This document shows, piece by piece, positions 1 through 64,000 of a DNA stretch of 64,000 nt (position 1 is its first letter; every line of letters starts with the position of its first letter). The DNA is taken from the NCBI GenBank assembly GCA_041644975.1, contig JBAZQX010000005.1, positions 13,068-77,067 of the forward strand. The letters are read 5' to 3'. The notes beneath the pieces were generated by a model. That model worked only from the letters and a program-made list of their open reading frames with translations, did no database searches and was not told the DNA's origin. The position numbers were made by a program, and so were the translations under genes. The DNA is from Candidatus Doudnabacteria bacterium. GTDB lineage: Bacteria; Patescibacteriota; JAQUNI01.

Positions 1-721
1 CAACAGTGGTGATTTGATTCCAATCCCCTTCAATGCTCACCACATGTCTGCCGCCGGCTAGTTCAATAATTTGATAAATCAAAGTCCGAGTGGGAGCTGT
101 CCAAAGAGGATCGTGCCAGATCTCTAAGAACACCTTCGGTCTTTGGTCATCCGGGAGATTACTGGTTTTTTCTTGAACGACCCTCACCCTTTTATCCAAG
201 ATAACTGTTAAATCCTGGGCTTCTTGAGATTTCCCCGTAAGTTTCCCTAAATTTTTAATTTGGGCTAATAAATCTTCAACGGTTTCCGCTTCCAACACAT
301 AAACTTTAATATCAAGCTCTTCTAGTCTCTCTATGGCTTGTTTTTGCACTCCACTTGTCGTAAAAACCACATCAGGGTTCAAAGAGATAATTTTTTCCAA
401 ATTGGGGGTAGCAAAACCACCAATTTTTTCTTTGGAAGCTACCTTTTCAGGAGGATAGTCGCAATAATCTGTTATTCCCACAATTTCTTTATCCAAACCC
501 AAGGCAAAAAGGATTTCTGTATTTGAAGGAGCTAGTGAAACAATCCTTTGTGGCTTTTGTTCAAGGACAATTTCCTTTCCCCTGGAATCTATGGCGGAAA
601 AAATAGCTTTCGCTGGGCTGGGAATCTCTTTCTGCGGGCTCTCCTGGATCTTCCAAATTACATAGAGAGCCATAAAAATAATTATAACCAAACAAATTGT
701 TAACCAAAAAAACTTTTTCAT
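1..721 (-). CDS. ABC transporter periplasmic substrate-binding protein, BtuF/FhuD-like (cluster A-2); 3' partial, runs off window
   Basis: Minus-strand ORF from ATG at 719-721 reads MKKFFWLTICLVIIIFMALY...RIVSLAPSNTEILFALGL...IVGITDYCDYP. It has a signal/TM anchor and the motif typical of vitamin B12/siderophore binding proteins. It is absent from the ORF track because there is no stop inside the window. Confidence 0.7.
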   Translation of the reverse strand, partial: MKKFFWLTICLVIIIFMALYVIWKIQESPQKEIPSPAKAIFSAIDSRGKEIVLEQKPQRIVSLAPSNTEILFALGLDKEIVGITDYCDYPPEKVASKEKIGGFATPNLEKIISLNPDVVFTTSGVQKQAIERLEELDIKVYVLEAETVEDLLAQIKNLGKLTGKSQEAQDLTVILDKRVRVVQEKTSNLPDDQRPKVFLEIWHDPLWTAPTRTLIYQIIELAGGRHVVSIEGDWNQITTV

Positions 722-807
722 AGATTTATCTTTTTAAATTAATTAATTATAATTGACAGTGAGGGAAAAATGAAAGTTTGCTTTCATTTTGACCGAACGA
801 ACCAATT

Positions 808-1533
808 TCAAGCTTTGCTTATAATTTTGACCTTGTGCAGCTTCTGTTTATTCCTCACTTGCCACTTCTGAATATCTAAAAACCAATGGGGCCAGAAACC
901 TCTCCTCTGAACCGTCCGGCTTTTTGTTATTTCTATCCCCCCTCCTTTGAATAGAGGACCATCAATGACAAAAGTGTGAAATTCTCCATTTTCGCCGCAA
1001 GGGCAGATTTTCCTTTCTTTAAGCTCTTGTAAAAATTGATGATTTATTTCACGACCAATAATATCTTTCTCAAATAATTCTGCTTTGGCACTCACAACCA
1101 CTGCCTTAAAACCCAAATGGATAAACTCTTCAATAATTTCCTCGGGAGATATTTGCCATAGAGGTTCTATTACTTTTATTTTTAAATCCTTACAAACCCT
1201 TTGCACCCAATTTTTATGTTCTGTTAAATAAATATCTCCAAAAACCATTCCTTTGACTTTTTTCGTTTTCAGATGGTTTACTGCCTCTTTAAACTCCTTC
1301 TCATAAAGCTTCATATCAGGACTAACCTTCTTTTGAAACAAAGAGATACCGATCAAATCCGCCTGTAAATTAATTAACTCTCTTTGGATGCCATGAAAAC
1401 AGCATCTTTTATACTTTTCAGAAATAAAATTTAAAAGATATCTTATTTGATAGCCCCTTTCCATTGCTTTATAACAAGCAAGACAGCTATCTTTGCCTCC
1501 ACTCCAGGAAGCAGCTACTTCTAAATTAACCAT
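808..1533 (-). CDS. PP-loop ATP pyrophosphatase, Dph6/MJ0570-like (diphthine-ammonia ligase family)
   Basis: SGGKDS PP-loop at N-terminus and an approximately 240 aa alpha/beta ATPase architecture. The gene is embedded in the cobalamin operon. Confidence 0.65.
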   Translation of the reverse strand: MVNLEVAASWSGGKDSCLACYKAMERGYQIRYLLNFISEKYKRCCFHGIQRELINLQADLIGISLFQKKVSPDMKLYEKEFKEAVNHLKTKKVKGMVFGDIYLTEHKNWVQRVCKDLKIKVIEPLWQISPEEIIEEFIHLGFKAVVVSAKAELFEKDIIGREINHQFLQELKERKICPCGENGEFHTFVIDGPLFKGGGIEITKSRTVQRRGFWPHWFLDIQKWQVRNKQKLHKVKIISKA

Positions 1534-1656
1534 ACCCTATAGAATAACTTTGACATTATTGTGTGGTCAAAGTTTTAAAAATTAGTCTATTTATTTAATA
1601 AAAATTTTCTCTATACCCCATATCACATTTCTTGAAAAACCTTAGTCAAAATTTCT

Positions 1657-2451
1657 CTACGGGGCATACAAACTTAAATTAATAGAATTAATACAATAAA
1701 CGGAGACCAAAAATACTACTTCTATTGTTTCAATAATTGCGCCGTAGGTGTCTCCAGTCATTCCGCTTATCTTTCTATTTATCCATCTACCTAACAAAAT
1801 TAGGACCATAAATACCCCTAACCAAATCACAATTCCCTTTAATTGAAGTAATAAACCTATTAAAATAGCCATAAAGAGAGTAGCCCCAATTAACTCTTTT
1901 TCCCCTACTAATTTAGCAAATGGTTCTCCAATGCCCTTTCCTTTTCTCGCATAAGGATAGATTTTAGCAAGATAGACAACGCCCCACCTTGAAAGAGCTG
2001 GCATCAAAATTAAAACTGGATAACGAACAGCGGGTTGCATCTCATTTAAAAAAGAGAATTTTAGTGACAACAGACAAATAACTGCCAATATACCAAAAGA
2101 TCCTATTTTACTATCTCGCATAATCTCTAATATTCTATTTTTATTCTGGCCAGAGAAGAGACCATCTATTGAATCCATAAAGCCATCTAGATGTAAAGCG
2201 CCGGTAACTATTATTAAGATAATCAATATAAACAGATTAACAATTGCATCAGGAAAAAGAGGTCCGAAGATGAAATCAACCGCTACCAGCAGCAACCCAA
2301 TTAATGCTCCCACCAATGGAAAATAGCTGACGGATTTTGCCAGTTCTTTATCTTGAATCTCCCAGTCTTTACCAACAGGAAGAATAGTCAAAAATTTAAG
2401 GGCAACTAAAAAAGATTTCACCCCATTAGAAATTTTGCTTTTTTGAAACAT
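1657..2451 (-). CDS. cobS: adenosylcobinamide-GDP ribazoletransferase (cobalamin synthase)
   Basis: Polytopic membrane protein with the CobS signature ALHLDGFMDSIDGLFS. Confidence 0.85.
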   Translation of the reverse strand: MFQKSKISNGVKSFLVALKFLTILPVGKDWEIQDKELAKSVSYFPLVGALIGLLLVAVDFIFGPLFPDAIVNLFILIILIIVTGALHLDGFMDSIDGLFSGQNKNRILEIMRDSKIGSFGILAVICLLSLKFSFLNEMQPAVRYPVLILMPALSRWGVVYLAKIYPYARKGKGIGEPFAKLVGEKELIGATLFMAILIGLLLQLKGIVIWLGVFMVLILLGRWINRKISGMTGDTYGAIIETIEVVFLVSVYCINSINLSLYAP

Positions 2452-2497
2452 AGTGATTCAATCTATTGACCCGCTAGAATATAATTTCTAACGGGGT

Positions 2498-3601
2498 TCA
2501 TAATTTTTTAGAAACCGAGGCTTCTTCAAAGGTAGCCATCTCATTTAATATTTTAGTCGCCGCTTCAATAATACCTATCCCCAAGGCCGCACCAGTGCCC
2601 TCACCAAGTCGCAGTTCAAGATCAAATAGGGGTTCAAGTCCCATTTTGTCTAAAATGATTTTATGGCCTCTTTCAACTGAACAGTGGGCGGCAAATAAGT
2701 AATCTTTAACTTGAGGCGCCAAACTGTAAGCTATCAAGCCAGCAGCCCCAACAATAAAACCATCAAGGACTACCGGGAGTTGATGGGCTGCCCCAGCCAA
2801 AATTACCCCAACAAGTCCCCCTATTTCAAAACCGCCAACTTTCGCTAAAGTATCTATAAGGTCTCTTGGGTTAGGTTGATTGATCTCCAGGGCTTGTCTA
2901 ATTACCTCTATTTTGTGCTCAAGTATAGCATCATCAATACCCGTGCCACGGCCAGTGACTTCTCTTACATCGGTGCCAGTGATAGCGGCTGTAATAGCGC
3001 TTGAAGAAGTAGTATTACCTATTCCCATATCGCCTGTGCCAATTATATCTACTCCTCGAGAGAGTTCATCTTCAACCAGCTCCATTCCTGTTTTAATCGA
3101 TTGAATTGCCTGTTCATAACTCATAGCCGGGCCCCTTGCTATATTCTTAGTTCCATAAGCCACCTTTTTATTAACTATTTCTGGGCGGGGTTCTAAATCT
3201 GTGGCCACTCCCATATCTACCACAATAATCCGAGCTCCAACATGCCTGGCTAAAACATTAATACCTGCTCCGCCTCCCGCGAAGTTATAAACCATCTGGG
3301 CAGTTACTTCCACTGGATAAGCGCTCACTCCTTCAGCTACTACTCCATGATCTCCGGCCAGGATAAATATAACCTTTTGTTTAATCACCGGGGTAAGATG
3401 ACCTTTTATCCCTGAAATTCTCTCAGCTATTTCCTCGATTCTTCCTAGGCTACCAAGCGGTTTGGTCAGATTATCTAATCTTTCCCGGGCCTTCTTCATT
3501 ACCTCTTTATTTATTGGTTTAATTTTTGAGATTGTTTCTTTGATACTTCGACACGGCTCAGTATCAACCCTGAGCTTGTCGAATAGGTTGATTCTTTCCA
3601 T
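2498..3601 (-). CDS. cobT: nicotinate-nucleotide--dimethylbenzimidazole phosphoribosyltransferase
   Basis: CobT-like motifs AGDHGV, GIGNTT and DGFIVGAAG; about 350 aa. Overlaps cobU by 38 nt. Confidence 0.85.
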   Translation of the reverse strand: MERINLFDKLRVDTEPCRSIKETISKIKPINKEVMKKARERLDNLTKPLGSLGRIEEIAERISGIKGHLTPVIKQKVIFILAGDHGVVAEGVSAYPVEVTAQMVYNFAGGGAGINVLARHVGARIIVVDMGVATDLEPRPEIVNKKVAYGTKNIARGPAMSYEQAIQSIKTGMELVEDELSRGVDIIGTGDMGIGNTTSSSAITAAITGTDVREVTGRGTGIDDAILEHKIEVIRQALEINQPNPRDLIDTLAKVGGFEIGGLVGVILAGAAHQLPVVLDGFIVGAAGLIAYSLAPQVKDYLFAAHCSVERGHKIILDKMGLEPLFDLELRLGEGTGAALGIGIIEAATKILNEMATFEEASVSKKL

Positions 3602-4109
3602 ATTGTTTTATATTAATCGGGATACCAGCAAACATTACATAAAATTCATCCGATGCCTCAGCAAACATCTGATTTGTCCTACCTAAAACATCGCGATAGT
3701 CTCTGCCGAGTTTAGTTTCTGGGTGAAGACCACACCCCACCTCATTAGAAACTAAAATAACATCGGACTCTGACTCCTTAATAGCCTTAATTATCTTTTT
3801 AATATGATCTAAAATCTGGGTTTCCGGTAAATCCATTAAATAAGAGGTATAAATAGTTAGGCAATCCATCAGAATGACTCCGTTCTTCTCTTGTCTAATC
3901 TTTTTATCTAAATTACTCTTAACTTCTATGGTTTTCCACTCCTTAGGTCTAGTATTTTTATGAATTTTAATTCTTCTCCTCATATCCGAATCCATAGGCG
4001 TAGCAGTAGCTATAAAGGTAACTTTTTTACCTGATTTTTGAGCCAATTCAAGGGCAAAACTACTTTTTCCGGCTCTCACTCCACCTAAAATAAAGATCAG
4101 TTTTCCCAT
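3564..4109 (-). CDS. cobU: bifunctional adenosylcobinamide kinase / adenosylcobinamide-phosphate guanylyltransferase
   Basis: P-loop GGVRAGKSSFA, about 180 aa, typical CobU/CobP size and motifs. Confidence 0.85.
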   Translation of the reverse strand: MGKLIFILGGVRAGKSSFALELAQKSGKKVTFIATATPMDSDMRRRIKIHKNTRPKEWKTIEVKSNLDKKIRQEKNGVILMDCLTIYTSYLMDLPETQILDHIKKIIKAIKESESDVILVSNEVGCGLHPETKLGRDYRDVLGRTNQMFAEASDEFYVMFAGIPINIKQYGKNQPIRQAQG

Positions 4110-4140
4110 AAAGCTTGCCCGACAGTAGAGCTCTGCTCTA

Positions 4141-4734
4141 CTATAGGGTATGATTAATTAAAGAAATTATACTCATGTTCTTATAGATTTCTATTATATT
4201 TATGGCTCCTATATCTTGTTTAATTTGCCACAAATAAGAAGAAGGCAAGTTTAAAAGACTGCAAATTATAATCCTATTTACGCCAGCATGAGAAACAATC
4301 ACCACCGTTCCTTCTTCTTTGGTTAAAATTTGCTCCAATACCTTATTTACCCTGTTTTTGAATTTCCGGAAAGATTCTCCTCCGGGAATTTTTGTATTCA
4401 GAGGATCTAAAAGATATTTTTGCGCTAGATTAGGATATTTTTTTTGAATCTGGTAAAATGTCTTTTCTTTCCAACTGCCAAAATCAAACTCATTAAACCC
4501 TTCCTCTTTCCTGATCTTTAAGCAATACGGTTTAGCAATAACAGTGGCCGTTTGATAAGCCCGTTTTAAACCACTTGAATAAATGGTGGAAATACTTTTA
4601 TTTTTTAAGTAGCCAGAAATGCGTTCGGCTTGTTCCCAACCTTTTCGGTTTAGGGCGACATCAGTCACTCCTAAATATCTTTGTTGCCTGCTCCCTTCAA
4701 CTGCCGTATGTCTTATTAAAATTAACTCAATCAT
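4141..4734 (-). CDS. cobC: histidine phosphatase family protein, probable alpha-ribazole-5'-phosphate phosphatase
   Basis: The N-terminal LIRHTA is an RHG-type phosphohistidine motif. The operon context with cobU/T/S supports a CobC role. Confidence 0.6.
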   Translation of the reverse strand: MIELILIRHTAVEGSRQQRYLGVTDVALNRKGWEQAERISGYLKNKSISTIYSSGLKRAYQTATVIAKPYCLKIRKEEGFNEFDFGSWKEKTFYQIQKKYPNLAQKYLLDPLNTKIPGGESFRKFKNRVNKVLEQILTKEEGTVVIVSHAGVNRIIICSLLNLPSSYLWQIKQDIGAINIIEIYKNMSIISLINHTL

Positions 4735-4744
4735 TTTATTACTT

Positions 4745-4995
4745 TAAAACCCACTCTCTTCGAGTGGGTTTATCTATATTTATAGTATAAATAATACCTT
4801 TCTCTTTAGCTCGAAGAGAAAATAAGTGTGGTCTATAAGAATGCGGGATCAGCGCTCTGGCTTGTCCCAACAGACTTGTTGGGCTTCACAGTTGCGGCAC
4901 AGCGCCTGATTTATACAGGACTTTCCTGACCGACCCAAACTGCAAGTTTGGGCTGCATCTTTTTTTGAACAACGTTCAAGATATAACTTTATAAT
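4745..4995 (-). ncRNA. candidate cobalamin (B12) riboswitch in 5' leader of the cob operon
   Basis: The minus-strand leader contains GCGCUGUGCCGCAACUGUGAAG, close to the conserved GCnGCnCCCGCAACUGUAA core. A hairpin cccaacaagucuguuggg follows, then ACAAGCCAGAGCGCUGAUCCCGC resembling the B12-box AAGCCAGGAnACCUGCC. Upstream is GGUCAGGAAAGUCC resembling GGUGAAAAUCC. A terminator-type hairpin at 4747-4771 lies 13 nt before the cobC start. Confidence 0.4.
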
Positions 4996-5156
4996 ATACC
5001 TTAACTTTATCCCTTGTCAAAAACTACAGTTAAAATAAATATTTGGAATCCTCGATATTATTTCTTACTTCTTTAGATATACACTCCTCTTTTCTTTAAT
5101 CGATCTCTTTCAATGCCGTGCATTACGACCCAAAGGAACCATAACCTGAAATAAAG

Positions 5157-5190
5157 AAACAACCCCATGAAAACCCGGGGTTGTTTTTGA
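5157..5190. terminator. bidirectional hairpin terminator downstream of ABC-2 operon
   Basis: aaacaacccc atgaaaaccc ggggttgttttt. A GC stem with flanking T-runs in both orientations. Confidence 0.5.
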
Positions 5191-5208
5191 TATTAATAGA
5201 TTTCAGGG

Positions 5209-5991
5209 TCAATTTTTCTTGTTAAACGCGATCACGGCGGCGGAGACTAAAACCGCGGAAAAGACGACCAAAAACAATACATTAATATAGATGGGGTGTA
5301 AGATAAGGCGATGGCTAACCTCGGGCGAGATATGGTTATGCAAAAAAATCTGCCGCATTGCGTCCACGCCATAGGTCAAAGGGTTTAAGCGCGATAAAGC
5401 CATCATCCAGCTAGGCACGCTCGTCAGCGGAAAGAAAGCGCCGGAAAGAAAAAACATTGGGAAAACCAAAACTTGCATTAAAAGCCCAAAACTCTCCGTG
5501 GTCTTCATTAAAGAAGCGATAAACAAACCCATCCCCGCCACGGCAAAAGAAAGAAGGAGCATTAAGGAAAAAATCTCGGGAATCATCGCAAGATGCAAAT
5601 CCAGTCCAATAAAAGGAGCAATCACCAATAAAATCAGCCCCTGCAAAACGGCGATGGTCGTCGCCCCTAAAGTTTTGCCAATCGCAATCGCCGTGCGCGA
5701 AACTGGAGCGACCAAAATCTCTTTCAAAAAACCAAATTCCCGATCCCAGACCGTGGAAATGGTGGAAAAAAACGCCACTCCCATCACGCTCATCGCGATA
5801 ATCCCCGGATACATAAACTGGATAAAATCCACGCCGAAATCTCCCCGCGCCAAAGTGCTACTTAAACCCGCGCCAAAGATCACTAAAAACATCAAGGGCT
5901 GGAAAAGAGTGGAAAAAATCCTGGTTTTATCCCGCCAATAGCGGATAATTTCGCGCTGCCAAATTGTAATGATAGGTTGAATAAAATACAT
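5209..5991 (-). CDS. ABC-2 type transporter permease
   Basis: Six TM helices and an N-terminal IWQREIIRYWRDKTRIF motif typical of the ABC-2 family. Confidence 0.8.
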   Translation of the reverse strand: MYFIQPIITIWQREIIRYWRDKTRIFSTLFQPLMFLVIFGAGLSSTLARGDFGVDFIQFMYPGIIAMSVMGVAFFSTISTVWDREFGFLKEILVAPVSRTAIAIGKTLGATTIAVLQGLILLVIAPFIGLDLHLAMIPEIFSLMLLLSFAVAGMGLFIASLMKTTESFGLLMQVLVFPMFFLSGAFFPLTSVPSWMMALSRLNPLTYGVDAMRQIFLHNHISPEVSHRLILHPIYINVLFLVVFSAVLVSAAVIAFNKKN

Positions 5992-6988
5992 AAAAGTTTT
6001 GTTTCAATAGGGCTTTTTTAATGTCTGTGCATTCTCCCGCGAGCGCGCATCCGCTCTTGCGATGATGCTTGCTGCTTCCGAATGGCGCGACCAGTAAGGC
6101 GCAAAAAACATCCTCCAGAGTGGGCTTGCGAAGCGCGATCGCGTCAATCTTAGTCGTGAGTTCATTAAAAAGACGCGGCAAAAATCTTTCGCCGTCTTGC
6201 ACTTCCAGTTGCAAAATATGATCCTTCTCTTTAATCTTGGTTTGATATCGCGCTTGCAGCTCTTCTTTTAATCTTTCTTCATCCCCGCTTTTCATTTCAA
6301 TAATATCGCACCCCACTTTCTTCTTTAAATTGGAAGGCGTGTCTAGAGCCACCAACTTGCCATAATCAATAATCCCGATCCGGTCGCAATATTCCGCTTC
6401 ATTCATATAATGCGTGGTCATAAAAATGGTCATCGCTCGCTCTTCTTTTAATTTCAAAATATATTCCCAAAAATGCGCCCGCGTTTGAGGATCAAGGCCT
6501 ATCGTCGGCTCATCCAAAAAAAGTACTTGCGGATAATGGATTAAACCCCGCGCGATCTCCAAACGGCGCTTCATTCCTCCGGAAAATTTTTTGACGATGT
6601 CTTTGCGGCGATCCCAAAGGTCCACAAGGCGCAATACTTCTTCCATCCGTTTTTTATACTCTTCTTTAGGCACGCCATAAAGCTTAGCGTGAAAACGCAG
6701 ATTCTCTTCGCTGGTCAGATGATCGTCCAGAGAAGGGTCTTGAAAAACAAGCCCTATGGACTTGCGCACCTTGTCCCTCTCCGAGAGAACATTAAAACTA
6801 TTGATATACGCCTTCCCCGTCGTAGGAGTAAGGAGCGTGGAGAGAATATTAATCGTCGTGGACTTGCCCGCGCCATTAGGCCCCAAGAAACCAAAAATCT
6901 CCCCTTTTTGGACATTAAAAGAGAGGGCGTTAACCGCCGTAACCTCGCCGAATCTCTTGGTTAAATTTTGGACTTCAATGATATTCAT
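5927..6988 (-). CDS. ABC transporter ATP-binding protein (with odd approximately 60 aa C-terminal extension overlapping permease start)
   Basis: Walker A GPNGAGKST, signature LSGGMKRRLEIA, Walker B LFLDEPT, H-loop. Confidence 0.8.
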   Translation of the reverse strand: MNIIEVQNLTKRFGEVTAVNALSFNVQKGEIFGFLGPNGAGKSTTINILSTLLTPTTGKAYINSFNVLSERDKVRKSIGLVFQDPSLDDHLTSEENLRFHAKLYGVPKEEYKKRMEEVLRLVDLWDRRKDIVKKFSGGMKRRLEIARGLIHYPQVLFLDEPTIGLDPQTRAHFWEYILKLKEERAMTIFMTTHYMNEAEYCDRIGIIDYGKLVALDTPSNLKKKVGCDIIEMKSGDEERLKEELQARYQTKIKEKDHILQLEVQDGERFLPRLFNELTTKIDAIALRKPTLEDVFCALLVAPFGSSKHHRKSGCALAGECTDIKKALLKQNFYVFYSTYHYNLAARNYPLLAG

Positions 6989-6993
6989 ATTTT

Positions 6994-7026
6994 ACCCCGT
7001 TAGAGAACAAGATTCTCTAACGGGGT
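6994..7026. repeat. palindromic repeat family 2 (ACCCCGTTAGAGAAC...GTTCTCTAACGGGGT), short copy
   Basis: Perfect hairpin; related copies at 7978-8090, 22684-22716 and 46812-46888. Confidence 0.8.
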
Positions 7027-7117
7027 TTACAAATTCTAGTCTGATGTTCTTATTATATACTGCATTGCCAATATTATAAAATCGCTCTTTTTTATGATTT
7101 TTGTTATAATAATCCAT

Positions 7118-7678
7118 ATGAATATTGAGGTGGAAACTAAAATTCAATTAGAGAGTTTAGAAAAAGTGCGCAAAAAATTAAAGACCATTGGAGGTAGTTT
7201 GAAAGAGTCAATGCGCCAAATTGATGAATATTATGTCCCCTGCCACCGCGATTTTTTCTTAAGCCAACCCTGCGTTGAATGGCTCCGCGTGAGGCAAAAT
7301 CCCGACCGCGCGATTTTTGAATACGACAAATCTATTGTCTGCCGCAAAGACAGCGCCCAAAATTATGCTGAAGAATATGAAGTAGAAGTAAAACAACCCG
7401 AGAACCTTAGAAAAATTCTAAAATTTTTGGATTTCAAAAAAATCGTCACTGTTGATAAACAAAGAGAATATTGGCAATGTGAAGATTTCGAAATCGCTTT
7501 GGATCAAGTCAAAAATCTCGGTTTTTTCATAGAAGTAGAAGCACAAGGCAATTTTCTAAATACTAAAATAGCAAGAGCGGGTTGTGCTCGCTTTTTAACC
7601 CAAAAATTAGGAATCAAGGATTGGCAAAAACGGCAGGTTAAAACCGGGTATCCGGTTTTGCTTTTAAAAAAAATGTAA
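7118..7678 (+). CDS. CYTH-domain protein (triphosphate tunnel metalloenzyme / class IV adenylyl cyclase family)
   Basis: The EVETKIQL...E.E beta-strand start and size are typical of CYTH. Start moved to Met 9 of the track ORF. Confidence 0.65.
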   Translation: MNIEVETKIQLESLEKVRKKLKTIGGSLKESMRQIDEYYVPCHRDFFLSQPCVEWLRVRQNPDRAIFEYDKSIVCRKDSAQNYAEEYEVEVKQPENLRKILKFLDFKKIVTVDKQREYWQCEDFEIALDQVKNLGFFIEVEAQGNFLNTKIARAGCARFLTQKLGIKDWQKRQVKTGYPVLLLKKM

Positions 7679-7684
7679 TGATTA

Positions 7685-7715
7685 GTAGAGACGTTATATT
7701 ACAACGTCTCTATAC
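7685..7715. repeat. palindromic repeat family 1 variant (GTAGAGACG-loop-CGTCTCTAC)
   Basis: Hairpin gtagagacgttatattacaacgtctctatac immediately after the CYTH stop. Confidence 0.8.
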
Positions 7716-7725
7716 GAAAATATAT

Positions 7726-8457
7726 ATGATGAATTCTGATCAAAAAACAATTAAAACATACAATAAAATCGCCAAAGAATACGCCGCCCGCGGTTATAGT
7801 AACCCGCTTTTTTGGCACAGGGAATTTAAAATTTTTCAAAAATTGATTTCGGGGAAAAAGATTATAGACATTGGATGTGGGTCGGGCAAAGATGCATTGC
7901 TGTTTATAAAGAACAAATTCGATTATATTGGCATTGATGCCTCTTCCGGATTGCTTCGCGAAGCGCGCAAGTTCATAAACCCCGTTAGAGAACCTCATTC
8001 TCTAAACCCGTCTAGAAATCTATTTCTAACGGGGTCGGCTTTAAAAAATTCTAACCACCAACTAAAGTCGGTGGCTTTCTCTAACGGGGTAAAAAGCGGC
8101 AAATTTATTTTGATGAATTTCTACAAATTAAATTTTCCCCGAAATCATTTTGACGGCTTTTGGGCTGCTGCTTCCCTCCTGCACATCCCCAAACGCCGCG
8201 TCGCCAAGGTCCTTCGCGCCATTAGAAAAATTATTAAACCCCAAGGCGTAGGATTTATCGCCCTCAAAGAAAAAAGACATCTTGACGAAGGCATCATCAA
8301 AGAAAAAAAACACGGCGGGATTGAGCGGTATTTCGCTTTTTACACTAAATCAGAATTCAAAAAAATTTTAGAACAGAACGGATTTGAAATTTTAAAAAAC
8401 CATATTCGTCAAGAAGAAGATACAAATTGGCTTTGCTATTTTGTGAAGAAAATATAA
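7726..8457 (+). CDS. class I SAM-dependent methyltransferase carrying an in-frame repeat-derived insertion
   Basis: Motif I IIDIGCGSGKDA and post-I IGIDAS. A 38 aa insert is encoded by the family-2 palindromic element. Confidence 0.65.
   Translation: MMNSDQKTIKTYNKIAKEYAARGYSNPLFWHREFKIFQKLISGKKIIDIGCGSGKDALLFIKNKFDYIGIDASSGLLREARKFINPVREPHSLNPSRNLFLTGSALKNSNHQLKSVAFSNGVKSGKFILMNFYKLNFPRNHFDGFWAAASLLHIPKRRVAKVLRAIRKIIKPQGVGFIALKEKRHLDEGIIKEKKHGGIERYFAFYTKSEFKKILEQNGFEILKNHIRQEEDTNWLCYFVKKI
7978..8090. repeat. palindromic repeat family 2, long composite copy inside methyltransferase CDS
   Basis: aaccccgttagagaacctcattctctaaacccgtctagaaatctatttctaacgggg...ctttctctaacggggt. Near-identical to 46812-46888. 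Confidence 0.8.
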
Positions 8458-8475
8458 ACTTACACATCTAATCTT

Positions 8476-9186
8476 ATGACCATCAAAAAGAAAACCTGGC
8501 CAGCGTATTTTGAAAAAGTCGCGAGCGGCAAAAAGAAATTTGATTTGCGCTTAGCGGATTTCAAAATCAAAGAAGGTGATATTTTAATCTTGGAAGAATG
8601 GGATCCTAAAACTCAAAAATACACCGGGCGCAAGATTAAAACGCGCGCGACCTATGTCTTGAAAACAAAAGACTTGCCTTTCCATTCAAAAGCAGAAATC
8701 AAAAAATACGGTCTGCAGGTAATTCAAATTGAACTTACTAAAACGCAAAATCTTGCGTCTTCACATCATTATTTCCCCCGCGGCGTAGAAATAGTCAATG
8801 TCGCGATTATCAAAAATAAAAAAGGTGAAATCCTGATTGCCCGCTCGCCCAAATGGTCAAACAAATGGACTCTCCCCGGCGGCCATTTGGAGCCCGACGA
8901 AAATCTCTTAGCTAGCGCGCAAAGAGAGGCGGAAGAAGAAACAGGTCTCAAAGTAAAACCAGTTAAGATCATTGATTTCAATGAGCTTATTAACTCTCCA
9001 GATTTTCACCGTCCCAGCCACTTTGTTTATTATGATTGTCTCTTTGAATTTGTCAGGGGCAAACTGAAATTAGAAAAACACGAATTATCTGAAGCCAAGT
9101 GGGTGCTGCCAGAAAAGGCGTTAAAACTTGACTTAGCTGACGGCTGTCGCAAAAGTATTCAGAATTATCTAAAATTAAAGATATAG
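8476..9186 (+). CDS. ASCH-like (DUF3850) domain fused to NUDIX hydrolase
   Basis: N-terminal WPAYFEKVASGKKKFDLRLADF...GDILIL (DUF3850/ASCH). C-terminal Nudix box GGHLEPDENLLASAQREAEEETGL. Confidence 0.7.
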   Translation: MTIKKKTWPAYFEKVASGKKKFDLRLADFKIKEGDILILEEWDPKTQKYTGRKIKTRATYVLKTKDLPFHSKAEIKKYGLQVIQIELTKTQNLASSHHYFPRGVEIVNVAIIKNKKGEILIARSPKWSNKWTLPGGHLEPDENLLASAQREAEEETGLKVKPVKIIDFNELINSPDFHRPSHFVYYDCLFEFVRGKLKLEKHELSEAKWVLPEKALKLDLADGCRKSIQNYLKLKI

Positions 9187-9213
9187 TAGAGACAGGTTTT
9201 AAACCTGTCTCTA
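9186..9213. repeat. palindromic repeat family 1 (GTAGAGACAGGTTTTAAACCTGTCTCTA)
   Basis: Perfect hairpin. Its first base is the last base of the Nudix stop TAG. Confidence 0.85.
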
Positions 9214-9293
9214 AAACTATTGCCTTTTTATCTTCATAATGTTATAATACAAACATAAGTAGGGTTTTTCTCAAAAGTGGTATTTATAAAGTA

Positions 9294-9319
9294 GTAGAGA
9301 CGTAAAATTTTGCGTCTCT
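9294..9319. repeat. palindromic repeat family 1 variant
   Basis: gtagagacgtaaaattttgcgtctct. Confidence 0.75.
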
Positions 9320-9389
9320 GGAAATAAAAGACCTCAAGTGAGAAGTTAAGTCGTCCTACAAAAATTTAATCAAGCAAAACAATCTCAAA

Positions 9390-9731
9390 ATGGCAAAAAA
9401 ATTATACGTCGGTGGTTTGTCCTACAATACCACTGAGGAAACCTTGAAGGATTTCTTTTCTCAAGCAGGCGCGGTAGAATCAGCGATGATTATCACAGAC
9501 AAAATGTCTGGCCGCTCCAAGGGATTCGGATTCGTGGAAATGGTAAGCGACGAAGACGCGCAGAAAGCGGTTGAAACTTTAAATGGCCAAGAGTTGGACG
9601 GACGCAGCCTAAGAATAGATGAAGCAAGACCAATGAGCGATCGGCCTCGGAGAAGCGGCGGCGGCTTTGGTGGTGGACGCGGAGACGACAGAGGCGGATA
9701 TGGCGGCGGCAACAGAGACCGTGGTTGGTAA
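9390..9731 (+). CDS. RRM-domain RNA-binding protein with RGG/glycine-rich tail
   Basis: RNP-1 KGFGFVEM and RNP-2 LYVGGL. C-terminal GGGFGGGRGDDRGGYGGG. Confidence 0.85.
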   Translation: MAKKLYVGGLSYNTTEETLKDFFSQAGAVESAMIITDKMSGRSKGFGFVEMVSDEDAQKAVETLNGQELDGRSLRIDEARPMSDRPRRSGGGFGGGRGDDRGGYGGGNRDRGW

Positions 9732-9754
9732 TCTATTAGAACTTCAATAAGATA

Positions 9755-9790
9755 AAAAATCTTGTCCCTCGCGAGGGACAAGATTTTTGT
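9755..9790 (+). terminator. rho-independent terminator
   Basis: aaaaatcttgtccctcgcgagggacaagattttt. Perfect GC stem plus T-run. Confidence 0.75.
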
Positions 9791-9812
9791 TACTCCTTCC
9801 CTTTTAATTTTT

Positions 9813-12797
9813 TTATTTATTGCTTAATTTGGCGAATAAAAAAAATAAAGTAATAAACAGCAAGCCCATTAGAAACGGCGCTGATGATGAAATTAAATTC
9901 CGCTTGCCGGGCTTGAATCTTTTCAGTAAAAGAGAATTAGACACAACCGAAACCGAACTCAAAGCCATTGCCAGCCCGGCTAACTCCGGCTTTAAAATGA
10001 GTCCCGCCCAGGCCAACATTCGAGCCGCGATAGGAATACCAACAATATTATAAAACAAGGCGAAAAACATATTCTGCTTGATTTTAGACACTGTCGCGCG
10101 GCTTAAATCAATGGCTGTCAAAACACTTCTCAAATCGTTTTTAACAATAACAATACCGCCGGTTTCCATTGCCACATCAGCGCCCGAACCCATTGCCACG
10201 CCCAAATCCGCCTGCGCTAAGGCCGGAGCGTCATTGATGCCGTCGCCCACAAAAGCGACAGAACGCTTGCGCGGAGAATTTTTAATTTTTTCTCTGTAAT
10301 CTTCAATTCGTTTCCAATCCGTGATTTTTAATGACGACACCTTAACTCCTTTTTGCAAAAGTTCAACAACTATAGCCTTGTGTTGCGGCAAAACTTCGGC
10401 TAAAACATTTTTAATACCCGCTTGCTTGGCTATTGCCTCGGCGGTTCGGCGATTATCACCGGTAATCATAAAGGTTATTAAACCGCGCTTATGCAAGGCG
10501 CTCACCGTGTCTACGGCGCTTTCTTTAATAATGTCCGCCACTGCCACAATACCTAAAATTTCTTTGTCCGTTGACAAAATCATCGTTGTTTTTCCCTGCT
10601 CCTCCAAGCGCCGCGCTTTTCGTTCAATATTTTCCACATTTAACCCGACAACATCGGCCATTAGTTTGCGATTGCCAAAATAATATTTTTGCCCATCAAT
10701 TTCGCCTTCAACACCGTGTCCGGGAATAGCTCTAAAACCAGCCACCTCTTTTATAAGCGCGGATTCTTCTTGCGCGTATTTAACTATAGCTTCAGCCAAT
10801 GGATGCTCGGACATTTTTTCTAAACTGGCGGCTATGCCGAGCGCTTCATCTTCATCGCCAAACCCGATGCCAATTATATCAGTCACTTGGGGTTTGCCCT
10901 GAGTTAAAGTGCCAGTTTTATCAAAAACAATCATCTTTATTTTGCAGGCAGCTTCCAGCGGCTCGCCCCCTTTAATTAAAATCCCTTGCTCCGCTCCCTT
11001 ACCAGTCCCAACCATAATAGCGGTTGGAGTGGCTAATCCCAAGGCGCACGGGCAAGCGATCACAATCACAGCGGTAAAAGCCATCAAAGCAAAAGCCAAG
11101 TTTGAACCAAGCAGAAAAAACCAAACAAGAAAAGTCAAAACAGCGATACCAAGCACAATCGGCACAAAGCGACTGGAAATTTTATCCGCAAACATCTGAA
11201 TAGGCGCTTTGGAACCCTGGGCGTCTTCAATAAACCGGATAATTTGAGCTAAAGCGGTTTCTTTACCCACCCTGGTCGCTCTAAATTCAAAACTGCCGTG
11301 TTTATTCATAGTAGCGCCAATAACAACATCTCCGACATTTTTTTCCACTGGTATGCTTTCCCCGGTAAGCATTGATTCGTCCACTGAAGAATTGCCCTTG
11401 ACAATTTCGCCGTCAACCGGTATTTTTTCGCCAGGCCGAACCAACACTATGTCTCCCTTTACCACCTGCTCAATCGGAATATCTTCCTGCTTGCCGTCAC
11501 GAAAAACGCGGGCGGTTTTTGGCTGAAGGCCCATTAGTTTTTTAATGGCTTCAGAAGTTTTTCCCTTGGCTTTGGCTTCAAGCCATTTGCCCAAAAGCAC
11601 AAATGAAATTAGAAAAGCCGCTGTTTCAAAATATAAATCAGGTATTTTTTCCCCCATCAAACCAATTAAACTGCCCTTAGAAAAAACATAGCTAAGATAA
11701 GCGAACAAACTGTAAAAAAACGCCGCACTTGTACCAATGGCAATCAAACTGTCCATATTGAATGTTTTCATCCGCAAACTACTCCACGTTCCCTTGTAAA
11801 ACCCGAAACCAATAATGAATTGCACAGGTAAAGTCAAAAGCAAAGAAATAATGCCGATGTATGGCATAACCGCCTTGCCCGGCAAGAAAGGCAAAAATTC
11901 CAGAAGCATAAAATAAAACATCGGCAAGCTCAAGCCGAGTCCCCACAAAAACTTCTTCCAATAATTTTTTATTTCTTTAACTCTTCTTATTTTCTCCGCT
12001 TCAGGGTGGTCTGAACGGTATAGTTCCGCTCTATAACCCGCTTTTTTGACAACATCTAACAAAGCGGCTAAATTAGTCAGCGAACTGTCATAAATTACAC
12101 GCGCTCTGGCTGAAGCAAAATTGACATTGGCTGAAATAATCCCCGGCGCTTTCCGCAGGGCCTTTTCTATCAAGCCGGCGCAAGAAGAACAATGCATACC
12201 ATCTATACTTAATTGCGCTTGTTCTTCCTTTTTCTTAGCCGACAATGGAGGTGAAGCAACCGAAACCGCCTGGCTAGGATATAAAACCAAATCAGCGGCA
12301 TCTTGCTCCGAAGGGCCAAGCAAACGAAAAAGTTTGCCTATGTTGACGGAGCGCAAAAGATTATCCGCCAACTGCTCTATGTTTTTTTGGCCCTGTGGAA
12401 CTTCAATTTCTCCTCTGCGCTGGCGCTTGATTTTGCCTTGAAAATTCGGCTGATTGCCGCTATGACCAAAATTACCTTCTGCTTCCGTAGAGGACTCAAG
12501 CCGAATCTTCAAAGGCGAATTGCTGTCAATCTTTTTTTTTAGCCAAATTGAAGTTGATGATTCTCGCTGGATTTCTTTTGGCTCACGGCCTGTTATTTCC
12601 GCTTCGTAGCCGGCCTTCTTAACCGCCTCTATCAGTAAAGCGTCAGAAACATTTTCATCCGCTTTTACCTCTCCTTTACCCAAAGCGTAATCCACTTTGG
12701 CATATTTCACGCCAGTCAAAGAAGACAGTTCAGCCTCTACGAGTTTTTTGCAAGAAGCGCAATGCATGCCATGAATTTTCAGAATAATTTTTTGCAT
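9813..12797 (-). CDS. copA: copper-translocating P1B-type ATPase with two N-terminal HMA domains
   Basis: Two GMHCxSC metal-binding motifs. CPC in TM6, [15 protein letters not shown]. Confidence 0.9.
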
Positions 12798-12849
12798 ATT
12801 ATTACAAAATTATTTTTTAAGAAGGTTAAAATTAAATTTTCATATTTTT

Positions 12850-13722
12850 TTATTGTGATTCCACTACAATCATACCAGAGATCATCCCCATCCAACAACT
12901 AAATTGATATTTTCCTGGTGTTGTTGGGGTGAATTCTTTCACGCTTACTTGACCAGGAGTAAGACTAATCTGGCCGGTAAATAAACCATTGGCAATAATA
13001 GCATTTGTGCAACCGCTTGTACCCGTGTCGGTAATTTCCCATCTTACCGGAATCCCTGCTTTTAGCTTAAAATAATTTGGTTCATACCCCGACGAAGATG
13101 CATCCATCTTGATAATTTGCTTAGTGGGGGTTGGAGGAGGAACGGTCTCTGTTTTTATTCCCCCATTCTGATTATTTGGTATAGAAGGTTGAGGTGGAGA
13201 TTGGGTTGGGTTTCGACCCTGATATTGATCGCCAGCGATTTGATCTTGGTTATTTGTGGTTCCTTTATTTGGTAGTACGACGTTGCCATTATCTATCTGC
13301 GGAGATTTAGGTTGTGCTGGAGGTGTGGAGTAATTAGAATCTTTATTTTGACTTCCTAAGGTTTGATTGTTTTGCAAAGGACAACCAAGTAAATCTTGCA
13401 ATTCTTCAAATGTTCTGTAACCCTCATAAACCTGTCCATTAATGGCAAATGCGGGAACACCTGTAAATTTATGCTTTACAGGGCCAATAGCAGCATTGAT
13501 TTTATTTATTTTAATTCCCAGAGCTTCAATTTTATTAATTGTTCCTTCTCCCTTTACTCTGTTGCACCATTCGCATTGGTTAAGATAATAGAATGTTATT
13601 TCTTTCGTCTTACATTGGGGTGCTGCGTTTAACTGGGAATTTGATTTTTTGGATTTAGTTAAAATCCAAATTCCACCCCCCAAAATTATAATCACTGTAA
13701 AAATTAGAATAATTTTTTTCAT
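12850..13722 (-). CDS. membrane-anchored thioredoxin-like (CxxC) protein with C-terminal cupredoxin-like putative metal-binding domain
   Basis: N-terminal TM. CEWC motif in a glutaredoxin-like segment. Pro/Gln-rich linker. The C-terminal domain YxPNYFKLKAGIPVRWEITDTGTSGCTN...FSCWMGM is duplicated in the gene at 14372-16093. Confidence 0.55.
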   Translation of the reverse strand: MKKIILIFTVIIILGGGIWILTKSKKSNSQLNAAPQCKTKEITFYYLNQCEWCNRVKGEGTINKIEALGIKINKINAAIGPVKHKFTGVPAFAINGQVYEGYRTFEELQDLLGCPLQNNQTLGSQNKDSNYSTPPAQPKSPQIDNGNVVLPNKGTTNNQDQIAGDQYQGRNPTQSPPQPSIPNNQNGGIKTETVPPPTPTKQIIKMDASSSGYEPNYFKLKAGIPVRWEITDTGTSGCTNAIIANGLFTGQISLTPGQVSVKEFTPTTPGKYQFSCWMGMISGMIVVESQ

Positions 13723-13725
13723 TTT

Positions 13726-14235
13726 TTACTTGGTTATGAAATAAAAACTTAAACTAAATATCAAAAGTACTCCAATGGCAATTAGCACTTTCTGGTGCGA
13801 AAGGTAAATTTTTCCTTGATTTCGTTTTCTTAGGAATTTATCCAGATACGGAGCAATTATAAGTAATATACTTCCCAAAATTATTCCGAAAATAATTTTG
13901 TTGATTCCCAAAATAGTATTATAAGCATTAAAAAATTTTGACCAGAATAGAGAAAGGAAAACCATAAGGTAAGAAAATAAGGCAACAACAAATAGTTGCA
14001 ATGGAATTCGTTTATTCCACTTTTTTAGAAAATTATTAATAAGTATCACGCTTGAAAGGGTAAATCCCCCAAGCCAAAGACCGACAATGGTGTCATCCAC
14101 TCCCAGCCAACGGAATAGACCTGTAAAAGCTCCTGTTGCTATTATGCATAATGGGCAAAATGCAAATGCTTTAAGAGGCAGCGATAAAAGCATCAAAACT
14201 GGTAAAACATAAATGACTAAATAGCCTTTCTTCAT
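13726..14235 (-). CDS. small polytopic membrane protein with FCPLC motif
   Basis: Four predicted TM helices; Cys pair in TM1. No family recognised. Confidence 0.5.
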   Translation of the reverse strand: MKKGYLVIYVLPVLMLLSLPLKAFAFCPLCIIATGAFTGLFRWLGVDDTIVGLWLGGFTLSSVILINNFLKKWNKRIPLQLFVVALFSYLMVFLSLFWSKFFNAYNTILGINKIIFGIILGSILLIIAPYLDKFLRKRNQGKIYLSHQKVLIAIGVLLIFSLSFYFITK

Positions 14236-14371
14236 CTTTATTGTTTGCTTAATAATCCGTCAATGGTTTGCCCAAAGGTGTCATATGGCAGGGCTCCGCT
14301 AATTAGCTGGCCATTGATATCGGACATTGGATAGGAACCTTCCTTAGTTATGTCAGTCTTGAACGGCTCTA

Positions 14372-16093
14372 TCATTGCGCTCCACAACTTGTGCCACTCC
14401 CGCCACAACCACATCCCTTAGCTCCAGAAGGAATAATCTGATTATTATCTGTCGCAGAGCCAGGAACAGAAGGTTGTGAATTTACCCCCTGATCCACAAC
14501 CTCAATCACTCCCGATACCATTCCCATCCAGCAACTAAATTTGTATTTCCCGGACTTTGTGGGTGTGAATTCCTTAATGCTTATCTTCCCAGGGGTTAAA
14601 TTAATTTGGCCATCAAATAGACCTCGGGAAATAACGGCATTTGTGCAGCCACTTGTGCCAGTATCTGTGATTTCCCACCTTACGGGCACCCCAGATTTTA
14701 CCTTGAAATAATTTGGTTTATATCCAGAAGAAGACGCATCCATTTTGATAACTTGTTTGCCATTAACCAAAGGTGGTAGTCCGCTATCGCTGCTAGAGGC
14801 ACTCGTAGATTGGGAAGAAGTAGCTTTTACATCACTAAAACTAAAAAATCCCAAGACATTCATTTGGGAATTAATATTATAAAAAGCAAAAAATAAAACC
14901 AAAACACCCGCGACCTTAAGGAACTTTTCTGACCGCCCTGGTTTTTGAAAAAATTTCACGCTTGATAAACCGATGGTTAGTAGCATTGGTAATGTCCCAA
15001 GCGCGAAAAAGAGCATAATTAATCCTCCTTGAATGGGGTTTCCCGATATCAGGGCAATGCTTTGAGCAGTAATAGTGAAACCGCAGGGCAAGAAAAAAGT
15101 AAAAGCTCCCATTAAAAAAGGCATATAACGTCCTTGGAAATTTTTTTCATCAGCCACATATCTGGTGATGAATTTTGGCATTGTAAACTGAAACCTGCGC
15201 AAGGCCTTTACGCCCAACATTTGCAAAGCCAGCACGAACATCATTAAGGAAACTGCTAAGACGAGGACAGAGGTAAATTTGAGCGATAATTGTAATTTAC
15301 TACCCACTGCACCCAGTACTGCGCCTAAAATCGTATAAGAAATGATCCTACCGATATTGAACATCAAATGAGGTCGAAGTTTTGTGAAAAACGAATCCTT
15401 TTCTGAATATGCTTCCAGCCATTGTTTGGACATTGAAAGGACCAAACCGCCTACGAGCGCTGCACAACTTGAGACTCCGGCCAAAATACCGAAAACAAAA
15501 AAAGCAGGCAAAGAAGATGAAGAGTTAATATTAATCAACCCCGATAAGCCTGATTTTTTTAAAATTAGAAAACCGATAATAAGAAGGAGGGCGGCTCCAG
15601 CGATCGTGAAAAAATCTTTTACTTTTGATCCCTTTGCCTCTATGGGTTGGTCAAAAAAAATATAGTTGTCTTTTTGAAAAATTTTATTTAACTTTTCTGC
15701 TGAAGATCTTTCACCGGTATATTTAATAAACACTTGGCCTTTGTTAGTTGACGCTTCTACAGCTTCTATTGAAGGCAAACTTAATAACTTTTTTTCAATC
15801 AAAATTTCACAAGAAGCGCAATGCATTCCTTGAACAAAGTATACGTGTTCCTGACTAGTACTTTTTGCTGAAACAGCAGATTTTTCTCTAATAACATATC
15901 CCAATTTCTGAATTGCTTCAAAAATTTTATCTTGAAAAATTATTGTATCATCAAATTCTACCCGAGTTTCCCCACTTGCCTCATTAATATTGATATCTTT
16001 AACACCTTTTAAGACATCAACTTTTGTTTCAACTAGACTTTTATCATTAGGAGAATGAATACCCTCAATGTGGATTTTTATTGTTTTCAACAT
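14372..16093 (-). CDS. HMA domain - DsbD_2-like membrane domain - cupredoxin-like domain protein with Cys-rich tail
   Basis: GMHCASCEILIEKKL (HMA). TM Cys motifs SSCAALVGG and FLPCGFT (DsbD_2/CcdA-like). C-terminal domain about 85% identical to that of 12850-13722. Tail GCGCGGSGTSCG. Confidence 0.6.
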   Translation of the reverse strand: MLKTIKIHIEGIHSPNDKSLVETKVDVLKGVKDININEASGETRVEFDDTIIFQDKIFEAIQKLGYVIREKSAVSAKSTSQEHVYFVQGMHCASCEILIEKKLLSLPSIEAVEASTNKGQVFIKYTGERSSAEKLNKIFQKDNYIFFDQPIEAKGSKVKDFFTIAGAALLLIIGFLILKKSGLSGLININSSSSLPAFFVFGILAGVSSCAALVGGLVLSMSKQWLEAYSEKDSFFTKLRPHLMFNIGRIISYTILGAVLGAVGSKLQLSLKFTSVLVLAVSLMMFVLALQMLGVKALRRFQFTMPKFITRYVADEKNFQGRYMPFLMGAFTFFLPCGFTITAQSIALISGNPIQGGLIMLFFALGTLPMLLTIGLSSVKFFQKPGRSEKFLKVAGVLVLFFAFYNINSQMNVLGFFSFSDVKATSSQSTSASSSDSGLPPLVNGKQVIKMDASSSGYKPNYFKVKSGVPVRWEITDTGTSGCTNAVISRGLFDGQINLTPGKISIKEFTPTKSGKYKFSCWMGMVSGVIEVVDQGVNSQPSVPGSATDNNQIIPSGAKGCGCGGSGTSCGAQ

Positions 16094-16233
16094 AAAGATT
16101 GATTATTTAAAATTATCTACTACAGAGTATAGTAGGTAATCAAATCTCCGTCAAGAAGGAGTTATCCACAGCCTAAAATATTTCAAAAATATCAAGGGAA
16201 ATAAATTAAAATACCCATTTTTTTAAAAGGGCT

Positions 16234-17274
16234 TCATTCCATTCCTTGGCAAGAATGTTTATCTGAACGATTAGCCATTTTACAAATATTCCCCTCACCC
16301 ATATTGCATTGATTTATCTGGGGCTGGCCGGATGAGCAAGAAAAATTAGCAGGGCTGGTTAAAACAGATGATTTTGAGTGAAGGATAACATTAAAGACAA
16401 AAAAGAATAGAAAAATAAAGGCAATATTTAGAATCAATTTGGGGGTGAAAGTTTTTATCTGCGGCGAATAATCATTATCTGCTAATTTATTTATTCTTTC
16501 GTCTAGGACAGCGCCGAAGAAAGGAACCGCTAACTTATTTTGCAAAATAAGTTGCTTTTGCCACCCCATCACTTTGTACAAAGCTTGGATTAGGGGTATT
16601 TTATTCCGGAAACCATTTGTAGCATATTCGTCAGCCGCCAATTCGGATAAGATTGAATATTGTTTGGATAATGATTTGAGACCAGGTATGAAGAATAGAA
16701 TTTTATTAAGAATTTTAATAAAAAATAATTTAATTGGATCATAAACAGAAAGATGATATTGCTCATGCAATAAAACAGCGGTTAATTCACTTGTGGATAA
16801 TTTCTGTATCAAGGCAGTGGAGATGCAAATTTTTGGTCTGAAAAAATTAAAACAAAAGATAAACGATCCTCGGGTCTTAGTTTCAATAATTTTATTTTCT
16901 AAATTGACAGATTGGGCGACCCTTTTTAATTTGGGTGAGAGGACTAATTTTTTGTTTTTAAGGCTCATTGCGATAAATTGCTTAGTTGCTTTATTTGTTT
17001 TGATAAGGATTGTGATTAAAAAAAACAAGAGCGTTAATATCCCTATTCCCGCAAAAATTAAAGAAGAAAAAATGAAAGGGTGATTTGCGAAAGAGAGATG
17101 ATGAGTGCAGCCGCAACTTGCTTGAAGACGGCCTAGAAAAGACTGCCAAATTAAGAGTAGTTTAGGATAAAGGTTCCATCCCAATATCAAAAAGAGAGCC
17201 AGAAAGGTGAAACCCAAGCCCAAGAATTGATAGAAAATTTTTTTGTTTTTTCTTTGATAATAATGTGTGTCCAC
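16234..17274 (-). CDS. BlaR1/MecR1-like M56 family metallopeptidase signal transducer
   Basis: Polytopic protein with HEQYHLSVYDP (HExxH in the M56 context). C-terminal Cys-rich extracytoplasmic tail CSSGQPQINQCNMGEGNIC...HSC. Confidence 0.65.
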   Translation of the reverse strand: MDTHYYQRKNKKIFYQFLGLGFTFLALFLILGWNLYPKLLLIWQSFLGRLQASCGCTHHLSFANHPFIFSSLIFAGIGILTLLFFLITILIKTNKATKQFIAMSLKNKKLVLSPKLKRVAQSVNLENKIIETKTRGSFIFCFNFFRPKICISTALIQKLSTSELTAVLLHEQYHLSVYDPIKLFFIKILNKILFFIPGLKSLSKQYSILSELAADEYATNGFRNKIPLIQALYKVMGWQKQLILQNKLAVPFFGAVLDERINKLADNDYSPQIKTFTPKLILNIAFIFLFFFVFNVILHSKSSVLTSPANFSCSSGQPQINQCNMGEGNICKMANRSDKHSCQGME

Positions 17275-17280
17275 GGCTTT

Positions 17281-17667
17281 TTATTTTATTTTTTTTAGTT
17301 TAAGCCGCCAATTTTCCAAATTTTTCAAATCGCTTGTCTCTACAACATCAATAAATTGCGCCACAGCCACTTCACCGAAAGATTTAATTAAATCGTTAAT
17401 CGCCCTTCTAGAAACAGAGGCCGCGAAATCATCCCTGTTCTGGCTTGGCCAATAGATATAAGCGCCATCCTGTCCCTGTTTTCGTTTAAGGATTTTTTTA
17501 TTGGATAGCCGTAACATTACAGTCATCACGGTGGTGTAAGCGATCTTTTTCTTTTTTCTTAATTTCTCCACCACTTCCCGAACGGAGACATTGCTATTAG
17601 ACCAGACTATATCCATAATTTCCGCTTCCAACGCACCCAACGACCATTTAAGCTTATTTTTTTTCAT
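17281..17667 (-). CDS. BlaI/MecI/CopY family transcriptional repressor
   Basis: Winged-helix penicillinase-repressor fold of about 128 aa (YTTVMTVMLRLSNKKIL). Immediately upstream of the M56 gene. Confidence 0.8.
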   Translation of the reverse strand: MKKNKLKWSLGALEAEIMDIVWSNSNVSVREVVEKLRKKKKIAYTTVMTVMLRLSNKKILKRKQGQDGAYIYWPSQNRDDFAASVSRRAINDLIKSFGEVAVAQFIDVVETSDLKNLENWRLKLKKIK

Positions 17668-17688
17668 AAATTTGATTATAATAATCTA

Positions 17689-17701
17689 CTACATATTGTA
17701 G
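17689..17701. promoter_or_regulatory. candidate CopY/BlaI operator (CTACA-tat-TGTAG, cop-box-like TACAnnTGTA)
   Basis: Inverted repeat 20 nt upstream of the repressor start codon. Confidence 0.4.
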
Positions 17702-17914
17702 CAAAATTTTTTGAGAGTTGCAAATAGACTATACATATAGGTTACATTATAATCTCAAAGGCTAACTAAATCCGTGTCAAGGGTATCCTTTAAAAATATC
17801 GACAAAAATCAAAATGTATATTAGGATAATAATGCTCTTTTCTAATAGCCATTATAATGTTTAATTTAAATTAGGCTCAAATTGAATTGAACTTATCGAA
17901 AAGGAGAGAGAAAG

Positions 17915-18592
17915 ATGGTTGAAGTTAAAAATGGACTAGGTTATGGTTCTATTGTTCCTGACGGACAAATCGTCTTTTTCAGAGACGAAAGGAAGGGACC
18001 TTTCACCCAAGGCGCAGAATTATTCTGGCCCGAAGAAAAAATAGTATTGCATGATTTGTTGGAAAAGGAAAAAGACAAGCAGAGCGAACCCAAGAAACGC
18101 GTGAAAAATAAGTTAAAGATAATCTGCGTGATTCCCTTAGACTCCGAAGTGTGGTCAATATTAAGCGCGTCGGATTTAGCAGAAAACAAAACAGGTTGGC
18201 AAGATCTCTTTTTGGCAGTCTTGCAAGCTGGGGTGATCTTCGGGATTGACAAAGCGATCGGGTTTTACGGTCGTCACGTTTCAGAAGAAAGATACCAACT
18301 AGGCGATACTGTGAGAGAGGAGGATATTGTCTTTCTGGTTTCTGATATTGACGGCAATGAAGTTCAGATCCTTCTGCCAAATCAAAGTATCCCGAAGGAA
18401 AACTGGTCTATAGCAAGCAGTGTTATTATCCCGGAAAGAGCTATTGAGCTCTTCCAAAATAATATTGGATTACCGATTTCGCAACTACTCCTCTTAATCC
18501 TTCAAATAGGCGAAAATTTCGGATTCGGGGAACAATGCATTTTAAATAGCTACTTTAGAGCCAATAACCCAGTATTAGGACTCGGTTTCTAA
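17915..18592 (+). CDS. hypothetical protein (no recognised domain)
   Basis: 225 aa ORF followed by a hairpin terminator (gactcggtttctaaaatatctgcaccgagtctttttt). Confidence 0.5.
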   Translation: MVEVKNGLGYGSIVPDGQIVFFRDERKGPFTQGAELFWPEEKIVLHDLLEKEKDKQSEPKKRVKNKLKIICVIPLDSEVWSILSASDLAENKTGWQDLFLAVLQAGVIFGIDKAIGFYGRHVSEERYQLGDTVREEDIVFLVSDIDGNEVQILLPNQSIPKENWSIASSVIIPERAIELFQNNIGLPISQLLLLILQIGENFGFGEQCILNSYFRANNPVLGLGF

Positions 18593-18667
18593 AATATCTG
18601 CACCGAGTCTTTTTTATTTTAAAGGGAAATAAAACTAAGCCAAAATACTAGTGATTTTTTGCAAAAA

Positions 18668-19741
18668 TCACTTGATAATCTCTACTAAAATCTCCACCAT
18701 CTTGATTAAATCTTTAATTCTGACTCGTTCTTTTTTAGTATGAGCGTCCCTGACGCCGTTTGCAATTTCTACTGCTTTAATCTGATACTCATTAATAATA
18801 TTTAAATCAGAGGCACCAGTAGAAATAGTGAGTTCAGGAGTAACTCTCATCTTACGCATCGCTTTACAAATTTGTTTAATTAAAGAATCGGAGTGTCGGT
18901 GCTTGTACCCCGCAACCTCTCTAATAATTTTCAACTTATAGCGTGCTTTCTCTTTAACGCATTCATCTTGTGCCACTTTCTTCATTTTCTTTATTAATTG
19001 CTCAAGTTTGACTCTGCTAAAGCTGCGAATATCTCCCTTAAAAATCACTTGCTCGGGAACAATATTCGTCCCTTGCCCGCCGGAAATTAAACCAATATTA
19101 AAAGTTGTTTCCTGATCAATTCTACCAACTACTAACCGACTGATTACTCTGGCTGCGAGTACAATTGCATTGATCCCTTTTTCTGGCTCTGCTCCAGCAT
19201 GAGAGGACTTACCTATAATAGTTAGTTCAAAAGATTTGATGTGCGGCGAAGCGGAAGTAATAATCCCCACTCTTTTTGCTCTATCCATACCAACTGCTTC
19301 CCGTGCTTTTATCTTACGGAAATTAAATTTGCTAATTCCAACCGATCCTCCCTCCTCTCCCGTAGAAAAAACGATTTCCAAAGGTCGACACTTTGAATTA
19401 TTTTCGCAGATTAAATTCAACAGTTCTAAAATTATTGCTACACTGGCTTTATCATCCGCGCCCAAAATATTACCGCCCTCGGAATAAAGATATTCGCCTC
19501 TTTGATAAGGAATAATTCCTCGTCCCGGCTCTACTGTATCTAAATGCGCTTCTAAAAGCAGAGGGCTGCCTCGACCCGGCACGGAAACAAAAATATTACC
19601 CGCCTTATCTTTTGTCGGACGTAAATGCAATTTTCGCAAATAATCCAAAACCTCACGAATCGCTTCATTCTCTTCACCTGTTGGACTATCAATACGAACT
19701 AGCTTAAAAAATATATTACGCAATCTTTTTGAATTTACCAT
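18668..19741 (-). CDS. M20 family metallopeptidase (peptidase T / dipeptidase-like)
   Basis: HLDTV, GADDKASVA and EEGG motifs. Start moved to the internal Met MVNSKRL; the 5' extension looks like translated AT-rich spacer. Confidence 0.7.
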   Translation of the reverse strand: MVNSKRLRNIFFKLVRIDSPTGEENEAIREVLDYLRKLHLRPTKDKAGNIFVSVPGRGSPLLLEAHLDTVEPGRGIIPYQRGEYLYSEGGNILGADDKASVAIILELLNLICENNSKCRPLEIVFSTGEEGGSVGISKFNFRKIKAREAVGMDRAKRVGIITSASPHIKSFELTIIGKSSHAGAEPEKGINAIVLAARVISRLVVGRIDQETTFNIGLISGGQGTNIVPEQVIFKGDIRSFSRVKLEQLIKKMKKVAQDECVKEKARYKLKIIREVAGYKHRHSDSLIKQICKAMRKMRVTPELTISTGASDLNIINEYQIKAVEIANGVRDAHTKKERVRIKDLIKMVEILVEIIK

Positions 19742-19836
19742 GTTACTAAGATAAAATCTAAATATATAAAAATAAATTTTTTCAAAAATAGGGGGATTTG
19801 CTGCCTTAAAAATATGACCCAACAAATCCCCATTTA

Positions 19837-21150
19837 CTAGAAACGGTAACAAAGCTTATCAATTAAAGCCTTTGTCCCGCCAGTTGAAAAAAGAGCTACT
19901 GCTTGGTGAGCAGGATTACGTTTCGTTGCCAATCTTCCATAAAGAGGAGCTAAAAAACTTTTCTCGTGTAAACCTCTCTTGACTAACCCTTCTGCGGCTA
20001 AATCCAGAAGTTTAGACAGGTATGGAACAACCGATCTGCCATCTATCTTAGCGTCAAAGCCGGAAAAGATGGCGTTTTCTCTTAATGCCCGCCAGTCCTG
20101 CCAGGAAAACTGACCAACAATCTCTCGTTCTACCTCATCAATCACTTCTGCGATACCAAGCGTAAAAGCATCTACTGCTATGTTTTCTTGCTGGGGCTGA
20201 GTACAACAAGGACGCACCTCTATGGTGCCATAAAGTGTGCGCGGCCGTGCGCAAGGCCAGAAAGTGCCTTCGTGTAAACGATAATGCTTCTCAAAAGAAC
20301 CTAAACCACCATTGTTAGATAGGTATTGCCCAAAATTTACTCCAGGGGCAAAATATTCACCTTTTCCATCTTGACTAACTAATAGTGTAAGGTTGCAGAC
20401 GTATGCCAGAAAGTGGATTATGTCTCGAAACCGTTCATACGGAACACCCACTCTACCGCCGTTAGAAAAACTCCAATGGTCCTCCCTCACTGCTAGTCGA
20501 CCCTTCTCATCAATACCCCCTGACCAAACAGACGAATTAGCACACAAAATAATCATTAACCCAGCTAAAGCATTATATACATTCGTAAACTGGACAACCT
20601 CCGCCTGCGTAATATCAACGTGAGTTTGATGAGCCGCGGTTATCGTTACATTATTAATACTTTCTGGATAATTTGTGCGCACGACTTCGTGCCGCCTTTT
20701 CTTAACCCAATAAAGATCACTAGGAGCAGCACAAGGTTGAATGCCATAACCGAGCACCAGCCCACCATGCCTATAAATGACTTTGCAAATATAGCGCATG
20801 CAATCATTAAAGGCTCCTACTACCTTCCATAAATCTGGGAGAGGAGGAAGGCCAATTTCTAAAGTACAATAACCTGCATCGGTCGTAATATTTACGCCGT
20901 CTTTCTCAACCCCCAAGACCACATCAGAATAACAATCATCATAATAAGGCTTCCATCCTCCTTGGACTAAAACAGGGAAAATACTCCGCACATCAAAAGG
21001 TTGACCGTCTTGATCAATAACCGGAAACTCGCGCTCCACACCAATCCATCTTCCTCCTCGCTTCAGTTCCACAGGGAATTTGCTAAGATAATTTTCCGCT
21101 AAAAAATTTAAATCCAACATTCTTATCTCTCCTTTTTTTAAAATGTTCAT
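19837..21150 (-). CDS. carboxylate-amine ligase, glutamate-cysteine ligase family 2 (GCS2/YbdK-like)
   Basis: GVEREFPV start and overall GCS2 pattern; about 437 aa. Confidence 0.65.
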   Translation of the reverse strand: MNILKKGEIRMLDLNFLAENYLSKFPVELKRGGRWIGVEREFPVIDQDGQPFDVRSIFPVLVQGGWKPYYDDCYSDVVLGVEKDGVNITTDAGYCTLEIGLPPLPDLWKVVGAFNDCMRYICKVIYRHGGLVLGYGIQPCAAPSDLYWVKKRRHEVVRTNYPESINNVTITAAHQTHVDITQAEVVQFTNVYNALAGLMIILCANSSVWSGGIDEKGRLAVREDHWSFSNGGRVGVPYERFRDIIHFLAYVCNLTLLVSQDGKGEYFAPGVNFGQYLSNNGGLGSFEKHYRLHEGTFWPCARPRTLYGTIEVRPCCTQPQQENIAVDAFTLGIAEVIDEVEREIVGQFSWQDWRALRENAIFSGFDAKIDGRSVVPYLSKLLDLAAEGLVKRGLHEKSFLAPLYGRLATKRNPAHQAVALFSTGGTKALIDKLCYRF

Positions 21151-21237
21151 TTTACCAAACTAACCTACCGAAACCCTGCAAACATTATCAAATTCAAAGA
21201 ACAAAAAAACCGGCTTAGTTAGCCGGTCTAGTTTCTA

Positions 21238-21268
21238 GTGTAAGACAGGTTTTAAACCTGTCTCTACT
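21238..21268. repeat. palindromic repeat family 1
   Basis: gtgtaagacaggttttaaacctgtctctac. Confidence 0.8.
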
Positions 21269-21405
21269 AAAAATCAGACCGGCGAAAGTCGGTTATAAAA
21301 CCAAAAACCAAAAAAGAAATTATTTTGTGAAATATTATTTTCCATAACTCTTAAGAAGCATTATAACTCACCATAAAATATTGTCAAGGACTTCTTTAAA
21401 TGAAA

Positions 21406-21563
21406 CTCCACGGGCTTAGCCTACTCCGCCGAAGTGGTCTTCGGCTGCGAAGGCCGGACACCCGTGGCATCTCTTTATAATAAAATTTCGTGGAGCGCCC
21501 ACCTGCTCACAAGCCTGCCCACCAGTCCGCCAAAGGCGGGCAGGCTTTCTGGTGCGTTGGGTC
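21406..21563. repeat. GC-rich structured intergenic element, copy 1 (candidate ncRNA)
   Basis: Shares the modules ctccacgg, gcttagcctactccgc, ttcggctgcgaaggccgg.cacccgtgg, catctctttataata..atttcg.ggagc and ctttctggtg.gttggg with 27181-27341, in a different order. Multiple nested GC stems. Confidence 0.45.
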
Positions 21564-21687
21564 AAATCTTGATATTGATTTTTTTTCTAACCCAAAAATC
21601 ATCCTGCAAAAACAGTAAGACATTGCCCGACCCCGGATCAACCATAAAAGATATACTCACCATAAGCCCACCCTTTATTTATTTTTT

Positions 21688-21762
21688 CTAGCGTTTTCCT
21701 TTGCGCGCAGTTTTCTTCTTCGTGACTTTGCGCTTCTTTATAGCTTTCTTTTTTTTTGCCAT
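21688..21762 (-). CDS. 24-aa highly basic small ORF (MAKKKKAIKKRKVTKKKTARKGKR) with strong SD
   Basis: GGAGGTGA lies 6 nt before the ATG. Below the ORF-track size cutoff. Confidence 0.3.
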   Translation of the reverse strand: MAKKKKAIKKRKVTKKKTARKGKR

Positions 21763-22131
21763 TTGCGATCACCTCCCTTCTTATTATTTTTTATCTTTGC
21801 GACAAAAAATAAAAAAATAATTTTAATCAAAAGGATTTCTTTCTTCAAAAACTTCTCCTCAAAAATTTTCTCTTTCTCGCCAAAATTTTTTCTGAAACCC
21901 GCCAAAGTTTTTTTTAAAAAAATTTAGGCGGGAAATTAAAAAAACTTTGGCAGGCTTTTTTCTTTTTATTTTCATTTCCTCCTTTGATGTATTTATTATA
22001 CAACAAAAAAAAAGTTTTTAAAATAAAAAATTGTGGATAAACTATAAAAATCAAAAATGTAAAAATCAAAAAACAAAATGAAAATGTAAAATGAAAAAAT
22101 TTTTTAATTAAATAAAAACCCGAAGAAAAAA

Positions 22132-22353
22132 TTATTCTCCGGGCGCGCAAGAAGAACATACCGTGGCGGCATATTGCTTTAAACCGTCCACATGTAAAGA
22201 ACTATTGTTCTGCACTACCGGATCGCTGCATACCTGATTAATAATCTTCTCAATGGATCTCCGAAATTCTTCTGCTGTCATTTCTCCTATGTGCAAAGAA
22301 CGCAATGCTTCGCCAATCTGCGTACGATACGATTCCAGGGGATCTTTAGACAT
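22132..22353 (-). CDS. small Cys-containing protein/peptide (73 aa) with strong SD
   Basis: GGAGGA 9 nt upstream of the ATG. Helical N-terminus; C-terminal CSDPVVQNNSSLHVDGLKQYAATVCSSCAPGE. Confidence 0.4.
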   Translation of the reverse strand: MSKDPLESYRTQIGEALRSLHIGEMTAEEFRRSIEKIINQVCSDPVVQNNSSLHVDGLKQYAATVCSSCAPGE

Positions 22354-22624
22354 CAACCCATTTCCTCCTTTCTATTTGTTAGACTATTCCGGAAAATGAA
22401 CAAAATAAAACTGGTCTTGTTTTTCAAGACCAACTAGTTTCACGATTAATTTGTGTTTCCACATCACAAAACTAGCCGGTCCAGAAAATCGGATTTAATG
22501 GTGCGGATATATTTTTGGAATTTGAGGTTATTCATACCTTTAATAGTCTAGTTAAAATAAAAATATTTGTCAAACAAAACTGTGGATAAAACATAAAGTG
22601 TGAAATACAACTGAAAAAAAATAA

Positions 22625-22675
22625 AAAAGGCAGGTTCGCAAAAAGAAAAAAATTCTTTTTTGGTGAACCTGCCCA
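22625..22675 (-). terminator. long hairpin plus T-run downstream of LeuA-dimer-domain gene
   Basis: ggcaggttc...gaacctgcc stem with a T-run on the minus strand. Confidence 0.45.
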
Positions 22676-22683
22676 GAGTAGCA

Positions 22684-22716
22684 AACCCCGTTAGAGAACG
22701 AAGTTCTTTAACGTGG
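22684..22716. repeat. palindromic repeat family 2, short copy
   Basis: aaaccccgttagagaacgaagttctttaacgtgg. Confidence 0.7.
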
Positions 22717-22807
22717 CGAATCACCTGCTATCCCAATTATGCGGGATAACTGCTCGGGTACACTAGGTACCGCGAAGAGGATCGCTCTTTGTGAGCTTTG
22801 ATGATTG

Positions 22808-23239
22808 CTACTTAGAAGGGGTAATAGTGGACACTGCTTTTATCACCTGTTGCAGTTGGCCGGGAATCCTTTTCCCCTGTGGGAATATTTTTTGATTTTT
22901 ATTCCCATTAAGATTATTAACAGCGGCAAGATAGGCCTTGGTGCTTGCTTCTACAATATCTTTGCTTGTGCCACGACCAATGCTTTTCCCGCCGTTGACT
23001 GCGATATGTATAACCGCTTCCGCCATCATATCCCTACCTTTCATTAAAACCTTTAAAGAACACTCAATAAACTTAGCATTAATATCCGTCATCTTATTTA
23101 CCGCTTTAAACACCGCATCCAACAGATTATCCCCACAACAAGCTGCTTCCTTTAACACCTCATCTCCATTCTTTAAACCCAGTACAACAACTGGTGTTTG
23201 AGTTCCGGCAAGGACCTGCAGATACTCCAAAGAGTACAT
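22808..23239 (-). CDS. stand-alone LeuA allosteric/dimerisation (LeuA_dimer) domain protein
   Basis: TQTPVVVLGL...DAVFKAVNKMTD...GRGTSKDIVEASTKAYLAAVNNL matches the C-terminal regulatory domain of 2-isopropylmalate synthase. Start placed at MYSLEY, preceded by taggaggtataat. Confidence 0.6.
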   Translation of the reverse strand: MYSLEYLQVLAGTQTPVVVLGLKNGDEVLKEAACCGDNLLDAVFKAVNKMTDINAKFIECSLKVLMKGRDMMAEAVIHIAVNGGKSIGRGTSKDIVEASTKAYLAAVNNLNGNKNQKIFPQGKRIPGQLQQVIKAVSTITPSK

Positions 23240-23557
23240 ATTATACCTCCTATCACAAAATTTGATTAAGTAAAGAACCAAAAAAACAAAAACAAAAAAC
23301 TAGCCTTTCCCGGGCTAGATTTCTATTTTCTAATATTTGAAACCTTGAAAAAACCTAGCCCGCGAGTGGCAGCAACAAAACGCCCACCAACAATAAGGCT
23401 AGGTTTGAAATATTAAATTTTGCAAATGAATTTGGCATATTGACTAATTTAATTTTAGCAAACCCCAAATATCTGTCAAGACATTAAAAAAAAATGGCTC
23501 TTGATATCAATTACTTTGAATCAAGAGCCTAAGGTATCCGCTACATCTGTAGCGAAT

Positions 23558-24496
23558 TTATCGTCGTAACAGAGAACTCCAGTTCACATGGGTATAAAAA
23601 TCATCATGGTCTTCCTGGTCGCGATCGTCTCGGTTGCGACTATTATTTTGAACAATCTTTGAATAAGATCCCCCAGAACGGTTAATACTTTTTTGAATCC
23701 TATAGGCGGGCGGATCTTTCCGGAATACTCGTGTATTCTGTGGATTGCCGAGTTTAAAGTAACCGGTTTGAGCAAGATACTTCGCTGCTCGCTCAATTTG
23801 ATCAAACTTTGCCTCTTCGCCAATCCTACTAAGATATTCCTTAAACCCATTCATATTACATTCCTGAGAATAAGAGGCATAAGTAATAACAAGTCCTTTA
23901 TACTTCTCATCAAGCCCTACCATTGTTAGCGCTTGATTTATCGCTTCGCAAGAATTCCCTGTTAGCGCTTGACCTCCTGTTGCCTTGAAATAGTCTCTTA
24001 GTGTCGTTCCCGATCTTTGCGTCCTCACTATATTTGCTGTGCCAGATGAACCGGATGTACGTGCAATTTGATTTTTCCGCCTGACCTCTTGTATCTTGGC
24101 ATATACCGCGGCATCATTATATCTCTTCGCAAGATTATATTGTCCTTTTTCTAGAGCTTCCTGTTTTTTGGCAAAAAGGTCTTGCACTTTGGTAAGAGCC
24201 AAAAGCGATGTTTCAGTCGAATCAAGGCGTTTGTTTGCCTGCACAATGCTTGTTTCAAGACCTTTATTGAGAAGGCTTCGGCTATCCACATCTTTTTTGG
24301 CAGAATCAGCCATTTCTTTAATGGCTTTTTGCATCTCTATCTTCTCGGCTTTTAACTTGGCAATCTCTACTTCCAACTGAGCATCCTTTGCCTTTAAGGC
24401 CACTAGCTCAGCGTCGCTGATGCTTACCGCCTGAGCTTGGGCAGATAGCGTCAACGCTAAAACTATAATCAGCATAAACACAGTCCACTTTTTCAT
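23558..24496 (-). CDS. secreted coiled-coil protein with Cys-containing C-terminal domain
   Basis: Signal peptide MKKWTVFMLIIVLALTLSAQAQA, heptad-rich region, then an approximately 150 aa globular region. Confidence 0.5.
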   Translation of the reverse strand: MKKWTVFMLIIVLALTLSAQAQAVSISDAELVALKAKDAQLEVEIAKLKAEKIEMQKAIKEMADSAKKDVDSRSLLNKGLETSIVQANKRLDSTETSLLALTKVQDLFAKKQEALEKGQYNLAKRYNDAAVYAKIQEVRRKNQIARTSGSSGTANIVRTQRSGTTLRDYFKATGGQALTGNSCEAINQALTMVGLDEKYKGLVITYASYSQECNMNGFKEYLSRIGEEAKFDQIERAAKYLAQTGYFKLGNPQNTRVFRKDPPAYRIQKSINRSGGSYSKIVQNNSRNRDDRDQEDHDDFYTHVNWSSLLRR

Positions 24497-24497
24497 T

Positions 24498-25031
24498 TCA
24501 TTTACCTCCATTCAGCTTTTTGAGAATTTCGTTAATCTCTTTTGATTGATTCTCCACAGCTTTGGCATAACCATTTACACTTGACCAATAATCCACGACG
24601 GGTTCGGCCACAGGTGCTTCTCCTGTGGCGCTAACAAAAGAGTCGCTTTCAACAGTAACTTCCTGTTCATCTTGAGTTGCGGTTTCCGTTGCAATTTCAT
24701 CGTCCTGTTCCGCCTCACCACTATAATGTTTTGCTGTCTTCCGAATAGGTTTCGGACGCTCGGACACAACGGTTTCTTCATAAGAAGTTTGTTGTTGCGC
24801 CGCCGGCTTTATAGTTGATTGTGCGGTTGTTGCCAGTGCGGCTGATTGTGTGGCAGGTTTCGCAATCACATTTGACCTTTCATCCTCAGTGTATTGATTG
24901 AAAAAATGCCATCCTACAAGCGCCAAAATGACAAGCGCCACAACAATGATTACCACGCCCGGTACGCCACGAAGCCAAATGAGCCAATCAAGTCGGTACG
25001 GCGAGCCGTCTAAAATGTTCTTTCCTTTCAT
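24498..25031 (-). CDS. single-pass membrane protein with acidic C-terminal region
   Basis: N-terminal TM; acidic, disordered C-terminus. Abuts its neighbours. Confidence 0.5.
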   Translation of the reverse strand: MKGKNILDGSPYRLDWLIWLRGVPGVVIIVVALVILALVGWHFFNQYTEDERSNVIAKPATQSAALATTAQSTIKPAAQQQTSYEETVVSERPKPIRKTAKHYSGEAEQDDEIATETATQDEQEVTVESDSFVSATGEAPVAEPVVDYWSSVNGYAKAVENQSKEINEILKKLNGGK

Positions 25032-26203
25032 TTCGTTTCCTCCTTTTTGTTTTCTTTTTCGTCCAGTATTTTCCCTTCTCCTTCTATAACAGTTTCAGGT
25101 TTCCCTTGTCCCCCCGTTAAGGTGCTAACAAATCTCTCAATGCTCGTCGCTTTTAATCCCCTAATCTCTCCTTCCATTATGCCCGTTTGGCGAGAACCAA
25201 GTATTGAAAGGAATTCTTCATAAATTTTCAATTCTTTTCCGCGTTGAGCTATCTCCAATTGCAATTCTTTTCCGCGTTGAGCTATCTCCAATTCCGCCAG
25301 TTTCGTCTTAAGCTCAAATACCATTTCAGGGAACGCTGCCATTTGCCCAGCGTCAGTAGCCAATATTTCCGCCAACGCCTTAAGCGCGATGTTTTTGGCT
25401 TCTGCTATTTTTGCTTCAAGCGGTATTTGTTTTTGCATTCTCTCAAATCCAAGCTCCATCCTATCTCTTTCTTGCTTCAATTCAAACTCGCCTTGTTTCT
25501 GTGCTTTCTCAAACCCAAGTTGCATCTTGCCTCGTTCTTGTTCCCATTCAAACTCGTTGCGGGTGCCTTGAGCTTCCAAGGTATGCGCCAGTTGCGCCCT
25601 CTCCGCCACCCTACCAAGTTCATCTTTCTCCTGTTTTTCAAACCAAATAGCGATTTCTTTCTCCTCGGGCTGTATCTCCTCGCTAATTGTTAAATCATCC
25701 ACTGCAAAACAAGATTGGGTCCTCGCTAATATTGTGGTCAATCTCTCTTTGGCGTCTTTAAGAAATATTCCGTTTACTGTTTTAATCTCTCGCCAAGTAT
25801 ATGCAAGAATCCCATCTCGGAGAGCGGATGAAACAGAACTGACCAACAAGGACTCTTCTGTTTGAGCATTAACAACTATTCTTTTAATACTTTCTTCGCT
25901 ATCATTCACCTTTGCCTGCGCGTTGACAATGCCTATTAAGGCAATGCCGTCTTTTGTACTCACAGTGCCTTTCAGTGGTACAGAAATTTGCTTGGGTGTC
26001 ATATCCACAAAAGCAATTCCATCGCACTGACCTCTACGAGCACGTTTAGAAGGTATAGTATAATATTCCCCTTTCTCTACCTGGGGTAGCACCCTAATCG
26101 GATTACCATCATTACTAACAGTAACAGCCCGTAACTGGGCTGTTGGAATAACAGGTTCCAACCATTTCGCTTCCCTTAAAAAAACCCACCTATCATCAGC
26201 CAT
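25028..26203 (-). CDS. SPFH/flotillin-like protein with repetitive coiled-coil C-terminus
   Basis: N-terminal approximately 200 aa resembles a band-7/SPFH domain. C-terminal Glu/Ala/Lys/Gln-rich repeats, including a perfect 33-bp tandem duplication at 25229-25294. Confidence 0.45.
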   Translation of the reverse strand: MADDRWVFLREAKWLEPVIPTAQLRAVTVSNDGNPIRVLPQVEKGEYYTIPSKRARRGQCDGIAFVDMTPKQISVPLKGTVSTKDGIALIGIVNAQAKVNDSEESIKRIVVNAQTEESLLVSSVSSALRDGILAYTWREIKTVNGIFLKDAKERLTTILARTQSCFAVDDLTISEEIQPEEKEIAIWFEKQEKDELGRVAERAQLAHTLEAQGTRNEFEWEQERGKMQLGFEKAQKQGEFELKQERDRMELGFERMQKQIPLEAKIAEAKNIALKALAEILATDAGQMAAFPEMVFELKTKLAELEIAQRGKELQLEIAQRGKELKIYEEFLSILGSRQTGIMEGEIRGLKATSIERFVSTLTGGQGKPETVIEGEGKILDEKENKKEETK

Positions 26204-26500
26204 CCCTAATCACTCCTTCCCTTCCTGAAAGTATATTTCAGATTTTACCACGGTTCCTATATTTATCACTTTAATAAACCTAAGTTCATTTAAACAAACA
26301 AATCAACAACCTCATCACTGAAACACTATATAACTAAACTAAGTTGACAAAGACCCTAGTGAAAAAACAACCCTATAAACCTTAAAATCTTATTGAGTTA
26401 TATATATCACCTTTTGACAAAACAGTCAAGAATTAGCTAAAAAAGCGGGGCTTTATTTCCGCTTCTATATCTCTATATTCCATTTATATATTAGATGAGA

Positions 26501-27118
26501 TCACGCAAACATCACATCATCCTCTGCTCGCTTATAATCAAGGATTTCTTCGGGTGCAAACCAGTGTTCAATTTCATGCGCCGCTTCGGCGGGATCGCCC
26601 GAAGCGTGAACGATGTTGTGGATTGCCCGCTGGTCAATGTTCGCCGCTGTGTTGGTATCAATAGAATAGTCGCCGCGGATTGTTCCCGGCTGGGCTAAAA
26701 TCGGTAAAGTATGACCCACTAATTTTCGCACCGTGGAAATGGCGTGCATCCCTTTTAAAATCATCGCCACCACTGGCGCCATAGACAAATAACTCACATT
26801 CCATTTCTGGACAAGTTTGCCGATCTCCAAAGAATCATCGGTGCCCATTTTTTCTTTGACATTCATCCCATACTCTTTAAAGGCGTCAATCGTTTTTTGA
26901 CCCATCCCGCGGAGCCATTCTTCCGAGCCTGAATAATGCTTTTCCACATGCTCTCTTGTTGGCCAAACCATCTTCAGGGCAATGACTTTGAGCCCCCGCT
27001 TTTCAAAGCGGGAAATAATCTCGCCGACTAAGCCCCGCACTACGGCATCGGGTTTAACAATCACGACCGTGCGCTCTTGGCTCGGATGATCAGCGCTAAT
27101 CTTATTTTTCTCTTCCAT
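26501..27118 (-). CDS. ndk: nucleoside diphosphate kinase (with insertion)
   Basis: TVVIVKPDAV and NIVHASG (active-site His). Confidence 0.8.
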   Translation of the reverse strand: MEEKNKISADHPSQERTVVIVKPDAVVRGLVGEIISRFEKRGLKVIALKMVWPTREHVEKHYSGSEEWLRGMGQKTIDAFKEYGMNVKEKMGTDDSLEIGKLVQKWNVSYLSMAPVVAMILKGMHAISTVRKLVGHTLPILAQPGTIRGDYSIDTNTAANIDQRAIHNIVHASGDPAEAAHEIEHWFAPEEILDYKRAEDDVMFA

Positions 27119-27180
27119 AATTTTAGAAAATTTAATAATTCATCTTTTTAAATTCTAGCATAAAAACTACGAAAAGTGAA

Positions 27181-27341
27181 GCTCCACGGACTCACGCCCG
27201 TGGCATCTCTTTATAATAGGATTTCGCGGAGCAAAACCCCTCACCAGAAAGCCACCATTCATCCACGGGTTTAGCCTACTCCGCTTAAAGCAGCCTTCGG
27301 CTGCGAAGGCCGGGCACCCGTGGCTTTCTGGTGAGTTGGGC
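27181..27341. repeat. GC-rich structured intergenic element, copy 2 (candidate ncRNA)
   Basis: Same modules as 21406-21563, permuted. Includes the 9+ bp stem accagaaag/ctttctggt and the UUCG tetraloop hairpin gcagccttcggctgc. Flanked by the direct repeat AATAATTCATC. Confidence 0.45.
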
Positions 27342-27720
27342 AAAATAAAAAAAATTAGAGGGTATTATGAACGAATAATTCATCCCCTCTCTATCTAGCC
27401 ATCTTATAGCCTACTTCCTAATCTCTATGGTTTTGACCATCCACAAAACCATATCCCCGAAAAATTTTACGGATTGATTAGGACACTTGTTATAGATGGC
27501 GAGTGCTAGAAGCCGCGGCAGCAACAGCGATGGTATTACCGCGCCCACGACCAACAAGAGGACTAACATTCTACCACCCCCAATACTAAGACACTAATGA
27601 ATAACCGGTCGAATTATACTTGTATTATAAAGTGTAAAATTTAATAAATCAATAATTATATTAATTTTAAATTTTAAATCAAATCTTAATTTTTAATTTT
27701 AAAACAGTCGAGTTTTAAAA

Positions 27721-28545
27721 TTAATACTTGATATCTCCTCTTTCATCTGTCCTCAAAATTTGAATCCCTAAATCCTGAAGCCTCTTTAAGGCAGCCTCGT
27801 TCGGGTGACCATATGTATTCTTGCCCACAGAGATAATCGCGGCTTGCGGTTCAACGGCTTTCAAAAAATTTTCGCTCGTGGAATTCTTTGAGCCATGATG
27901 CCCTACTTTTAAAACATCGGATTTGAGATATACATTATTAGAAATCAACTCCGCTTCCTCATCTAATCCCGCGTCGCCCATAAGGAGATATTCCTTCTCT
28001 CCGCGCGCTAAACGGCAAACAATGGAAGTATTGTTCAAATCTTTCACCTTTTTATCCTGTAAATTTTCCAAAGGAAACAAAAAATCAAGATGAGTGTTAT
28101 TGGCGAGCATAATATGCTCGCCATAGCGCGGAAATGAAACCGCAATATTTTTCTTGGCGATAATCTCTTTAAATCTTTTGTAATATTCTTCGTCGCTTTC
28201 CACGCCATTATAAATTACTCTGTCCACTTTGTACCTTTCTAAAACTTCTATCAAGCCTCCCAAATGGTCTCTATTCGGGTGCGTAAGGATAACCGCGTCT
28301 AATGAACGGTCAAAGAACGGCATTATTTCACCAAGTTTACTTAAAACCGTCTTCCCTTCGCCCCCGTCAATTAAGATTTGATGCTGTTCTTCATCTTCAA
28401 TAAAAATACTATCTCCCTGTCCCACATCGTAAAAAATGACCCGAAACTTGGGTGGCTTTCCCCCTTCCCAAACCGCCCACCAACCAAGTATAGTAAGCAC
28501 AACTAAAAGTCCTAGAATATAATATTTATATCTTTGGAAAAACAT
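27721..28545 (-). CDS. ComEC C-terminal MBL-fold (metallo-beta-lactamase) domain protein
   Basis: HxHxDH (THPNRDHLGG) and GHHGS motifs. Encoded separately from the ComEC channel domain. Confidence 0.75.
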   Translation of the reverse strand: MFFQRYKYYILGLLVVLTILGWWAVWEGGKPPKFRVIFYDVGQGDSIFIEDEEQHQILIDGGEGKTVLSKLGEIMPFFDRSLDAVILTHPNRDHLGGLIEVLERYKVDRVIYNGVESDEEYYKRFKEIIAKKNIAVSFPRYGEHIMLANNTHLDFLFPLENLQDKKVKDLNNTSIVCRLARGEKEYLLMGDAGLDEEAELISNNVYLKSDVLKVGHHGSKNSTSENFLKAVEPQAAIISVGKNTYGHPNEAALKRLQDLGIQILRTDERGDIKY

Positions 28546-28554
28546 TTGAAAATA

Positions 28555-28701
28555 GAATTAGGAATAATGAATCCCCGCACCAAGCCCCCGCTAACGCTCG
28601 GCTGGTACAGGGCAAGCAAGAATCAGGAATGAGCCCCTCCGAAACCTCTCCCCCTACAAAGGGGAGGAACTCCCTGATTCATAATTCCTGCTTCCTAATT
28701 C
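28555..28701. repeat. GC-rich core (28574-28672) flanked by inverted repeats GAATTAGGAATAATGAATC / GATTCATAATTCCTGCTTCCTAATTC
   Basis: Inverted repeats are visible. Internal hairpin ctcccc ctacaaa ggggag. Shares the 9-mer ccccgcacc with element 30204-30302. Confidence 0.6.
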
Positions 28702-30190
28702 CAATCTTATTATACCACACCAAAAACCCCGCCAAAACTAAATAATAAACGACCACCATCCACCATTGCATCTTTAACTCCAAAAAGCTATAAGGGATTT
28801 GAGCTAGATAATCACTAACTTTAAGAATCAAGGTTAGAAACGGCCAAATAAGCCAACTAAACATCCAGCCTAAAAGCCAATAAACAAAACCTAAAATAAT
28901 ACCGCAGAAGCCTAAAATTGTAATAAAGGGAACAAAGGGAACAATCAAAACATTAGCAATCGGAGAAATTAACGAAAGCTTGCTAAAATGAAACATCAAT
29001 AAAGGCAAAGTGGCAACTTGGGCGGCAAGGGTAAGCAAAATAATATTTTTAATAAAGCCAAGCTCTGGTAATTTCGCAAACCATTTTATAAAAATTGGAT
29101 AAATATAGACAAGGCCTAAAATCGCCGCGAAGGAAAGCTGGAAGCCGACATCATAAGGCAATAGTTTTGGATTAATGACAAGTATCGCTGCTGCGGCAAA
29201 AACAATCGCGTTGGCGGAATAATTCAGGCGACCCAAACGTTGCGCCAATAAAAACAGAAATCCCATTACCCCCGCTCTTACCGCGGAAGCGGGCGCGCCG
29301 ACCAAGATGACATATAAAATTAAAAATAAAACCGCGAAATAAAAAGCATGCTTCCGCCATAAACCTAAGGTTAAAAGAACGGACATCACTATTGTAGAAA
29401 TTAGAGTAATGTTAAAACCGGAAACAGCGATGATATGAGTTATGCCCACGCGAGAAAAATCATCCAAAACTTTTTTCGGAAAATTACCTCGCGAGCCCAA
29501 GGTTAATCCGGCTAATAATGATGCTTGCGGTTCTGGTAAAATTTTGCTAATCACATTACTGGTTTCTGCTTTCAATTTCAAAATGACCGCGTAAATAAAA
29601 TTGCCGTTACGAGAAGACAACAATTGCACTCCCCCCTCCCTGGGATAGCAAACCGAATAAATACCAAAAAGACTTAAATAATTTTTGTAAGAAAAATCTT
29701 CTTCCGCCTTGGGAGTTTGTAATTTGCAAGTGATTTTTAGTTTATCCCCATAATGGTATTGAGGATAATTTGGAACTGTTACCAGCGTCTTGCCTTGATA
29801 ATTACCCGCAGCTTTAACTGTGAGCTTTGTATTTGTATCCCGCGCATCTGGCTCTTTATTGACTATGCCCAAAAAACTCATTTCCCCCTGATCGTTATAA
29901 TAAGCAATGTGCGCGGCGTTAATTTCGGGCGCGCTCATCTCAAAGCGCCATACGCCCAAAACAAAAAATAGGATCGCAAGTCCTATTATTTTCGCCAGTT
30001 TTTCAGACCAGAAAACGCTGGTGATAATTATTCCCAAAACTACCAAACCAATTAACGTGACACGCCTTATGTCTCCGCTCAAATCCTGTATTAGCCCACC
30101 AACAAATACGCCTCCGATGATACTTAAACAAAAAGTCAAAAATATAGTGGATTTACTAATTACAATGTTGATATAAAAAATTAACGCCAA
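28679..30190 (-). CDS. comEC: ComEC/Rec2 DNA internalisation channel (DUF4131 + competence domain), split from its MBL domain; probable TTG start
   Basis: Polytopic protein with the competence-domain motif ASAVRAGVMGFLFLLAQ. Confidence 0.75.
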   Translation of the reverse strand: MALIFYINIVISKSTIFLTFCLSIIGGVFVGGLIQDLSGDIRRVTLIGLVVLGIIITSVFWSEKLAKIIGLAILFFVLGVWRFEMSAPEINAAHIAYYNDQGEMSFLGIVNKEPDARDTNTKLTVKAAGNYQGKTLVTVPNYPQYHYGDKLKITCKLQTPKAEEDFSYKNYLSLFGIYSVCYPREGGVQLLSSRNGNFIYAVILKLKAETSNVISKILPEPQASLLAGLTLGSRGNFPKKVLDDFSRVGITHIIAVSGFNITLISTIVMSVLLTLGLWRKHAFYFAVLFLILYVILVGAPASAVRAGVMGFLFLLAQRLGRLNYSANAIVFAAAAILVINPKLLPYDVGFQLSFAAILGLVYIYPIFIKWFAKLPELGFIKNIILLTLAAQVATLPLLMFHFSKLSLISPIANVLIVPFVPFITILGFCGIILGFVYWLLGWMFSWLIWPFLTLILKVSDYLAQIPYSFLELKMQWWMVVVYYLVLAGFLVWYNKIGIRKQEL

Positions 30191-30203
30191 AATCTAAACA
30201 AAA

Positions 30204-30302
30204 TTCATAATTCCTGCCTGCCCGCCGACCTGTCCGCAGAAGTCCGCCTTTGGCGGACGAAGGAGGAAGCCTTGGCATAGGCGGACCTGCCCCGCACCGA
30301 AT
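30204..30302. repeat. GC-rich structured element upstream of comEC
   Basis: attcataattcctgc, then gtccgc...gcggac and ccgcctttggcgg hairpins, ending in ccccgcacc. Confidence 0.5.
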
Positions 30303-32792
30303 TTATTCTGGTGACGGGGCTTCCATTTCAGGCTGAAGCTGCTCCAGAGTCTTCGCTTCCACTTCCGCGCGCTCCCTGCCGTATTTCAAGCGCGATAAAT
30401 TTTTTATTTTTCGCGCCAAATCGCGGTCAGGCTTTTGCTCGGGCGATAAGGTCTGCATACTAAAAGCTTTGGAAGGCGTATTATTGATAGTAAGTTTCAG
30501 ATAGGTTTGGAATTGGCCAAGATTGATTAAATCATGGGCGGAAAAAACCGGCTCGGTTTGTTTTTCCACAAACTCGGCGTCATTGGGTCCGATCCGAAAA
30601 GAAGCAAGACTGCCGACATTGCCAAAAACCGCGTCGCGAATCTGTTCCGGAAGCTGGGCGATATATTGATTGGCGAGAGTTAAATTCAGGCGGTATTTGC
30701 GGGCTTCGGACAAAATCGTCATAATACTGTCCGTAGTGAAATTTTGGAACTCATCAATATAAAGATAAAAATCGCGCCGCTCTTCCTCGGGGATATCCAC
30801 CCGCCCCATTGCCGCCATCTGGATTTTAGAAACAATAATCAAACCGAGAAGCGAAGAATTGATCTCGCCGGTTTTGCCTTTAGACAGATTAACGAGCAAA
30901 ATTTTGCCGGAGTCCATAATCTCGCGGAGATTGAAGGCGGAGCGCTGCTGGCCGATAATATTGCGCATCATTGTGTTCTCCACAAACTGCCCGATCTTGG
31001 AAATCAAATAGCCCAACATCTCGGATTTATGAAAATCCGTGGTCTTCGCCATTTCCTTCTCCCAAAAATCGCGCACCACCGTATCCGTCACTTTCGCGAT
31101 CTTGTATTTTTGATATTCCGGATCAGTGAACATCCGCGGAATCTCGGTAATCGTCCCAGGATTTTCCGGATCCGCCATCAAGGTCAGCATCACATTGCGC
31201 ATATTATGCTCAAACATCGGGCCCACAATCTCCGGTGGAAAAAGCTTATGGAAAATGGCAATCATCTCAGAGACGACAAAGTCCTTCTGTTCGGGCGTAT
31301 TATATTCCAGCATATTAAGCCCCAAGGGGCGGTCAATATCTCCCGGGTCAAAAAGCACGACCTCTTCCGCTCTGTTTCTCGGTATAAGGCCTAATAATTC
31401 TTCAATAAGTTCGCCATGGGGATCCACCACGCAAACGCCCTCGCCACTTTGCAAATCCTGCGCCACCATATTTTTAAGCAAAGTGGTTTTGCCCGTCCCG
31501 GTCTGACCAATAACATACAAATGACGGCGCCGATCTTCTCTTTGAATCCGCACCAGTCTCTCCACGCCCCGAAAAACATTCTTGCCAATCACAATCCCTT
31601 CTTGAGGCAGATTGGCGGGCGCCTCGCCCTTCTTGGCAGTAAGCCATTTCACTTCCGGCGTTTCGGTGTAAGCCGTAGGCAAATGGAAAATGCTCGCCAG
31701 CTCCTCGGTGTTTAAAATACTCGCTTTTTCCTCATCAAAAAAACGAAAATTAAAATTGGTAATCGTTTTTTTGGCGCTCCACTTTTTATTTTTATCCGGC
31801 TTGAAACTATTATATTCGGGATAAGTAAACTGCTGAAAAGCGTTGATTAAATTGGACAATTTAATCTCGGCTTGCTCGCGCGTGGGACTCGCGGCCGCCA
31901 GACGAATATTGGTCCGAAAAGCGACCTTGTTCGCTTTCTCTTCCAAAAGCTTTACCGTTTCCTGCTGCAGGGGGGTTAAGGAAGGCGGCGCTTCAATCTG
32001 CTTTTCCCCTTCCACTTCCGGCGCTCTTTTCTTCTTCTCGGCTCCTTGAACCGCTGTCATCACCACCTCGCCGGCAAAATGCGCCATCTTGCCTGCCACG
32101 CTCTTCGCGCCCACCGCCTCCGCGGTTTTCACGCCCTGCTGAATCTTGCGCGCCGCGGAAAGACCCTTGGTCTGCCAGCCTTTGGGAGCGGGACGAATCA
32201 TCACCTCTATACCCCCTCCTTCTTGATCTCCCATCTTGCTCAAAGCGTTAGCAAGAGCCGAGAGAGGGTCATTTTCCAAATATTTATAAGTTTTAATTGG
32301 AAAAACATTTTCGCGCGACAAAACCATATTCGTCGCGAGCACCACGCTCTCGGGAGTATAAAAATTGTATTCCTTCACCTCTTCCAGTTCGGCTTTGGGA
32401 TAAGCCGCCTGGATTTGTTTTTCCACGAGCCCCACCAAATTATTCGGACAGCAAACGTAAAAACTTGTTTCATTATGATGCGCCACAATTTCCAAAGAAA
32501 CAAAATCTTTTTCCTCCCAAAGCTTGGCTTTTTTCACACGATTGAGTTGCGCGAAGCCGGCGAATACCTGCTCCGCCACCGCGATCAACTCCTTCTCTTC
32601 CTGTTTTTCCTCTTTCTCCCCCTTGCCGATTTCTTTCGGCACCCGAATTGAAAACAAAGTTGTTTGGAAAGCCTTAGGCACCTTGGATTTCTTGCGCTGG
32701 TTTAAAATCAAAAAATAAGCAATCAAGATAAGCAATAAAATAAAAAGTATCCCACATAAAAGATAGATGATGGAAAGATTAGTTTCATTCAT
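30303..32792 (-). CDS. TrwB/TraD/VirD4-like coupling-protein-family ATPase (FtsK/HerA superfamily) with N-terminal TM and approximately 400 aa extra domain
   Basis: Walker A GQTGTGKT followed by VVDPHGE (TrwB: GATGTGKS...VDPNGD). YIDEFQNF Walker-B region and LTLANQ. Confidence 0.65.
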   Translation of the reverse strand: MNETNLSIIYLLCGILFILLLILIAYFLILNQRKKSKVPKAFQTTLFSIRVPKEIGKGEKEEKQEEKELIAVAEQVFAGFAQLNRVKKAKLWEEKDFVSLEIVAHHNETSFYVCCPNNLVGLVEKQIQAAYPKAELEEVKEYNFYTPESVVLATNMVLSRENVFPIKTYKYLENDPLSALANALSKMGDQEGGGIEVMIRPAPKGWQTKGLSAARKIQQGVKTAEAVGAKSVAGKMAHFAGEVVMTAVQGAEKKKRAPEVEGEKQIEAPPSLTPLQQETVKLLEEKANKVAFRTNIRLAAASPTREQAEIKLSNLINAFQQFTYPEYNSFKPDKNKKWSAKKTITNFNFRFFDEEKASILNTEELASIFHLPTAYTETPEVKWLTAKKGEAPANLPQEGIVIGKNVFRGVERLVRIQREDRRRHLYVIGQTGTGKTTLLKNMVAQDLQSGEGVCVVDPHGELIEELLGLIPRNRAEEVVLFDPGDIDRPLGLNMLEYNTPEQKDFVVSEMIAIFHKLFPPEIVGPMFEHNMRNVMLTLMADPENPGTITEIPRMFTDPEYQKYKIAKVTDTVVRDFWEKEMAKTTDFHKSEMLGYLISKIGQFVENTMMRNIIGQQRSAFNLREIMDSGKILLVNLSKGKTGEINSSLLGLIIVSKIQMAAMGRVDIPEEERRDFYLYIDEFQNFTTDSIMTILSEARKYRLNLTLANQYIAQLPEQIRDAVFGNVGSLASFRIGPNDAEFVEKQTEPVFSAHDLINLGQFQTYLKLTINNTPSKAFSMQTLSPEQKPDRDLARKIKNLSRLKYGRERAEVEAKTLEQLQPEMEAPSPE

Positions 32793-32804
32793 AAAGACAG
32801 CATA

Positions 32805-33267
32805 AATTATAACTTATAACTTATAACTTGTAACTCAAGACTTCTGAAAAATTTGAGTTACGACGGGTGATGGATTTTAAGTTTTGAAATTATCCCCCAA
32901 AGCATTGCTCCTATTTTTTCAGCCAGATTGATTAATTCACAATATCGCTCTTTATTTAAATATTGCCTGTGATGAGAAAAATAGATAAGATACTTACTTT
33001 CTTTTAATGATCCATATGAAATTTCTAAAAAGTTCCTTAAAGTATTTCTGCTCTGTCGGGCATAACCTTCTATGTAATTCAAAATCACAGACAAAGCCGC
33101 TCTCCGTAATTGCGATATTAAACCAAATTGCTCTATCTTAGGGAAATCTTGAGTATAATCATAAACTTTATTTGCATAAACATCCATAAACTTCTTTAAT
33201 TCCTGATGAAATTGATTTGTCCGTTCCATTCTCTCTTGGGTTATAAGTTACAAGTTATAAGTTACAC
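32805..33267. mobile_element. four-helix-bundle gene cassette bounded by inverted repeats (TTATAACTTATAACTTGTAACTCAAG ... TTATAAGTTACAAGTTATAAGTTACAC)
   Basis: Left arm 32805-32840 and right arm 33241-33267 are reverse complements flanking the single gene 32858-33229. Confidence 0.5.
32858..33229 (-). CDS. four-helix-bundle protein (23S rRNA intervening-sequence protein family, TIGR02436-like)
   Basis: LISQLRRAALSVILNYIEGYARQS, a match to the 23S rRNA intervening-sequence four-helix-bundle family. Confidence 0.7.
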   Translation of the reverse strand: MERTNQFHQELKKFMDVYANKVYDYTQDFPKIEQFGLISQLRRAALSVILNYIEGYARQSRNTLRNFLEISYGSLKESKYLIYFSHHRQYLNKERYCELINLAEKIGAMLWGIISKLKIHHPS

Positions 33268-33272
33268 GATTT

Positions 33273-33932
33273 TCACGCCGCTTTCTTTTCTTCACGACCT
33301 TGGCTTAGAACATCTTTTTGGGCATAGGGATCCAAACGTTGTAATTGTTTAAATCTTCGCACTTCAACCTGCGCTTTCTTTTCCGCGCTTATTGCTTCTT
33401 TCTGCTCTGCGACCGCTTCCCGCGCTTCTTGCGTTAAGTCTTTTGCCGCTTCTTCCGCCTTGCCTGCCGCGATTTGCGTTTGCCGCGCCGCTTCTATGCC
33501 CTGTGGCCTTCCTTTCTCTATTCTTTCCGCGGATAATTCCGCTTTTGCGGCAGTTTTTCCACTCTCCTTTTCAATTTCTTCCTGCGTGCCTTGGACTGCT
33601 TCCCGCGCCATTTCCAATTTTTCCGCGGCGGCATTTTGTTCCTCTAAAGCGTGGCGCGCCTTTTCCCTTTGAATGGTTACTAAAGGATGCTCTGTGGGCG
33701 TAGCTTGCGCCTCCTCTGGAGACGGAGGAGGAGATATTATTTCCTTTTTCTCTGATAATTGTTCTGGTTTTATCTCGGATGGACTCTGGGGTTCAACTGC
33801 GCCCTCCCCAGCTATTTTTTGCCCCTCAAGAGCTTGTTTTTTCAATCTCTGTTCACTAACTTCTTGCAAAGTTTGGGGTGGAGTAGGAAGAGTAGATGTT
33901 TTATCCTGATTTGGGTTTTGATTTAAAGGCAT
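33273..33932 (-). CDS. low-complexity Glu/Ala/Lys/Pro-rich coiled-coil protein
   Basis: No TM helix; compositionally biased. Confidence 0.45.
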   Translation of the reverse strand: MPLNQNPNQDKTSTLPTPPQTLQEVSEQRLKKQALEGQKIAGEGAVEPQSPSEIKPEQLSEKKEIISPPPSPEEAQATPTEHPLVTIQREKARHALEEQNAAAEKLEMAREAVQGTQEEIEKESGKTAAKAELSAERIEKGRPQGIEAARQTQIAAGKAEEAAKDLTQEAREAVAEQKEAISAEKKAQVEVRRFKQLQRLDPYAQKDVLSQGREEKKAA

Positions 33933-33983
33933 AAAAATGAAATTTAATGACTTAATTTCATTATAACATTTTTTAAAAAATAT

Positions 33984-34012
33984 GTAGAGACATCAAAATT
34001 TCGTGTCTCTGC
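33984..34012. repeat. palindromic repeat family 1 variant
   Basis: gtagagacatcaaaatttcgtgtctctgc. Confidence 0.75.
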
Positions 34013-34040
34013 TCACTAAGACATCGCAAACCAGTCCCTC

Positions 34041-34262
34041 CTATTTTTGAATCCGAACAACTTTATTCCTTCCCCTTTCCCCCCGGCTGATCTGTATGTA
34101 ACTTTTGGCAACTCCAGAATAATCCGCCAGAATCTTGATTAGGGCTTTATTCGCCTTACCTTCCACTGCTGGCGCGGTTAAATAAATCTTAAAACAACCG
34201 TCTGAAAGAACGGTTATTTTATTCTGCTTGGCGTTAGGAATAACTTTGCAGGAAATGGTCAT
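34041..34262 (-). CDS. DUF167 (YggU/UPF0235) family protein
   Basis: 73 aa with VEGKANKALIKILA...GERGRNKVV. Confidence 0.65.
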   Translation of the reverse strand: MTISCKVIPNAKQNKITVLSDGCFKIYLTAPAVEGKANKALIKILADYSGVAKSYIQISRGERGRNKVVRIQK

Positions 34263-34401
34263 AAAAATTCTTTAATAACCCTAAGCTCTTGCCAACTTTA
34301 AAATTAATCAAACAAGCGCCTCCTATTCCAAGTTTTCTTACTATTTTATTCCGTCCGCTTTCAGCAGGACGAAGTTAGCTTCCAGCGTGACGCAGTCCGC
34401 T

Positions 34402-34741
34402 TTAATCCACAGGCACAACTCTTTTGCCTTGAATCATAAAGTCTATGATCACTTTGCCGTGGTCGCCAAGACCTGTCCACTCGTCGTCGTTATCCCAGGA
34501 ATACTGCGCCCAGGTCTCATTGCATTTCCCGCCACGAACAAGATAATTCATCCGAATTCGTTTATTTTTTGGCAGCTTGCTTAAGGGAATGTTTGCGACA
34601 TAGCCTTGATTCGACCAATCCATTTTCCAAGTATAATTCCAGCGATCAGGGTCGCCGGTAATCACGACCGTTTCGCCGCGTCGGGGCTGCGGAATAAAAA
34701 CCCAGCACAAAAATCCCCGCACACATAATTAGCTTTTTCAT
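34402..34741 (-). pseudogene. secreted small protein apparently split by a frameshift between signal peptide and mature domain
   Basis: ATG at 34741 gives MKKLIMCAGIFVLGFYSAAPTR and then stops. The main ORF (GTG start) continues in the +1 frame from RRGETVVITGDPDRW. Confidence 0.35.
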
Positions 34742-34813
34742 AGATTTTTTGAATCTGTTTTTTTGAATTTTAGAGATTAGTCTCATAATATTCTTGGTTT
34801 AAGATTTTTAAAA

Positions 34814-36478
34814 TTAATTCCGCGGCTGACTGGATAAATTAATTCTTGCGCTCTTTTGCGTTAGAAATAAGCGCGCTAATCTTAATTCTTGATAAGAAAA
34901 ATCTTTGCCTAATATTTCACGCACCGGCTTTAAATACATCTCCCCAGTTTGTTGGAAAGCAATCTTGATAATTTCAAAACGGCTCTCCGGCAATTTTAAA
35001 TAATCTAAGCTCATTTCCTTAATTTTATTATTTTGCGCTAGCTTTTCTAAATGACTCACAATAGTCTCTTGTTTCAAACCGCGTCTTGAAGCAATCTCTT
35101 CCAACGACAATCTTTCCACCACCAACATTCTGGTTTTCTCGTAAGTTGAAAGATGGTCTTTATTCTCTTTTTTAATATCCTCTTCAATCTCATCATCTTT
35201 CAATTTCATCCTTTGGTTTATTTCTTCCCTTAAAGAAACCATCACCTCTTGCGACATCTGCCTTAAATTTTTATCCAAGCTTAAAACTTCCTTATTCACT
35301 TGAAGCGCTAGATCATTAATCCCTAACAATTTGAGGCAGTCAAAAGATCGCACCCGCGAAAGAGCGACATAGCCCATCCCTTCTACAAAAGATTTGGAAA
35401 GGTCAACCTCTGCCGCGTCTAAGGTCATACCTTGGCTTTTATGCACCGTGATTGCCCAGGCCAAGCGCAAGGGCAATTGATAAATTGCCGCTCTTTCCCT
35501 CCCATCTTCTTCAATGGTCCAACTCGCCGGCAAGGCAATTACTATTTTACCTGCGCAAGTTTTAATGATCGGAAACTTATGTTCATCAAAGCCAATTATT
35601 TTCCCCAACGTTCCATTCACATATCCCTTCTCAAAATTATTTTTCACAAACATCACTTTCGCGCCCTTTTTTAGTCTTAACCGCTCCGGCGCGAGGCACC
35701 CTATTTGCAAAGCTTGCACTAACTTTTTCGGACCACTTCCCCGCATTGAATAGGCAAACTCCTTCCCCGGAATCTTGGCTAACTCCATATTATTAATCAC
35801 GTCCACATCCGCGTTATGAGTATAAAGCTTGGGCGGCGATAAAGAAAAAACTGTTTTTCCAAGCTGCTTGCTGGATAATATTTTATGCGATTCTTTTAAA
35901 TTATTATCACGAATATGTCCGAGCAAAGAAAGAAGGTCAACGTCCTTGTGGCGATGTTGTTCTTCCAAATAGCAAACCTTAATGTCCATCCTTGGCCAGA
36001 CATCGGATTCCGTAATGAATTTAGCGGCTTTTCCCCTATTTTGCACAGGCGGCAACTGAAAAAAATCGCCCGAACAAATAACCTGCATACCGCCAAAAGG
36101 TTCATCATTCTCTTTGAACACCCGACAAATTTGATCTACCAAATCAAATTGAAAGCCATGCAGCATTGAAATCTCATCAATAATCAAAATTTCTGTTTTG
36201 CGAAAATGCTTAATTAAATATGGTCTTCTCAAAAGATCCTCCAAATCCCTTTCACCTAATTTTTCTTTAATGCCCAAGCCAGACCAAGAATGAATAGTAA
36301 CGCCATTCATATGGGTAGCGGCAATCCCAGTGGAAGCGGTAACCGCAACGCTCTTCCCGTGTTTTTTTAAATATTGGATAAATTGATTCAATAAAAAAGT
36401 CTTGCCTGACCCCGGCGGCCCGGTCAACAGCGCGTTGTAGCCTAATTTTAAGATCGCGATCGCTTCTGCTTGAATCAT
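34814..36478 (-). CDS. PIF1/RecD-family 5'-3' DNA helicase with C-terminal HTH domain
   Basis: Walker A GPPGSGKT, IIDEISM (Walker B), QLPPV motif. The C-terminal approximately 100 aa is HTH-like. Confidence 0.75.
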   Translation of the reverse strand: MIQAEAIAILKLGYNALLTGPPGSGKTFLLNQFIQYLKKHGKSVAVTASTGIAATHMNGVTIHSWSGLGIKEKLGERDLEDLLRRPYLIKHFRKTEILIIDEISMLHGFQFDLVDQICRVFKENDEPFGGMQVICSGDFFQLPPVQNRGKAAKFITESDVWPRMDIKVCYLEEQHRHKDVDLLSLLGHIRDNNLKESHKILSSKQLGKTVFSLSPPKLYTHNADVDVINNMELAKIPGKEFAYSMRGSGPKKLVQALQIGCLAPERLRLKKGAKVMFVKNNFEKGYVNGTLGKIIGFDEHKFPIIKTCAGKIVIALPASWTIEEDGRERAAIYQLPLRLAWAITVHKSQGMTLDAAEVDLSKSFVEGMGYVALSRVRSFDCLKLLGINDLALQVNKEVLSLDKNLRQMSQEVMVSLREEINQRMKLKDDEIEEDIKKENKDHLSTYEKTRMLVVERLSLEEIASRRGLKQETIVSHLEKLAQNNKIKEMSLDYLKLPESRFEIIKIAFQQTGEMYLKPVREILGKDFSYQELRLARLFLTQKSARINLSSQPRN

Positions 36479-36634
36479 AAATAGAGATCAAATTTAAAAG
36501 TATCTTCTCTGTTGACCTGATCAATTTCTTGAGATGTAAATTTTATTTCTTTTTCTGGCATAAATTTTGAAAATTGCGGTAGGGAACAAAAATTTTCGTT
36601 CCCTGCCATTTTAACACAAAAAAAATTTACCGTC

Positions 36635-37063
36635 TTACCCCGTGGACCCGAAACCCCCTCGGGAATGATTTTGCGTCTTTTCTACTTCCTCCCATTCCCC
36701 TCTTTCAATCTTCACAAAAATCCCTTGGGCAATGCGGTCGCCGACCGCAACGCGCGCTTCTTTGTCCGTGAAATTATACACTTGCACGCGGATTTCATCT
36801 TCCGCCCCGCAATAATCTTGGTCAATAATCCCCGCGCCGTTAATTAACATTAAACCTTCTTTTACTGGTGTTGAGGAACGAGCAATGAGCATCAACATAT
36901 ATCCCGGCGGAGTTTTAACAATGATATTCGCGGGAATGCGCACGATTTCCTTGGGTTTCACAACCACGCTCTCGCGGCAAATCAAATCAAAACCCACGGA
37001 GCCAGAGGTTTCGTATTTAGGCAAAGGCAAAGATTGATCTACTCGTTTGATTTGAATTTTCAT
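36635..37063 (-). CDS. dut: dUTP diphosphatase
   Basis: GAGIIDQDY and C-terminal GGFGSTG. Confidence 0.85.
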   Translation of the reverse strand: MKIQIKRVDQSLPLPKYETSGSVGFDLICRESVVVKPKEIVRIPANIIVKTPPGYMLMLIARSSTPVKEGLMLINGAGIIDQDYCGAEDEIRVQVYNFTDKEARVAVGDRIAQGIFVKIERGEWEEVEKTQNHSRGGFGSTG

Positions 37064-37149
37064 AAACCACTTTTCGTCATTGCGAGGAAAGCCGGCCTTA
37101 AAGACGGCTGACGAAGCAATCTCATTAAATTATAAGGTTGACGATAAAT

Positions 37150-37851
37150 TTATATCCCTCTAATTTCCACTTTTTTCACATACTTTTCCGCGATCTTTTG
37201 GAAATTACGAATCACACTCTCCCTATAAACTTTTCTCTCTGGATCGGGCGCTAATGTTTTGAGGGGCTGATATTGCTGGAGCGCGTATTTTTCCGCGCCG
37301 GCGATAACCTTGACCATTTCCTCTAAATTATCCTTGCGCACAAGAGGCGGGAAAAGAGTAGTCCGAAATTCATAATGAAACCCATCTGGCTTTTTCGCTC
37401 GTAGCAGAAAAGCGGCGCTCTCTTTGATCCGCGCAAGTTCTACAGCCGGCTGCACTTTTGGATAATCCTGCCAGCTGGTTTTTAAATCCATCGCCGCGTA
37501 ATCCACAAACTTTTCTTGGATCAATTTTTTCAACATAACAGGATCGGAACCATTAGTATCTAGTTTAATCAGATAGCCTAAATCCTTCACTCGCGAAATA
37601 AAGCGAGGCAAATCCGCCTGCAGGGTCGGCTCGCCGCCGGTAATCACCAATGCTTCCAATTTGCCTTTTCTTTTGCCCAAAAACTTTAACACTTCCGTCT
37701 CGGTAAAAACGGGCAAACTGGAATCCTCTCTTACTAATTCAGGATTATAACAAAAAGCGCACCGGAGGGTACAGCCTGATGTGAAAATAATCGCCGCAAT
37801 CTTTCCCGGATAATCAAGAAGAGAAAATTTCTGAAAACCGCGGATTTGCAT
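37150..37851 (-). CDS. nrdG: anaerobic ribonucleoside-triphosphate reductase activating protein (radical SAM)
   Basis: CTLRCAFCYN cluster plus GGEP. Confidence 0.85.
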   Translation of the reverse strand: MQIRGFQKFSLLDYPGKIAAIIFTSGCTLRCAFCYNPELVREDSSLPVFTETEVLKFLGKRKGKLEALVITGGEPTLQADLPRFISRVKDLGYLIKLDTNGSDPVMLKKLIQEKFVDYAAMDLKTSWQDYPKVQPAVELARIKESAAFLLRAKKPDGFHYEFRTTLFPPLVRKDNLEEMVKVIAGAEKYALQQYQPLKTLAPDPERKVYRESVIRNFQKIAEKYVKKVEIRGI

Positions 37852-38247
37852 AAAAATAGTAACTAGTAACTCGTAGTTGGTAATTAAGACGAACCACCCT
37901 TCGGGCGAGATATTACTATTTACTAATTACTGATTACTTCTCTAACCCTTCACCTTTAGCTAAAGATGAAGGGTCTAATGCCTTATTATATTCCTTCCGA
38001 TCATGAAACTCCTCCTGCTTGCCGTCATTCCACTGTTTCACCGGCCGCAGATAACCAACAACGCGCGAATAAACCTCGCATTTTGTGCGTTGTAATTCTA
38101 AATTTTGTCTTGTCTGATTCATTTTATTTTCCTTACTTAAAAAATTATTTTTCATTTTTGATTGTCTCGCTTCGCGAGATCTCGCGAAGCGATGATGATT
38201 TTTCCTGCCCGCTGTGCTCTTAGCAAAGCATGGCGGGCGGGCACTTT

Positions 38248-41200
38248 TTATTTGTCTGGCTTCGCCAGATCTTGACGAACTGTGTAGCCGATTTCCGCGT
38301 CGCACTTAGGACAATATTCATGCTCGCCGGCGATATAGCCGTGCTTGGGACAGATGCTGAAGGTCGGCGTCAGGGTAAAATAGGGAAGGTGATAGCGGTG
38401 GCAAACCTTTTTAACTAAGCTTTTGACGGCAGTAATATTGGGCAGCCGTTCGCCAATAAAGCCGTGTAATACCGTGCCACCCGTGTAAAGACTCTGCAGG
38501 TCGTCCTGACAATCCAAGGCTTCAAATAAATCATCACTAAAGTTAACGGGAAGATGAGTGGAATTCGTGTAATACGGCTTTGCCCCTGCCTGATAAGCTC
38601 TTTCATTCGCCACAATAATTTTAGGATATTTTTCTTTGTCATATTTGGCGAAATTATAGCTTGTGCCTTCGGCCGGCGTCGCCTCTAAATTATACAATTG
38701 ATTCTCTTCGTTCTGATAATCCATCAGCCTTTCCCGCATAAAAACTAAAGTTTCCTTGGCAAACTTATGACCCTTATTTGTAGAGAGACTCGTTTTAAGA
38801 AGATTAAGGCAGGCTTCATTCATCCCCAAAAGACCAATGGTGTTAAAATGATTGCGCCAGTATTCACCAAAAGATTCTTTAATTTTGTCTAAGTAATGAC
38901 GGCAGTAGGGATAAAGACCTCCTTCGGTGAATTGCTCTAAAGCCTCTCTTTTCACCTGCAGACTTTTGCGCGCAACCGCCATTATTTTCCCCAAACGTTT
39001 AAAGAAATCTTCTTTATCTTTGGCTATATAGCCCAAGCGCGGCATATTGATCGTGACTACCCCGATAGAGCCCGTAAGCGGGTTCGCGCCAAAGAGTCCG
39101 CCGCCTCTCTTACGAAGCTCTCGGTTATCCAGGCGCAAACGACAACACATGCTGCGCGCGTCATCCGGACTCATATCAGAATTGACAAAGTTGGCAAAAT
39201 ACGGGACGCCATATTTAGCGGTCACTTCCCACAAGGGATTCCACTCGCGTTTCCCCCATTGAAAATCGCGGGTGATATTAATTGTGGGAATAGGAAAAGA
39301 AAAAACACGTCCCTTGGCATCGCCTTCAAGCATAGTTTCGCCAAAGGCGCGATTAAAAAAATCCATTTCTTTCTGGAATCGGCCATAAGTTTCATCTTTA
39401 AGCTTTCCACCAATTACCACAGGTTCATTTTTAATATTGGCAGGAATAGTTAAATCTAGTGTAATATTGGTAAAAGGCGTGTTGCCCGTAATAAATACTT
39501 TGCCTTTGCGCCGCGCGATCACGGTTTCATTTTCGGTATGCACTGACCAAATTACTCCATGATAATTGACTTTTTTTACCCGCGCGATATAAGTCTCGGG
39601 ATGCTTAATTATTCTCAAAACATAAATATCCTTCTGGCCAATGGTTGGCTTGCGCGTCATTACTGTAAAGCCATAACCGGCCTGGACCAGTATTATTTGC
39701 AACTGATCCAAAAGATCCAAATCCGTGGTCGCAATTTTACAGCCTTCAAAACCGTCGGCTTTAAGGTAAGTGTCTAAAAATAATCTCGCTTGCCGCTCAC
39801 TCAAATCCTGCAAGCAGGCAGGAATAAAATGTATATTCTCTTTCGTACCAAACCACTTATGAATCACTCTGGAACTTTCCGCATCCATTCTCATTCTTTG
39901 CACCTCACCCCCCAAACTTGCAGTCAAATATTCACTATAATGCAGCTTGAAATGTTTTAATAAATTAATAATTTCATTGTAATTCGCTCTATTTTGAAAC
40001 TTGGATTGATAAATGCTCACACGATAACAGCATCTGCGTTTTCCTGGCCGCTCGATTGAACCTTCACTGATCACCCAAGCTAAAAGTTGAATCTGATCAT
40101 CACTAACCTTCGCATCAAGGTTTGCGTTCTTTCCCGCGACAGGAATAATAAATGGCGACTTAAGTTTTAATATTGCTTCAATCGGCTCTAAAACATAGCC
40201 TCCATTACTAAACAATTTTCTTACTACCCTGTGCCCATGTGAAATTAATTGATCCTGTATTCTATTCTTTAAGTTGTACATTACGCCCTGGTATTGTCTT
40301 TTAAAAACCGAAGTAACCTTTTTTTCTTCTAGTTGGCTGTTTTTCAAATTGAAAGTTTTAATCTCATCGCCGGCTTTCACTTCACTATAGCCTCGCCAAC
40401 CTTCGCTGGTCAAAATCTCTGTGTCCCCTGAAAGACATTGAAAACCTACCCGCGTCGGCACATTCATATTAAACAAAAATTCCTGCAGGCACTGTTTAAT
40501 ATCCCCATAACTTAAATCATCATAGCGGATAAAAGGGGCAAGATAAGTATCAAAATTAGAGAAAGCCACTGCCCCTGCGATTTCGCCCTGCACGGTGTAA
40601 AAGAAATTAACAATCTGACCCAAGGCTGCGCGCAGGTGCTTGGGCGGGTGAGATTCAATCTTGCCGGAAACCCCGCCAAAACCGCGCATCAAAAGATCGC
40701 GTAAATCCCAGCCCGTGCAGTAAGCGGACAAAAGCTGAAGATCATGAATATGAAAATCCCGATTTAGATGCGCGTCCCGCACTTCCGGAGGATAAATCTT
40801 ATGCAACCAATAATGGGAGGAAACCGAGGACGCGACATGATTATTCAGTCCTTGCAGTGAAAAAGTCATATTGCTGTTTTCGCGGACGCGCCAATCCACC
40901 TGTGATAGATAGCCCTCCATTAGTTCGTCGGAGTCAATAAATTTCCGCAAATCCCTTAGTCTCGCGTGTTGATCGCGATAAAGAATATAGGCCTTCGCCG
41001 TCTTCGCGTGTCCTTCTTCAATCAAAACCTTTTCCACCAAATCTTGGATTTGCTCCACGGATGGGATAGTATGGCCATCAAATTTTTCATTTAAAAGGAT
41101 AACTACCTTGGCGGCTAATTGTCTGGCGAGTGCCCTATTCCGCCCCCCCACCGCTTGCGCCGCCTTAAAAATAGCCGTCGCGACTTTTTCTGGTTCAAAA

Positions 41201-41256
41201 GGAACAATCCTGCCATCCCGCTTCTTGATTTCCCTGACCTGTTTTGTTTTTGCCAT
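38248..41256 (-). CDS. nrdD: anaerobic ribonucleoside-triphosphate reductase with N-terminal ATP-cone and an internal LAGLIDADG intein
   Basis: N-terminal ATP-cone; NrdD catalytic regions. A 319 aa insertion begins CLSGDTEI and ends ITGN|T. Confidence 0.9.
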   Translation of the reverse strand: MAKTKQVREIKKRDGRIVPFEPEKVATAIFKAAQAVGGRNRALARQLAAKVVILLNEKFDGHTIPSVEQIQDLVEKVLIEEGHAKTAKAYILYRDQHARLRDLRKFIDSDELMEGYLSQVDWRVRENSNMTFSLQGLNNHVASSVSSHYWLHKIYPPEVRDAHLNRDFHIHDLQLLSAYCTGWDLRDLLMRGFGGVSGKIESHPPKHLRAALGQIVNFFYTVQGEIAGAVAFSNFDTYLAPFIRYDDLSYGDIKQCLQEFLFNMNVPTRVGFQCLSGDTEILTSEGWRGYSEVKAGDEIKTFNLKNSQLEEKKVTSVFKRQYQGVMYNLKNRIQDQLISHGHRVVRKLFSNGGYVLEPIEAILKLKSPFIIPVAGKNANLDAKVSDDQIQLLAWVISEGSIERPGKRRCCYRVSIYQSKFQNRANYNEIINLLKHFKLHYSEYLTASLGGEVQRMRMDAESSRVIHKWFGTKENIHFIPACLQDLSERQARLFLDTYLKADGFEGCKIATTDLDLLDQLQIILVQAGYGFTVMTRKPTIGQKDIYVLRIIKHPETYIARVKKVNYHGVIWSVHTENETVIARRKGKVFITGNTPFTNITLDLTIPANIKNEPVVIGGKLKDETYGRFQKEMDFFNRAFGETMLEGDAKGRVFSFPIPTINITRDFQWGKREWNPLWEVTAKYGVPYFANFVNSDMSPDDARSMCCRLRLDNRELRKRGGGLFGANPLTGSIGVVTINMPRLGYIAKDKEDFFKRLGKIMAVARKSLQVKREALEQFTEGGLYPYCRHYLDKIKESFGEYWRNHFNTIGLLGMNEACLNLLKTSLSTNKGHKFAKETLVFMRERLMDYQNEENQLYNLEATPAEGTSYNFAKYDKEKYPKIIVANERAYQAGAKPYYTNSTHLPVNFSDDLFEALDCQDDLQSLYTGGTVLHGFIGERLPNITAVKSLVKKVCHRYHLPYFTLTPTFSICPKHGYIAGEHEYCPKCDAEIGYTVRQDLAKPDK
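39481..40437 (-). mobile_element. intein (319 aa) with LAGLIDADG homing-endonuclease domain inside nrdD
   Basis: Block A CLSGDTEI. LAGLIDADG-type LLAWVISEGS and LFLDTYLKADGF. C-terminal ...ITGN followed by the +1 Thr. Confidence 0.75.
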
Positions 41257-41270
41257 TTTGGATTATTTAG

Positions 41271-41325
41271 TGTGTCGCTTCATCGAGCGACACACTTTAG
41301 GGTTTCGCTCATAAGCGGACACCCT
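41271..41325. repeat. pair of GC hairpins between nrdR and nrdD (gtgtcgcttcatcgagcgacac; gcggacaccctttggagtgtccgc)
   Basis: The first hairpin shares the core GTCGCTTCATCGAGCGAC with 46588-46612. Confidence 0.6.
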
Positions 41326-41372
41326 TTGGAGTGTCCGCTTTAATAGACGGGCTACCCTTTAGATTTTAATTT

Positions 41373-41849
41373 CTATTTTGGGCGGCAAATCTGTCTTTTG
41401 AGATCCGTAAATGCGCTTAGCTCTTGCGCAAAACTTTCTACATCTTTAAAAGACTTGTAGACCGAGGCAAAACGGATATAGGCTACCTCGTCCAACTTTT
41501 TCAATTCCTTCATCACCAATTCGCCGATTAAACGGCTCCCTATTTCTCTTTTTCTGTCCTCGCGAATCTTTTGCTCAATGCGGGAAAGCATCTTCAAGAT
41601 CGTCTCCTCGGCAATAGGACGTTTTTCGCAAGCGCGTCGGATACCTCGTTCTAATTTGGTGCGGTCATAGAGCTCACGCCGACCATCTTTTTTAATGACA
41701 TAAAAATTCAATAATTCCACTTCTTCATAGGTGGAAAAGCGGGAGCGGCATCTCGGGCATTCGCGGCGACGCCGAATGATAAAACCATCGTTCGCGCTCC
41801 TGGAATCCAGTACCTTGGTCTCGCTGGCGTGGCAATGGGGGCATTTCAT
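41373..41849 (-). CDS. nrdR: transcriptional repressor NrdR
   Basis: Zinc ribbon CPHC...CPRC plus ATP-cone. Confidence 0.9.
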   Translation of the reverse strand: MKCPHCHASETKVLDSRSANDGFIIRRRRECPRCRSRFSTYEEVELLNFYVIKKDGRRELYDRTKLERGIRRACEKRPIAEETILKMLSRIEQKIREDRKREIGSRLIGELVMKELKKLDEVAYIRFASVYKSFKDVESFAQELSAFTDLKRQICRPK

Positions 41850-41916
41850 ATATGTAGGTCAAATGTTCCTTTATATTTAGGAAAATGAAATCAATTAAGA
41901 AACTATTTTATATTGA

Positions 41917-42924
41917 CTACGCGGAACTTTCCGCTTTGTCCGTTCTTAAACTTTCTTTTTTCAAACATGGTTCTTTATCTAAATCTATTTCACTATCCCC
42001 AACTTTTAATTTCTTTCTTTGCACCCACACAAAACCCTTATCTGGCGTTATTACTGCAACATCAACTGGACCCCCAACTCCGGGCATATCTCCTGGATCA
42101 AAAGCAACACCATCAGAAAAACGTTGAATTGCGGAGGTAGTTTGAATCATTAAAACACAAAAATCAATTGCATCCTGTAAAGTCATTGTTCCCCATTGAA
42201 TAACATATTCTAGACTACGAAGTTGTTTAGTGAGTTCTTCCTTCCCGATCCTCTCACTTGCCTCGCTGACAAATTTCAAATTGCCGATTCTACCATCAAA
42301 GCCTAAAACAATCCTCGTCACTACGTCTATTTGTCCAATCCACGAAGCGCCATACTCTTTACCCTTTTCTAAACTATCTCTTTTCTTTTGGATTTCACCG
42401 GGGATATAGCAGGCATAAACTTCATGCGATCCATCTTTATTATAGCCAGCGATAAGAAGATTAATGGCGTCAATGCCGCCAATACCATCTTTCAAATTGC
42501 CTTGTGGATCCCGAAATTTAAATTTAACTAAATGTTGTTCTTGCTTTATTTCTATTATTTCACACCCTTGTTGCTTCAGATCATTCTTGATTTTCTCTGG
42601 CAGTTTCTCAAATTCTTCCCGCCACTTGTATTTTTTATTAAATAAATAATGTAACTTTTCCGCCATCTCTTTCACATCTATATTTTCTAAATCAGTCTCT
42701 CGTTTGAATTGCTCAATAAATTTACTTACATTTTTCGGCACGCCATCTTCGGGTAAAAAAGCGATTCCGGTAATTGCTACACCAACCCTACTATTCAGTT
42801 GGAAAAGCTTAGAAGCATTATCACTCCCGATCCGCGCCATTCCTTTCATGTTCCGAAAAGACTGTCGACTATCCGCCGCCAGGACAATACCTTCTGGAGT
42901 TGTTGTGTTGATTGCTAGAGACAT
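41917..42924 (-). CDS. proteasome beta-subunit-like Ntn hydrolase with approximately 100 aa internal insertion
   Basis: MSLAIN propeptide then TTTPEGIVLAADSRQS (Thr1 and GxxxAxDxR). Later GIAF and AGYNKDG...Y..IPG blocks. Confidence 0.5.
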   Translation of the reverse strand: MSLAINTTTPEGIVLAADSRQSFRNMKGMARIGSDNASKLFQLNSRVGVAITGIAFLPEDGVPKNVSKFIEQFKRETDLENIDVKEMAEKLHYLFNKKYKWREEFEKLPEKIKNDLKQQGCEIIEIKQEQHLVKFKFRDPQGNLKDGIGGIDAINLLIAGYNKDGSHEVYACYIPGEIQKKRDSLEKGKEYGASWIGQIDVVTRIVLGFDGRIGNLKFVSEASERIGKEELTKQLRSLEYVIQWGTMTLQDAIDFCVLMIQTTSAIQRFSDGVAFDPGDMPGVGGPVDVAVITPDKGFVWVQRKKLKVGDSEIDLDKEPCLKKESLRTDKAESSA

Positions 42925-42976
42925 GAAATTATTTTTAAACTTTTAAGTTTATAATAGACTATCATACAATGTCGAT

Positions 42977-43771
42977 TTAAGTAAAATTGTCCCAATTTTT
43001 TCCTAGTCTTAATATCTTAACCGCTCTCTTCAGGATTTCTTCGGATATAGATCTATTTGTCAGAATAAATAATTTTTTAGCTGATTGAAGCATCTTTCCT
43101 TCTGTAATGAGCCCTCTATAAACCATTATTGGCAGGAAATGAAAAAGATGATAAATAGTTATACCATTATATTCAAGATCAATCCCCAAATTTTTATATT
43201 CCTCCGTAACGGCATAGCAACCCACGCTCCCTATAGCACTAACCGTCGCAGCTAACCAAAAATCACCCAAATGATTGTGGTAATCTGCTACATGACCTGA
43301 CCAGGAACTTTGAGCTCGCCAGTTTTCAAAAACGAGGGAAGTAGTATCATGACTCCTATTTGGAGTCCCATGAAATAATGGGTTGCCGATTTCATTAAAT
43401 GATGCAGTAGTATTATATTGATCTGAGCCGTTTACGAAGGAGTAACTAACAACGAGATCTTCACCAATATTGATAGTGCCATTAGATCCTTTAATTTGAG
43501 GGGTAATATATGGGTAATTCATATCAACATTTTTAATCATAAAAGCAATATCATCTGATTTAATATAAGGTCTAATTTCCCTATTGTAGACTTCAAAAGA
43601 AGCACACCAATCAGGACAGATAAAATTCAATTCCTTAATTATCCCTAATTCGCATGCAAAGGTGGTAGGATTAGAATCCATTATACATTCTCTTTTCTCA
43701 TCATTCAATGCTATCACTTTTTCCACAAAATCTTCCGATAGATCCCTTGAGTCTTTCATCTTTTGTATCAT
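42977..43771 (-). CDS. hypothetical protein
   Basis: 264 aa; no recognised motifs. Confidence 0.45.
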   Translation of the reverse strand: MIQKMKDSRDLSEDFVEKVIALNDEKRECIMDSNPTTFACELGIIKELNFICPDWCASFEVYNREIRPYIKSDDIAFMIKNVDMNYPYITPQIKGSNGTINIGEDLVVSYSFVNGSDQYNTTASFNEIGNPLFHGTPNRSHDTTSLVFENWRAQSSWSGHVADYHNHLGDFWLAATVSAIGSVGCYAVTEEYKNLGIDLEYNGITIYHLFHFLPIMVYRGLITEGKMLQSAKKLFILTNRSISEEILKRAVKILRLGKNWDNFT

Positions 43772-44030
43772 CTTTTTATTTTAATTAAAATCTCCAGAGA
43801 ACCAAATCTTGTATTATGCGACCTAAGTATACCACAATCCATTGTGCTTGAGATGTGGATAACTCCTCTATTGCTCCATTGTTCTATTGTTCAATTGCTA
43901 CTTTATATTACTTGATTTAGACCTAACAATGGAACAATGAAACAATCAAACAATGATTAGTTTTTAAAATCAGAATAGCAAAAAACAAGCTATTCTAAAA
44001 GCTTGTCCTAAAAACACTATCACAAAATTT

Positions 44031-45146
44031 TTACCTTCCCATCTTCTTCCGGATGAAAGCAGGGATATCCAATTCGTCCTCGTTGCTCGTTTCTTCTTCC
44101 TCTTTCTCCGCTTCTTTAGTCTTGACCTCTAAGGCTTCTTCTGGGAGCTCGGCGCTAAAAATGTCTTCCTCTTCTTTCTTTCCTTCCTCCCTCTTTTTCC
44201 CCTCAAAGCCCGTGGCAATTACGGTGATTTTGAGTTCTCCTTCCACTTCAGGATCAATCACCGCGCCGAAAATAATTTTCGCCTCTGGCGACACTTTTTC
44301 CGTGATCACCTTAGCGGCTTCGTCAATTTCATACATTCCTAAATCCGACCCGCCAGTCACATTAAAGAGAACCCCTTTCGCCCCGTCAATAGAAAGCTCC
44401 AGAAGAGGACTGGAAATCGCCGCTTTAGCGGCCTCCCTGGCTCGCCCTTCACCGCTCGCACGACCGATACCCATTAAAGCAGAACCGGCGTCACGCATAA
44501 TTGCTTTCACGTCGGCAAAGTCCACGTTGACAATACCAGGGACGACAATCAAATCGGAAATGCCCTGCACGCCTTGGCGCAAAACATCATCCACAATTTC
44601 AAAAGCCTCTAAGAGTGAGGTGGATTTATCAATAACTTGTAAAAGACGATCATTGGGAATTGTAATCAGCGTATCCACTTCTTTCGCTAAAGACACTAAG
44701 CCTTGTTCCGCGATATTCCGCCGCGCTAAACCTTCAAAATTGAAGGGTTTCGTAATCACGCCAATCGTAAGCACTCCCGCCTCTCGCGCCAGGTTGGCGA
44801 TCACGGGACTCGCGCCCGTACCCGTCCCGCCGCCTAAACCACAGGTGATAAAAACCATATCCGCGCCTTTCAATGCCTTAGCGATTTCATCGCGGCCCTC
44901 TTCTGCCGCCTGCCGGCCGATTTCGGGGTCCATTCCGGCTCCCAATCCCTTAGTGATATTTTTACCAACGTGAATCCGCGTTTGAGCGCTGCTTTTCTGT
45001 AATGCTTGGGCATCAGTGTTAATGGCGATAAATTCCACACCCTTAATATCCGAAGCGATCATCCGATTAATCGCATTCCCTCCTGAACCGCCAACGCCTA
45101 CTACCTTTAACCGCGCAAAGGTTTCTAAATCTGGTTTAATCTCCAT
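44031..45146 (-). CDS. ftsZ: cell division GTPase FtsZ
   Basis: Tubulin signature [13 protein letters not shown]. Confidence 0.92.
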
Positions 45147-45149
45147 AAA

Positions 45150-45225
45150 ATTCTTATAACGTGTAACTTAAAACTTGTAACTCAAGTAAATTCTCCCTTG
45201 TGTTACACGTTACAAGTTACAGGTT
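45150..45225. repeat. apparently empty copy of the TTGTAACT-type inverted-repeat pair (as flanks the four-helix-bundle cassette)
   Basis: cttataacgtgtaacttaaaacttgtaactcaag ... cttgtgttacacgttacaagttacagg with only a short spacer. Confidence 0.5.
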
Positions 45226-45290
45226 TCCAAAGTTCAAGTTATTATAGATGATTCTTTTCTTTATGGCAATACCTCTTGCCTAAAATTATC

Positions 45291-46535
45291 TTACGGTAAA
45301 AAATTCTTAAACCAACGTTTCATTCTGTCCATGCCGCTGTTCAATTTGGTTAAACCTTCACGGTTGAACTCAAAGGAAAACCTATTTCCCTCTCCCAACC
45401 CCCAATGAATTAGACCTGTGGCGGTGGCAAAAACAGGATCATCCACCTTATCCACAGATATTGAAAGCCCCATCGGAAAACCAATCTGCGCCGGGAGACG
45501 CAGAATTTCCTTAGCTAAATCAACCACCCCCGGCAACTTCGCGCCGCCGCCCACAAGCACCGCTCCTGCGGGCAACTGCGCGCTACGGCCAATTTTATGT
45601 AATTCTTTGTCAATCATCTTAAAAATTTCTTCACCACGGGCTTCAATAATCTCTGCAACTTCGCGTCTTGAAATCACTCCTTTCTCCTTCTTCACGACTT
45701 TCGCAAGGTCAATCTCTTCTTGTTTATCAATCTCGTGAGGCAAACAAGACCCATATTCAATCTTCACCCGTTCCGCCGTATCCATAGAAGTACGCAGTCC
45801 AATCGCCAAATCTGAACTAATATGCTCCCCGCCCACTGGCAGGGCCCCACCGGAAAGAAGCCCGCCCTCTTCATAAACGCTAAAACTTGTGCTTCCTCCT
45901 CCAAGGTCAATCAGCACGACGCCCAAATCACGTTGACGTTTTTCAAGTACCGACCAAGCGGAAGCCAAAGGCGCAAAAACTAATCCCGCAACATCCACCC
46001 CCGTGCGCTCCACGCAGCGCGTCAGATTATTAAGCAGGGAAGACGAAGTTTCCACGATGGTCGTCACCGCTTCCAAACGGACGCCGTTCATCCCTACGGG
46101 ATCTTTAATGCCGCCTTCATCATCCACGATAAAATCCCGCGGCAGGATATGCAAAATCTCCCGATTAGAAGAAATACTTACCGCGGAAGCGGCTTCAATC
46201 ACGCGGGAAACATCGTTTTTTGAAATCTCGCCGTCCGCCCTTGAAATCGCGATCACCCCACGAGACTCAAGATATGATATCTGCGCGCCGCCCACCGAGA
46301 CATAAGCCCGTCCCACTGGTGAACCCGCCATTCTCTCCGCTTTCTCTAAGGCGGAAGAAATACTCGTGACGATTTCTTCGGCGTCCACGATGGCACCCTT
46401 TCTGATCCCGAAAGAAGGAGACTCGCCAATTCCCAAAATACGGGGCTTGTCTTCTAAACCCCCTCTTTCTACAATAATCACCCGAATATTCGCCGAACCC
46501 AGGTCAATACCCGAAATAATTTCTTGTTTGGACAT
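45291..46535 (-). CDS. ftsA: cell division protein FtsA
   Basis: Actin-fold motifs GIDLGS and LIDLGGGSTS. Start placed at MSKQEII. Confidence 0.88.
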   Translation of the reverse strand: MSKQEIISGIDLGSANIRVIIVERGGLEDKPRILGIGESPSFGIRKGAIVDAEEIVTSISSALEKAERMAGSPVGRAYVSVGGAQISYLESRGVIAISRADGEISKNDVSRVIEAASAVSISSNREILHILPRDFIVDDEGGIKDPVGMNGVRLEAVTTIVETSSSLLNNLTRCVERTGVDVAGLVFAPLASAWSVLEKRQRDLGVVLIDLGGGSTSFSVYEEGGLLSGGALPVGGEHISSDLAIGLRTSMDTAERVKIEYGSCLPHEIDKQEEIDLAKVVKKEKGVISRREVAEIIEARGEEIFKMIDKELHKIGRSAQLPAGAVLVGGGAKLPGVVDLAKEILRLPAQIGFPMGLSISVDKVDDPVFATATGLIHWGLGEGNRFSFEFNREGLTKLNSGMDRMKRWFKNFLP

Positions 46536-46587
46536 AAATAAAATCAAAATGTAAAAATCAAAAATTGCTCCGTTGCTTCTTAAGGAT

Positions 46588-46612
46588 GTCGCTTCATCGA
46601 GCGACATCCTTA
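46588..46612. repeat. hairpin gatgtcgcttcatcgagcgacatc
   Basis: Same core as the hairpin at 41271. Confidence 0.6.
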
Positions 46613-46811
46613 AAGATCACTTTGTGAAAAGTCGCTTACGCTCCAAAGGCCTTAAGCCACGGCATACCCTGAATGCCCGCCTTCCAAAATTCATCCGTCT
46701 AGAATCCACTAAAGGCAGAAGAAGAATAGATCTTATACAGCGGATAAGGTCAGCAACAAAATGTCCCAAAGGGATCGCTTCGCGAAAAATGCAAAATTTT
46801 CAAAAGGTATA

Positions 46812-46888
46812 AACCCCGTTAGAGAACCTCGTTCTCTGACCCCGTTTAGAAATTTATTTGTAACGGGATGAACTTTCTCTAACGGGGT
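46812..46888. repeat. palindromic repeat family 2, 77-nt copy
   Basis: aaaccccgttagagaacctcgttctctgaccccgtttagaaatttatttgtaacggg...ctttctctaacggggtaaaa. Confidence 0.8.
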
Positions 46889-46928
46889 AAAATTATAAAA
46901 TTCTTTTTTTATCTTTTAAAAAATTTCT

Positions 46929-47288
46929 TCAGACGTAAGGACGAAAAATAAGGTAAACAGTCACCAACCAAGCTAGGAAAGCCAATAAAACAGCACCAGA
47001 CATCATATCCTTAATCACTTCGGCATAGGGATGGACACGGGGTTTTAAAATATCCACTATCTTTTCTAAAATCGTATTCAAAACTTCTAGGACTAAACCA
47101 GCAATGAGAGTTAAAATTAAAATCACCTTACTATTCAAAGCTACCTTATAGTATATCATAAAAAAAATAACAACAAAACTCAAAAAGACGGCAATCCGAA
47201 AATTTTGCTCCTCCCGAAAAGTGATGTAAATACCTCTAAAGGCACAACGAAAACTATACAATAGTTTTTTGAAATTTATAAACCGCAT
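46929..47288 (-). CDS. dgkA: diacylglycerol/undecaprenol kinase family protein
   Basis: Three TM helices; EVLNT...VHPYAEVIKDMMSGAVLLA. Confidence 0.75.
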   Translation of the reverse strand: MRFINFKKLLYSFRCAFRGIYITFREEQNFRIAVFLSFVVIFFMIYYKVALNSKVILILTLIAGLVLEVLNTILEKIVDILKPRVHPYAEVIKDMMSGAVLLAFLAWLVTVYLIFRPYV

Positions 47289-47322
47289 TCCTTGCTATGG
47301 TTTAAATAATATACTCTTCCTT

Positions 47323-47748
47323 TTAAAAAGCGTCCTTTATGGATTTGAAAATTTTGTCTTGCTCTTTGAACATTTTGATTTTATCCTCTTTTACTCTATC
47401 ATTATACCCTAAAATATGCAGAAGCCCATGAATAAAAAGAATGGATAGTTCCTGCTTTAAAGAATGTCCCATCTCCTTTGCCTGTAAGCGCGCTTGTTCT
47501 ACGGAAATAAAAATTTCAGCAATTTGATTACCATCGGGCTTCCCCAAATTAAAAGATAAAACATCCGTAGACCTCGCCTCGCGACGATATTCCCGGTTGA
47601 GCCGGCGGATTCTGGCATTGTCCACTAAGACCAAGCTAATTTCAAAATTCCTTAAGGCGGTTTGGAGATGAACTAATCTTTTAACAATACTGTGAAAGAA
47701 ATTTTTTTTTACCTTAGAGCGGGTAAGGTTTCTAAAATCAAAAATCAT
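47323..47748 (-). CDS. ybeY: rRNA maturation endoribonuclease YbeY
   Basis: HGLLHILGYND zinc motif. Confidence 0.85.
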   Translation of the reverse strand: MIFDFRNLTRSKVKKNFFHSIVKRLVHLQTALRNFEISLVLVDNARIRRLNREYRREARSTDVLSFNLGKPDGNQIAEIFISVEQARLQAKEMGHSLKQELSILFIHGLLHILGYNDRVKEDKIKMFKEQDKIFKSIKDAF

Positions 47749-47840
47749 TAAGATGTCTTTATCCCCACGCTAACTTTCTGATGGATATAAAATATATCCG
47801 GCAGGATCAATAATGCCTCTCTAAAAGAAGCAAACATTTA

Positions 47841-49025
47841 TTACTCTCCCACTTTTACCTTATAAAGATGATCCTCTGCGCCATCCGCTAAATCTTCCGG
47901 GTCGTTATCCCCTTCAATGGCAACCGTAAATTCATAACTTCGCAGGGACAATTTTTGATACTGATAACTATATCTTGATGCCAAGGGGTCCTCCGGAACC
48001 TTAATAACGTAATCAGGGGAAAGGTCGGTTAAATTATCGGGGAAAAACCCATTGTCATCATAATATAACTCCAAGGCCACTTCTAAAGCTTCCAAATCAT
48101 TTTTGCGAATTTTATCCCTCTCCGCGGGAGTCGTTGTCGCTCCTTGTTGCTGCTCTTCAGGCGTAGGTTCTAATTTTGCTTGTCGCCCACGGGCAGGGTC
48201 ATAACCTTTCTCCACTTCCGTCCCATCATTATAAGAATCGCCGTCCGTGTCCGATAGGAAAGGATTGGTTGTGTAATAATACTCCTGGCTATTATCTAAA
48301 CCGTCTCCATCCGGATCTTGATGAGCATCCCCGGGATCCAAAGGATTTAAATTATTTTGTTTTTCCCAACCATCCGGTAACCCGTCTTGATCCGAGTCTG
48401 CCTCTTTCAAATTAGTGCCTAAAGCTTCTTCCTCTTGATCGGTTAATCCATCACTATCGGAATCCTGATTGGGGGAAGGTGGCGGAGTGACGGGCAGATC
48501 AGGTTGTTCCAAGGGGACAGTCTCCTCTCCCTCTGATGTATCGGGATTCTCTGGAAGCACTGGCGTAATAGCGGGAGAAGTATCCGGCTCTGCGGAAGGA
48601 TTTTGAAACCAATTAAAATATACAAAAACACCTCCCGCGCCCAACACTAAAATAATCAAAATAATAGCAAGCTTCTTAGAAAAAACTTGTCTTTTCTGAG
48701 GCGCTGCCGCCACTGGTGATAGGGTAGAGGCGACAGGGCTTAATTCTGAAGGATTCCGCGCACCTCCTGTCCCGCGATACTCCGAGGGCATTACTTTACT
48801 CTCCTGCTCTGAAGAGGCAAAAAAATCCTTCCTTCCTGCCACGCCAGAGGATCCCTCTTCTGGAGAAAAAATCTCCCCTAACCCTTCCCGAGGCTCACTA
48901 AAAATGGGATTGCTGTTTTCCCCTCTCACTTCGGCAAGAGGGTTAGCTCCATTATTATTTACTTGGAAGGGAGGAGTGTTGTTGTCTTCTGGAAGAGGCA
49001 GATTATTGGGTGGTGGTGCGGGCAT
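47841..49025 (-). CDS. membrane-anchored Pro-rich protein with thrombospondin-type-3-like calcium-binding repeats
   Basis: TM LAIILIILVLGAGGVFVYF. Four D-x-D-x-DG-x-x-D repeats (DSDGDGLTDQEE, DSDQDGLPDGWE, DPDGDGLDNSQE, DTDGDSYNDGTE). Confidence 0.55.
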   Translation of the reverse strand: MPAPPPNNLPLPEDNNTPPFQVNNNGANPLAEVRGENSNPIFSEPREGLGEIFSPEEGSSGVAGRKDFFASSEQESKVMPSEYRGTGGARNPSELSPVASTLSPVAAAPQKRQVFSKKLAIILIILVLGAGGVFVYFNWFQNPSAEPDTSPAITPVLPENPDTSEGEETVPLEQPDLPVTPPPSPNQDSDSDGLTDQEEEALGTNLKEADSDQDGLPDGWEKQNNLNPLDPGDAHQDPDGDGLDNSQEYYYTTNPFLSDTDGDSYNDGTEVEKGYDPARGRQAKLEPTPEEQQQGATTTPAERDKIRKNDLEALEVALELYYDDNGFFPDNLTDLSPDYVIKVPEDPLASRYSYQYQKLSLRSYEFTVAIEGDNDPEDLADGAEDHLYKVKVGE

Positions 49026-49207
49026 AATAAGAATACAAAATGTAGAATGTAAAAATGATGCTTTATGTCATCCTTAAGCGGAACTTAAGTGAAACAAAGG
49101 ATCCCGTTTTTAGCTAACCCGACCGATGGATTCTTCGCTTCGCTCAAGAACAACGTTTCGCGTCAATTTTAATCTTTCATTTTGCGTTTGATATTTGTTT
49201 TTTGGAT

Positions 49208-49666
49208 TTATTCTTTATTTGCGCTTAATAAATCTCCGACTATCTTGCTTGCGAGCGCTCCATCCGCCCTGCCTTCTAAACGCGGCATCAAGGTACCCAT
49301 TACCTTTCCCGTATCGCGCGGAGAAGCGGCTTTAAGCTCTTTAATCACGCCCGCCGCGATCTTTTCTATTTCTTCCCGCGTCATCGACAGCGGCAAATAA
49401 CTTTCAATTAACTCAATCGCTCTCTGCTCCTCTTCTTCTTTCTCCATCCGCCCTGCTTTATGCCACTCCTCTTGCGACTCTTTGCGTTGCTTTAACTCTC
49501 TGCGCAACACTCCCAAGACATCATCTTCGGAAAGGCTCTCGCGCCTCTTTTTTATCTCTTCATTTTTTAAAGCGGATCTCAAAATACTTAACACAGAGGT
49601 CATCTCCCGATCTCTCTTCTTTAAAGCTTGTTTAAAATTAGAATCAATTTTTTCTAAAACAACCAT
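49208..49666 (-). CDS. GatB/YqeY domain protein
   Basis: Typical YqeY pattern; sits downstream of rpsU. Confidence 0.8.
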   Translation of the reverse strand: MVVLEKIDSNFKQALKKRDREMTSVLSILRSALKNEEIKKRRESLSEDDVLGVLRRELKQRKESQEEWHKAGRMEKEEEEQRAIELIESYLPLSMTREEIEKIAAGVIKELKAASPRDTGKVMGTLMPRLEGRADGALASKIVGDLLSANKE

Positions 49667-49675
49667 AAAGATTAC

Positions 49676-49918
49676 TTATCTTTGATACATATTCCGATCA
49701 AAGGTGGGAAGCTTGCCGATCTTTCTTAAATATTCCTTTTCTTTAACGATCTGCGCCCTCCGTTTCGCGCTTTCCCTGATTTGCTGCTTGCTTTTGGGAG
49801 GGTCAAAAAATCGTGCTTTCCTCGCCTCTACTAAAATACCGCTCTGCTGCACTTTGCGATTAAATCTGCGCAAAAGGCTCGCCAGAGACTCGGATTCTTT
49901 CTTTGTAACTTCAACCAC
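49676..49918 (-). CDS. rpsU: 30S ribosomal protein S21
   Basis: LRRFNRKVQQSGILVEARKARFF...KRRAQ. Basic, about 80 aa. Confidence 0.8.
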   Translation of the reverse strand: MVEVTKKESESLASLLRRFNRKVQQSGILVEARKARFFDPPKSKQQIRESAKRRAQIVKEKEYLRKIGKLPTFDRNMYQR

Positions 49919-50002
49919 AATATATTCACCTCCTTGGTGAGATTAAAAAATTAGATTCACAGTGAATTCGGTCATAATCATAGCACAAAAGAAATATACT
50001 CG

Positions 50003-50338
50003 TCAAACTTCGGACACTTTCTCTTCCGCCTTCCAGCCACCTAACAAATGGAGATGCAAATGAGAAACCCGCTGGAGCTGACCTCCATTAAAAATAAGTT
50101 TGTAACCATCGCTAATTCCTTGATCCCGCGCCAACTCCTTCGCCTTCCAAACTAACTTCCCGATTAAAGCAATATCCCCCTCTCCCAAAGCCTGGAGCGA
50201 TTCTAGGTGTTTCTTAGGCACAAACAAGATATGCACCGGCGCTTTAGGATTAATATCGGAAAAGGCGACCATATCTTGATCCTGGAACATAATCTCCGCT
50301 TTTTGTTTACCCACGGCGATATCGCAAAAAATGCACAT
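50003..50338 (-). CDS. HIT (histidine triad) family hydrolase
   Basis: N-terminal CIFC; HLHLHLLGG triad. Confidence 0.85.
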   Translation of the reverse strand: MCIFCDIAVGKQKAEIMFQDQDMVAFSDINPKAPVHILFVPKKHLESLQALGEGDIALIGKLVWKAKELARDQGISDGYKLIFNGGQLQRVSHLHLHLLGGWKAEEKVSEV

Positions 50339-50482
50339 GGAAATAATTTTAAATTCTAAATTTTCAATTTTAATTCAATTTTAAAATCCTAATTTTAAAT
50401 TTTAAAACCAAGGGAAAGAAGAAAGGGTTTTAAAATTAAAAAATTTAAAATTTGGATTTGATTTAAAATTTAGAATTTAAAA

Positions 50483-51835
50483 TTATTTCTTCCTCATCTT
50501 CGCCAGCCTCTTCTTTACCTCGCTGACGATTTTATCTCTGTTAATAAGTTCCTGCACTCCCGTTTCCATATCGCGTAAAAGAATTGTTTTCTCTAAAGCT
50601 TCTTTCTGACCTAGAATTAAAGTGACTTTAACACCCAGCCGGTCCGCTACTTTGAGTTGAGACTTAAGGCTCCCTCGCGAAAAGGATTCCGAAACAATAA
50701 TGCCGTTTTGGCGAAACTCTTCAAAGAGCACCAAAGCTTTCCTTTTGGCAAGTTCCCCGAGTTGCGCCAGAAAGACGTAGATTTTACGCGAGCGAGGAGG
50801 CTCAATTTTACTTTCCATAAGTTGCATGATAATTCGTTCCATACCGCAGGAGAAACCCACAGCCGGCGTTAATTCGCCTCCTAAATCTTCCACCAAATTA
50901 TCATAACGTCCGCCGCCGCCCAAAGCGATTTGTTTTCCTTCTTCCTGCCCCTCTGCCTTCCCGGGCCAAATTTCAAAAACCGTCTTGGTATAATAATCCA
51001 AGCCTCTTACTAATTTAGAAGTCAAACTGTAGACAATCTCTAATTCATCAAGCTGTTCTAAAACTTCTTTTAGGTGGTCATGGCATTCCTCGCACAGAGA
51101 ATCAATCAAAGCCGGGGCATTATTAGCTAGCCTCTGACATTTTTCCTCTTTACAATCTAAAAGCCGCAAGGGATTGGTTTTGAGCCGTCTCTTACAATGG
51201 GCGCAAAGTCGGGAGGTTTGCCCCTGATAATAACTTAACAAAGTCTCTTTATATGCTGGCCGGCAGGCCACGCAACCTACACTGTTGATTTTAATATTGA
51301 AACTGGACAATCCCAAAGCTTTTAAGATATTACTGGCGACTAAAATCATTTGAGCATCCGAGGTAGGCGAAGCTGACCCTAAAATCTCAAAACCAAATTG
51401 ATGGAACTCCCTAAAACGTCCTTTCTGGGGCTGGTCATACCGAAACATAGGACCAAAATAATAAAGCTTCAACGGTTGAGGCTTATTCACAAGTCCATTT
51501 TCAATGTAGGCGCGGGCGATCCCCGCCGTGTTTTCCGGCCGCAGAGAAATACTGTCTCCTCCCTTATCCTTGAAAGTGAACATCTCCTTCTCCACAATAT
51601 CCGTTCCGCTTCCCACTCCCCGCACAAAAATATTTGTGTCTTCAATAATTGGCGTGTCAATACGGCTAAAACCATATTCAAATGCTATCTTTCTCACCGT
51701 GTCCCGCATAAAATCCCAATAAGGCTGATCATCAGGTAAGATATCTTTTGTTCCTTTAACCGCCCGAAATAAAACTCTGCGACGCAAAGGGAGGGGTTCA
51801 TCTTCGCTCAAATTTTGTTTCTTAAATCGTGGCAT
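50483..51835 (-). CDS. hisS: histidine--tRNA ligase
   Basis: Class II aaRS motifs and a HisRS anticodon-binding C-terminus. Confidence 0.9.
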   Translation of the reverse strand: MPRFKKQNLSEDEPLPLRRRVLFRAVKGTKDILPDDQPYWDFMRDTVRKIAFEYGFSRIDTPIIEDTNIFVRGVGSGTDIVEKEMFTFKDKGGDSISLRPENTAGIARAYIENGLVNKPQPLKLYYFGPMFRYDQPQKGRFREFHQFGFEILGSASPTSDAQMILVASNILKALGLSSFNIKINSVGCVACRPAYKETLLSYYQGQTSRLCAHCKRRLKTNPLRLLDCKEEKCQRLANNAPALIDSLCEECHDHLKEVLEQLDELEIVYSLTSKLVRGLDYYTKTVFEIWPGKAEGQEEGKQIALGGGGRYDNLVEDLGGELTPAVGFSCGMERIIMQLMESKIEPPRSRKIYVFLAQLGELAKRKALVLFEEFRQNGIIVSESFSRGSLKSQLKVADRLGVKVTLILGQKEALEKTILLRDMETGVQELINRDKIVSEVKKRLAKMRKK

Positions 51836-51920
51836 AGATTAAATTTCAAATTTTTAAATCTTCAATAACAAATTTGATTTAATATTTATTTAAAGTTTGA
51901 AAATTAATTCATTGAAAACT

Positions 51921-52514
51921 TTATTCCAAGTCTTGCGCAAATATAGGGACATCAAATTTCGTCATCCTGTTGAAAGGCCAGGCTCTAATCCACGCGCGGC
52001 CGATGATATTTTTGGCAGGAACAGCGCCAAAAATACGCGAATCGGAACTCCCGGGCCGGTTATCCCCTAAAACAAAATACTCATCATTCCCTAAAACTAT
52101 ATTCACCTCGCCGGGAGTGGAACGAAGAGAATAAAGATATTTTTTCTCATCCAAAACAAAACCCTGGGGATAACGCCAGTTGAAAATCATTACTCTGCCA
52201 CCTGAAACCACCACCCTCTCCTCGGGTAGTCCGACGATTCTTTTGATGTAATATTGGGAGGGATCGTGGGGATAACGAAAGACCGCCACTTCCCCGCGAC
52301 GGGGCTTGCCTAAATTATAGCTGATTTCATCAATGATTAAATATTCACCGTCTTCAAAATTCGGCTCCATTGAAGCTCCCTTCACGAAAAATGGCTGAAT
52401 CAAAAAATAGCGGATAGGAATCACAATCGCCAAAGAGACCACTACCACTTTCACTATTTCCCAAACAAAACGACCCATCTTTTCCAAAATATTTGTTTCT
52501 TGGCTGTTATTCAT
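51921..52514 (-). CDS. lepB: signal peptidase I
   Basis: GASMEPNF (Ser box) and VLGDNRPGSSDSRIFG. Start placed at MNNSQE. Confidence 0.8.
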   Translation of the reverse strand: MNNSQETNILEKMGRFVWEIVKVVVVSLAIVIPIRYFLIQPFFVKGASMEPNFEDGEYLIIDEISYNLGKPRRGEVAVFRYPHDPSQYYIKRIVGLPEERVVVSGGRVMIFNWRYPQGFVLDEKKYLYSLRSTPGEVNIVLGNDEYFVLGDNRPGSSDSRIFGAVPAKNIIGRAWIRAWPFNRMTKFDVPIFAQDLE

Positions 52515-52757
52515 AAACTTGGATGAATAATATATGTGGATTATAACACAACACCAACCCTTCAGGCAATAATTGACTTTCGCTATCCACATCTTGTATA
52601 ATTGAAACATCGCAATATAGCGGTTTTATTATATATGTATAATTATTACTCAAAAGACCGGGAGAAAGAACAAAACATTCTCTCTCAAGGCCATCTGCCA
52701 AGCTCTGTGGATAACGATCTCACCCCCTCGTCAGAAGTACCCCCCTATCATAGGGAA

Positions 52758-54161
52758 ATGCCGGAAACAAAGAGGAGGTCTTTTAAATATTGGGGTAAAA
52801 AAACAGCTTTAATTTTTGGAATATTGCTGGTGATTGGGGGAATCTTTTTTGCTTATAAAATTTTTTCCGCCGGAGACAAAGTATTTTTAGGAAAAAAAGA
52901 TCACTCCCTTATTACCCAAATTAAAAAGTTAATTTTACCGGAAAAGAACACGCCGGAAATAGAAACAAAGGAGAGAATTAACATCCTCTTAATCGGCATC
53001 CGCGGCACGGAGCAAAATAAAGATCAAGGAGGAGGTATCTATCTTGCCGACACCATCATTGTTTTAAGTATAAAACCAACAACGAAAGAGGTGGCGATGC
53101 TGTCCATTCCTCGCGATCTCTGGGTCAATCTTGATAACTACGGAGAGGCTAAAATCAACGCCGCTTACGCTTACGGTTTACGCGATGATCCAAAAGAAGG
53201 GGGAGCGCGTCTTCTTACGAGCGCCGTGGAAAAAGTCACGGGCCTTCCTTTGGATTATTATGTGATCATTGATTTTGCCGGCTTTGAAAAAGCGCTTGAT
53301 ATTATGGGCGGCATTGATGTTAATGTGGAACAAAATTTTACTGATTACTTTTACCCCGCCTGGAATTACGAATACCAGACAATTTCTTTTTCCGCCGGAC
53401 CGCAACATATGAACGGAGATAGGGCGCTTAAATTCGTCCGCAGTCGTCATGGGGGAAATGGTGAAGGCTCGGACTTTGCCCGAGCGCGCCGCCAGCAAAA
53501 AGTATTGGTGGCGGCAAAAGATAAAATCTTTTCCTTAAGCACGATTTTAAATCCTCTTAAAATCACAGGCCTGATTGACTCTATGGGCAATCATATATTG
53601 ACGAATTTGGAACTTTCGGAAGCGCGCGAACTCATTCAGATCACTCGGAAAGTAAATCCCGATCAAATCGCGAATCGCGTCTTAGAGAATGGCAACGGGG
53701 GGTTGCTTGTTGCTACTACCAGTAAAGGAGGCGCCTCTATTTTAGTGCCCGCTGCGGGCGATTTCTCCGAAATCCAAAAGCTTGCCCAAAATATTTTTAG
53801 TCCCGAACCAGGCGACAGCGAAAGCGAAGCAGTAAAACCGAAACAGAAAATAGAGGAAAAAACTAAAGTGCAGGTCAGAAACGGCACCACTACTGAAGGC
53901 CTCGCGGGCAAAGCGGCGGTGGAATTGCAAGAAGAAGGCTATGAAATTGTGGGTATTTTTAACGCGGACTCCCAAGACTATGACAAAACCGTCATTTTTG
54001 ATTACACGGAAGGCAAACAAGAAAAAGCATTGGAGAAGTTAAGAACAAAATTTGACGCCAATGTCGCCGCCGGCCGCAGTTTTTTCCTAGAGCAATCACC
54101 CGACGGCCGCGGGGCTGACGCGGATTTCGTCATCGTTTTAGGGAAAGACCAAAAACTATAG
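52758..54161 (+). CDS. LytR-CpsA-Psr (LCP) family protein with C-terminal LytR_C domain
   Basis: TM then LLIGIRGTEQN...ADTIIVLSI...LSIPRDLWV. Start placed at MPETKRR. Confidence 0.75.
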   Translation: MPETKRRSFKYWGKKTALIFGILLVIGGIFFAYKIFSAGDKVFLGKKDHSLITQIKKLILPEKNTPEIETKERINILLIGIRGTEQNKDQGGGIYLADTIIVLSIKPTTKEVAMLSIPRDLWVNLDNYGEAKINAAYAYGLRDDPKEGGARLLTSAVEKVTGLPLDYYVIIDFAGFEKALDIMGGIDVNVEQNFTDYFYPAWNYEYQTISFSAGPQHMNGDRALKFVRSRHGGNGEGSDFARARRQQKVLVAAKDKIFSLSTILNPLKITGLIDSMGNHILTNLELSEARELIQITRKVNPDQIANRVLENGNGGLLVATTSKGGASILVPAAGDFSEIQKLAQNIFSPEPGDSESEAVKPKQKIEEKTKVQVRNGTTTEGLAGKAAVELQEEGYEIVGIFNADSQDYDKTVIFDYTEGKQEKALEKLRTKFDANVAAGRSFFLEQSPDGRGADADFVIVLGKDQKL

Positions 54162-54258
54162 AATAGGGAGGCATGAATCATGAATAAGGAATAAGGAGAG
54201 TAAAATAATTGCAAAATTCCTAATTCATGATTCCTAATTCACGATTCATCAAGAATTT

Positions 54259-54780
54259 ATGCTCCTCATCATCGGCCTAGGCAATCCCGGTAAACAATAT
54301 CAAAGAACGCGACACAATGTCGGTTTTTTTGTGGTAGAAAAATTGCGCGAGAATTTAAAGCTTCCGGAATTTAATTTGGAAAAAAAATTTAAAGCAGAAA
54401 TTACTAAAGGAAAAAATTTAATTTTGGCTAAACCCCAGACATTTATGAACAACTCCGGCGAGGCTGTTTCCCTCCTTTATAATTTTTATAAAACAGATCC
54501 CCCACATCTCTTAGTCGCGCATGACGACCTTGATATTCTCCTCGGCGAATACCGCATTCAGCAAAATAAAAGTTCCGCCGGACACAAAGGCGTGCAATCC
54601 ATTATTGAGGCTCTCGGCACGCAGGATTTTAACCGCTTAAGAATCGGGATTAAAACCGAAATGCTGGAAAAAATTCCCGCCGAGGACTTTGTCTTGCAAA
54701 AATTTTCACCAGAAGAAAAAGAAATCATTTTTAAGACAATAAAAAAAGCCTTGGCAGAAATCTTGCCAAAGCTATTGTGA
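54259..54780 (+). CDS. pth: peptidyl-tRNA hydrolase
   Basis: IIGLGNPG...RHNVGF. Confidence 0.9.
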   Translation: MLLIIGLGNPGKQYQRTRHNVGFFVVEKLRENLKLPEFNLEKKFKAEITKGKNLILAKPQTFMNNSGEAVSLLYNFYKTDPPHLLVAHDDLDILLGEYRIQQNKSSAGHKGVQSIIEALGTQDFNRLRIGIKTEMLEKIPAEDFVLQKFSPEEKEIIFKTIKKALAEILPKLL

Positions 54781-54971
54781 TGTTTTAATGCTTACTGTGG
54801 CTCCAGCATTCTCTAGTTGCCTTTTCCAATTTTGTACTTGATTCTTATCTTCAGTGGAATCAATAAAGGCGGAAAGACTTTTCAGCTTTGTCTCTCGCCG
54901 TGACTCGCGTCACACTGGCAATATTCCAGATGACCTCTGCCACAGATTCAATATTATCACTATCGGCAATG

Positions 54972-55124
54972 TCAGACTGAGTATGTAATCTTTGTCTGTT
55001 TAGAAACAGAAACATTTGTTTCTCTTTTCTGCGATATCCTCTGGATAATCTTTGGTTTCTTGCCTAAAGTACCGTTTGCCCCTTGGTATCTATTCTTTTT
55101 CTTCCTTCTGGCATTATTGGACAT
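54972..55124 (-). CDS. possible 50-aa basic small protein (MSNNARRKKKNRYQGANGTLGKK...) with strong SD
   Basis: GAAGGAGGTG 5 nt upstream of the ATG. Lies in an otherwise unannotated 660-bp region. Confidence 0.25.
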   Translation of the reverse strand: MSNNARRKKKNRYQGANGTLGKKPKIIQRISQKRETNVSVSKQTKITYSV

Positions 55125-55443
55125 TGTGCACCTCCTTCAAAAGAACAATCGATGATTTAACGCTTTTATTTTACACCATTTCAAATTCAAAATACACCGC
55201 ATCTTTCTTCTCCCTTATCCCACTTGCAAGTCTAGAGCCGCAAAAACCATAAAGGTTTTGGACCTTAAGTTAACAGCTACTTGTAGAAGACCTAAGGAGG
55301 GATTGGCTCCTACTTTCGCCACTTGCAAATGGGGTAGCAGAGAAGAATATTGCTTCATTAATAAATTTCTGCTTCCGTTAAATAATGAAACAATGGAACA
55401 ATGAAAAAGGTGAGACATTAAAATTTAGCATAAGGTATTACCT

Positions 55444-58400
55444 TTGTCAACGAGAAAAATGACAAAAATTGAATATTGGACTGGCGTGCCGCAAACGGCT
55501 AAACCTTATGTCATCGCCACCTCCCCCCTTACGCGAAAAGGGGCTGTTTTGCTATGCACTAAAAATCCGAAAACTTGGCTTACCCAAATCCAATTTTGGC
55601 AAAAAAATCTAAATGCGGTAGAGGCAGGTTTAAAACCTGTCTCCGCAATCCTGGAATCAAACGCTGATGTTTTAATAAAAAATTATCCAGTCTTCTCCCG
55701 CCTCAAGGATAAAGAACCGATGTTGGTTTTAGCGCAAACGGAAATCCTCGCTCAAAAATTTCCCTCGCCAAAAGAATTAGAATCCAAAAGCTTGCGGCTG
55801 ACAGCAGGACAGACTCTCAACTTGCCCAAACTGATCGGTTTTCTTTTATCCGCCCATTACCAAAAAGAAAGAGCTGCTCATTCTCCAGGCGCCTTTGCCA
55901 AGCGCGGAGGGATTATTGATATTTTTCCTCTTTTGAAAGACCATCTCATTCGCTTAGAATTATTTGGCAATAAACTGGAAAGCATAAAGATTATCAATAA
56001 CAATAAAATAATTGAACAACCGAACAATGTTACCATCCCGCCTTTAAAAGTCGCGAATCCAACGGGTACTATTTTAGACTGGCTGCCATCTCTTGTTACC
56101 ATCATTCTGGACGAACCCGAACCCGAATCAAAAGAAAGGCTGAAAAAATTTCCTTTGATTGTTTTTGAAGCCTTCCCTTGCGCAGGGCCCGAAAATGTAG
56201 TCCGATTCAGCTTTCAAAATCCTCCCCTAGCCTTGGGTAATCTTCAAACATTAAACAACACTCTCCAACAATTCAGAAAAAAAAAGTATCAAATCTTTAT
56301 CGCCAGCAAGAAATTGCCTGCTATAGAGACAGGTTTTGAACCTGTCTCCGCAATGATAACCCCTTTCTCACTTTCCGCCGGTTTCCAAAATCAAAAAGCA
56401 AAAATTATTGTCTTCACGGATACGGAAATCTTCGGTTTCCGCAAGCAAAAGCGCCGCGAACGTCGTTTTCAAATGGACGCTGAACCTCTGAACGCCCTCA
56501 CGCCCGGAATGTATATCGTGCATATTGACCACGGTATCGGCAGGTTTGCTGGAATGGTTCAAAAAGAGATTGACCACCTCGTAAGAGAATATTTTTGCTT
56601 AGAATACGCTTATAGCGATAAGCTTTTTCTGCCTATTGATCAGGCGGATAAAATCACGCGCTATATTGGGCGGGAAAATCCCGTCATCCACCGCTTGCAT
56701 GGCGGCATTTGGTACCAAATCAAAAAACAAGTTCAGGTTGACGCTAAAAAAATAGCCGCGGAACTTTTAAAAATTCAAGCATCACGCCAAACTGAAAAAG
56801 GGTTTATTTTTACGCCTGACACTCCCCGCCAAAGCACGCTGGAAGCGTCCTTCCCCTACTCCGAGACGCAAGACCAGGAGAAAGCAATTTGCGAGGTAAA
56901 GGCTGATATGGAAAGCGCTCGCCCGATGGACCGTTTAATCTGCGGCGATGTGGGTTTCGGCAAAACCGAAGTCGCCATCCGCGCCGCCTTTAAGGCGTGT
57001 GAAAATAAAAAGCAGGTCGCGCTCCTCGCGCCCACCACCATCCTCGCCCAGCAACACTTTGATACTTTTAAAGAAAGATTGCAATCATTGAATGTGAGGA
57101 TTGGTCTCCTGTCGCGCTTCCAATCCAAAAAGCGCCAAAAACAAACCTTAAAAGATTTAAAACGAGGAAAAATAGACATTGTTATCGGCACCCATCGTCT
57201 CCTCTCTCGCGATGTTTATTTTTTTAATCTAGGTTTGATTATTATTGATGAGGAACAACGTTTTGGCGTGCGCCATAAGGAAAAATTAAAATCGTTGCGA
57301 CCTAACCTTGATATTCTCACCCTTTCCGCGACGCCTATCCCGCGCACCCTGAACTTTACTCTTTCTGGCCTCCGCGATATAAGCAGTATTCAAACCGCGC
57401 CCGCCGGCCGCAAAGCAATCAAGACCTATGTGCATATTGCCGAAAACAAACTCATCCGGAAAGCGATTCGCCGAGAGCTTGAAAGAGAAGGACAAGTGTA
57501 TTATCTTTATAATAAAGTGGAGACGATTCTGCCTTTCGCGAAAAAAATCCAAAAACTTGTTCCCGAAGCCAAAATCGACGTCGCCCACGGTCAGATGAAT
57601 GAACGCGATTTAACCCGCGTAATGCGCCAATTTGATGAAGGAAAAATCCAAATTCTGATCGCCACCACCATTATTGAAAACGGGTTGGACCTCCCGAACG
57701 TGAATACGCTCATTGTGGATAATGCGCCGCAATTCGGCCTCTCCCAGCTCTATCAAATCCGCGGCCGCATTGGCCGAGGAATACGCCAAGCTTACGCCTA
57801 TTTTTTCTATCACCAAGAAAAGCTTCCAGCAGCCGCGAGCAAAAGATTAGAGGCGCTCCTTTCCATGCAGGAACTCGGCTCGGGATTTAACATCGCGATG
57901 CGCGATCTGGAAATCCGAGGATCGGGCAATATCTTGGGTCGTGAACAATCAGGAGATGTCAATTCTATTGGATTATATTTGTACACCAAGCTTCTCGCCC
58001 AAGCAATTCAAGAATTCAAAACCGGCAAGGTTCCTGAACCAATTTTGGAAGTCTCTATTGATCTTCCTCTTCCGGCGCGTTTACCTCAACCTTTCATTCC
58101 CGCCGAGAAAAAACGGCTTTCCCTTTACCACCAACTAAGCGGCATTAATACTTTTGCCGATCTTCGCTGTATCAAACATAAAATTGAAAAAACGTATGGT
58201 CCCTTACCAAAGGAAGTTAGAAACCTCTTCAAGATTCTGAAAATAAAAATTCTCGCCCGTGCCGCAAGAATAAAAGCTATTGATACAATCAAGGTTTGGG
58301 GAATTGATGGCAAGTCCAGACAACGAATAATCTTAGACTTTGCAGAAAAAATGGATTGGGATAAAGTAGACGAACTTTTAAAACATAATCCACATTGGAT

Positions 58401-58497
58401 CATTGGCGAAAATAAAATAAAGATTGATTTTGAGGATTTAGGGGAAAAATGGGTTTGCGAATTAAAAGAGAGTTTAAAAATATTAAAAAGGCAGTAG
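55444..58497 (+). CDS. mfd: transcription-repair coupling factor
   Basis: Helicase motifs GDVGFGKTEVAIRAAF, DEEQRFG, SATPIPRT and QxxGRxGR. C-terminal TRCF domain. Contains two in-frame palindromic-repeat copies. Confidence 0.9.
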   Translation: MSTRKMTKIEYWTGVPQTAKPYVIATSPLTRKGAVLLCTKNPKTWLTQIQFWQKNLNAVEAGLKPVSAILESNADVLIKNYPVFSRLKDKEPMLVLAQTEILAQKFPSPKELESKSLRLTAGQTLNLPKLIGFLLSAHYQKERAAHSPGAFAKRGGIIDIFPLLKDHLIRLELFGNKLESIKIINNNKIIEQPNNVTIPPLKVANPTGTILDWLPSLVTIILDEPEPESKERLKKFPLIVFEAFPCAGPENVVRFSFQNPPLALGNLQTLNNTLQQFRKKKYQIFIASKKLPAIETGFEPVSAMITPFSLSAGFQNQKAKIIVFTDTEIFGFRKQKRRERRFQMDAEPLNALTPGMYIVHIDHGIGRFAGMVQKEIDHLVREYFCLEYAYSDKLFLPIDQADKITRYIGRENPVIHRLHGGIWYQIKKQVQVDAKKIAAELLKIQASRQTEKGFIFTPDTPRQSTLEASFPYSETQDQEKAICEVKADMESARPMDRLICGDVGFGKTEVAIRAAFKACENKKQVALLAPTTILAQQHFDTFKERLQSLNVRIGLLSRFQSKKRQKQTLKDLKRGKIDIVIGTHRLLSRDVYFFNLGLIIIDEEQRFGVRHKEKLKSLRPNLDILTLSATPIPRTLNFTLSGLRDISSIQTAPAGRKAIKTYVHIAENKLIRKAIRRELEREGQVYYLYNKVETILPFAKKIQKLVPEAKIDVAHGQMNERDLTRVMRQFDEGKIQILIATTIIENGLDLPNVNTLIVDNAPQFGLSQLYQIRGRIGRGIRQAYAYFFYHQEKLPAAASKRLEALLSMQELGSGFNIAMRDLEIRGSGNILGREQSGDVNSIGLYLYTKLLAQAIQEFKTGKVPEPILEVSIDLPLPARLPQPFIPAEKKRLSLYHQLSGINTFADLRCIKHKIEKTYGPLPKEVRNLFKILKIKILARAARIKAIDTIKVWGIDGKSRQRIILDFAEKMDWDKVDELLKHNPHWIIGENKIKIDFEDLGEKWVCELKESLKILKRQ
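55618..55646. repeat. palindromic repeat family 1 copy inside mfd CDS, in frame (encodes VEAGLKPVSA)
   Basis: gtagaggcaggtttaaaacctgtctccgc. Confidence 0.8.
56322..56351. repeat. palindromic repeat family 1 copy inside mfd CDS, in frame (encodes IETGFEPVSA)
   Basis: tatagagacaggttttgaacctgtctccgc. Confidence 0.8.
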
Positions 58498-58523
58498 AAA
58501 CAGGTTTAAAAATCTGTCTCTAC
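58494..58523. repeat. palindromic repeat family 1 overlapping the mfd stop codon
   Basis: gtagaaacaggtttaaaaatctgtctctac. The TAG of the repeat is the mfd stop. Confidence 0.8.
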
Positions 58524-58628
58524 ATCTACAATGCGGCAGATATTTTTTTAAATAAGTTATGTGGCTTTATGTTGAAAAAAAATCTAAAAAATTTTTAACT
58601 TTTAATTTTAAATTTTTAATTTATTTAC

Positions 58629-58988
58629 ATGGGCATTCAAGTTGAATTTAACCCCGACCTTGCTTTAAGAAATATTTCTGAATACAAAAAAGGCAATCGC
58701 AAACGCGAAGAATGCATCCCTCCAAATCTTCAGGTAAAAAAAATCTATTCCTTTCTCAAAAAAGGTCAAAGAAATTATTGGCTTTTCGGTGAAATCCCGC
58801 TTATCGAGACCAAGGGCGATGAGGTTCTCTCCCGCCCTAAAGCAAGTATTATTATTCTGAAAGCCACCCATTTTTTAAAAAATGGCGAGGTCTACACTAA
58901 AGGGAAATATAAAGTCACCGCGGTATTTCAGGATAATGAAATACATTTTGAAGGACTAAATAAACTAAACAAGAAAAAAATAAAATGA
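58629..58988 (+). CDS. hypothetical protein, 4-nt overlap with dprA
   Basis: 119 aa, basic, no recognised domain. Looks translationally coupled to dprA (ATGA overlap). Confidence 0.45.
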   Translation: MGIQVEFNPDLALRNISEYKKGNRKREECIPPNLQVKKIYSFLKKGQRNYWLFGEIPLIETKGDEVLSRPKASIIILKATHFLKNGEVYTKGKYKVTAVFQDNEIHFEGLNKLNKKKIK

Positions 58989-60079
58989 CCACTGACGCGA
59001 GATACTACCACGCCTTCAATTTGATTCCCAACATCGGGCCATTAAAGTTTAAAAAGCTTATTGCTTATTTTTCGGATTTAGAAAAAGCCTGGTTCGCGCC
59101 CTGCGCGGAAATCATCAGAAGCGGCATTTCGGAGGAAGTGAGCCAAAGAATCTGCGCGGAACGCCAGCGCATCAATCCTGAAACGGAATGGCAAAAATTA
59201 ACAGCGCAGGGGCTTCAAGCCATCACCATTCAAGATAAGGATTATCCCCCTCTCCTCAAAGAAACTTATGACCCGCCGGCAATCTTGTATCTGCGTGGTC
59301 AAATTACAAATCCCAACCAAACCTCTTTAAGCGTAGTCGGCACGCGCAAACCCACATCTTACGGCCGAGAAGTAACATTTCAACTGGTAGGTCTGCTTGT
59401 CCAAGCCCAAATCACCATCGTTTCCGGATTGGCTTTGGGCATTGACGCCCTTAGCCACCAAGCCTGTTTGAATTTTGGCGGCTACACCATTGCGGTTTTG
59501 GGCGGAGGCGTAGACGATCCTTCAATTTATCCACGGGCGAATTGGCAGCTTGCCCAAAACATTATCCAAAAAGGCGGCGCTCTGGTCTCCGAATACCCGC
59601 CCGGCACCAAACCGTTAAAACAAAACTTTCCGCAACGCAACCGCATTATCTCTGGTCTCTCTAAAGGAGCTCTGATTATTGAAGCAGGCGAAAAAAGCGG
59701 CACTTTAATTACCGCGCGCGCCGCTTTAGAACAAAACCGCGAAGTCTTCGCCGTGCCCGGCTCCATTTATAACCCTTGTTCGCGCGGGACTAATTACTTG
59801 ATTAAAATAGGCGCTAAACTGGTAACGAATATCCAAGATATTTTAGAAGAATTGAATTTAAGTGTCTTACAGGAAATCCCGAGAAATCAAAAAATCACCC
59901 CCGATAATCCCGAAGAAGCTTTGGTACTGCAACATCTTTCCGGCGAGCCAATTTACATTGACGAATTAGCCAAAAAAACAAAACTCGCGCCGGCTAAGAT
60001 ATCCACAACATTGACAATCTTAGAAATGAAAGGTATTGTTCGCAATATTGGAAGCGCGAATTATGTGATAGCAAGGTAA
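58985..60079 (+). CDS. dprA: DNA processing protein DprA (Smf)
   Basis: Rossmann-like DprA core VVGTRKPTSYG...GLALGIDA...AVLGGG...VPGS. Confidence 0.85.
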   Translation: MTTDARYYHAFNLIPNIGPLKFKKLIAYFSDLEKAWFAPCAEIIRSGISEEVSQRICAERQRINPETEWQKLTAQGLQAITIQDKDYPPLLKETYDPPAILYLRGQITNPNQTSLSVVGTRKPTSYGREVTFQLVGLLVQAQITIVSGLALGIDALSHQACLNFGGYTIAVLGGGVDDPSIYPRANWQLAQNIIQKGGALVSEYPPGTKPLKQNFPQRNRIISGLSKGALIIEAGEKSGTLITARAALEQNREVFAVPGSIYNPCSRGTNYLIKIGAKLVTNIQDILEELNLSVLQEIPRNQKITPDNPEEALVLQHLSGEPIYIDELAKKTKLAPAKISTTLTILEMKGIVRNIGSANYVIAR

Positions 60080-60217
60080 ATTTTAAATTCTAAATTTTAA
60101 ATCAAATCCAAATTTGAATTTCTTAATTTTAAAACTTTTTTTTCTTTGTCTTAAAATTTAAAATTCAAGCATTTAAAATTGATTTAAAATTAAAAATTTA
60201 GAATTTAAAATTATTAT

Positions 60218-62461
60218 ATGAGGAACCTCGTCATCGTTGAATCTCCCACCAAAGCGAACACAATTTCGCGTTTCTTGGGTCCGGGGTATAAAGTAGAGTC
60301 CTCGTATGGTCATATCCGCGATTTACCCCAAAAAAAACTTGGCGTGAATACGCGTAAAAATTTTGAACCCGAATATGTGATCGTGCCTCGTGCGAAGAAA
60401 ATAGTCAAAAAACTCAAAGACCTCGCTGACCGAGCAAACAAGGTGTATCTCGCCACTGATGAAGATCGGGAAGGCGAAGCGATTGCTTGGCACTTAAAAA
60501 AAGCTCTGGGATTGAAAGAAAAAAATACCCAAAGAATCGCTTTTCACGAAATTACCAAAGGAGCGATTCTTTCCGCCCTGAAAAAACCTCGCGAGATTAA
60601 CCTCGCTCTCGTTGACGCGCAACAGGCGCGGCGGATTTTGGACCGCCTCGTCGGTTACAAACTTTCCCCCTTCTTGTGGCGCAAGGTGGCAAGAGGTCTT
60701 TCCGCGGGCAGAGTGCAATCCGTGACCGTGCGCCTTGTTTGCGAACGAGAAAAAGAAATTCAAAAGTTTAAGCCGCAAGAATACTGGACAATTATCGCTT
60801 CGTTGCTGAAAAAGAATCCGCGCGCGGAAGAGCAAGCTTTAGATAAAAGCGGGCAGGAATTTAAAGCGACATTAATACGAAACGGTGAAACAATCATCCC
60901 TAGATTAGGTATCAATACCAAAAAGGAAGCGGATAAAATTTTGCAAGATTTAAAAAATGCCGTCTATAAAGTAGCGAACATCACCAAAAAAGAAATCCGG
61001 AGAAAACCGTTCGCGCCTTTTACCACTTCCACTCTCCAGCAAGCGGCGGCTCAACATTTTGGCTTTTCAACAAAGTTCACTATGCGGCTCGCCCAAACGC
61101 TTTATGAAGGAGTTAAAATTGGCGAAAAAGAAGCGACGGGCTTAATCACCTATATGCGCACGGATTCCACCAATCTGGCAATGAAAGCGGTAAAAGAAAT
61201 CCGTAAGGTAATTGAAAAAAAACTCGGGGCGTCTTATCTGCCTCAAAAACCTTGTTTTTATAAAACCAAAACAAAATCTGCCCAAGAAGCGCACGAGGCG
61301 ATCCGACCCACGATTCCAAGCCTCCAACCGGAAAAAATCAAAGACTACCTAGACCCGCGCCAATATAAACTTTATGAATTGATTTGGAAACGCGCCATCG
61401 CCTGTCAAACGAAAGAAGCGGTTATTGACGCTACGACCGTGGATATTCAGGCAAAAAAATATTTGTTTCGGGCTACGGGGGCGGTAATTAAGTTTGATGG
61501 CTTCTTAAAAATCTATCCTGCCTCCGCCGCTGAAACTTACCTGCCCAAGCTGGAAGAAAACGAAATTCTTAGCCTATCCCGATTGACATCGGATCAGCAC
61601 TTTACCGAACCGCCGGCGCGCTACAACGAAGCGACACTCGTCCGCGCCTTGGAAAAATACGGCATTGGCCGTCCCTCCACATACGCGCCAATCATCTCCA
61701 CGATTCAGGACCGCGGCTATGTAAAAAAAATTGAAAAAAAATTTCACCCCCAAGAAATCGGCGTCGTGGTCAATGACCTTCTGGTGAAACATTTCCCTAA
61801 AATTGTGGATATTCATTTTACCGCCAAGATTGAAGATGAACTGGACGAAATTGCGAATCAAAAAAAAGAATGGGTGCCGGTGGTGCGGGAAGTCTATAAT
61901 CCCTTTATCAAAAATTTAAAAACCAAAGAAATGGAAATCTCCAAAAAAGAAATCACCGAGCAAAAAACCGACAAAAAATGCCCTGACTGCGGCAAGGCGA
62001 TGGTGGTGAAGCTCGGACGTTTTGGAAAATTTTTGGCTTGCACTGGTTATCCGGAGTGCAAACACACCGAGCCCTTAGGAGAGGAGAAAATTTTAGCGAA
62101 GGGACTTGCTGGCGGAAAATGCGAAAAGTGCGGTAAGGAAATGGTGATGCGCCAAGGACGCTTTGGACCTTTCCTCGCTTGTTCGGGTTACCCTGAATGC
62201 AAAAACATTAAACCCATTGTAAAAAAAACTGGTGTTTCCTGCCCCAAATGCGAAAAAGGTGAAATTATTGAAAAAAGAAGTAAAAGGGGGAGAACCTTCT
62301 ATGCCTGCAACCAGTACCCGAAATGCGAGTTTGCCCTCTGGAACAAACCCACCGGCAAAAAATGCCCCGAATGTGACAGTTTGCTTGTCTTTGGCAAGGA
62401 AAGCACCGCGGTCTGCAGCAACAAAGAATGTAAACACACCGAAAGCCAGGAAAAAGAATAA
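60218..62461 (+). CDS. topA: DNA topoisomerase I with three to four C-terminal zinc ribbons
   Basis: TOPRIM LVIVESP..DEDREGE. Active-site region GLITYMRTDS. C4 ribbons. Confidence 0.92.
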   Translation: MRNLVIVESPTKANTISRFLGPGYKVESSYGHIRDLPQKKLGVNTRKNFEPEYVIVPRAKKIVKKLKDLADRANKVYLATDEDREGEAIAWHLKKALGLKEKNTQRIAFHEITKGAILSALKKPREINLALVDAQQARRILDRLVGYKLSPFLWRKVARGLSAGRVQSVTVRLVCEREKEIQKFKPQEYWTIIASLLKKNPRAEEQALDKSGQEFKATLIRNGETIIPRLGINTKKEADKILQDLKNAVYKVANITKKEIRRKPFAPFTTSTLQQAAAQHFGFSTKFTMRLAQTLYEGVKIGEKEATGLITYMRTDSTNLAMKAVKEIRKVIEKKLGASYLPQKPCFYKTKTKSAQEAHEAIRPTIPSLQPEKIKDYLDPRQYKLYELIWKRAIACQTKEAVIDATTVDIQAKKYLFRATGAVIKFDGFLKIYPASAAETYLPKLEENEILSLSRLTSDQHFTEPPARYNEATLVRALEKYGIGRPSTYAPIISTIQDRGYVKKIEKKFHPQEIGVVVNDLLVKHFPKIVDIHFTAKIEDELDEIANQKKEWVPVVREVYNPFIKNLKTKEMEISKKEITEQKTDKKCPDCGKAMVVKLGRFGKFLACTGYPECKHTEPLGEEKILAKGLAGGKCEKCGKEMVMRQGRFGPFLACSGYPECKNIKPIVKKTGVSCPKCEKGEIIEKRSKRGRTFYACNQYPKCEFALWNKPTGKKCPECDSLLVFGKESTAVCSNKECKHTESQEKE

Positions 62462-62534
62462 ATTTTTACTGTGAAAATCTCTGGAATAATCTGCCAGGGA
62501 TTTTTATAATTAAAAAAACCTAGATTAAGATATA

Positions 62535-62560
62535 CAAAAAAATCCTCATCTGGAGGATTT
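62535..62560. terminator. bidirectional hairpin terminator between topA and parB
   Basis: aatcctcatctggaggattttc. Confidence 0.55.
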
Positions 62561-62585
62561 TCATTGGCTCTATAACTTCCTCTAA

Positions 62586-63431
62586 TTATTTTACTTTGTC
62601 AAGAATCCCCTCCAATTCCTCATCGGAATAAAATTCAATAGTGATCCTTCCCACTCTGCCATCGCGGGAAACTTTAACCCGCGTGCCCAAAGCCTCTTGC
62701 AAAAGTTCTTCCGCTTCCACCAAGCTTGGGTCTTTGGCTTTAATCTCACGAAGATGCCTTTTCACCGTCACTTTTTTTAAAATCTCTTCGGTTTTGCGCA
62801 CGGACAAACTATCTTGAACAATCTTTTTATACAGCCCTAGTTGTTTCTCGGGATTAGCAAGACCTAAAATTAGTTTAGCGTGACCTTCCGAAATCTTTTC
62901 TTCTTTGATTCCTTTTTGAATTTCTATGGGTAAGTCTAAAAGCCGCAGAATATTCGTAATCGTGCTTCTATTCTTCCCCACTCTTTTTGCAACCTCGTTC
63001 TGGACTAAACCAAATTTCTGAATCAAAGACCGATAACCTTCCGCTTCTTCAATGGGGTTTAAATCTTCGCGCTGCACATTTTCAATAATACTCATCTCTA
63101 GATTATCGCTTTCTTTGCCCGCGTGGATCGCTACCGGCACCCTCTTTAATCCCGCAAGGCGCGCCGCTTCCAGACGCCGCTGTCCCGCGATGAGTTCATA
63201 GTTCCCGTTAATAATCAAAGGCTGCAGGATGCCGTGGGCTTTAATGGAACTTGCGAGCTCCAAAAGTTTCTCCTGGTTAATCTCCTTGCGCGGCTGATTC
63301 GGGTTGGGCTTAATTTCCGAAATCAGAACCTCATCGGCTCGCACTTCCGTTTTTGAATTCTGGACTGATTTTCTGATAGAAATATTAGGGATTAAAGCAG
63401 AGAGTCCCCTGCCTAGACCAATGTGGGGCAT
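62586..63431 (-). CDS. parB: chromosome partitioning protein ParB/Spo0J
   Basis: GLGRGLSALI, LIAGQRRLEAARLAGL and a HTH. Confidence 0.85.
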   Translation of the reverse strand: MPHIGLGRGLSALIPNISIRKSVQNSKTEVRADEVLISEIKPNPNQPRKEINQEKLLELASSIKAHGILQPLIINGNYELIAGQRRLEAARLAGLKRVPVAIHAGKESDNLEMSIIENVQREDLNPIEEAEGYRSLIQKFGLVQNEVAKRVGKNRSTITNILRLLDLPIEIQKGIKEEKISEGHAKLILGLANPEKQLGLYKKIVQDSLSVRKTEEILKKVTVKRHLREIKAKDPSLVEAEELLQEALGTRVKVSRDGRVGRITIEFYSDEELEGILDKVK

Positions 63432-63472
63432 AATTTTATATGGAATCAAAAATTATAGATTAGGTGAAGATT

Positions 63473-64000
63473 TTAATTCATGATTCCTGATTCATTATTC
63501 AAACTAATTATTTCTTGCGCCAGATGTTTGTATGCTCGCGCGCCCTTGCAGAGAGGTTCATAATTTAAAATTGCCTGACCAAAGCTCGGCGCTTCAGCCA
63601 GCCGCACGTTTCTTGGAACAATGGTTTCAAATACTTTGCCGGGAAAATTTCTCTGCACCTCGCGCACCACGTCATTGGCAATGCGTGTTTTTTTGTCCCG
63701 CATCGTAAGCACCACTCCCAAAATATTCAAACTGGGATTCAAATTCTTCTGCACTAAATCAATAGTGTATAAAAGTTGGGAAAGTCCTTCTAGGGCATAA
63801 TACTCGCACTGCACGGGAATAACGACGCTGTCCGCCGCCGTGAGCGCGTTCACGGTCAAAATTCCCAAAGAAGGCGGCGAGTCAATCATCACGTAATCAT
63901 AATCCCCTTTAAGCGGGGTTAAAACTTTTTTCAATAAAAATTCTCGGTCAGGCAAGCTGACCAATTCTACAGCCGCGCCGGCCAAATCCGGCGAAGCTGG
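63473..64000 (-). CDS. parA: chromosome partitioning ATPase ParA/Soj (5' end beyond window)
   Basis: MIDSPPSLGILTVNAL and the C-terminal ParA pattern. The Walker A region lies outside the window. Confidence 0.85.
   Translation of the reverse strand, partial: PASPDLAGAAVELVSLPDREFLLKKVLTPLKGDYDYVMIDSPPSLGILTVNALTAADSVVIPVQCEYYALEGLSQLLYTIDLVQKNLNPSLNILGVVLTMRDKKTRIANDVVREVQRNFPGKVFETIVPRNVRLAEAPSFGQAILNYEPLCKGARAYKHLAQEIISLNNESGIMN

Follow-up and report, generated by a model that had tools for sequence, protein, structure and literature searches.

The window, by which we mean the whole stretch of 64,000 nucleotides analysed here, carries a gene of 243 amino acids at positions 7726 to 8457 of the plus strand, the stop codon included. 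Its open reading frame and Pfam matches assigned it to the class I SAM-dependent methyltransferases. The start at 7726 is the one given in the public record, where the protein P0001 from a Candidatus Doudnabacteria MAG is 100% identical to the translation. An alternative start lies upstream at 7678, and from either start the frame runs uninterrupted to 8457. The Pfam families Methyltransf_25, 23, 11, 31 and 12 were matched, with profiles that are interrupted exactly at the element described below. Across an alignment of 20 members, the motifs DIGCGSG and IDAS were invariant; motif I (GxGxG) and the acidic post-I residue are thereby present. Judged by these motifs and by the structural model, the host gene is predicted to encode a class I SAM-dependent methyltransferase with a Rossmann-like fold.

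Within this alignment, the 38 residues INPVREPHSLNPSRNLFLTGSALKNSNHQLKSVAFSNG between ...EARKF and VKSGKF... are unique to the window protein. They are encoded by 114 nt (38 codons) at 7975 to 8088 on the plus strand, a segment delimited by the alignment and by a blastn breakpoint, and they are missing from 19 of the 19 homologues. The closest of these, P0002, is 91% identical over the aligned residues. Its gene lies on a contig that is syntenic with the window and belongs to a related Patescibacteria MAG (L001, referred to as the sister genome), with the gene order ABC transporter, CYTH, methyltransferase, DUF3850/NUDIX, RRM and HMA ATPase. The region shared with the window has about 93% nucleotide identity. 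The sister site is empty and reads AAGTTC|GTAAAAAGCGG, the P0002 DNA being AAGTTC GTAAA AAGCGG. The occupied site in the window reads AAGTTC ATAAA [CCCC...GGGG] TAAA AAGCGG, i.e. ...ATAAA[CCCC...GGGG]TAAAAAGCGG. When the window was compared with the sister genome by blastn, two collinear blocks were obtained that overlap by the five bases GTAAA, which form the Val-Lys codons of the methyltransferase. Since the blocks are collinear and TAAA is duplicated, the event consists of a 110-nt element (7980 to 8089) plus one TAAA, which adds up to the 114 nt. The two target duplicates lie at 7976 to 7979 and at 8090 to 8093 on the plus strand, as found in the comparison with the sister genome and in the tally of flanks.

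These results bear on the original prediction, which had described an in-frame composite element of about 113 nt in a gene that stays open. The open frame and the gain of 38 codons were correct, and the length is to be changed to 114 nt, made up of the element and its 4-nt duplication. The peptide string that had been given for the 38-residue insert contained 43 residues and ran on into the native VKSGK. The segment is lacking in all homologues, as was foreseen, even in the one that is 91% identical, and the empty orthologous site together with the TAAA repeated around the insert agrees with the proposal of a recent insertion.

We considered whether the segment could be a functional loop of this lineage or an artefact of assembly caused by the repeat. 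MAG assemblies can be joined wrongly at repeats, and some homologues do have extra segments. However, the segment has perfect family ends and a duplicated target, and its position is exactly that of the break in the alignment with the sister, which is otherwise collinear and about 93% identical. The same sequence also occurs in intergenic DNA elsewhere in the window, and a chimeric join is not expected to preserve the frame and the duplication together. A lineage-specific loop or an artefact is therefore very improbable.

The element proper was defined by its arms, flanks and fold. It extends from CCCC to GGGG over 110 nt, CCCCGTTAGAGAAC...TTCTCTAACGGGG, at 7980 to 8089, and like all of its parts it is given on the plus strand. 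Its terminal inverted repeats are perfect over 14 nt (ACCCCGTTAGAGAA / TTCTCTAACGGGGT). The left terminal arm ACCCCGTTAGAGAAC (7979 to 7993) can pair in two ways, either with the distal right terminal arm CTTTCTCTAACGGGGT (8075 to 8090) or with a partial right-arm copy at 7998 to 8005, which closes hairpin 1 over the loop CTCA (7994 to 7997). Next comes a nested mini-hairpin of 30 nt at 8006 to 8035, ACCCGTCTAGAAAT-CTA-TTTCTAACGGGGT, that belongs to a GAAAT variant subfamily. A spacer (8036 to 8054) leads to the 3' module hairpin CCACCAACTAAAGTCGGTGG (8055 to 8074), which is conserved and common to copies in Omnitrophota and other phyla. Pairwise alignments with the copy in L078 and with a 62-nt copy in L001 placed the nested hairpin exactly between ...CTAA and CGG... 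of these canonical copies, which do not have it. The methyltransferase copy is indeed composite, as predicted, with a canonical backbone of about 82 nt and the nested 30-nt hairpin. Arms of the variant subfamily are also found at 2421 to 2496 and at 46841 to 46868. As a single strand, the insert folds with −43.4 kcal/mol (z = −7.0).

Through the long outer stem, the two junctions and both TAAA repeats come to lie side by side. This would suit an element that is removed or bypassed after transcription, by an intron-like mechanism or a translational hop, so that the protein is made without the insert. Fungal mitochondrial genes offer a precedent, with palindromic inserts that ribosomes bypass. 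Against this, no Rfam ribozyme or intron was matched, the frame is open and needs no removal, and most copies are intergenic. We also know of no such mechanism in bacteria for elements of this size, and regard this explanation as the most improbable that we considered. Taken together, our results make it probable, with good confidence, that 7975 to 8088 arose by the recent insertion of a short, non-coding, hairpin-forming and MITE-like mobile element into a GTAAA site.

The element is not alone in the window. Its core 13-mer CCCCGTTAGAGAA occurred 14 times in the 64 kb when up to 2 mismatches were allowed, compared with 1.45 occurrences expected, and none of 100 shuffled sequences reached 14. 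A repeat finder grouped the copies at 6994, 7979, 22685 and 46813, and with a further variant at 2420 to 2497 the family has 5 loci in the window. The three other copies of the original prediction are consequently real, by the repeat finder as well as by the 13-mer count. The copy at 46813 to 46888 (plus strand) was characterised by the repeat finder and by alignment. It is intergenic, 76 nt long and composite, with TAAA on both flanks. With 85% identity it matches the methyltransferase copy over the latter's first 68 nt; the nested hairpin is shared, and the 3' module hairpin is missing from it. Since these two copies have the nested hairpin in common, the composite was copied as a unit. The remaining three copies have no assigned strand. 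A simple 33-nt hairpin with TTTA/TTTA flanks lies at 6994 to 7026 between the divergent ABC ATPase and CYTH genes, and the copy found by the repeat finder at 22685 to 22716, ACCCCGTTAGAGAACGAAGTTCTTTAACGTGG, is simple, degenerate and intergenic. The 78-nt copy of the variant subfamily at 2420 to 2497, ACCCCATTAGAAAT...ATTTCTAACGGGGT, has TTCA/TTCA flanks and is located between a CobS-like and a DBI_PRT-like gene.

Over a stretch of about 3 kb, the sister genomes differ in their elements at three places. Only the window has the copy inside the methyltransferase, and only L001 has a copy of 62 nt right after the stop codon of that gene. The third difference is the hairpin at 6994, which the window has kept intact and whose orthologue in L001 is decayed and degenerate. 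As copies differ between two sister genomes, the family has moved recently. The elements had been called active, and such presence in one sister and absence in the other lends this indirect support.

The occurrence of the family elsewhere was investigated by a scan of 596 Gb, with one genome per species, for the arm ACCCCGTTAGAGAA. At least 115 loci were found. In a sequence of that size, we calculate that chance alone would give about 4,400 single matches, so hits to one arm mean little. Among the 115 matches listed, at least 63 loci had both arms in inverted orientation within 320 nt, and with the window these gave the 72 copies tallied. The hosts among the matches listed include many Omnitrophota, with the complete genome of Candidatus Velamenicoccus archaeovorus, and Patescibacteria of the Doudna-, Uhr-, Kaiser-, Moran-, Nomura-, Sung-, Nealson- and Saccharibacteria. 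Planctomycetota, Desulfobacterota/'Deltaproteobacteria', Nitrospirota and one Methanosarcinales MAG were further hosts. By its sequence, the family appears in at least five bacterial phyla and is not specific to one genome. Most copies are intergenic. No copies were found in collections of viral, plasmid and phage sequences, a tRNA/tmRNA scan of the window yielded nothing, and the window and three loci had no Rfam match at gathering thresholds. A permissive scan of one element returned chance-level matches only.

The 72 copies range from 30 to 316 nt. The longer ones are laid out as left arm, 4-nt loop, partial right arm, optional middle hairpin, 3' module hairpin and right arm, and the middle hairpin, where present, has GG-CATTAAA-CC as its conserved loop. 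Inner hairpins persist across phyla with stems of different sequence, for example CCACCGAC/GTCGGTGG, CCCCCCAAC/GTTGGGGG and GCTGC/GCAGC. MAFFT and RNAalifold applied to nine long copies, whose interiors align poorly, gave only 3 compensated pairs. The asymmetry of G-T versus A-C pairs, which reports on the strand of the functional hairpin, gave mixed signals in a sample that is biased by the search for exact arms.

Perfect repeated flanks of 4 nt were observed in 49 of the 72 copies (matches listed plus window). The tetramer was TAAA in 28 of them, TTTA in 8 and TGAA in 7, and TTCA, TTGA, TCAA, TTAA, TATA and TTTG were seen once each. A G is preferred in front of the target tetramer. The internal asymmetry of 26 copies allowed their orientation to be assigned, and in all 26 (G)TRAA was on the same side. 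As this target is asymmetric, insertion takes place in one orientation relative to it. Three tandem copies in L105 are all of the TGAA type and share a single TGAA.

To return to the methyltransferase, its AlphaFold model had a mean pLDDT of 85 and a pTM of 0.81, with a confident alpha/beta core. Residues 90 to 122, which belong to the insert, had pLDDT values below 50 and were without secondary structure. They are flanked by a helix (74 to 84) and a strand (126 to 129), which locates the insert in the loop joining helix B to strand 3. In the class I topology, the cofactor binds at one edge of the sheet, and this loop lies opposite to it, at the N-terminus of strand 3. By analogy with this standard topology, the 38-residue loop would lie on the side away from the SAM pocket. 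The remainder of the protein is well preserved, with all 34 invariant columns of the alignment intact and no lineage-specific losses at conserved positions. At sites that differ between the two sister methyltransferases, the window protein mostly has the family consensus. The two genes are 94% identical in nucleotides, with a dN/dS of 0.29 and a dS of about 0.15.

Other copies of the element also lie in reading frames. Among the matches listed plus the window, four copies with exact arms were inside long ORFs, and all four have lengths that keep the frame. Apart from the window methyltransferase these are L083, L097 and L111. The first is a class II aminoacyl-tRNA synthetase of the prolyl-tRNA synthetase type in an Omnitrophota MAG (Pfam tRNA-synt_2b and HGTP_anticodon), the second a giant ORF of more than 2,666 amino acids and the third a Saccharibacteria prepilin. 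Four more copies in Omnitrophota are located in the leader peptides of prepilin-like genes that adjoin genes for pilus ATPases. In the prepilin leaders, the element end ACG GGG together with the duplicated TTTAC regenerates the predicted G|FT cleavage motif (...FTPLEK...SLTG|FTLIEL...). The prepilin reading is supported by Pfam N_methyl for L079 and L111, and for L007, L032 and L099 by the sequence motif only.

The arms of the element are open in two of three reading frames, as TPLE...SLTG or NPVRE...FSNG, which makes survival in frame possible. A search with the insert peptide among 1.84 billion representative proteins found one ORF of 74 amino acids, and a search with the peptide of the other frame found six tiny ORFs. 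As only tiny ORFs were returned, capture in real proteins is rare. The methyltransferase homologue P0018 has two insertions in frame, which are palindromes with different arms and with the same ends and flanks. One reads GGTAAA|CCCCCACAC...GTGTGGGGG|TAAA. The other, GTAAA|CCCCCACATC...GGTGTGGGGG|TACA, is in the same helix B-strand 3 loop as the window insert, and because P0018 acquired it independently, this loop is permissive. The P0018 sequences point to a wider CCCC-hairpin-GGGG group that would target GTAAA.

Could the methyltransferase have been inactivated, as a young pseudogene that is open by chance? The insertion is missing from a genome at a dS of about 0.15 and hence young, so that decay might not yet be visible. 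A disordered loop of 38 residues and an mRNA structure of −43 kcal/mol could also impair folding or translation. On the other hand, five of the six frames of the insert contain stops, and the single open one is the frame in use, as survivorship under selection predicts. The invariant residues are intact and conserved sites have kept the consensus state, P0018 has an insert in the same loop, and in another genome a copy is carried by an apparently essential gene of the aminoacyl-tRNA synthetase type. We conclude that inactivation is unlikely. The intact residues, the dN/dS value and the single open frame, taken from sequence and model, would agree better with an insertion that is tolerated than with a dead gene, and the methyltransferase with its floppy loop probably still works. 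The original prediction had supposed that the element is tolerated and had named a surface loop and a decayed gene as the points to look at; the model agrees in showing a disordered loop between two confident core elements, and the alignment and dN/dS speak for a gene that has not decayed. Insertions may land at any target, and those that survive would be the ones that keep the frame and fall into a permissive loop.

What moves the element was approached through the genes around its copies. An autonomous version was not found, as the ends were never paired over more than 320 nt in the 115 listed loci, which were sampled as pieces of 8 kb. A Pfam scan of 55 of the 56 predicted ORFs in the window (the HMA ATPase ORF at 9816 to 12797 was left out) gave no match to a transposase, an integrase or an HUH protein, and 8 of the 55 matched no family. 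The ORFs next to the copies in the listed loci included no recurrent transposase; the neighbours that recurred were pilins and pilus ATPases. A tblastn search with an ISEcp1-like transposase sequence had no match, which says little either way.

Two candidates were set aside. In L001, the 62-nt copy is found 41 nt upstream of an HUH pseudogene (L001 10748 to 11320) that is RAYT-like and has the motifs MPNHMHGII and RFYDHIIRNE and a TGA in place of Trp. The gene is a syntenic resident in L118 and L119, where the element is absent, and its relatives elsewhere are flanked by GTAG...CTAC repeats. It is an unlikely mobiliser of the present family, being a resident pseudogene that goes with GTAG...CTAC palindromes (GTAGAGAC...GTCTCTAC), the second palindrome family of the window. 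A resemblance to the attC sites of integrons (GTTRRRY/RYYYAAC) was dismissed, as the boxes are in the wrong order.

We propose that an enzyme encoded elsewhere would move the element in trans with a 4-nt staggered cut at T-R-A-A. This enzyme is most likely a DDE-type transposase, and a DDE-type transposon most simply explains a true duplication of varied tetramers on both sides. Three observations are at odds with such a transposon. Strict orientation on an asymmetric target is unusual for an element with symmetric ends. Further, the hairpin structure is kept while the sequence changes between phyla, which suggests recognition of a folded single strand. The 33-nt copies seem too short for double-stranded cut-and-paste, and they may be deletion derivatives.

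A possible alternative, which we hold only tentatively, is that the element moves as folded single-strand DNA with an enzyme of the HUH type, as do REP/REPIN-RAYT or the IS200/IS605-derived PATE. The enzyme would cut beside the hairpin at GTAAA and paste the strand 3' of another GTAAA, and the repeated flank would be the target on one side and the terminal cleavage motif of the element on the other. This hairpin-recognising model accounts better for the fixed orientation to an asymmetric pentanucleotide in 26 of 26 copies, for hairpins that have changed stems and a conserved GG-CATTAAA-CC loop across phyla, and for the very short copies. It is also favoured by the tendency of subfamilies to one flank type, including the tandem trio with its shared TGAA, and by the spread over phyla and possibly to an archaeal MAG (L058), which is typical of IS200/IS605. 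In contrast, the flanks co-vary on both sides over at least nine tetramers, which a true duplication yields automatically. The outer arms pair like terminal inverted repeats, which are absent from IS200/IS605 elements, and there is no motif of the GTAG type. In addition, the only HUH gene encountered is the resident pseudogene of the GTAG...CTAC family, and neither the window nor the 115 listed loci contain a homologue of it. The DDE-type transposase remains our preferred reading.

A more far-reaching and rather doubtful idea is that the CCCC-hairpin-GGGG elements, including sisters such as CCCCCACAC...GTGTGGGGG in P0018, form a new class of mobile elements that is recognised by structure. Their movement would be that of folded single strands, of DNA or perhaps through RNA, and an enzyme outside the families linked to MITEs would insert them at GTRAA, always in the same orientation. 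Distant phyla that live together in sediment and groundwater, among them the ultra-small Patescibacteria and the Omnitrophota, would exchange them, and the prepilin leaders (GG-TTTAC-CC) would be hot spots that mimic abutted element ends.

The sequence strings of the element were found in none of the papers searched, and a keyword search returned no such elements for Patescibacteria or Omnitrophota. The family, its range of phyla, its presence in Patescibacteria, the oriented GTRAA target and the recurrent capture by prepilin leaders appear to be undescribed. The findings show that even in the very small Patescibacteria genomes there are mobile repeats with recent activity by which real proteins are lengthened, as with the palindromic elements of Rickettsia. 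The element is also a sequence marker common to Omnitrophota, Patescibacteria, Planctomycetota, Desulfobacterota and Nitrospirota, and suggests that genes flow between these very distant lineages or that they have a mobilising enzyme in common. With its oriented insertion at GTRAA and its conserved hairpins, the mechanism of transposition can be tested directly. For annotation, it matters that proteins come out longer, matches to domains are split and spurious small ORFs (P0121 to P0127) are called because of the elements, which also mark loops that tolerate insertions.

How does the family compare with known mobile repeats? Four of five features that define a MITE were found, which are a short non-coding sequence of less than about 500 bp, inverted ends, a target duplication checked against an empty site, and dispersed copies. 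The fifth, a parent insertion sequence with the same ends, was missing from the window and from the 115 listed loci, and pieces of only 8 kb make this a weak negative. Like Correia/NEMIS, ERIC, BOX/RUP and Nezha, the elements are small and non-coding, have inverted ends and a target duplication, occur in many copies, form hairpins and can be nested or composite. Those families, however, are confined to a genus or family, and most are tied to a parent insertion sequence. Correia elements duplicate TA, whereas the present family duplicates T-R-A-A, inserts in one orientation and has the same ends in at least five phyla.

With REP/REPIN-RAYT and the IS200/IS605-derived PATEs, the family shares hairpin-based repeats and composite arrangements. 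IS200/IS605 elements insert in an oriented manner beside a short fixed motif, as the present family does on (G)TRAA. Unlike REP/REPIN, its ends are (T)AAA-CCCC without a GTAG foot, its flanks are duplicated and its copies are also genic. It differs from the IS200/IS605-derived PATEs by its inverted ends and its duplication, which could also be the target plus the end of the element. IS1380 and piggyBac-type transposons have ends of the form CC(C)...(G)GG and an A/T-rich duplication of 4 to 5 nt (TTAA for piggyBac), and resemble the present element in this respect. They are not known to insert in one orientation only, and no such transposase was found near any copy. The GC-clusters of yeast mitochondria are short mobile palindromes as well, which are flanked by short direct repeats and can sit in frame in var1. 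They are organellar and not known to be related in sequence to the present family.

The type of event seen here, a palindromic mobile element that is tolerated in frame in a surface loop, is already known. The Rickettsia palindromic elements are short palindromic repeats that occur in intergenic DNA and in frame inside unrelated protein-coding genes, where the peptide that they contribute lies at sites considered to be compatible with the fold (PMC10969869). In-frame insertion at permissive positions of a gene, and the consequence for the protein, are the same in both cases. By description the two are set apart, since the Rickettsia elements are about 150 bp long and described only in Rickettsia, and the present host is Candidatus Doudnabacteria. 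Unlike them, the family reported here has 14-nt inverted ends, a 4-nt duplication of the flanks and a fixed orientation to its target, and it is distributed over several phyla.

The methyltransferase homologue P0018, encoded on locus L117 from another metagenome, also has palindromes inserted in its gene (1192-1256 and 1393-1421), both in frame. The inserted palindrome has different arms, CCCCCACAC...GTGTGGGGG, but its CCCC/GGGG ends and its GTAAA/TAAA flanks are identical to those of the window family. One of the two insertions occupies the same loop as the insert in the window methyltransferase. A further in-frame copy was found in an Omnitrophota MAG, where 49 nt of element (L083, 7129-7177), translated as TPLEKSYPDEHSSLTG, lie within the gene of a class II aminoacyl-tRNA synthetase of the prolyl type, which is presumably essential.

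Type IV prepilin-like genes of Omnitrophota and Saccharibacteria house an element copy in the leader peptide. Such copies were observed at 5798-5849 of L079, 899-1013 of L007 and 7439-7586 of L032, all from Omnitrophota, and at 2444-2525 of L111 from Saccharibacteria; the Omnitrophota locus L099 has a prepilin-like ORF with a leader encoded by the element. The genes adjoining the element-bearing prepilins encode PilB/GspE- and PilT-like ATPases. The element end together with the duplicated TTTAC restores the G|FT cleavage motif of the prepilin. The pilin 5' sequence GG-TTTAC-CCTGATTGAG looks like two element ends joined and therefore may be a hot spot for element insertion.

Tandem copies of a 109-nt element subfamily were found at L105, another public locus with element copies (6071-6290 and 7113-7221). 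Adjacent tandem copies have one TGAA in common and TGAA flanks are present in 3/3 copies. This arrangement is consistent with each element making a G-TRAA site at its own right end, into which another copy inserts. Public annotation has also called ORFs of 43-74 aa that are mere element translations (P0121-P0127, e.g. ...FTPLEKATDFNRW...SSLTGFT...), and these 'hypothetical proteins' are spurious.

When the syntenic locus of the sister genome (L001) was compared with the window, about 670 nt (10646-11320) were found in the sister genome only, with no counterpart at 8457-8476 of the window. This segment carries a 62-nt element copy, and the stop codon of the methyltransferase falls within the TAAA flank of this copy. 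It also carries a pseudogene of a RAYT/IS200-like HUH transposase, in which TGA replaces a Trp codon (FQ*QSRFYDH). Relatives of this HUH gene occupy the same locus in L118 and L119, and relatives at other loci (L121, L128/129) are bracketed by GTAGGGGC...GCCCCTAC repeats.

In the window, the - strand carries nearly every gene from 9.8 to 52.6 kb; the switch occurs at about 52600, and from 52.6 to 62.5 kb the genes lie on the + strand. The right end (62589-63985) contains parB/parA, topoisomerase I and dprA. The strand switch and these genes may mark the vicinity of the replication origin, the location of which bears on any strand-bias test of the elements. The anaerobic ribonucleotide reductase NrdD (37937-41256, -) is apparently split: two stretches of a 1002-aa ORF match the Pfam NRDD profile up to profile position 531, and the final 30 positions are found on a separate, overlapping ORF of 123 aa. 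Possible causes of the split are a frameshift, an insertion and an intein-like interruption.

Other inverted repeats were also observed in the window. Inverted repeats of 31 nt (TAACTTATAACTTATAACTTGTAACTCAAGA, 32810-32840 and 33234-33264), 90% complementary, enclose a small gene (32861-33229) from the '23S rRNA intervening sequence protein'/bAvd-like family. Long A/T-rich inverted-repeat blocks of the TAAATTTTAAATT type are located at 50340-50490 and 60077-60215, with arms of 60-90 nt that are 75-81% complementary; the repeats are found both within and between these intergenic regions, which are separated by about 9.6 kb.

The first palindrome family, GTAGAGAC(N)GTCTCTAC, has window copies at 7685-7713, 9186-9214, 21243-21269, 33984-34012 and 58494-58523; one copy lies a short way upstream of the methyltransferase start. 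Within mfd (55444-58497), two copies (55619-55645 and 56324-56350) are translated in frame as VEAGLKPVS and IETGFEPVS. A palindrome of this family, GTAGAGACGTTGCAATGCAACGTCTCTAC, is located inside the HUH transposase pseudogene of the sister genome. The GTAG start of the family is common to REP elements.

Follow-up and report, generated by a model that had tools for sequence, protein, structure and literature searches.

A patescibacterial copper-detoxification operon with a putative repressor-protease switch

Within a 64 kb stretch of DNA (the window), we identified an operon that probably serves copper detoxification under the control of a two-gene proteolytic switch, a repressor and an M56 membrane protease. 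Judged from sequence and from analogy with studied systems, the best reading of this pair, held with somewhat more confidence than doubt, is that copper triggers proteolytic derepression. Copper sensing by regulated proteolysis had been suggested in an earlier note on this DNA, and our computations supported it through the PetR/PetP precedent, two operators, cysteine motifs predicted to lie outside the membrane and the replacement of a CsoR regulator; the repressor carries no C-terminal metal-binding cysteines, the M56 gene accompanies it at related loci, and a repeated domain of the operon keeps its ligand set.

Results

An open reading frame check of the window recovered six genes, all on the minus strand, whose order and domain assignments agreed with those first reported. 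The repressor gene (17281-17667, 128 aa, BlaI/MecI/CopY family) is separated by 6 nt from the gene for an M56 membrane zinc protease that has no beta-lactam sensor domain (16234-17274, 346 aa), followed by an HMA-DsbD_2-CupA-like fusion (14372-16093, 573 aa), a polytopic membrane protein with an AFCPxC motif (13726-14235, 169 aa; the CPxC protein of the original description), a thioredoxin-like and CupA-like protein (12850-13722, 290 aa) and CopA, a P1B-1 Cu(I)/Ag(I)-type ATPase (9813-12797). A predicted terminator-like hairpin with a 15-bp stem (9755-9788, minus strand) closes the operon. The labelled homologues agree with an origin in Patescibacteria.

The repressor matched the suggested Penicillinase_R family (PF03965; 88.9 bits, 3.9e-25) and fell below the CopY equivalog cut-off (44.3 vs 121.95), with the BlaI proteins of M. 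tuberculosis (2g9w) and S. aureus (1sd4) as its best solved relatives. Direct reading of its sequence revealed neither Cys nor His and just four Met, which makes a metal site there unlikely. Its proposed lack of a CopY tail was confirmed, as a C-terminal CxC...CxC was found in 0 of 55 repressor homologues and none had the cysteines of CopY, so that CopY-style copper sensing by the repressor itself would not be possible. Residues Q104-F105 (encoded at 17353-17358) align with BlaI N101-F102 and form the putative scissile bond, and the Phe aligned with BlaI F102 (P1') was kept in most of the 55 homologues.

Upstream of the repressor gene, the inverted repeat previously described as cop-box-like proved to be a perfect CTACA-N3-TGTAG palindrome (CTACATATTGTAG, operator O1, 17689-17701, separated by 21 nt from the repressor ATG), although its N3 spacing is unlike that of the canonical cop box TACAnnTGTA. 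It is the sole perfect match in the window, where three boxes of this type occurred at up to one mismatch against 0.57 expected. Operator O2 (16120-16132; CTATACTCTGTAG read on the minus strand, one mismatch) is situated in the spacer between the M56 and HMA genes, 101 nt past the M56 stop, and 26 nt separate it from the ATG of the HMA-DsbD_2 gene. A 26-nt direct repeat (D8) is common to both operators. O2 had been overlooked in the earlier note. Two promoter-like sequences, recognized by consensus match only, coincide with these sites on the minus strand: O1 overlaps the -35 hexamer and spacer of P1 (17675-17704, TTGCTA-18-TATAAT), and the -10 hexamer of P2 (16126-16154, TTGACG-17-TATACT) overlaps O2. 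With 7 nt from the end of the P1 -10 hexamer to the ATG, the repressor transcript is probably leaderless or nearly so.

Both operator positions were conserved beyond the window. Of 34 related loci, 19 had an O1-type box (up to two mismatches) between -16 and -48 relative to the repressor start, compared to approximately 2.5% of random 100-nt windows, and 20 related loci had a box at the O2 position (26-98 nt past the M56 stop). The two expected intergenic positions together held 29 boxes in 22.1 kb vs 22 in 810 kb elsewhere, a 48-fold enrichment. At L066, a 93%-related locus, the proximal 65 nt were 100% identical to the window and the sequence further upstream had diverged, which would correspond to the footprint of a conserved O1 region. 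The CTACA-N3-TGTAG box also stands before a gene without evident copper link in Meiothermus and Calidithermus, which counts against the copper reading.

The protease matched PF05569 (44.2 bits, 1.9e-11, cut-off 31) as well as M48, and scored 20 bits against blaR1_generic (cut-off 400). Its HExxH and ExxxD motifs, invariant among relatives, are the gluzincin motifs of BlaR1 (PMC9834060), and the best fold match of its AF2 model (pLDDT 79) was S. aureus BlaR1 (8exp). Three features of the coding sequence stand out, namely a CGCxxH...H loop (17080-17115), the catalytic HEQYH (16753-16767) and a Cys4 tail (16237-16356), and the invariant residues comprise C54, C56, C141, C150, H170, E171, H174, E211, D215, C313 and C323. 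By hydropathy and the positive-inside rule, the protease domain is predicted to face the cytoplasm and the loop and tail to lie on the outer side. The Cys-rich tail noted earlier is genuine (4 Cys in residues 307-346) and extracytoplasmic by prediction; its pLDDT was below 50, and a metal site therefore cannot be modelled. CxC occurred in the predicted outer loop of every one of 69 close relatives, 53 of which had exactly four tail Cys, often as CxM, with Met at Cys+2 in 29% of tail sites vs a 4.3% Met background, while the tails were hypervariable apart from this Cys/Met pattern. Cysteines in both loop and tail were also present in more distant M56 subgroups. The six outer Cys could be merely structural disulfides.

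Pairing of the two genes was strict: of 58 related loci, 55 had the M56 gene immediately after the repressor gene, and contig ends cut the other three. As to linkage of such pairs to P1B-ATPases, 11 of the 25 closest loci encoded CopA at a distance of up to 10 kb. At L015-L019 the box is followed by the HMA-DsbD_2-CupA gene as in the window, whereas in roughly half of the closest loci the post-M56 box precedes no copper gene but an uncharacterised Cys-rich cluster (a CEYCC protein, MVGGC proteins, a double thioredoxin and DUF1573); there, the pair may respond to copper-linked thiol or envelope stress rather than to copper itself. CsoR is an established copper-sensor family that senses cytoplasmic Cu(I). 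In sister patescibacterial genomes, a CsoR-family gene with C...H-x3-C ligands heads the HMA-DsbD_2-cupredoxin...CopA cassette (L063, L065, L067, L068 and L070), a one-component sensor (PF02583) in the position taken by the repressor and M56 protease in the window and L066. These cassettes share with our locus the HMA-DsbD_2-cupredoxin gene, a Trx/DsbA-type gene, the AFCPxC gene and copA, in this order, and the identity of the effector cassette indicates that the regulator has been swapped.

These loci bear on an unlikely alternative, in which the switch reads extracytoplasmic thiol-disulfide stress through reversible disulfides of the six outer Cys and copper is one oxidant of several. Many thiol-redox parts belong to the regulon (DsbD_2, Trx/Grx-like and DsbA-like proteins), the regulated genes of architecture B begin with Cys-rich unknowns and a double thioredoxin, and at L006 and L012 the CopA genes are preceded by a separate CsoR-family gene. 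However, the pair replaces CsoR directly ahead of the copper cassette; the Met enriched near the tail Cys would offer thioethers, which serve Cu(I) binding and not disulfide chemistry; and PetP, the closest studied analogue, requires copper in vitro (10.1101/2020.07.31.226407).

A quite unlikely possibility is that copper is sensed inside the cell, by Cu(I) bound to C141/C150 beside the substrate-binding strand or brought by the HMA domains, with the outer Cys being structural. Internal sensing is conceivable since both residues are invariant and cytoplasmic; they are kept in Daviesbacteria-type and Chloroflexota relatives, and the replaced CsoR is itself a cytoplasmic sensor. Yet the Chloroflexota proteins retain C141/C150 where neither the operator nor copper-gene linkage was found, the outer CxC and Cys4 pattern tracks the copper-linked clade, and in BlaR1 and the PetP proposal the signal enters via the equivalent outer loop. 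We consider it improbable that M56 is a constitutive turnover or quality-control enzyme and that the repressor responds to copper, or to some other signal, by another route, such as a chaperone partner. Although BlaR1 autocleavage is spontaneous, some BlaI cleavage occurs without signal and the sensor-less BlaR homologues of Mycobacterium and Pseudomonas have no known signal, the Cys- and His-free repressor is poorly suited to a metal site, and the strict pairing and strongly conserved outer Cys motifs favour a sensory role.

The effector genes were consistent with copper as the handled metal. The 573-aa protein matched two HMA domains, DsbD_2 (1.1e-34) and Cupredoxin_1; the first HMA is degenerate and lacks the CxxC motif, and the second has GMHCASC. 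Its seven hydrophobic segments comprise one extra transmembrane helix and a DsbD_2 core with Cys210 and Cys337. Also present are a GCGCGG..C tail and a CupA-like domain (14489-14779), for which the positive-inside pattern predicts an outer position, with the HMA domains on the cytoplasmic side. The 290-aa protein consists of an N-terminal membrane anchor, a glutaredoxin/thioredoxin-like CEWC domain, a low-complexity linker and a second CupA-like domain (12853-13143); it matched TIGR02196 (glutaredoxin-like) weakly as well as Cupredoxin_1, and an AF2 model (pLDDT 95.8) gave CupA (4F2E, TM 0.87, rmsd 1.2 A) as the top fold match of the CupA-like domain. The two repeated domains, reported as about 85% identical, share 73% identity over 97 aa and 76% over 256 nt. 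The Cupredoxin_1 search hit both proteins and C...CxMxM was invariant in the homologue alignment, which supports their candidacy as a copper-binding module; the periplasmic position is a topology prediction. By sequence and model, this is a CupA-type Cu(I) chaperone domain with ligands matching the binuclear Cu(I) site of CupA (PMC7558416). The 169-aa protein, with an invariant AFCPxC motif, had no Pfam family match, and its gene always stood between a Trx/DsbA-type gene and copA at L063, L065, L067, L068, L069 and L070, which marks it by sequence as a conserved member of the copper cassette. CopA, with two HMA domains, scored 606.8 bits against TIGR01511 (cut-off 397), and its motifs (CPC at 582, DKTGT at 626, YN at 916 and MALSS at 944) read as the CPC/YN/MxxSS Cu(I)/Ag(I) signature. 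It is highly improbable that the inducer is not copper but a different thiophilic ion (Ag, Cd, Zn or Hg). HMA domains and GCGC-type Cys-rich tails do bind several soft metals, and MerTP and ZntA models match the HMA regions weakly, but CopA passes the Cu subfamily cut-off with Cu(I)/Ag(I)-specific motifs, the ligands of CupA form a Cu(I) site and those of the swapped regulator follow the Cu(I) pattern of CsoR; Ag(I) may nonetheless act as a co-inducer beside copper.

Discussion

Under the preferred reading of copper-triggered derepression, a repressor dimer would occupy both CTACA-N3-TGTAG operators without copper, O1 at its own promoter and O2 at the effector promoter. A rise in copper would activate the partner M56 metalloprotease, which would cleave the C-terminal dimerisation helix of the repressor at or beside Q104-F105, and both promoters would thus be derepressed. 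Cu(I) would be pumped out by CopA and bound by the two membrane-tethered CupA-type domains, and the DsbD_2/thioredoxin-like pair would probably give reducing power outside the cell. Copper would be sensed outside the cytoplasm by thiolate and thioether ligands of the protease, for which the candidate parts are the CGCxxH loop between the first two helices, in the same place as EL1 of BlaR1 and the Met loop of PetP, and the four-Cys (often CxM) C-terminal tail in place of the beta-lactam sensor domain.

By analogy, the closest precedent appears to be Synechocystis sp. PCC 6803, where the BlaI/CopY-type factor PetR is degraded by the sensor-less M48/M56 protease PetP only with copper present (10.1101/2020.07.31.226407; PNAS 2021, Garcia-Canas et al.). 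Both systems combine a factor lacking CopY cysteines with an M48/M56 membrane protease without beta-lactam sensor domain, place the regulator gene first and tightly coupled to the protease gene, use inverted repeats with 3-nt spacing (GACA-N3-TGTC there, TACA-N3-TGTA here) and conserve Phe at the BlaI cleavage position; this likeness is to a system of another phylum, as taken from the published description of PetP. In contrast, PetR, which is also an activator, governs a plastocyanin/cytochrome c6 switch, whereas the target here is a cassette for copper efflux and chaperoning; the ligands proposed for PetP are a pair of Met within a 14-residue loop instead of the candidate CxC(H) and four-Cys/CxM tail; PetP has four predicted transmembrane helices and our protease three; and petRP mRNA is not copper-regulated, whereas O1 lies on the pair's own promoter.

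S. aureus BlaR1/BlaI and MecR1/MecI, the top structural match, likewise have a cytoplasm-facing HExxH...ExxxD gluzincin domain on a transmembrane scaffold, an EL1 signalling loop between the helices preceding the protease domain, and a winged-helix dimer, BlaI, cut at N101/F102 (PMC9834060); their operators contain TACA/TGTA. Our locus differs in lacking the penicillin-binding sensor domain, with a profile score far under the BlaR1 equivalog cut-off, in its reversed gene order, in having one N-terminal helix fewer and in the proposed metal signal instead of a beta-lactam. The CopY cop operons of Firmicutes, especially S. pneumoniae copY-cupA-copA, also have an autoregulating BlaI-family repressor at a TACA...TGTA palindrome, with a CopA ATPase and a membrane-anchored CupA-type cupredoxin chaperone as targets (PMC5772342, PMC5646241, PMC7558416). 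CopY, however, itself carries the CxCx4CxC tail by which it binds Cu(I)/Zn(II) and works without a protease, whereas here the repressor is Cys-free and CxC is found in the partner protease; the cop box has 2-nt spacing; and pneumococcal CupA is on the cytoplasmic side and supplies a cupredoxin-type domain of CopA, whereas the CupA-like domains here are predicted outside and CopA has ordinary HMA domains. Sensor-less BlaIR pairs of M. tuberculosis (Rv1846c/Rv1845c, with the best solved relative of our repressor), M. abscessus and P. aeruginosa (PvmSR) share a protease without sensor domain, but their regulons concern beta-lactamase, metabolism or virulence and their signals are not known (10.64898/2026.08.03.742534), and the Cys tail is absent from the mycobacterial homologue recovered (L057).

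The PetR/PetP precedent, which the earlier note did not cite, is experimental, and the likeness drawn here is computational. If the proposed reading is true, a mechanism demonstrated until now in just a single cyanobacterial photosynthesis switch would extend to copper export, with the repressor removed through cutting by a membrane protease and not through binding copper itself.

Operon layout and operators

The six minus-strand open reading frames proposed in the earlier note were all recovered in place, with domain scans that matched their labels: a 128-aa repressor of the Penicillinase_R (BlaI/MecI/CopY) family (17281-17667), an M56/M48 peptidase of 346 aa (16234-17274), a 573-aa fusion of two HMA domains, DsbD_2 and Cupredoxin_1 (14372-16093), a family-less membrane protein of 169 aa (13726-14235), a 290-aa protein combining a weak glutaredoxin-like match with Cupredoxin_1 (12850-13722), and a copper-type P1B ATPase, CopA (9813-12797). 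A strong terminator-like hairpin at 9755-9788 closes the cluster. Past it, on the opposite strand, lie a glycine-rich RRM-type RNA-binding gene (9390-9731) and a DUF3850-NUDIX fusion gene (8476-9186), both unrelated to the finding, and at the other end a 225-aa ORF without a Pfam match (17915-18592) diverges from the repressor gene, with further promoter-like sites between the two. An Rfam scan of the whole window found nothing, so we consider no riboswitch or RNA regulator to be involved.

The inverted repeat reported upstream of the repressor gene is real: CTACATATTGTAG at 17689-17701, 21 nt before the ATG (O1), is the sole perfect copy of CTACA-N3-TGTAG in the window. A second box missed before (O2, 16120-16132), with one mismatch relative to the first, lies in the spacer between the protease and HMA-DsbD_2 genes and forms part of a 26-nt direct repeat of the O1 site. 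O2 also overlaps its own promoter-like hexamers (promoters here being consensus matches), and with this second box the cluster reads as two transcription units with one operator apiece. In the region ahead of the repressor gene (17668-17704), 7 nt separate the end of the promoter's -10 hexamer from the ATG, and we saw no Shine-Dalgarno sequence; the transcript of the repressor and protease genes is possibly leaderless. We also considered a third box at 49033-49045 (ATACAAAATGTAG, one mismatch), 7 nt ahead of the gene for a TSP3-repeat protein (47841-49025), and rejected it as an operator, as it is probably due to chance (0.57 expected per window).

To place these boxes in context, 62 related loci (888 kb) were searched for CTACA-N3-TGTAG with at most one mismatch. 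The expected places, namely the 80 nt preceding the repressor start and the 300 nt following the protease stop (22 kb in total), contained 29 boxes versus 22 in the other 810 kb, a 48-fold enrichment. When up to two mismatches were allowed, 19 of 34 loci had a box in the interval -16 to -48 relative to the repressor start, as compared with about 2.5% of random windows. The spacer is 3 nt (TACA-N3-TGTA), N2 versions being essentially absent at the conserved positions, and the extended form of the box is TACTACA-N3-TGTAGTA. Box-to-repressor distances of -21 to -24 recur in other loci, the same as in the window. Locus L066, which is 93% related, matches the window completely over the 65 nt preceding the repressor ATG but has diverged further upstream; its O2 spacer retains 95% identity.

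The repressor

The winged-helix repressor matched PF03965 (Penicillinase_R) at residues 10-119 with 88.9 bits (cut-off 22.6), and the closest relatives of known structure are BlaI from M. tuberculosis and BlaI/MecI from S. aureus (2g9w, 1sd4, 1okr). Its gene lies 6 nt from the protease gene in the window, and in 55 of 58 related loci a repressor gene immediately precedes that of the protease, the other three being truncated by contig ends. Q104|F105 aligned with the BlaI scissile bond N101|F102, marking a putative cleavage site in the C-terminal dimerisation helix; the Phe at this position is kept in most of the 55 repressor homologues from related loci and sits in a conserved VAVAQF(I/V)D motif in close relatives.

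The absence of a CopY-type tail, already suspected from the sequence, was borne out, as the C-terminal CxCx4CxC or CxC...CxC motif occurred in 0 of the 55 homologues, and the repressor scored 44.3 bits against the CopY equivalog TIGR02698, below its cut-off of 121.95. Since the protein contains neither Cys nor His, direct copper sensing by the repressor is unlikely.

The M56 protease

The protease matched PF05569 with 44.2 bits (cut-off 31) in a family of 253 representatives below 1e-30 at the 50% cluster level; an exact-sequence lookup of the window protein found it not to be on record. The motifs H170-E171-x-x-H174 and E211-x-x-x-D215, invariant in 33 relatives, correspond to the HExxH and ExxxD gluzincin motifs that define BlaR1 (PMC9834060). 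Among solved structures, the AlphaFold model (pLDDT 79) best matched S. aureus BlaR1 (8exp/8exq), followed by Ste24/ZMPSTE24, and the BlaR1 match had a probability of 1.0 but a low TM-score of 0.39. Searching PDB sequences with the M56 profile returned an HtpX fragment only, so that BlaR1 was reached by fold alone. The protein ends 41 residues past its last transmembrane helix and has no penicillin-binding (class D beta-lactamase-like) sensor domain, scoring 20.3 bits against blaR1_generic (NF000326; cut-off 400); beta-lactam sensing was rejected because this domain is absent.

From hydropathy and charge distribution, the N-terminus and protease domain are predicted to lie inside, and a loop (residues 37-66) and the tail (307-346) outside. 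Pfam register equates this loop with the extracellular one that precedes the last N-terminal helix (EL1), which in BlaR1 is engaged by the sensor domain and freed upon acylation (PMC9834060). A CxC motif occurs in this predicted outer loop in all 69 close relatives, with a His five residues on in 47. The window protease has CGCxxH...H where PetP, the M48/M56 protease that partners the Synechocystis BlaI/CopY-type factor PetR, has two conserved Met before the last N-terminal transmembrane helix, an equivalence of position inferred from Pfam register and not from alignment with PetP; these Met residues have been proposed as copper ligands (10.1101/2020.07.31.226407).

The Cys-rich tail described earlier was likewise found, with four Cys within the 41 C-terminal residues. 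Exactly four Cys occur in the last 50 residues of 53 of the 69 close relatives, and Met follows two positions after 29% of tail Cys sites versus a 4.3% Met background, in a tail that is hypervariable apart from this Cys/CxM pattern. More distant subgroups (the Daviesbacteria type, L048 and L049) keep Cys in both loop and tail; the tail is absent from a mycobacterial homologue.

We tentatively propose that the outer loop and tail form the sensor; the Cys tail has a pLDDT below 50 in the AF2 model, too low to judge loop-tail contact. More speculatively, the beta-lactam sensor domain of BlaR1-type proteases could in this clade have been replaced by a minimal extracytoplasmic thiolate/thioether copper receptor composed of the EL1-equivalent loop (CxC-x2-H) and the four-Cys/CxM tail, and with a receptor so made, the CxC chemistry borne by the repressor in CopY would sit on the protease instead. 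An alternative sensing site is offered by C141 and C150, which are invariant, cytoplasmic by prediction and adjoin the substrate-binding strand; cytoplasmic sensing through this pair is thus a rival to the outer receptor.

CupA-like domains and effector proteins

The domain shared by the 573-aa and 290-aa proteins is less similar between its two copies than the roughly 85% identity first estimated, with 73% measured over 97 residues and 76% over 256 nt. Its best solved sequence relatives are S. pneumoniae CupA (2mry/4f2e, phmmer 1.4e-6) and the CupA-like N-terminal domain of pneumococcal CopA (CopA MBD, 4f2f, 1.1e-4), and the top Foldseek match of its model (pLDDT 95.8) was CupA-Cu(I) 4F2E (TM 0.87, rmsd 1.2 Å). 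C38, C76, M78 and M80 are invariant in 21 homologues and align with the first Cys and the C-x-M-x-M of CupA, whose binuclear site comprises S1 (bis-thiolate) and S2 (Met-rich) (PMC7558416). The repeated domain, noted earlier as a candidate periplasmic copper-binding module, keeps its ligand set, its location outside being a prediction. Both sequence and modelled fold identify it as a putative CupA-type Cu(I) chaperone domain of the cupredoxin fold (PF13473), a more specific assignment than "cupredoxin-like". CupA has been described as confined to a few streptococci (PMC7558416); CupA-type domains proved common in Patescibacteria, fused to DsbD_2 and thioredoxin-like proteins.

For the 573-aa protein, hydropathy and the positive-inside rule predict seven membrane segments, with the HMA domains inside and the CupA-like domain and tail outside; a GCGCGG..C tail ends this protein and many homologues. 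Its first HMA-like domain (residues 1-75) has lost the CxxC (GIHSPNDKS), its second keeps GMHCASC, and its DsbD_2 domain (PF13386, 120.6 bits) carries Cys210 (SSCA) and Cys337 (LPCG) in hydrophobic segments, one per half of the six-TM core. CopA has CPC (TM4), YN (TM5) and MxxSS (TM6), the Cu(I)/Ag(I) pump motifs of the standard P1B classification, and matched TIGR01511 with 606.8 bits (cut-off 397). Two features set this arrangement apart from pneumococcus, where CupA acts at the cytoplasmic face and hands off to a cupredoxin-type CopA N-terminus, whereas the CupA-like domains of the window are predicted outside and its CopA bears two ferredoxin-like HMA domains. The family search for the 169-aa protein gave no named family; its homologues share an invariant AFCPxC...RWLGVDD signature, and it may act in the membrane as a partner for thiol-disulfide exchange or copper handling.

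Related loci and a regulator swap

The suggested check of whether M56-BlaI pairs elsewhere adjoin a P1B-ATPase placed CopA within the retrieved 10 kb in 11 of the 25 closest loci. Two architectures were distinguished. In architecture A (the window, L066, L015-L019 and L027), HMA-DsbD_2-CupA is the gene immediately behind the post-protease box, and CopA comes next. In architecture B (L002-L013), this box is followed by a long cluster of Cys-rich uncharacterised proteins, including a 250-aa CEYCC protein, a 95-aa protein, a double thioredoxin, CxxC membrane proteins and DUF1573 proteins. The CEYCC and 95-aa proteins share a C-terminal LPNMVGGC. In many relatives they are encoded by the first two genes after the box, e.g., at L006:11108-12183, and they belong to no Pfam family, the approximately 250-aa protein having the pattern CEYCCGA...ACGCAHS. 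Architecture B, together with the thiol-redox content of the regulon, speaks for a less likely rival explanation in which the protease senses extracytoplasmic thiol oxidation and not copper itself. In L006, L009 and L012, the architecture B cluster continues into CupA and CopA genes, which in L006 are preceded by a CsoR-family gene; L012 also has a CsoR match. Many TPA bins (L002, L004-L006, L010, L011, L015 and others) are titled "uncultured Gammaproteobacteria bacterium"; these titles are unreliable, and on Patescibacteria-type bins they look like a labelling artefact.

The most informative comparison started from the 169-aa AFCPxC protein, whose homologues led to the same cassette in other Patescibacteria (L063, L065, L067-L070), in the order HMA-DsbD_2-cupredoxin, HMA-Trx/DsbA, AFCPxC protein, 175-aa protein, FtrD-like protein and CopA. 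In these Patescibacterial cassettes the AFCPxC protein always lies between a Trx/DsbA-type gene and CopA. A CsoR-family gene heads the cassette in five of six independent contexts, and the translated gene of L063 shows the C...H-x3-C Cu(I) ligand pattern. CsoR is an established copper-sensor family. From its position at the head of the same cassette elsewhere, it follows that the repressor-protease pair fills the place of a copper-sensor family in the window. The CsoR-headed cassettes (L063:2944-10141, L065, L067, L068 and L070) additionally encode an HMA-Thioredoxin_4/DsbA fusion, the family-less 175-aa protein and the FtrD-like protein, none of which occurs in the window.

The repressor-M56 pair also occurs in Meiothermus/Calidithermus isolates (L053, L054 and L056), with a perfect CTACAGCGTGTAG box at position 11151. 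In these isolates the box stands before an opposite-strand gene of 179 aa without an evident copper link, and we did not retain these loci as copper-linked. These thermophilic Deinococcota loci indicate that the operator belongs to the repressor clade more broadly, and since their box has no evident tie to copper, the copper assignment is confined to members of the Patescibacteria type. The neighbourhood also contains an ArsR-like gene and one for a P-type ATPase. The isolates are cultured and could be tractable hosts for operator study.

Comparison with known systems

On these features, the window system is not classed as CopY, given the missing metal tail, the score below the equivalog cut-off and an operator spacing that differs from the 2-nt spacer of the canonical cop box, TACAnnTGTA; nor is it classed as BlaR1/MecR1, the sensor domain being absent. 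The closest parallel is PetR/PetP, in which PetR degradation has been demonstrated to need copper and PetP (10.1101/2020.07.31.226407), the copper-sensing mode of PetP being unknown. Both systems pair a BlaI-type factor free of CopY ligands with a sensor-less M48/M56 protease, the regulator gene coming first, and the PetR site, GACA-N3-TGTC, has the 3-nt spacer of the window boxes. Parts list, gene order and operator geometry are thus common to both; the contrasts lie in the genes targeted, the candidate ligands, the predicted number of helices, autoregulation and phylum. In our literature search, no account was found of a BlaI/M56 pair governing copper efflux. The signals of sensor-less BlaR homologues elsewhere are unknown (PMC10141476; 10.64898/2026.08.03.742534). 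A 2023 review leaves the role of BlaR/PetP homologues in heterotrophs to be elucidated, and what sensor-less systems respond to is the question raised by a 2026 preprint on one such pair in Pseudomonas.

Proposed mechanism

The analysis is wholly computational, with topology taken from hydropathy, and its best-supported reading is that the operon is probably controlled by a copper-triggered proteolytic derepression switch. A repressor dimer would occupy O1 and O2 until copper binds the outer thiolate/thioether ligands of the protease and activates its cytoplasmic gluzincin domain. The repressor would then be cut at or near Q104|F105, allowing both units to be transcribed; Cu(I) would be exported by CopA and bound outside by the tethered CupA-type domains, with DsbD_2 and the Trx-like domain keeping the outer thiols reduced. 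Besides thiol oxidation and cytoplasmic sensing, there are two further, unlikely rivals: the inducer might be another soft metal, or the protease might be constitutive.

For BlaI/CopY-type regulators, proteolysis triggered by copper has a single demonstrated case, a cyanobacterial photosynthetic electron-carrier switch. The present family ties a sensor-less pair to a classical copper-efflux cassette, through conserved operators and a natural CsoR swap, supplies a short list of candidate ligand residues, and gives a first picture of metal-stress regulation in the reduced-genome Patescibacteria. If the outer receptor is real, it would be the first metal-sensing site to be defined in a protease of the BlaR/PetP type, and it would suggest that sensor-less BlaR-BlaI pairs served metal sensing earlier and more widely than antibiotic sensing.

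Follow-up and report, generated by a model that had tools for sequence, protein, structure and literature searches.

A GC-rich block at 21406-21563 is probably one copy of a mosaic palindromic mobile repeat whose core hairpin recurs across about nine phyla

The GC-rich block at 21406-21563 of the 64,000-nt stretch of DNA analysed here (the window) is probably one copy of a non-coding, non-autonomous, mosaic palindromic mobile repeat and not a noncoding RNA (ncRNA) gene. The element is repeated and of mosaic build, shows insertion polymorphism at both of its layers (scaffold and core), has spread across phyla, and has in-frame copies within genes, whereas no element-encoded gene adjoins it. Since the core is near-identical in at least nine phyla and sits both in hairpin loops and in frame in essential genes, it looks like selfish DNA. 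The initial annotation had proposed a novel ncRNA gene, which is at odds with the absence of the element from a sister strain, its multiple copies across about nine phyla, the in-frame copies in genes, and an unbiased orientation.

The block measures 158 nt with a GC content of 60.8%, in agreement with the ~160 nt and ~60% GC first estimated, and its partner block at 27181-27341 has 57.8% GC. The genome had been taken to be ~35% GC, whereas the mean of the window is 41.2%. Delimited as in Table 1, the two elements are each ~160 nt long with ~58% GC. The five modules said to be shared by the two blocks correspond to exact same-strand blocks of 8, 14, 19, 22, and 12 nt; by our own arithmetic, the chance expectation of a single shared 14-mer between two 160-nt stretches is ~2e-4. 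The order of the modules does differ between the copies as had been described, but they are not freely shuffled. The scaffold is otherwise collinear, and the impression of shuffling comes from the core and its carrier hairpin being placed differently in the two copies. Hairpin formation was borne out, as both strands of both copies fold more stably than dinucleotide shuffles, with -65.9 kcal/mol (z -2.4) for the + strand and -77.0 kcal/mol (z -4.7) for the - strand of copy 1, and -72.8 kcal/mol (z -5.4) and -76.2 kcal/mol (z -4.4), respectively, for copy 2.

Table 1. Features of the two window copies, exact blocks shared by them, and in-frame core copies in genes of other genomes
Feature	Position or locus	Strand	Length	Details
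Copy 1, mosaic scaffold element	21400..21561	no strand		ends by homology to copy 2; 59% GC
Core module, copy 1	21419..21458			covariance model match 61.7 bits, E 2e-13
Carrier hairpin, copy 1	21408..21467			CCACGGG (21408-21414) / CCCGTGG (21461-21467), core in loop
Scaffold linker CATCTCTTTATAATAAAATTTCGTGGAG, copy 1	21468..21495			22-nt block identical in copy 2
Right domain, copy 1	21497..21561			nested arms GCCTGCC/GGCAGGC, CACCAG/CTGGTG, TCCGCCAAAGGCGG hairpin (21526-21539), end GGCTTTCTGGTGCGTTGGG
Copy 2, scaffold element	27176..27339	no strand	164 nt	ends from empty-site comparison
Core module, copy 2	27274..27314			covariance model match 51.5 bits
Shared exact block CTCCACGG	copies 1 and 2	same strand	8 nt	
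Shared exact block TTAGCCTACTCCGC	copies 1 and 2	same strand	14 nt	
Shared exact block CTTCGGCTGCGAAGGCCGG	copies 1 and 2	same strand	19 nt	
Shared exact block CCCGTGGCATCTCTTTATAATA	copies 1 and 2	same strand	22 nt	
Shared exact block GGCTTTCTGGTG	copies 1 and 2	same strand	12 nt	
Class-I aminoacyl-tRNA synthetase	L011			in-frame core
Triosephosphate isomerase (TIM)	L086			in-frame core
IspE/GHMP kinase	L050			in-frame core
FliG	L028			in-frame core
HI0933-like flavoprotein	L071			in-frame core
GT9 glycosyltransferase (heptosyltransferase)	L057			in-frame core
TPR membrane protein	L090			in-frame core

On the + strand, both copies start with RTGAARCTCCACGG, end with GGCTTTCTGGTGMGTTGGG, and contain CCCGTGGCATCTCTTTATAATRRRATTTCGYGGAGC; copy 1 reads ATGAAACTCCACGG ... 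GGCTTTCTGGTGCGTTGGG. The core consensus is an imperfect hairpin of ~40 nt, GCCTACTCCGCC..GGCTGCGAAGGCCGG+R, which can be written as GCCTACTCCGC..hairpin..GCGAAGGCCGG, and a covariance model of it, run with filters off, matches only the two cores within the window. The core of copy 1 consists of GCCTACTCCGCCGAAGTGGTCTTCGGCTGCGAAGGCCGG and a 3' purine and forms an imperfect hairpin that reads CCGGCCUUCGCAGCC..GGCGGAGUAGGC on the - strand. It sits in the first CCACGGG/CCCGTGG hairpin of the scaffold. In the scaffold linker of copy 1, CGTGGAG (21489-21495) is able to pair with CTCCACG (21406-21412). In copy 2, flanked by the terminator of a 52-aa ORF on one side and the ndk promoter on the other, the loop of the first hairpin (27184-27203) is empty and the core occupies the second hairpin (27263-27323), between CCACGGG (27263-27269) and CCCGTGG (27317-27323). 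There, the core hairpin is nested in the long arms CTCACCAGAAAGCCAC (27240-27255) and GTGGCTTTCTGGTGAG (27320-27335), and the surrounding CATTCATCCACGGGTTTA..CCCGTGGCTTTCTG is common to loci of Binatia and Deltaproteobacteria. The TCCGCCAAAGGCGG(A) hairpin in the right domain of copy 1 recurs at 30242-30257 and at three other loci (L006, L068, and L110). A third GC-rich intergenic block, at 30213-30300 between ComEC and a T4SS-like ATPase, contains the hairpin TCCGCCTTTGGCGGA, which is present in copy 1 (21526-21539) and at the same three loci, which belong to other phyla.

Comparison of filled and empty sites demonstrated that the scaffold is an insertion. The ndk protein beside copy 2 is identical on four contigs, and on two of these, L120 (GCA_028717685.1) and L122, with an identical ndk and closely similar flanks, the 164 nt of copy 2 (27176-27339) are cleanly absent. 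On the - strand, the empty site reads AATTTTGC^TTTTTGTAG and the filled site TATTTTGC[CCAAC...GCTTCAC]TTTTCGTAG. This comparison revealed no target-site duplication at copy 2, and the ends of the element, RTGAARCTCC and CTGGTGMGTTGGG, are not terminal inverted repeats. The core is an insertion separate from the scaffold. A relative (L132) with 92% identity in its GCS2 protein has, at the copy-1 site, the scaffold's right part (GCTCCACGAAATCCCATTATAAAAATAGTGATCCCGTGGAGCTTCAC) without the core and without the 5' arm of the carrier hairpin. The two scaffold sites, with flanks TTTGC^ and TTTGA^, define no fixed target tetranucleotide. Upstream of the 52-aa ORF, the near-identical sister strain L120 carries a different palindromic insertion (2440-2620; GTCATTGCGAGGAG...CTCCTCGCAATGAC), which is absent from the window, and similar arms flank the cores in L044, L045, and L099.

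The surroundings of copy 1 contain other structured and short coding features. Just downstream of it, on the - strand of 21200-21387, a perfect sigma-70 promoter (TTGACA-16-TATAAT, 21387->21360) is followed by a structured stretch of ~150 nt and then by an intrinsic terminator (21229->21207 and a T run). This candidate small RNA is conserved in L132 and partly in L133, and its Rfam matches are weak and sub-threshold only. A 24-codon, highly basic ORF (MAKKKKAIKKRKVTKKKTARKGKR) lies at 21688-21762 on the - strand behind a strong ribosome-binding site, GGGAGGTGA; the gene caller of one assembly called a 44-aa ORF in another frame, at about 21638-21772, instead. The window also holds other repeats. 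A palindrome family, ACCCCGTTAGAGAAC..GTTCTCTAACGGGGT, is found at gene ends (6994-7035, 7979-8020, 22685-22726, and 46813-46854), with its arm ACCCCGTTAGA also in other CPR genomes (L011, L012, and L110). The hairpin AGACAGGTTTTAAACCTGTCTCTA (family D10) is repeated at 9190-9213, 21243-21266, 55622-55645, and 56327-56350 and is identical at two sites, and AT-rich blocks of AATTTTAAATTTT-type repeats occur, direct and inverted (families D2/D3 and I1-I4), at 27647-27705, 50318-50491, and 60077-60215. Two neighbouring ORFs with cupredoxin-domain matches share a 256-nt direct repeat of 76% identity (12867-13122 and 14503-14758). Within 32810-33264, inverted repeats of 31 nt, TAACTTATAACTTATAACTTGTAACTCAAGA, enclose a gene for a four-helix protein of the 23S-rRNA-intervening-sequence/bAvd-like kind (32858-33229, - strand); gene and repeats may constitute a small mobile cassette. 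Outside the window, ~8 kb from its position 1 on the source contig, a gene of 419 aa (L136:17971-19230) that matches reverse transcriptase (RVT_1) weakly adjoins two large unannotated proteins.

The core extends far beyond the window. A scan of species-representative genomes with the pattern GCCTACTCCGCN{6,30}GCGAAGGCCGG returned at least 119 loci, against a chance expectation of ~2 for uniform composition (our own arithmetic); four of them (L053, L081, L085, and L091) are probable chance matches in high-GC DNA. The covariance model gave 114 matches in 100 sources, including about a dozen diverged copies. Among the matches listed, the hosts belong to about nine phyla or lineages: Nitrospirota, Planctomycetota (Brocadiaceae, Pirellulales, and Phycisphaerae), Verrucomicrobiota, Desulfobacterota (including Oryzomonas), Binatia, Alphaproteobacteria, Armatimonadota, TA06, and Patescibacteria, with several CPR lineages. 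Rickettsiales are not among the core hosts listed, and one of the listed matches is from an isolate, Oryzomonas japonica Red96. Again among the matches listed, a genome has up to 13 loci (Oryzomonas SPRUCE 227), followed by eight (Nitrospira 8_1_Oct) and four elsewhere, and there are 19 occurrences of the exact 41-mer GCCTACTCCGCCGAAGCAGCCGCTTCGGCTGCGAAGGCCGG, spread over several phyla; the identical 41-mer was found in Nitrospirota, Planctomycetota, Patescibacteria, and Alphaproteobacteria. We did not find the core in PLSDB plasmids, INPHARED phages, or E. coli genomes, where the BLAST low-complexity filter could hide a match, and IMG/VR gave only four matches. The scaffold pattern TTTATAATNNNATTTCGYGGAGC produced nothing but two chance matches in JGI metagenomes, and the scaffold is therefore lineage-specific. 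Literature searches with DNA and peptide strings returned nothing relevant to the core, and by keyword we retrieved just general papers on REP/RAYT and on Geobacter genomes, in none of which the element is described.

At these loci the core behaves as a discrete inserted unit. The unit is the core plus one purine, which follows in 99 of 99 distinct copies, and the insertion sites have neither a duplication nor a consensus beyond an A/T bias at position -1. In the Nitrospira scaffold, ATGAAGCTCCCCGCAGCA^AGCTGCGGGG...CGCCTT^CATCCCCGCAGCA^AGCTACGGGG...GGAGAATAA, the core can be at any of three sites (^) while the remaining sites are empty, which is the same pattern of alternative sites as in the window copies. 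Complementary arms surround the core in 64 of 115 copies, compared with 17-24 of 120 when the partners are shuffled. These flanking hairpins also exist in empty form in Nitrospira and in L038, L046, and L072, the latter three having the carrier hairpin of copy 1 with an empty loop (CCACGGGTTTACACCCGTGG), so the stems are targets and not evidence of a selected RNA structure. In Oryzomonas, the core is central in a ~170-nt element with inverted ends, whose arms are swapped between copies. Orientation relative to the flanking ORFs is unbiased by crude ORF calls (16 same/same, 15 opposite/opposite, 13 convergent, and 10 divergent).

The core was also found in frame within seven ORFs with Pfam domain matches in low-GC genomes (Table 1). 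Relative to solved homologue structures, it forms an 11-residue insertion in IspE and an extra loop segment, opposite an 8-residue gap, in TIM. The sense strand is the GCCTAC strand in all seven genic copies, none of which has a closing stem, and the cores are read in three phases, as AYSAEAAASAAKAG, PTPPKRLRRP, or SLLRRSGCEGR. The core is 32, 35, 38, or 41 nt long in 100 of the 119 copies listed, which, with the purine, usually gives a unit divisible by three; its design is GCN-periodic as well, and stop codons are absent from all sense frames. Such a design might stem from selection within coding regions or from coding DNA as its source. In high-GC genomes (L059, L115, and others), long ORFs that run through the core were set aside, as they look spurious and the real genes begin after the core. 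The synthetase frame that hosts the core in a Sungiibacteriota MAG (L011:1118-4759) also has a His_Phos_1 histidine-phosphatase domain in the middle of the frame.

Could the core instead act as RNA? Hammerhead and twister ribozymes often ride on mobile DNA, and a new small self-cleaving ribozyme or protein-binding module might do likewise, with a functional core and variable closing stems. The core is indeed conserved, the closing stems vary in sequence from genome to genome, the core is multi-copy and spread across phyla like small ribozymes, and both window copies fold more stably than shuffles. The strands are not equivalent either: read in the GCCTAC orientation, the flanking stems contain 37 A.C against 13 G.T mismatches, and the complementary strand folds slightly better, being the more stable one in 62 of 103 copies under RNA parameters and in 77 of 103 under DNA parameters. 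Together, these data imply that the hairpin is favoured on the CCGGCC..GTAGGC strand (the - strand of the window), which could reflect single-stranded DNA or RNA. We nevertheless consider a structured RNA unlikely. No Rfam family reaches its gathering score in the window and none, all ribozyme classes included, matches either element at E<=10; together with ARAGORN, which predicted neither a tRNA nor a tmRNA in the window, this shows that the block matches no known RNA family; the initial annotation had been unable to place it among tRNA, tmRNA, SRP, RNase P, or 6S RNA. The covariation that it had suggested looking for is scarce: four of 13 core pairs never vary, and both sides have changed in only nine cells within four pairs. 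These few double changes, in the inner hairpin, speak for an RNA. Because the pairs are mostly invariant, it is the sequence that is conserved rather than the pairs that covary, which fits a recent spread. Insertion into existing hairpins explains the variable closing stems, of which empty versions exist, whereas the genic copies lack a closing stem and are kept in frame. The multiple-of-three length of the unit points to translation and not to removal at the RNA level, the orientation to genes is unbiased, and we found neither a promoter nor a terminator framing the window copies. By eye, HDV-like, hammerhead, and twister ribozymes, the K-turn, loop E/sarcin-ricin, integron attC sites (RYYYAAC/GTTRRRY), and SRP domain IV, which shares GAAGCAGCC, were also considered and rejected, as their pairing patterns or consensus sequences do not fit.

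A cis-acting transcription element kept by the host, such as a terminator, an insulator, or an mRNA-stabilising hairpin copied by recombination and not by transposition, would suit the position of both window copies, each of which separates a finished transcription unit from the promoter of the next, and REPs have been reported in such roles (PMC3733652). The last bases of copy 2 even supply the -35 hexamer of the ndk promoter (27152-27180, - strand; TTCACT-17-TGcTAGAAT), and the first hairpin of copy 2 followed by the T-rich tail CATCTCTTTA is terminator-like on the + strand. This sole terminator-like match is, however, on the strand opposite to all neighbouring genes, a sister strain lacks the element at the ndk site, and copies within coding sequences and in all orientations misfit a dedicated terminator, which makes a cis-acting element maintained by the host rather improbable. 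It is very improbable that a small protein is encoded by the scaffold. In favour of one, ATGAAG or GTGAAG is conserved at the left end, the Nitrospira scaffolds form a 47-codon ATG...TAA frame kept open by the cores, with ATG and GTG alternating at the left end and TAA and TGA at the right end, and the core units are usually multiples of three. Yet the two window copies are in different frames after the first hairpin with stops at unrelated places, an inconsistency for which we reject this reading; the core frame differs between sites, a ribosome-binding site is not consistent, and the sequence is dominated by palindromes. The mobile-repeat reading, which we prefer, also has observations against it. 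Two cores within ~74 kb of the source genome (the window and 10 kb beyond) are a low copy number for an active repeat. No transposase was found by Pfam among the 40 window ORFs, no candidate mobilising gene in the 10 kb beyond, and none near the at least 119 loci, where all-against-all clustering of 2781 ORFs gave only generic families and no recurrent protein family near the core. A strongly selected cellular function might instead account for 40 nt being near-identical across phyla, the strand asymmetry of 37 versus 13 would also be explained by an RNA role, and the GTAG is placed within the 3' arm, whereas canonical REPs have it 5' of the hairpin.

Under the mobile-repeat reading, the two layers would move independently. 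A lineage-specific scaffold of ~160 nt would insert between transcription units without target-site duplication or terminal inverted repeats. The core of about 33-42 nt (GCCTAC...GGCCGGR), an imperfect hairpin with fixed mismatches, would drop into the loops of existing hairpins, beside hairpins, or into coding sequence. As a multiple-of-three unit without stops in the sense frames, the core could persist even inside essential genes. It might move as single-stranded DNA, folded into a hairpin on which an HUH/Y1-type enzyme (RAYT or IS200/IS605 TnpA-like) acts in trans, a step that is conceivable but doubtful. We raise it because several traits resemble those of the substrates of such enzymes (RAYTs and IS200/IS605 TnpA; PMC6006769, PMC3733652): target-site duplications and terminal inverted repeats are lacking, the mismatches of the hairpin are fixed (on the favoured strand, U.U, G.A, and A.G), hairpin loops are the preferred sites, and the strands are asymmetric. 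Effects on the host, for instance a block to read-through or to antisense transcription, would presumably be secondary. We tentatively suggest that the core might be a previously undescribed, horizontally spreading, frame-neutral palindromic mini-element that colonises hairpin loops and essential genes in at least nine phyla including CPR, moved by a trans-acting enzyme or by a common host process. If so, few known mobile DNAs would be as small.

What surprises most is the identity across phyla, from Nitrospira and anammox planctomycetes to CPR bacteria, together with fresh insertion polymorphisms. As a rule, REP and RPE elements are specific to a family and bound to a lineage. The near letter-for-letter identity of the core implies either very recent transfer of gene-less DNA between phyla or a shared machinery that recognises one hairpin. 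The stop-free, multiple-of-three unit in housekeeping enzymes shows how essential proteins can gain peptide segments from selfish DNA. In CPR genomes, GC-rich islands within AT-rich intergenic DNA are a standard lead for new ncRNAs, and the core family is a recurrent false positive in such searches that should be masked.

Several known systems share features with the element. An Rfam-type structured ncRNA would likewise be GC-rich, strongly folding, intergenic, and recurrent, but the element has no Rfam match, conserved synteny, or fixed orientation, shows almost no covariation, and has copies inside ORFs. The initial annotation had raised the possibility that the copies are fragments of a known IS or MITE; they do appear to belong to a mobile, MITE-like repeat, but no described IS or MITE was found as its parent. 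Like IS200/IS605 PATEs and MITEs, the element is non-autonomous, lacks an ORF, is polymorphic for insertion between strains, and has subterminal hairpins, and like IS200/IS605-type elements it has neither target-site duplications nor terminal inverted repeats. IS200/IS605-type elements insert 3' of a fixed tetra- or pentanucleotide; here a conserved target could not be defined from only two scaffold sites (TTTGC^ and TTTGA^), the core sites are without consensus, and we saw no parent IS. Classical MITEs have terminal inverted repeats and target-site duplications, both of which are absent in the window, although the ~170-nt Oryzomonas element has inverted ends.

Rickettsia palindromic elements are palindromic selfish DNA of about 100-150 bp, confined to Rickettsia, and are found in intergenic regions as well as in frame in protein-coding genes, including housekeeping genes. 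To our knowledge, no mobilising enzyme is known for them. The core resembles these elements, also cited in PMC3733652, in the in-frame insertion that adds a short peptide segment, seen here in seven Pfam-matched ORFs, and is set apart by its size of 33-42 nt and its host range of many phyla including CPR.

The element is comparable to the REP/BIME elements of enterobacteria. Like REP, BIME, and REPIN sequences, which RAYT (TnpA-REP) transposases mobilise, it consists of short GC-rich imperfect palindromes, is multi-copy, mostly extragenic and sometimes in genes, forms mosaics with other short motifs, lacks terminal inverted repeats and target-site duplications, and has G.T pairs in its stems and a GTAG tetranucleotide (PMC3733652, PMC6006769). 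REPs are short repeated palindromes of 20-40 nt and mainly extragenic, and the core, with 32-42 nt, at least 119 loci, and up to 13 loci per genome, is of this kind. The differences concern the foot of the hairpin, the enzyme, the site, and the host range. REPs have an unpaired GTAG (or CGTC) at the 5' foot, whereas the GTAG of the core is inside the 3' arm (GGAGTAGGC; ..GGCGGAGTAGGC), after the hairpin on that strand; CGTAGC is present in some core-flanking stems. REPs have a cognate single-copy RAYT (Y1/HUH) gene with the repeats on its flanks, whereas we found none among the 40 window ORFs or the recurrent ORFs of the at least 119 loci. The core, unlike REPs, prefers the loops of other hairpins, and REP families are lineage-specific and mostly inherited vertically, whereas the core is near-identical across about nine phyla. 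The element is an unusually widespread variant of the REP/BIME/RPE kind.
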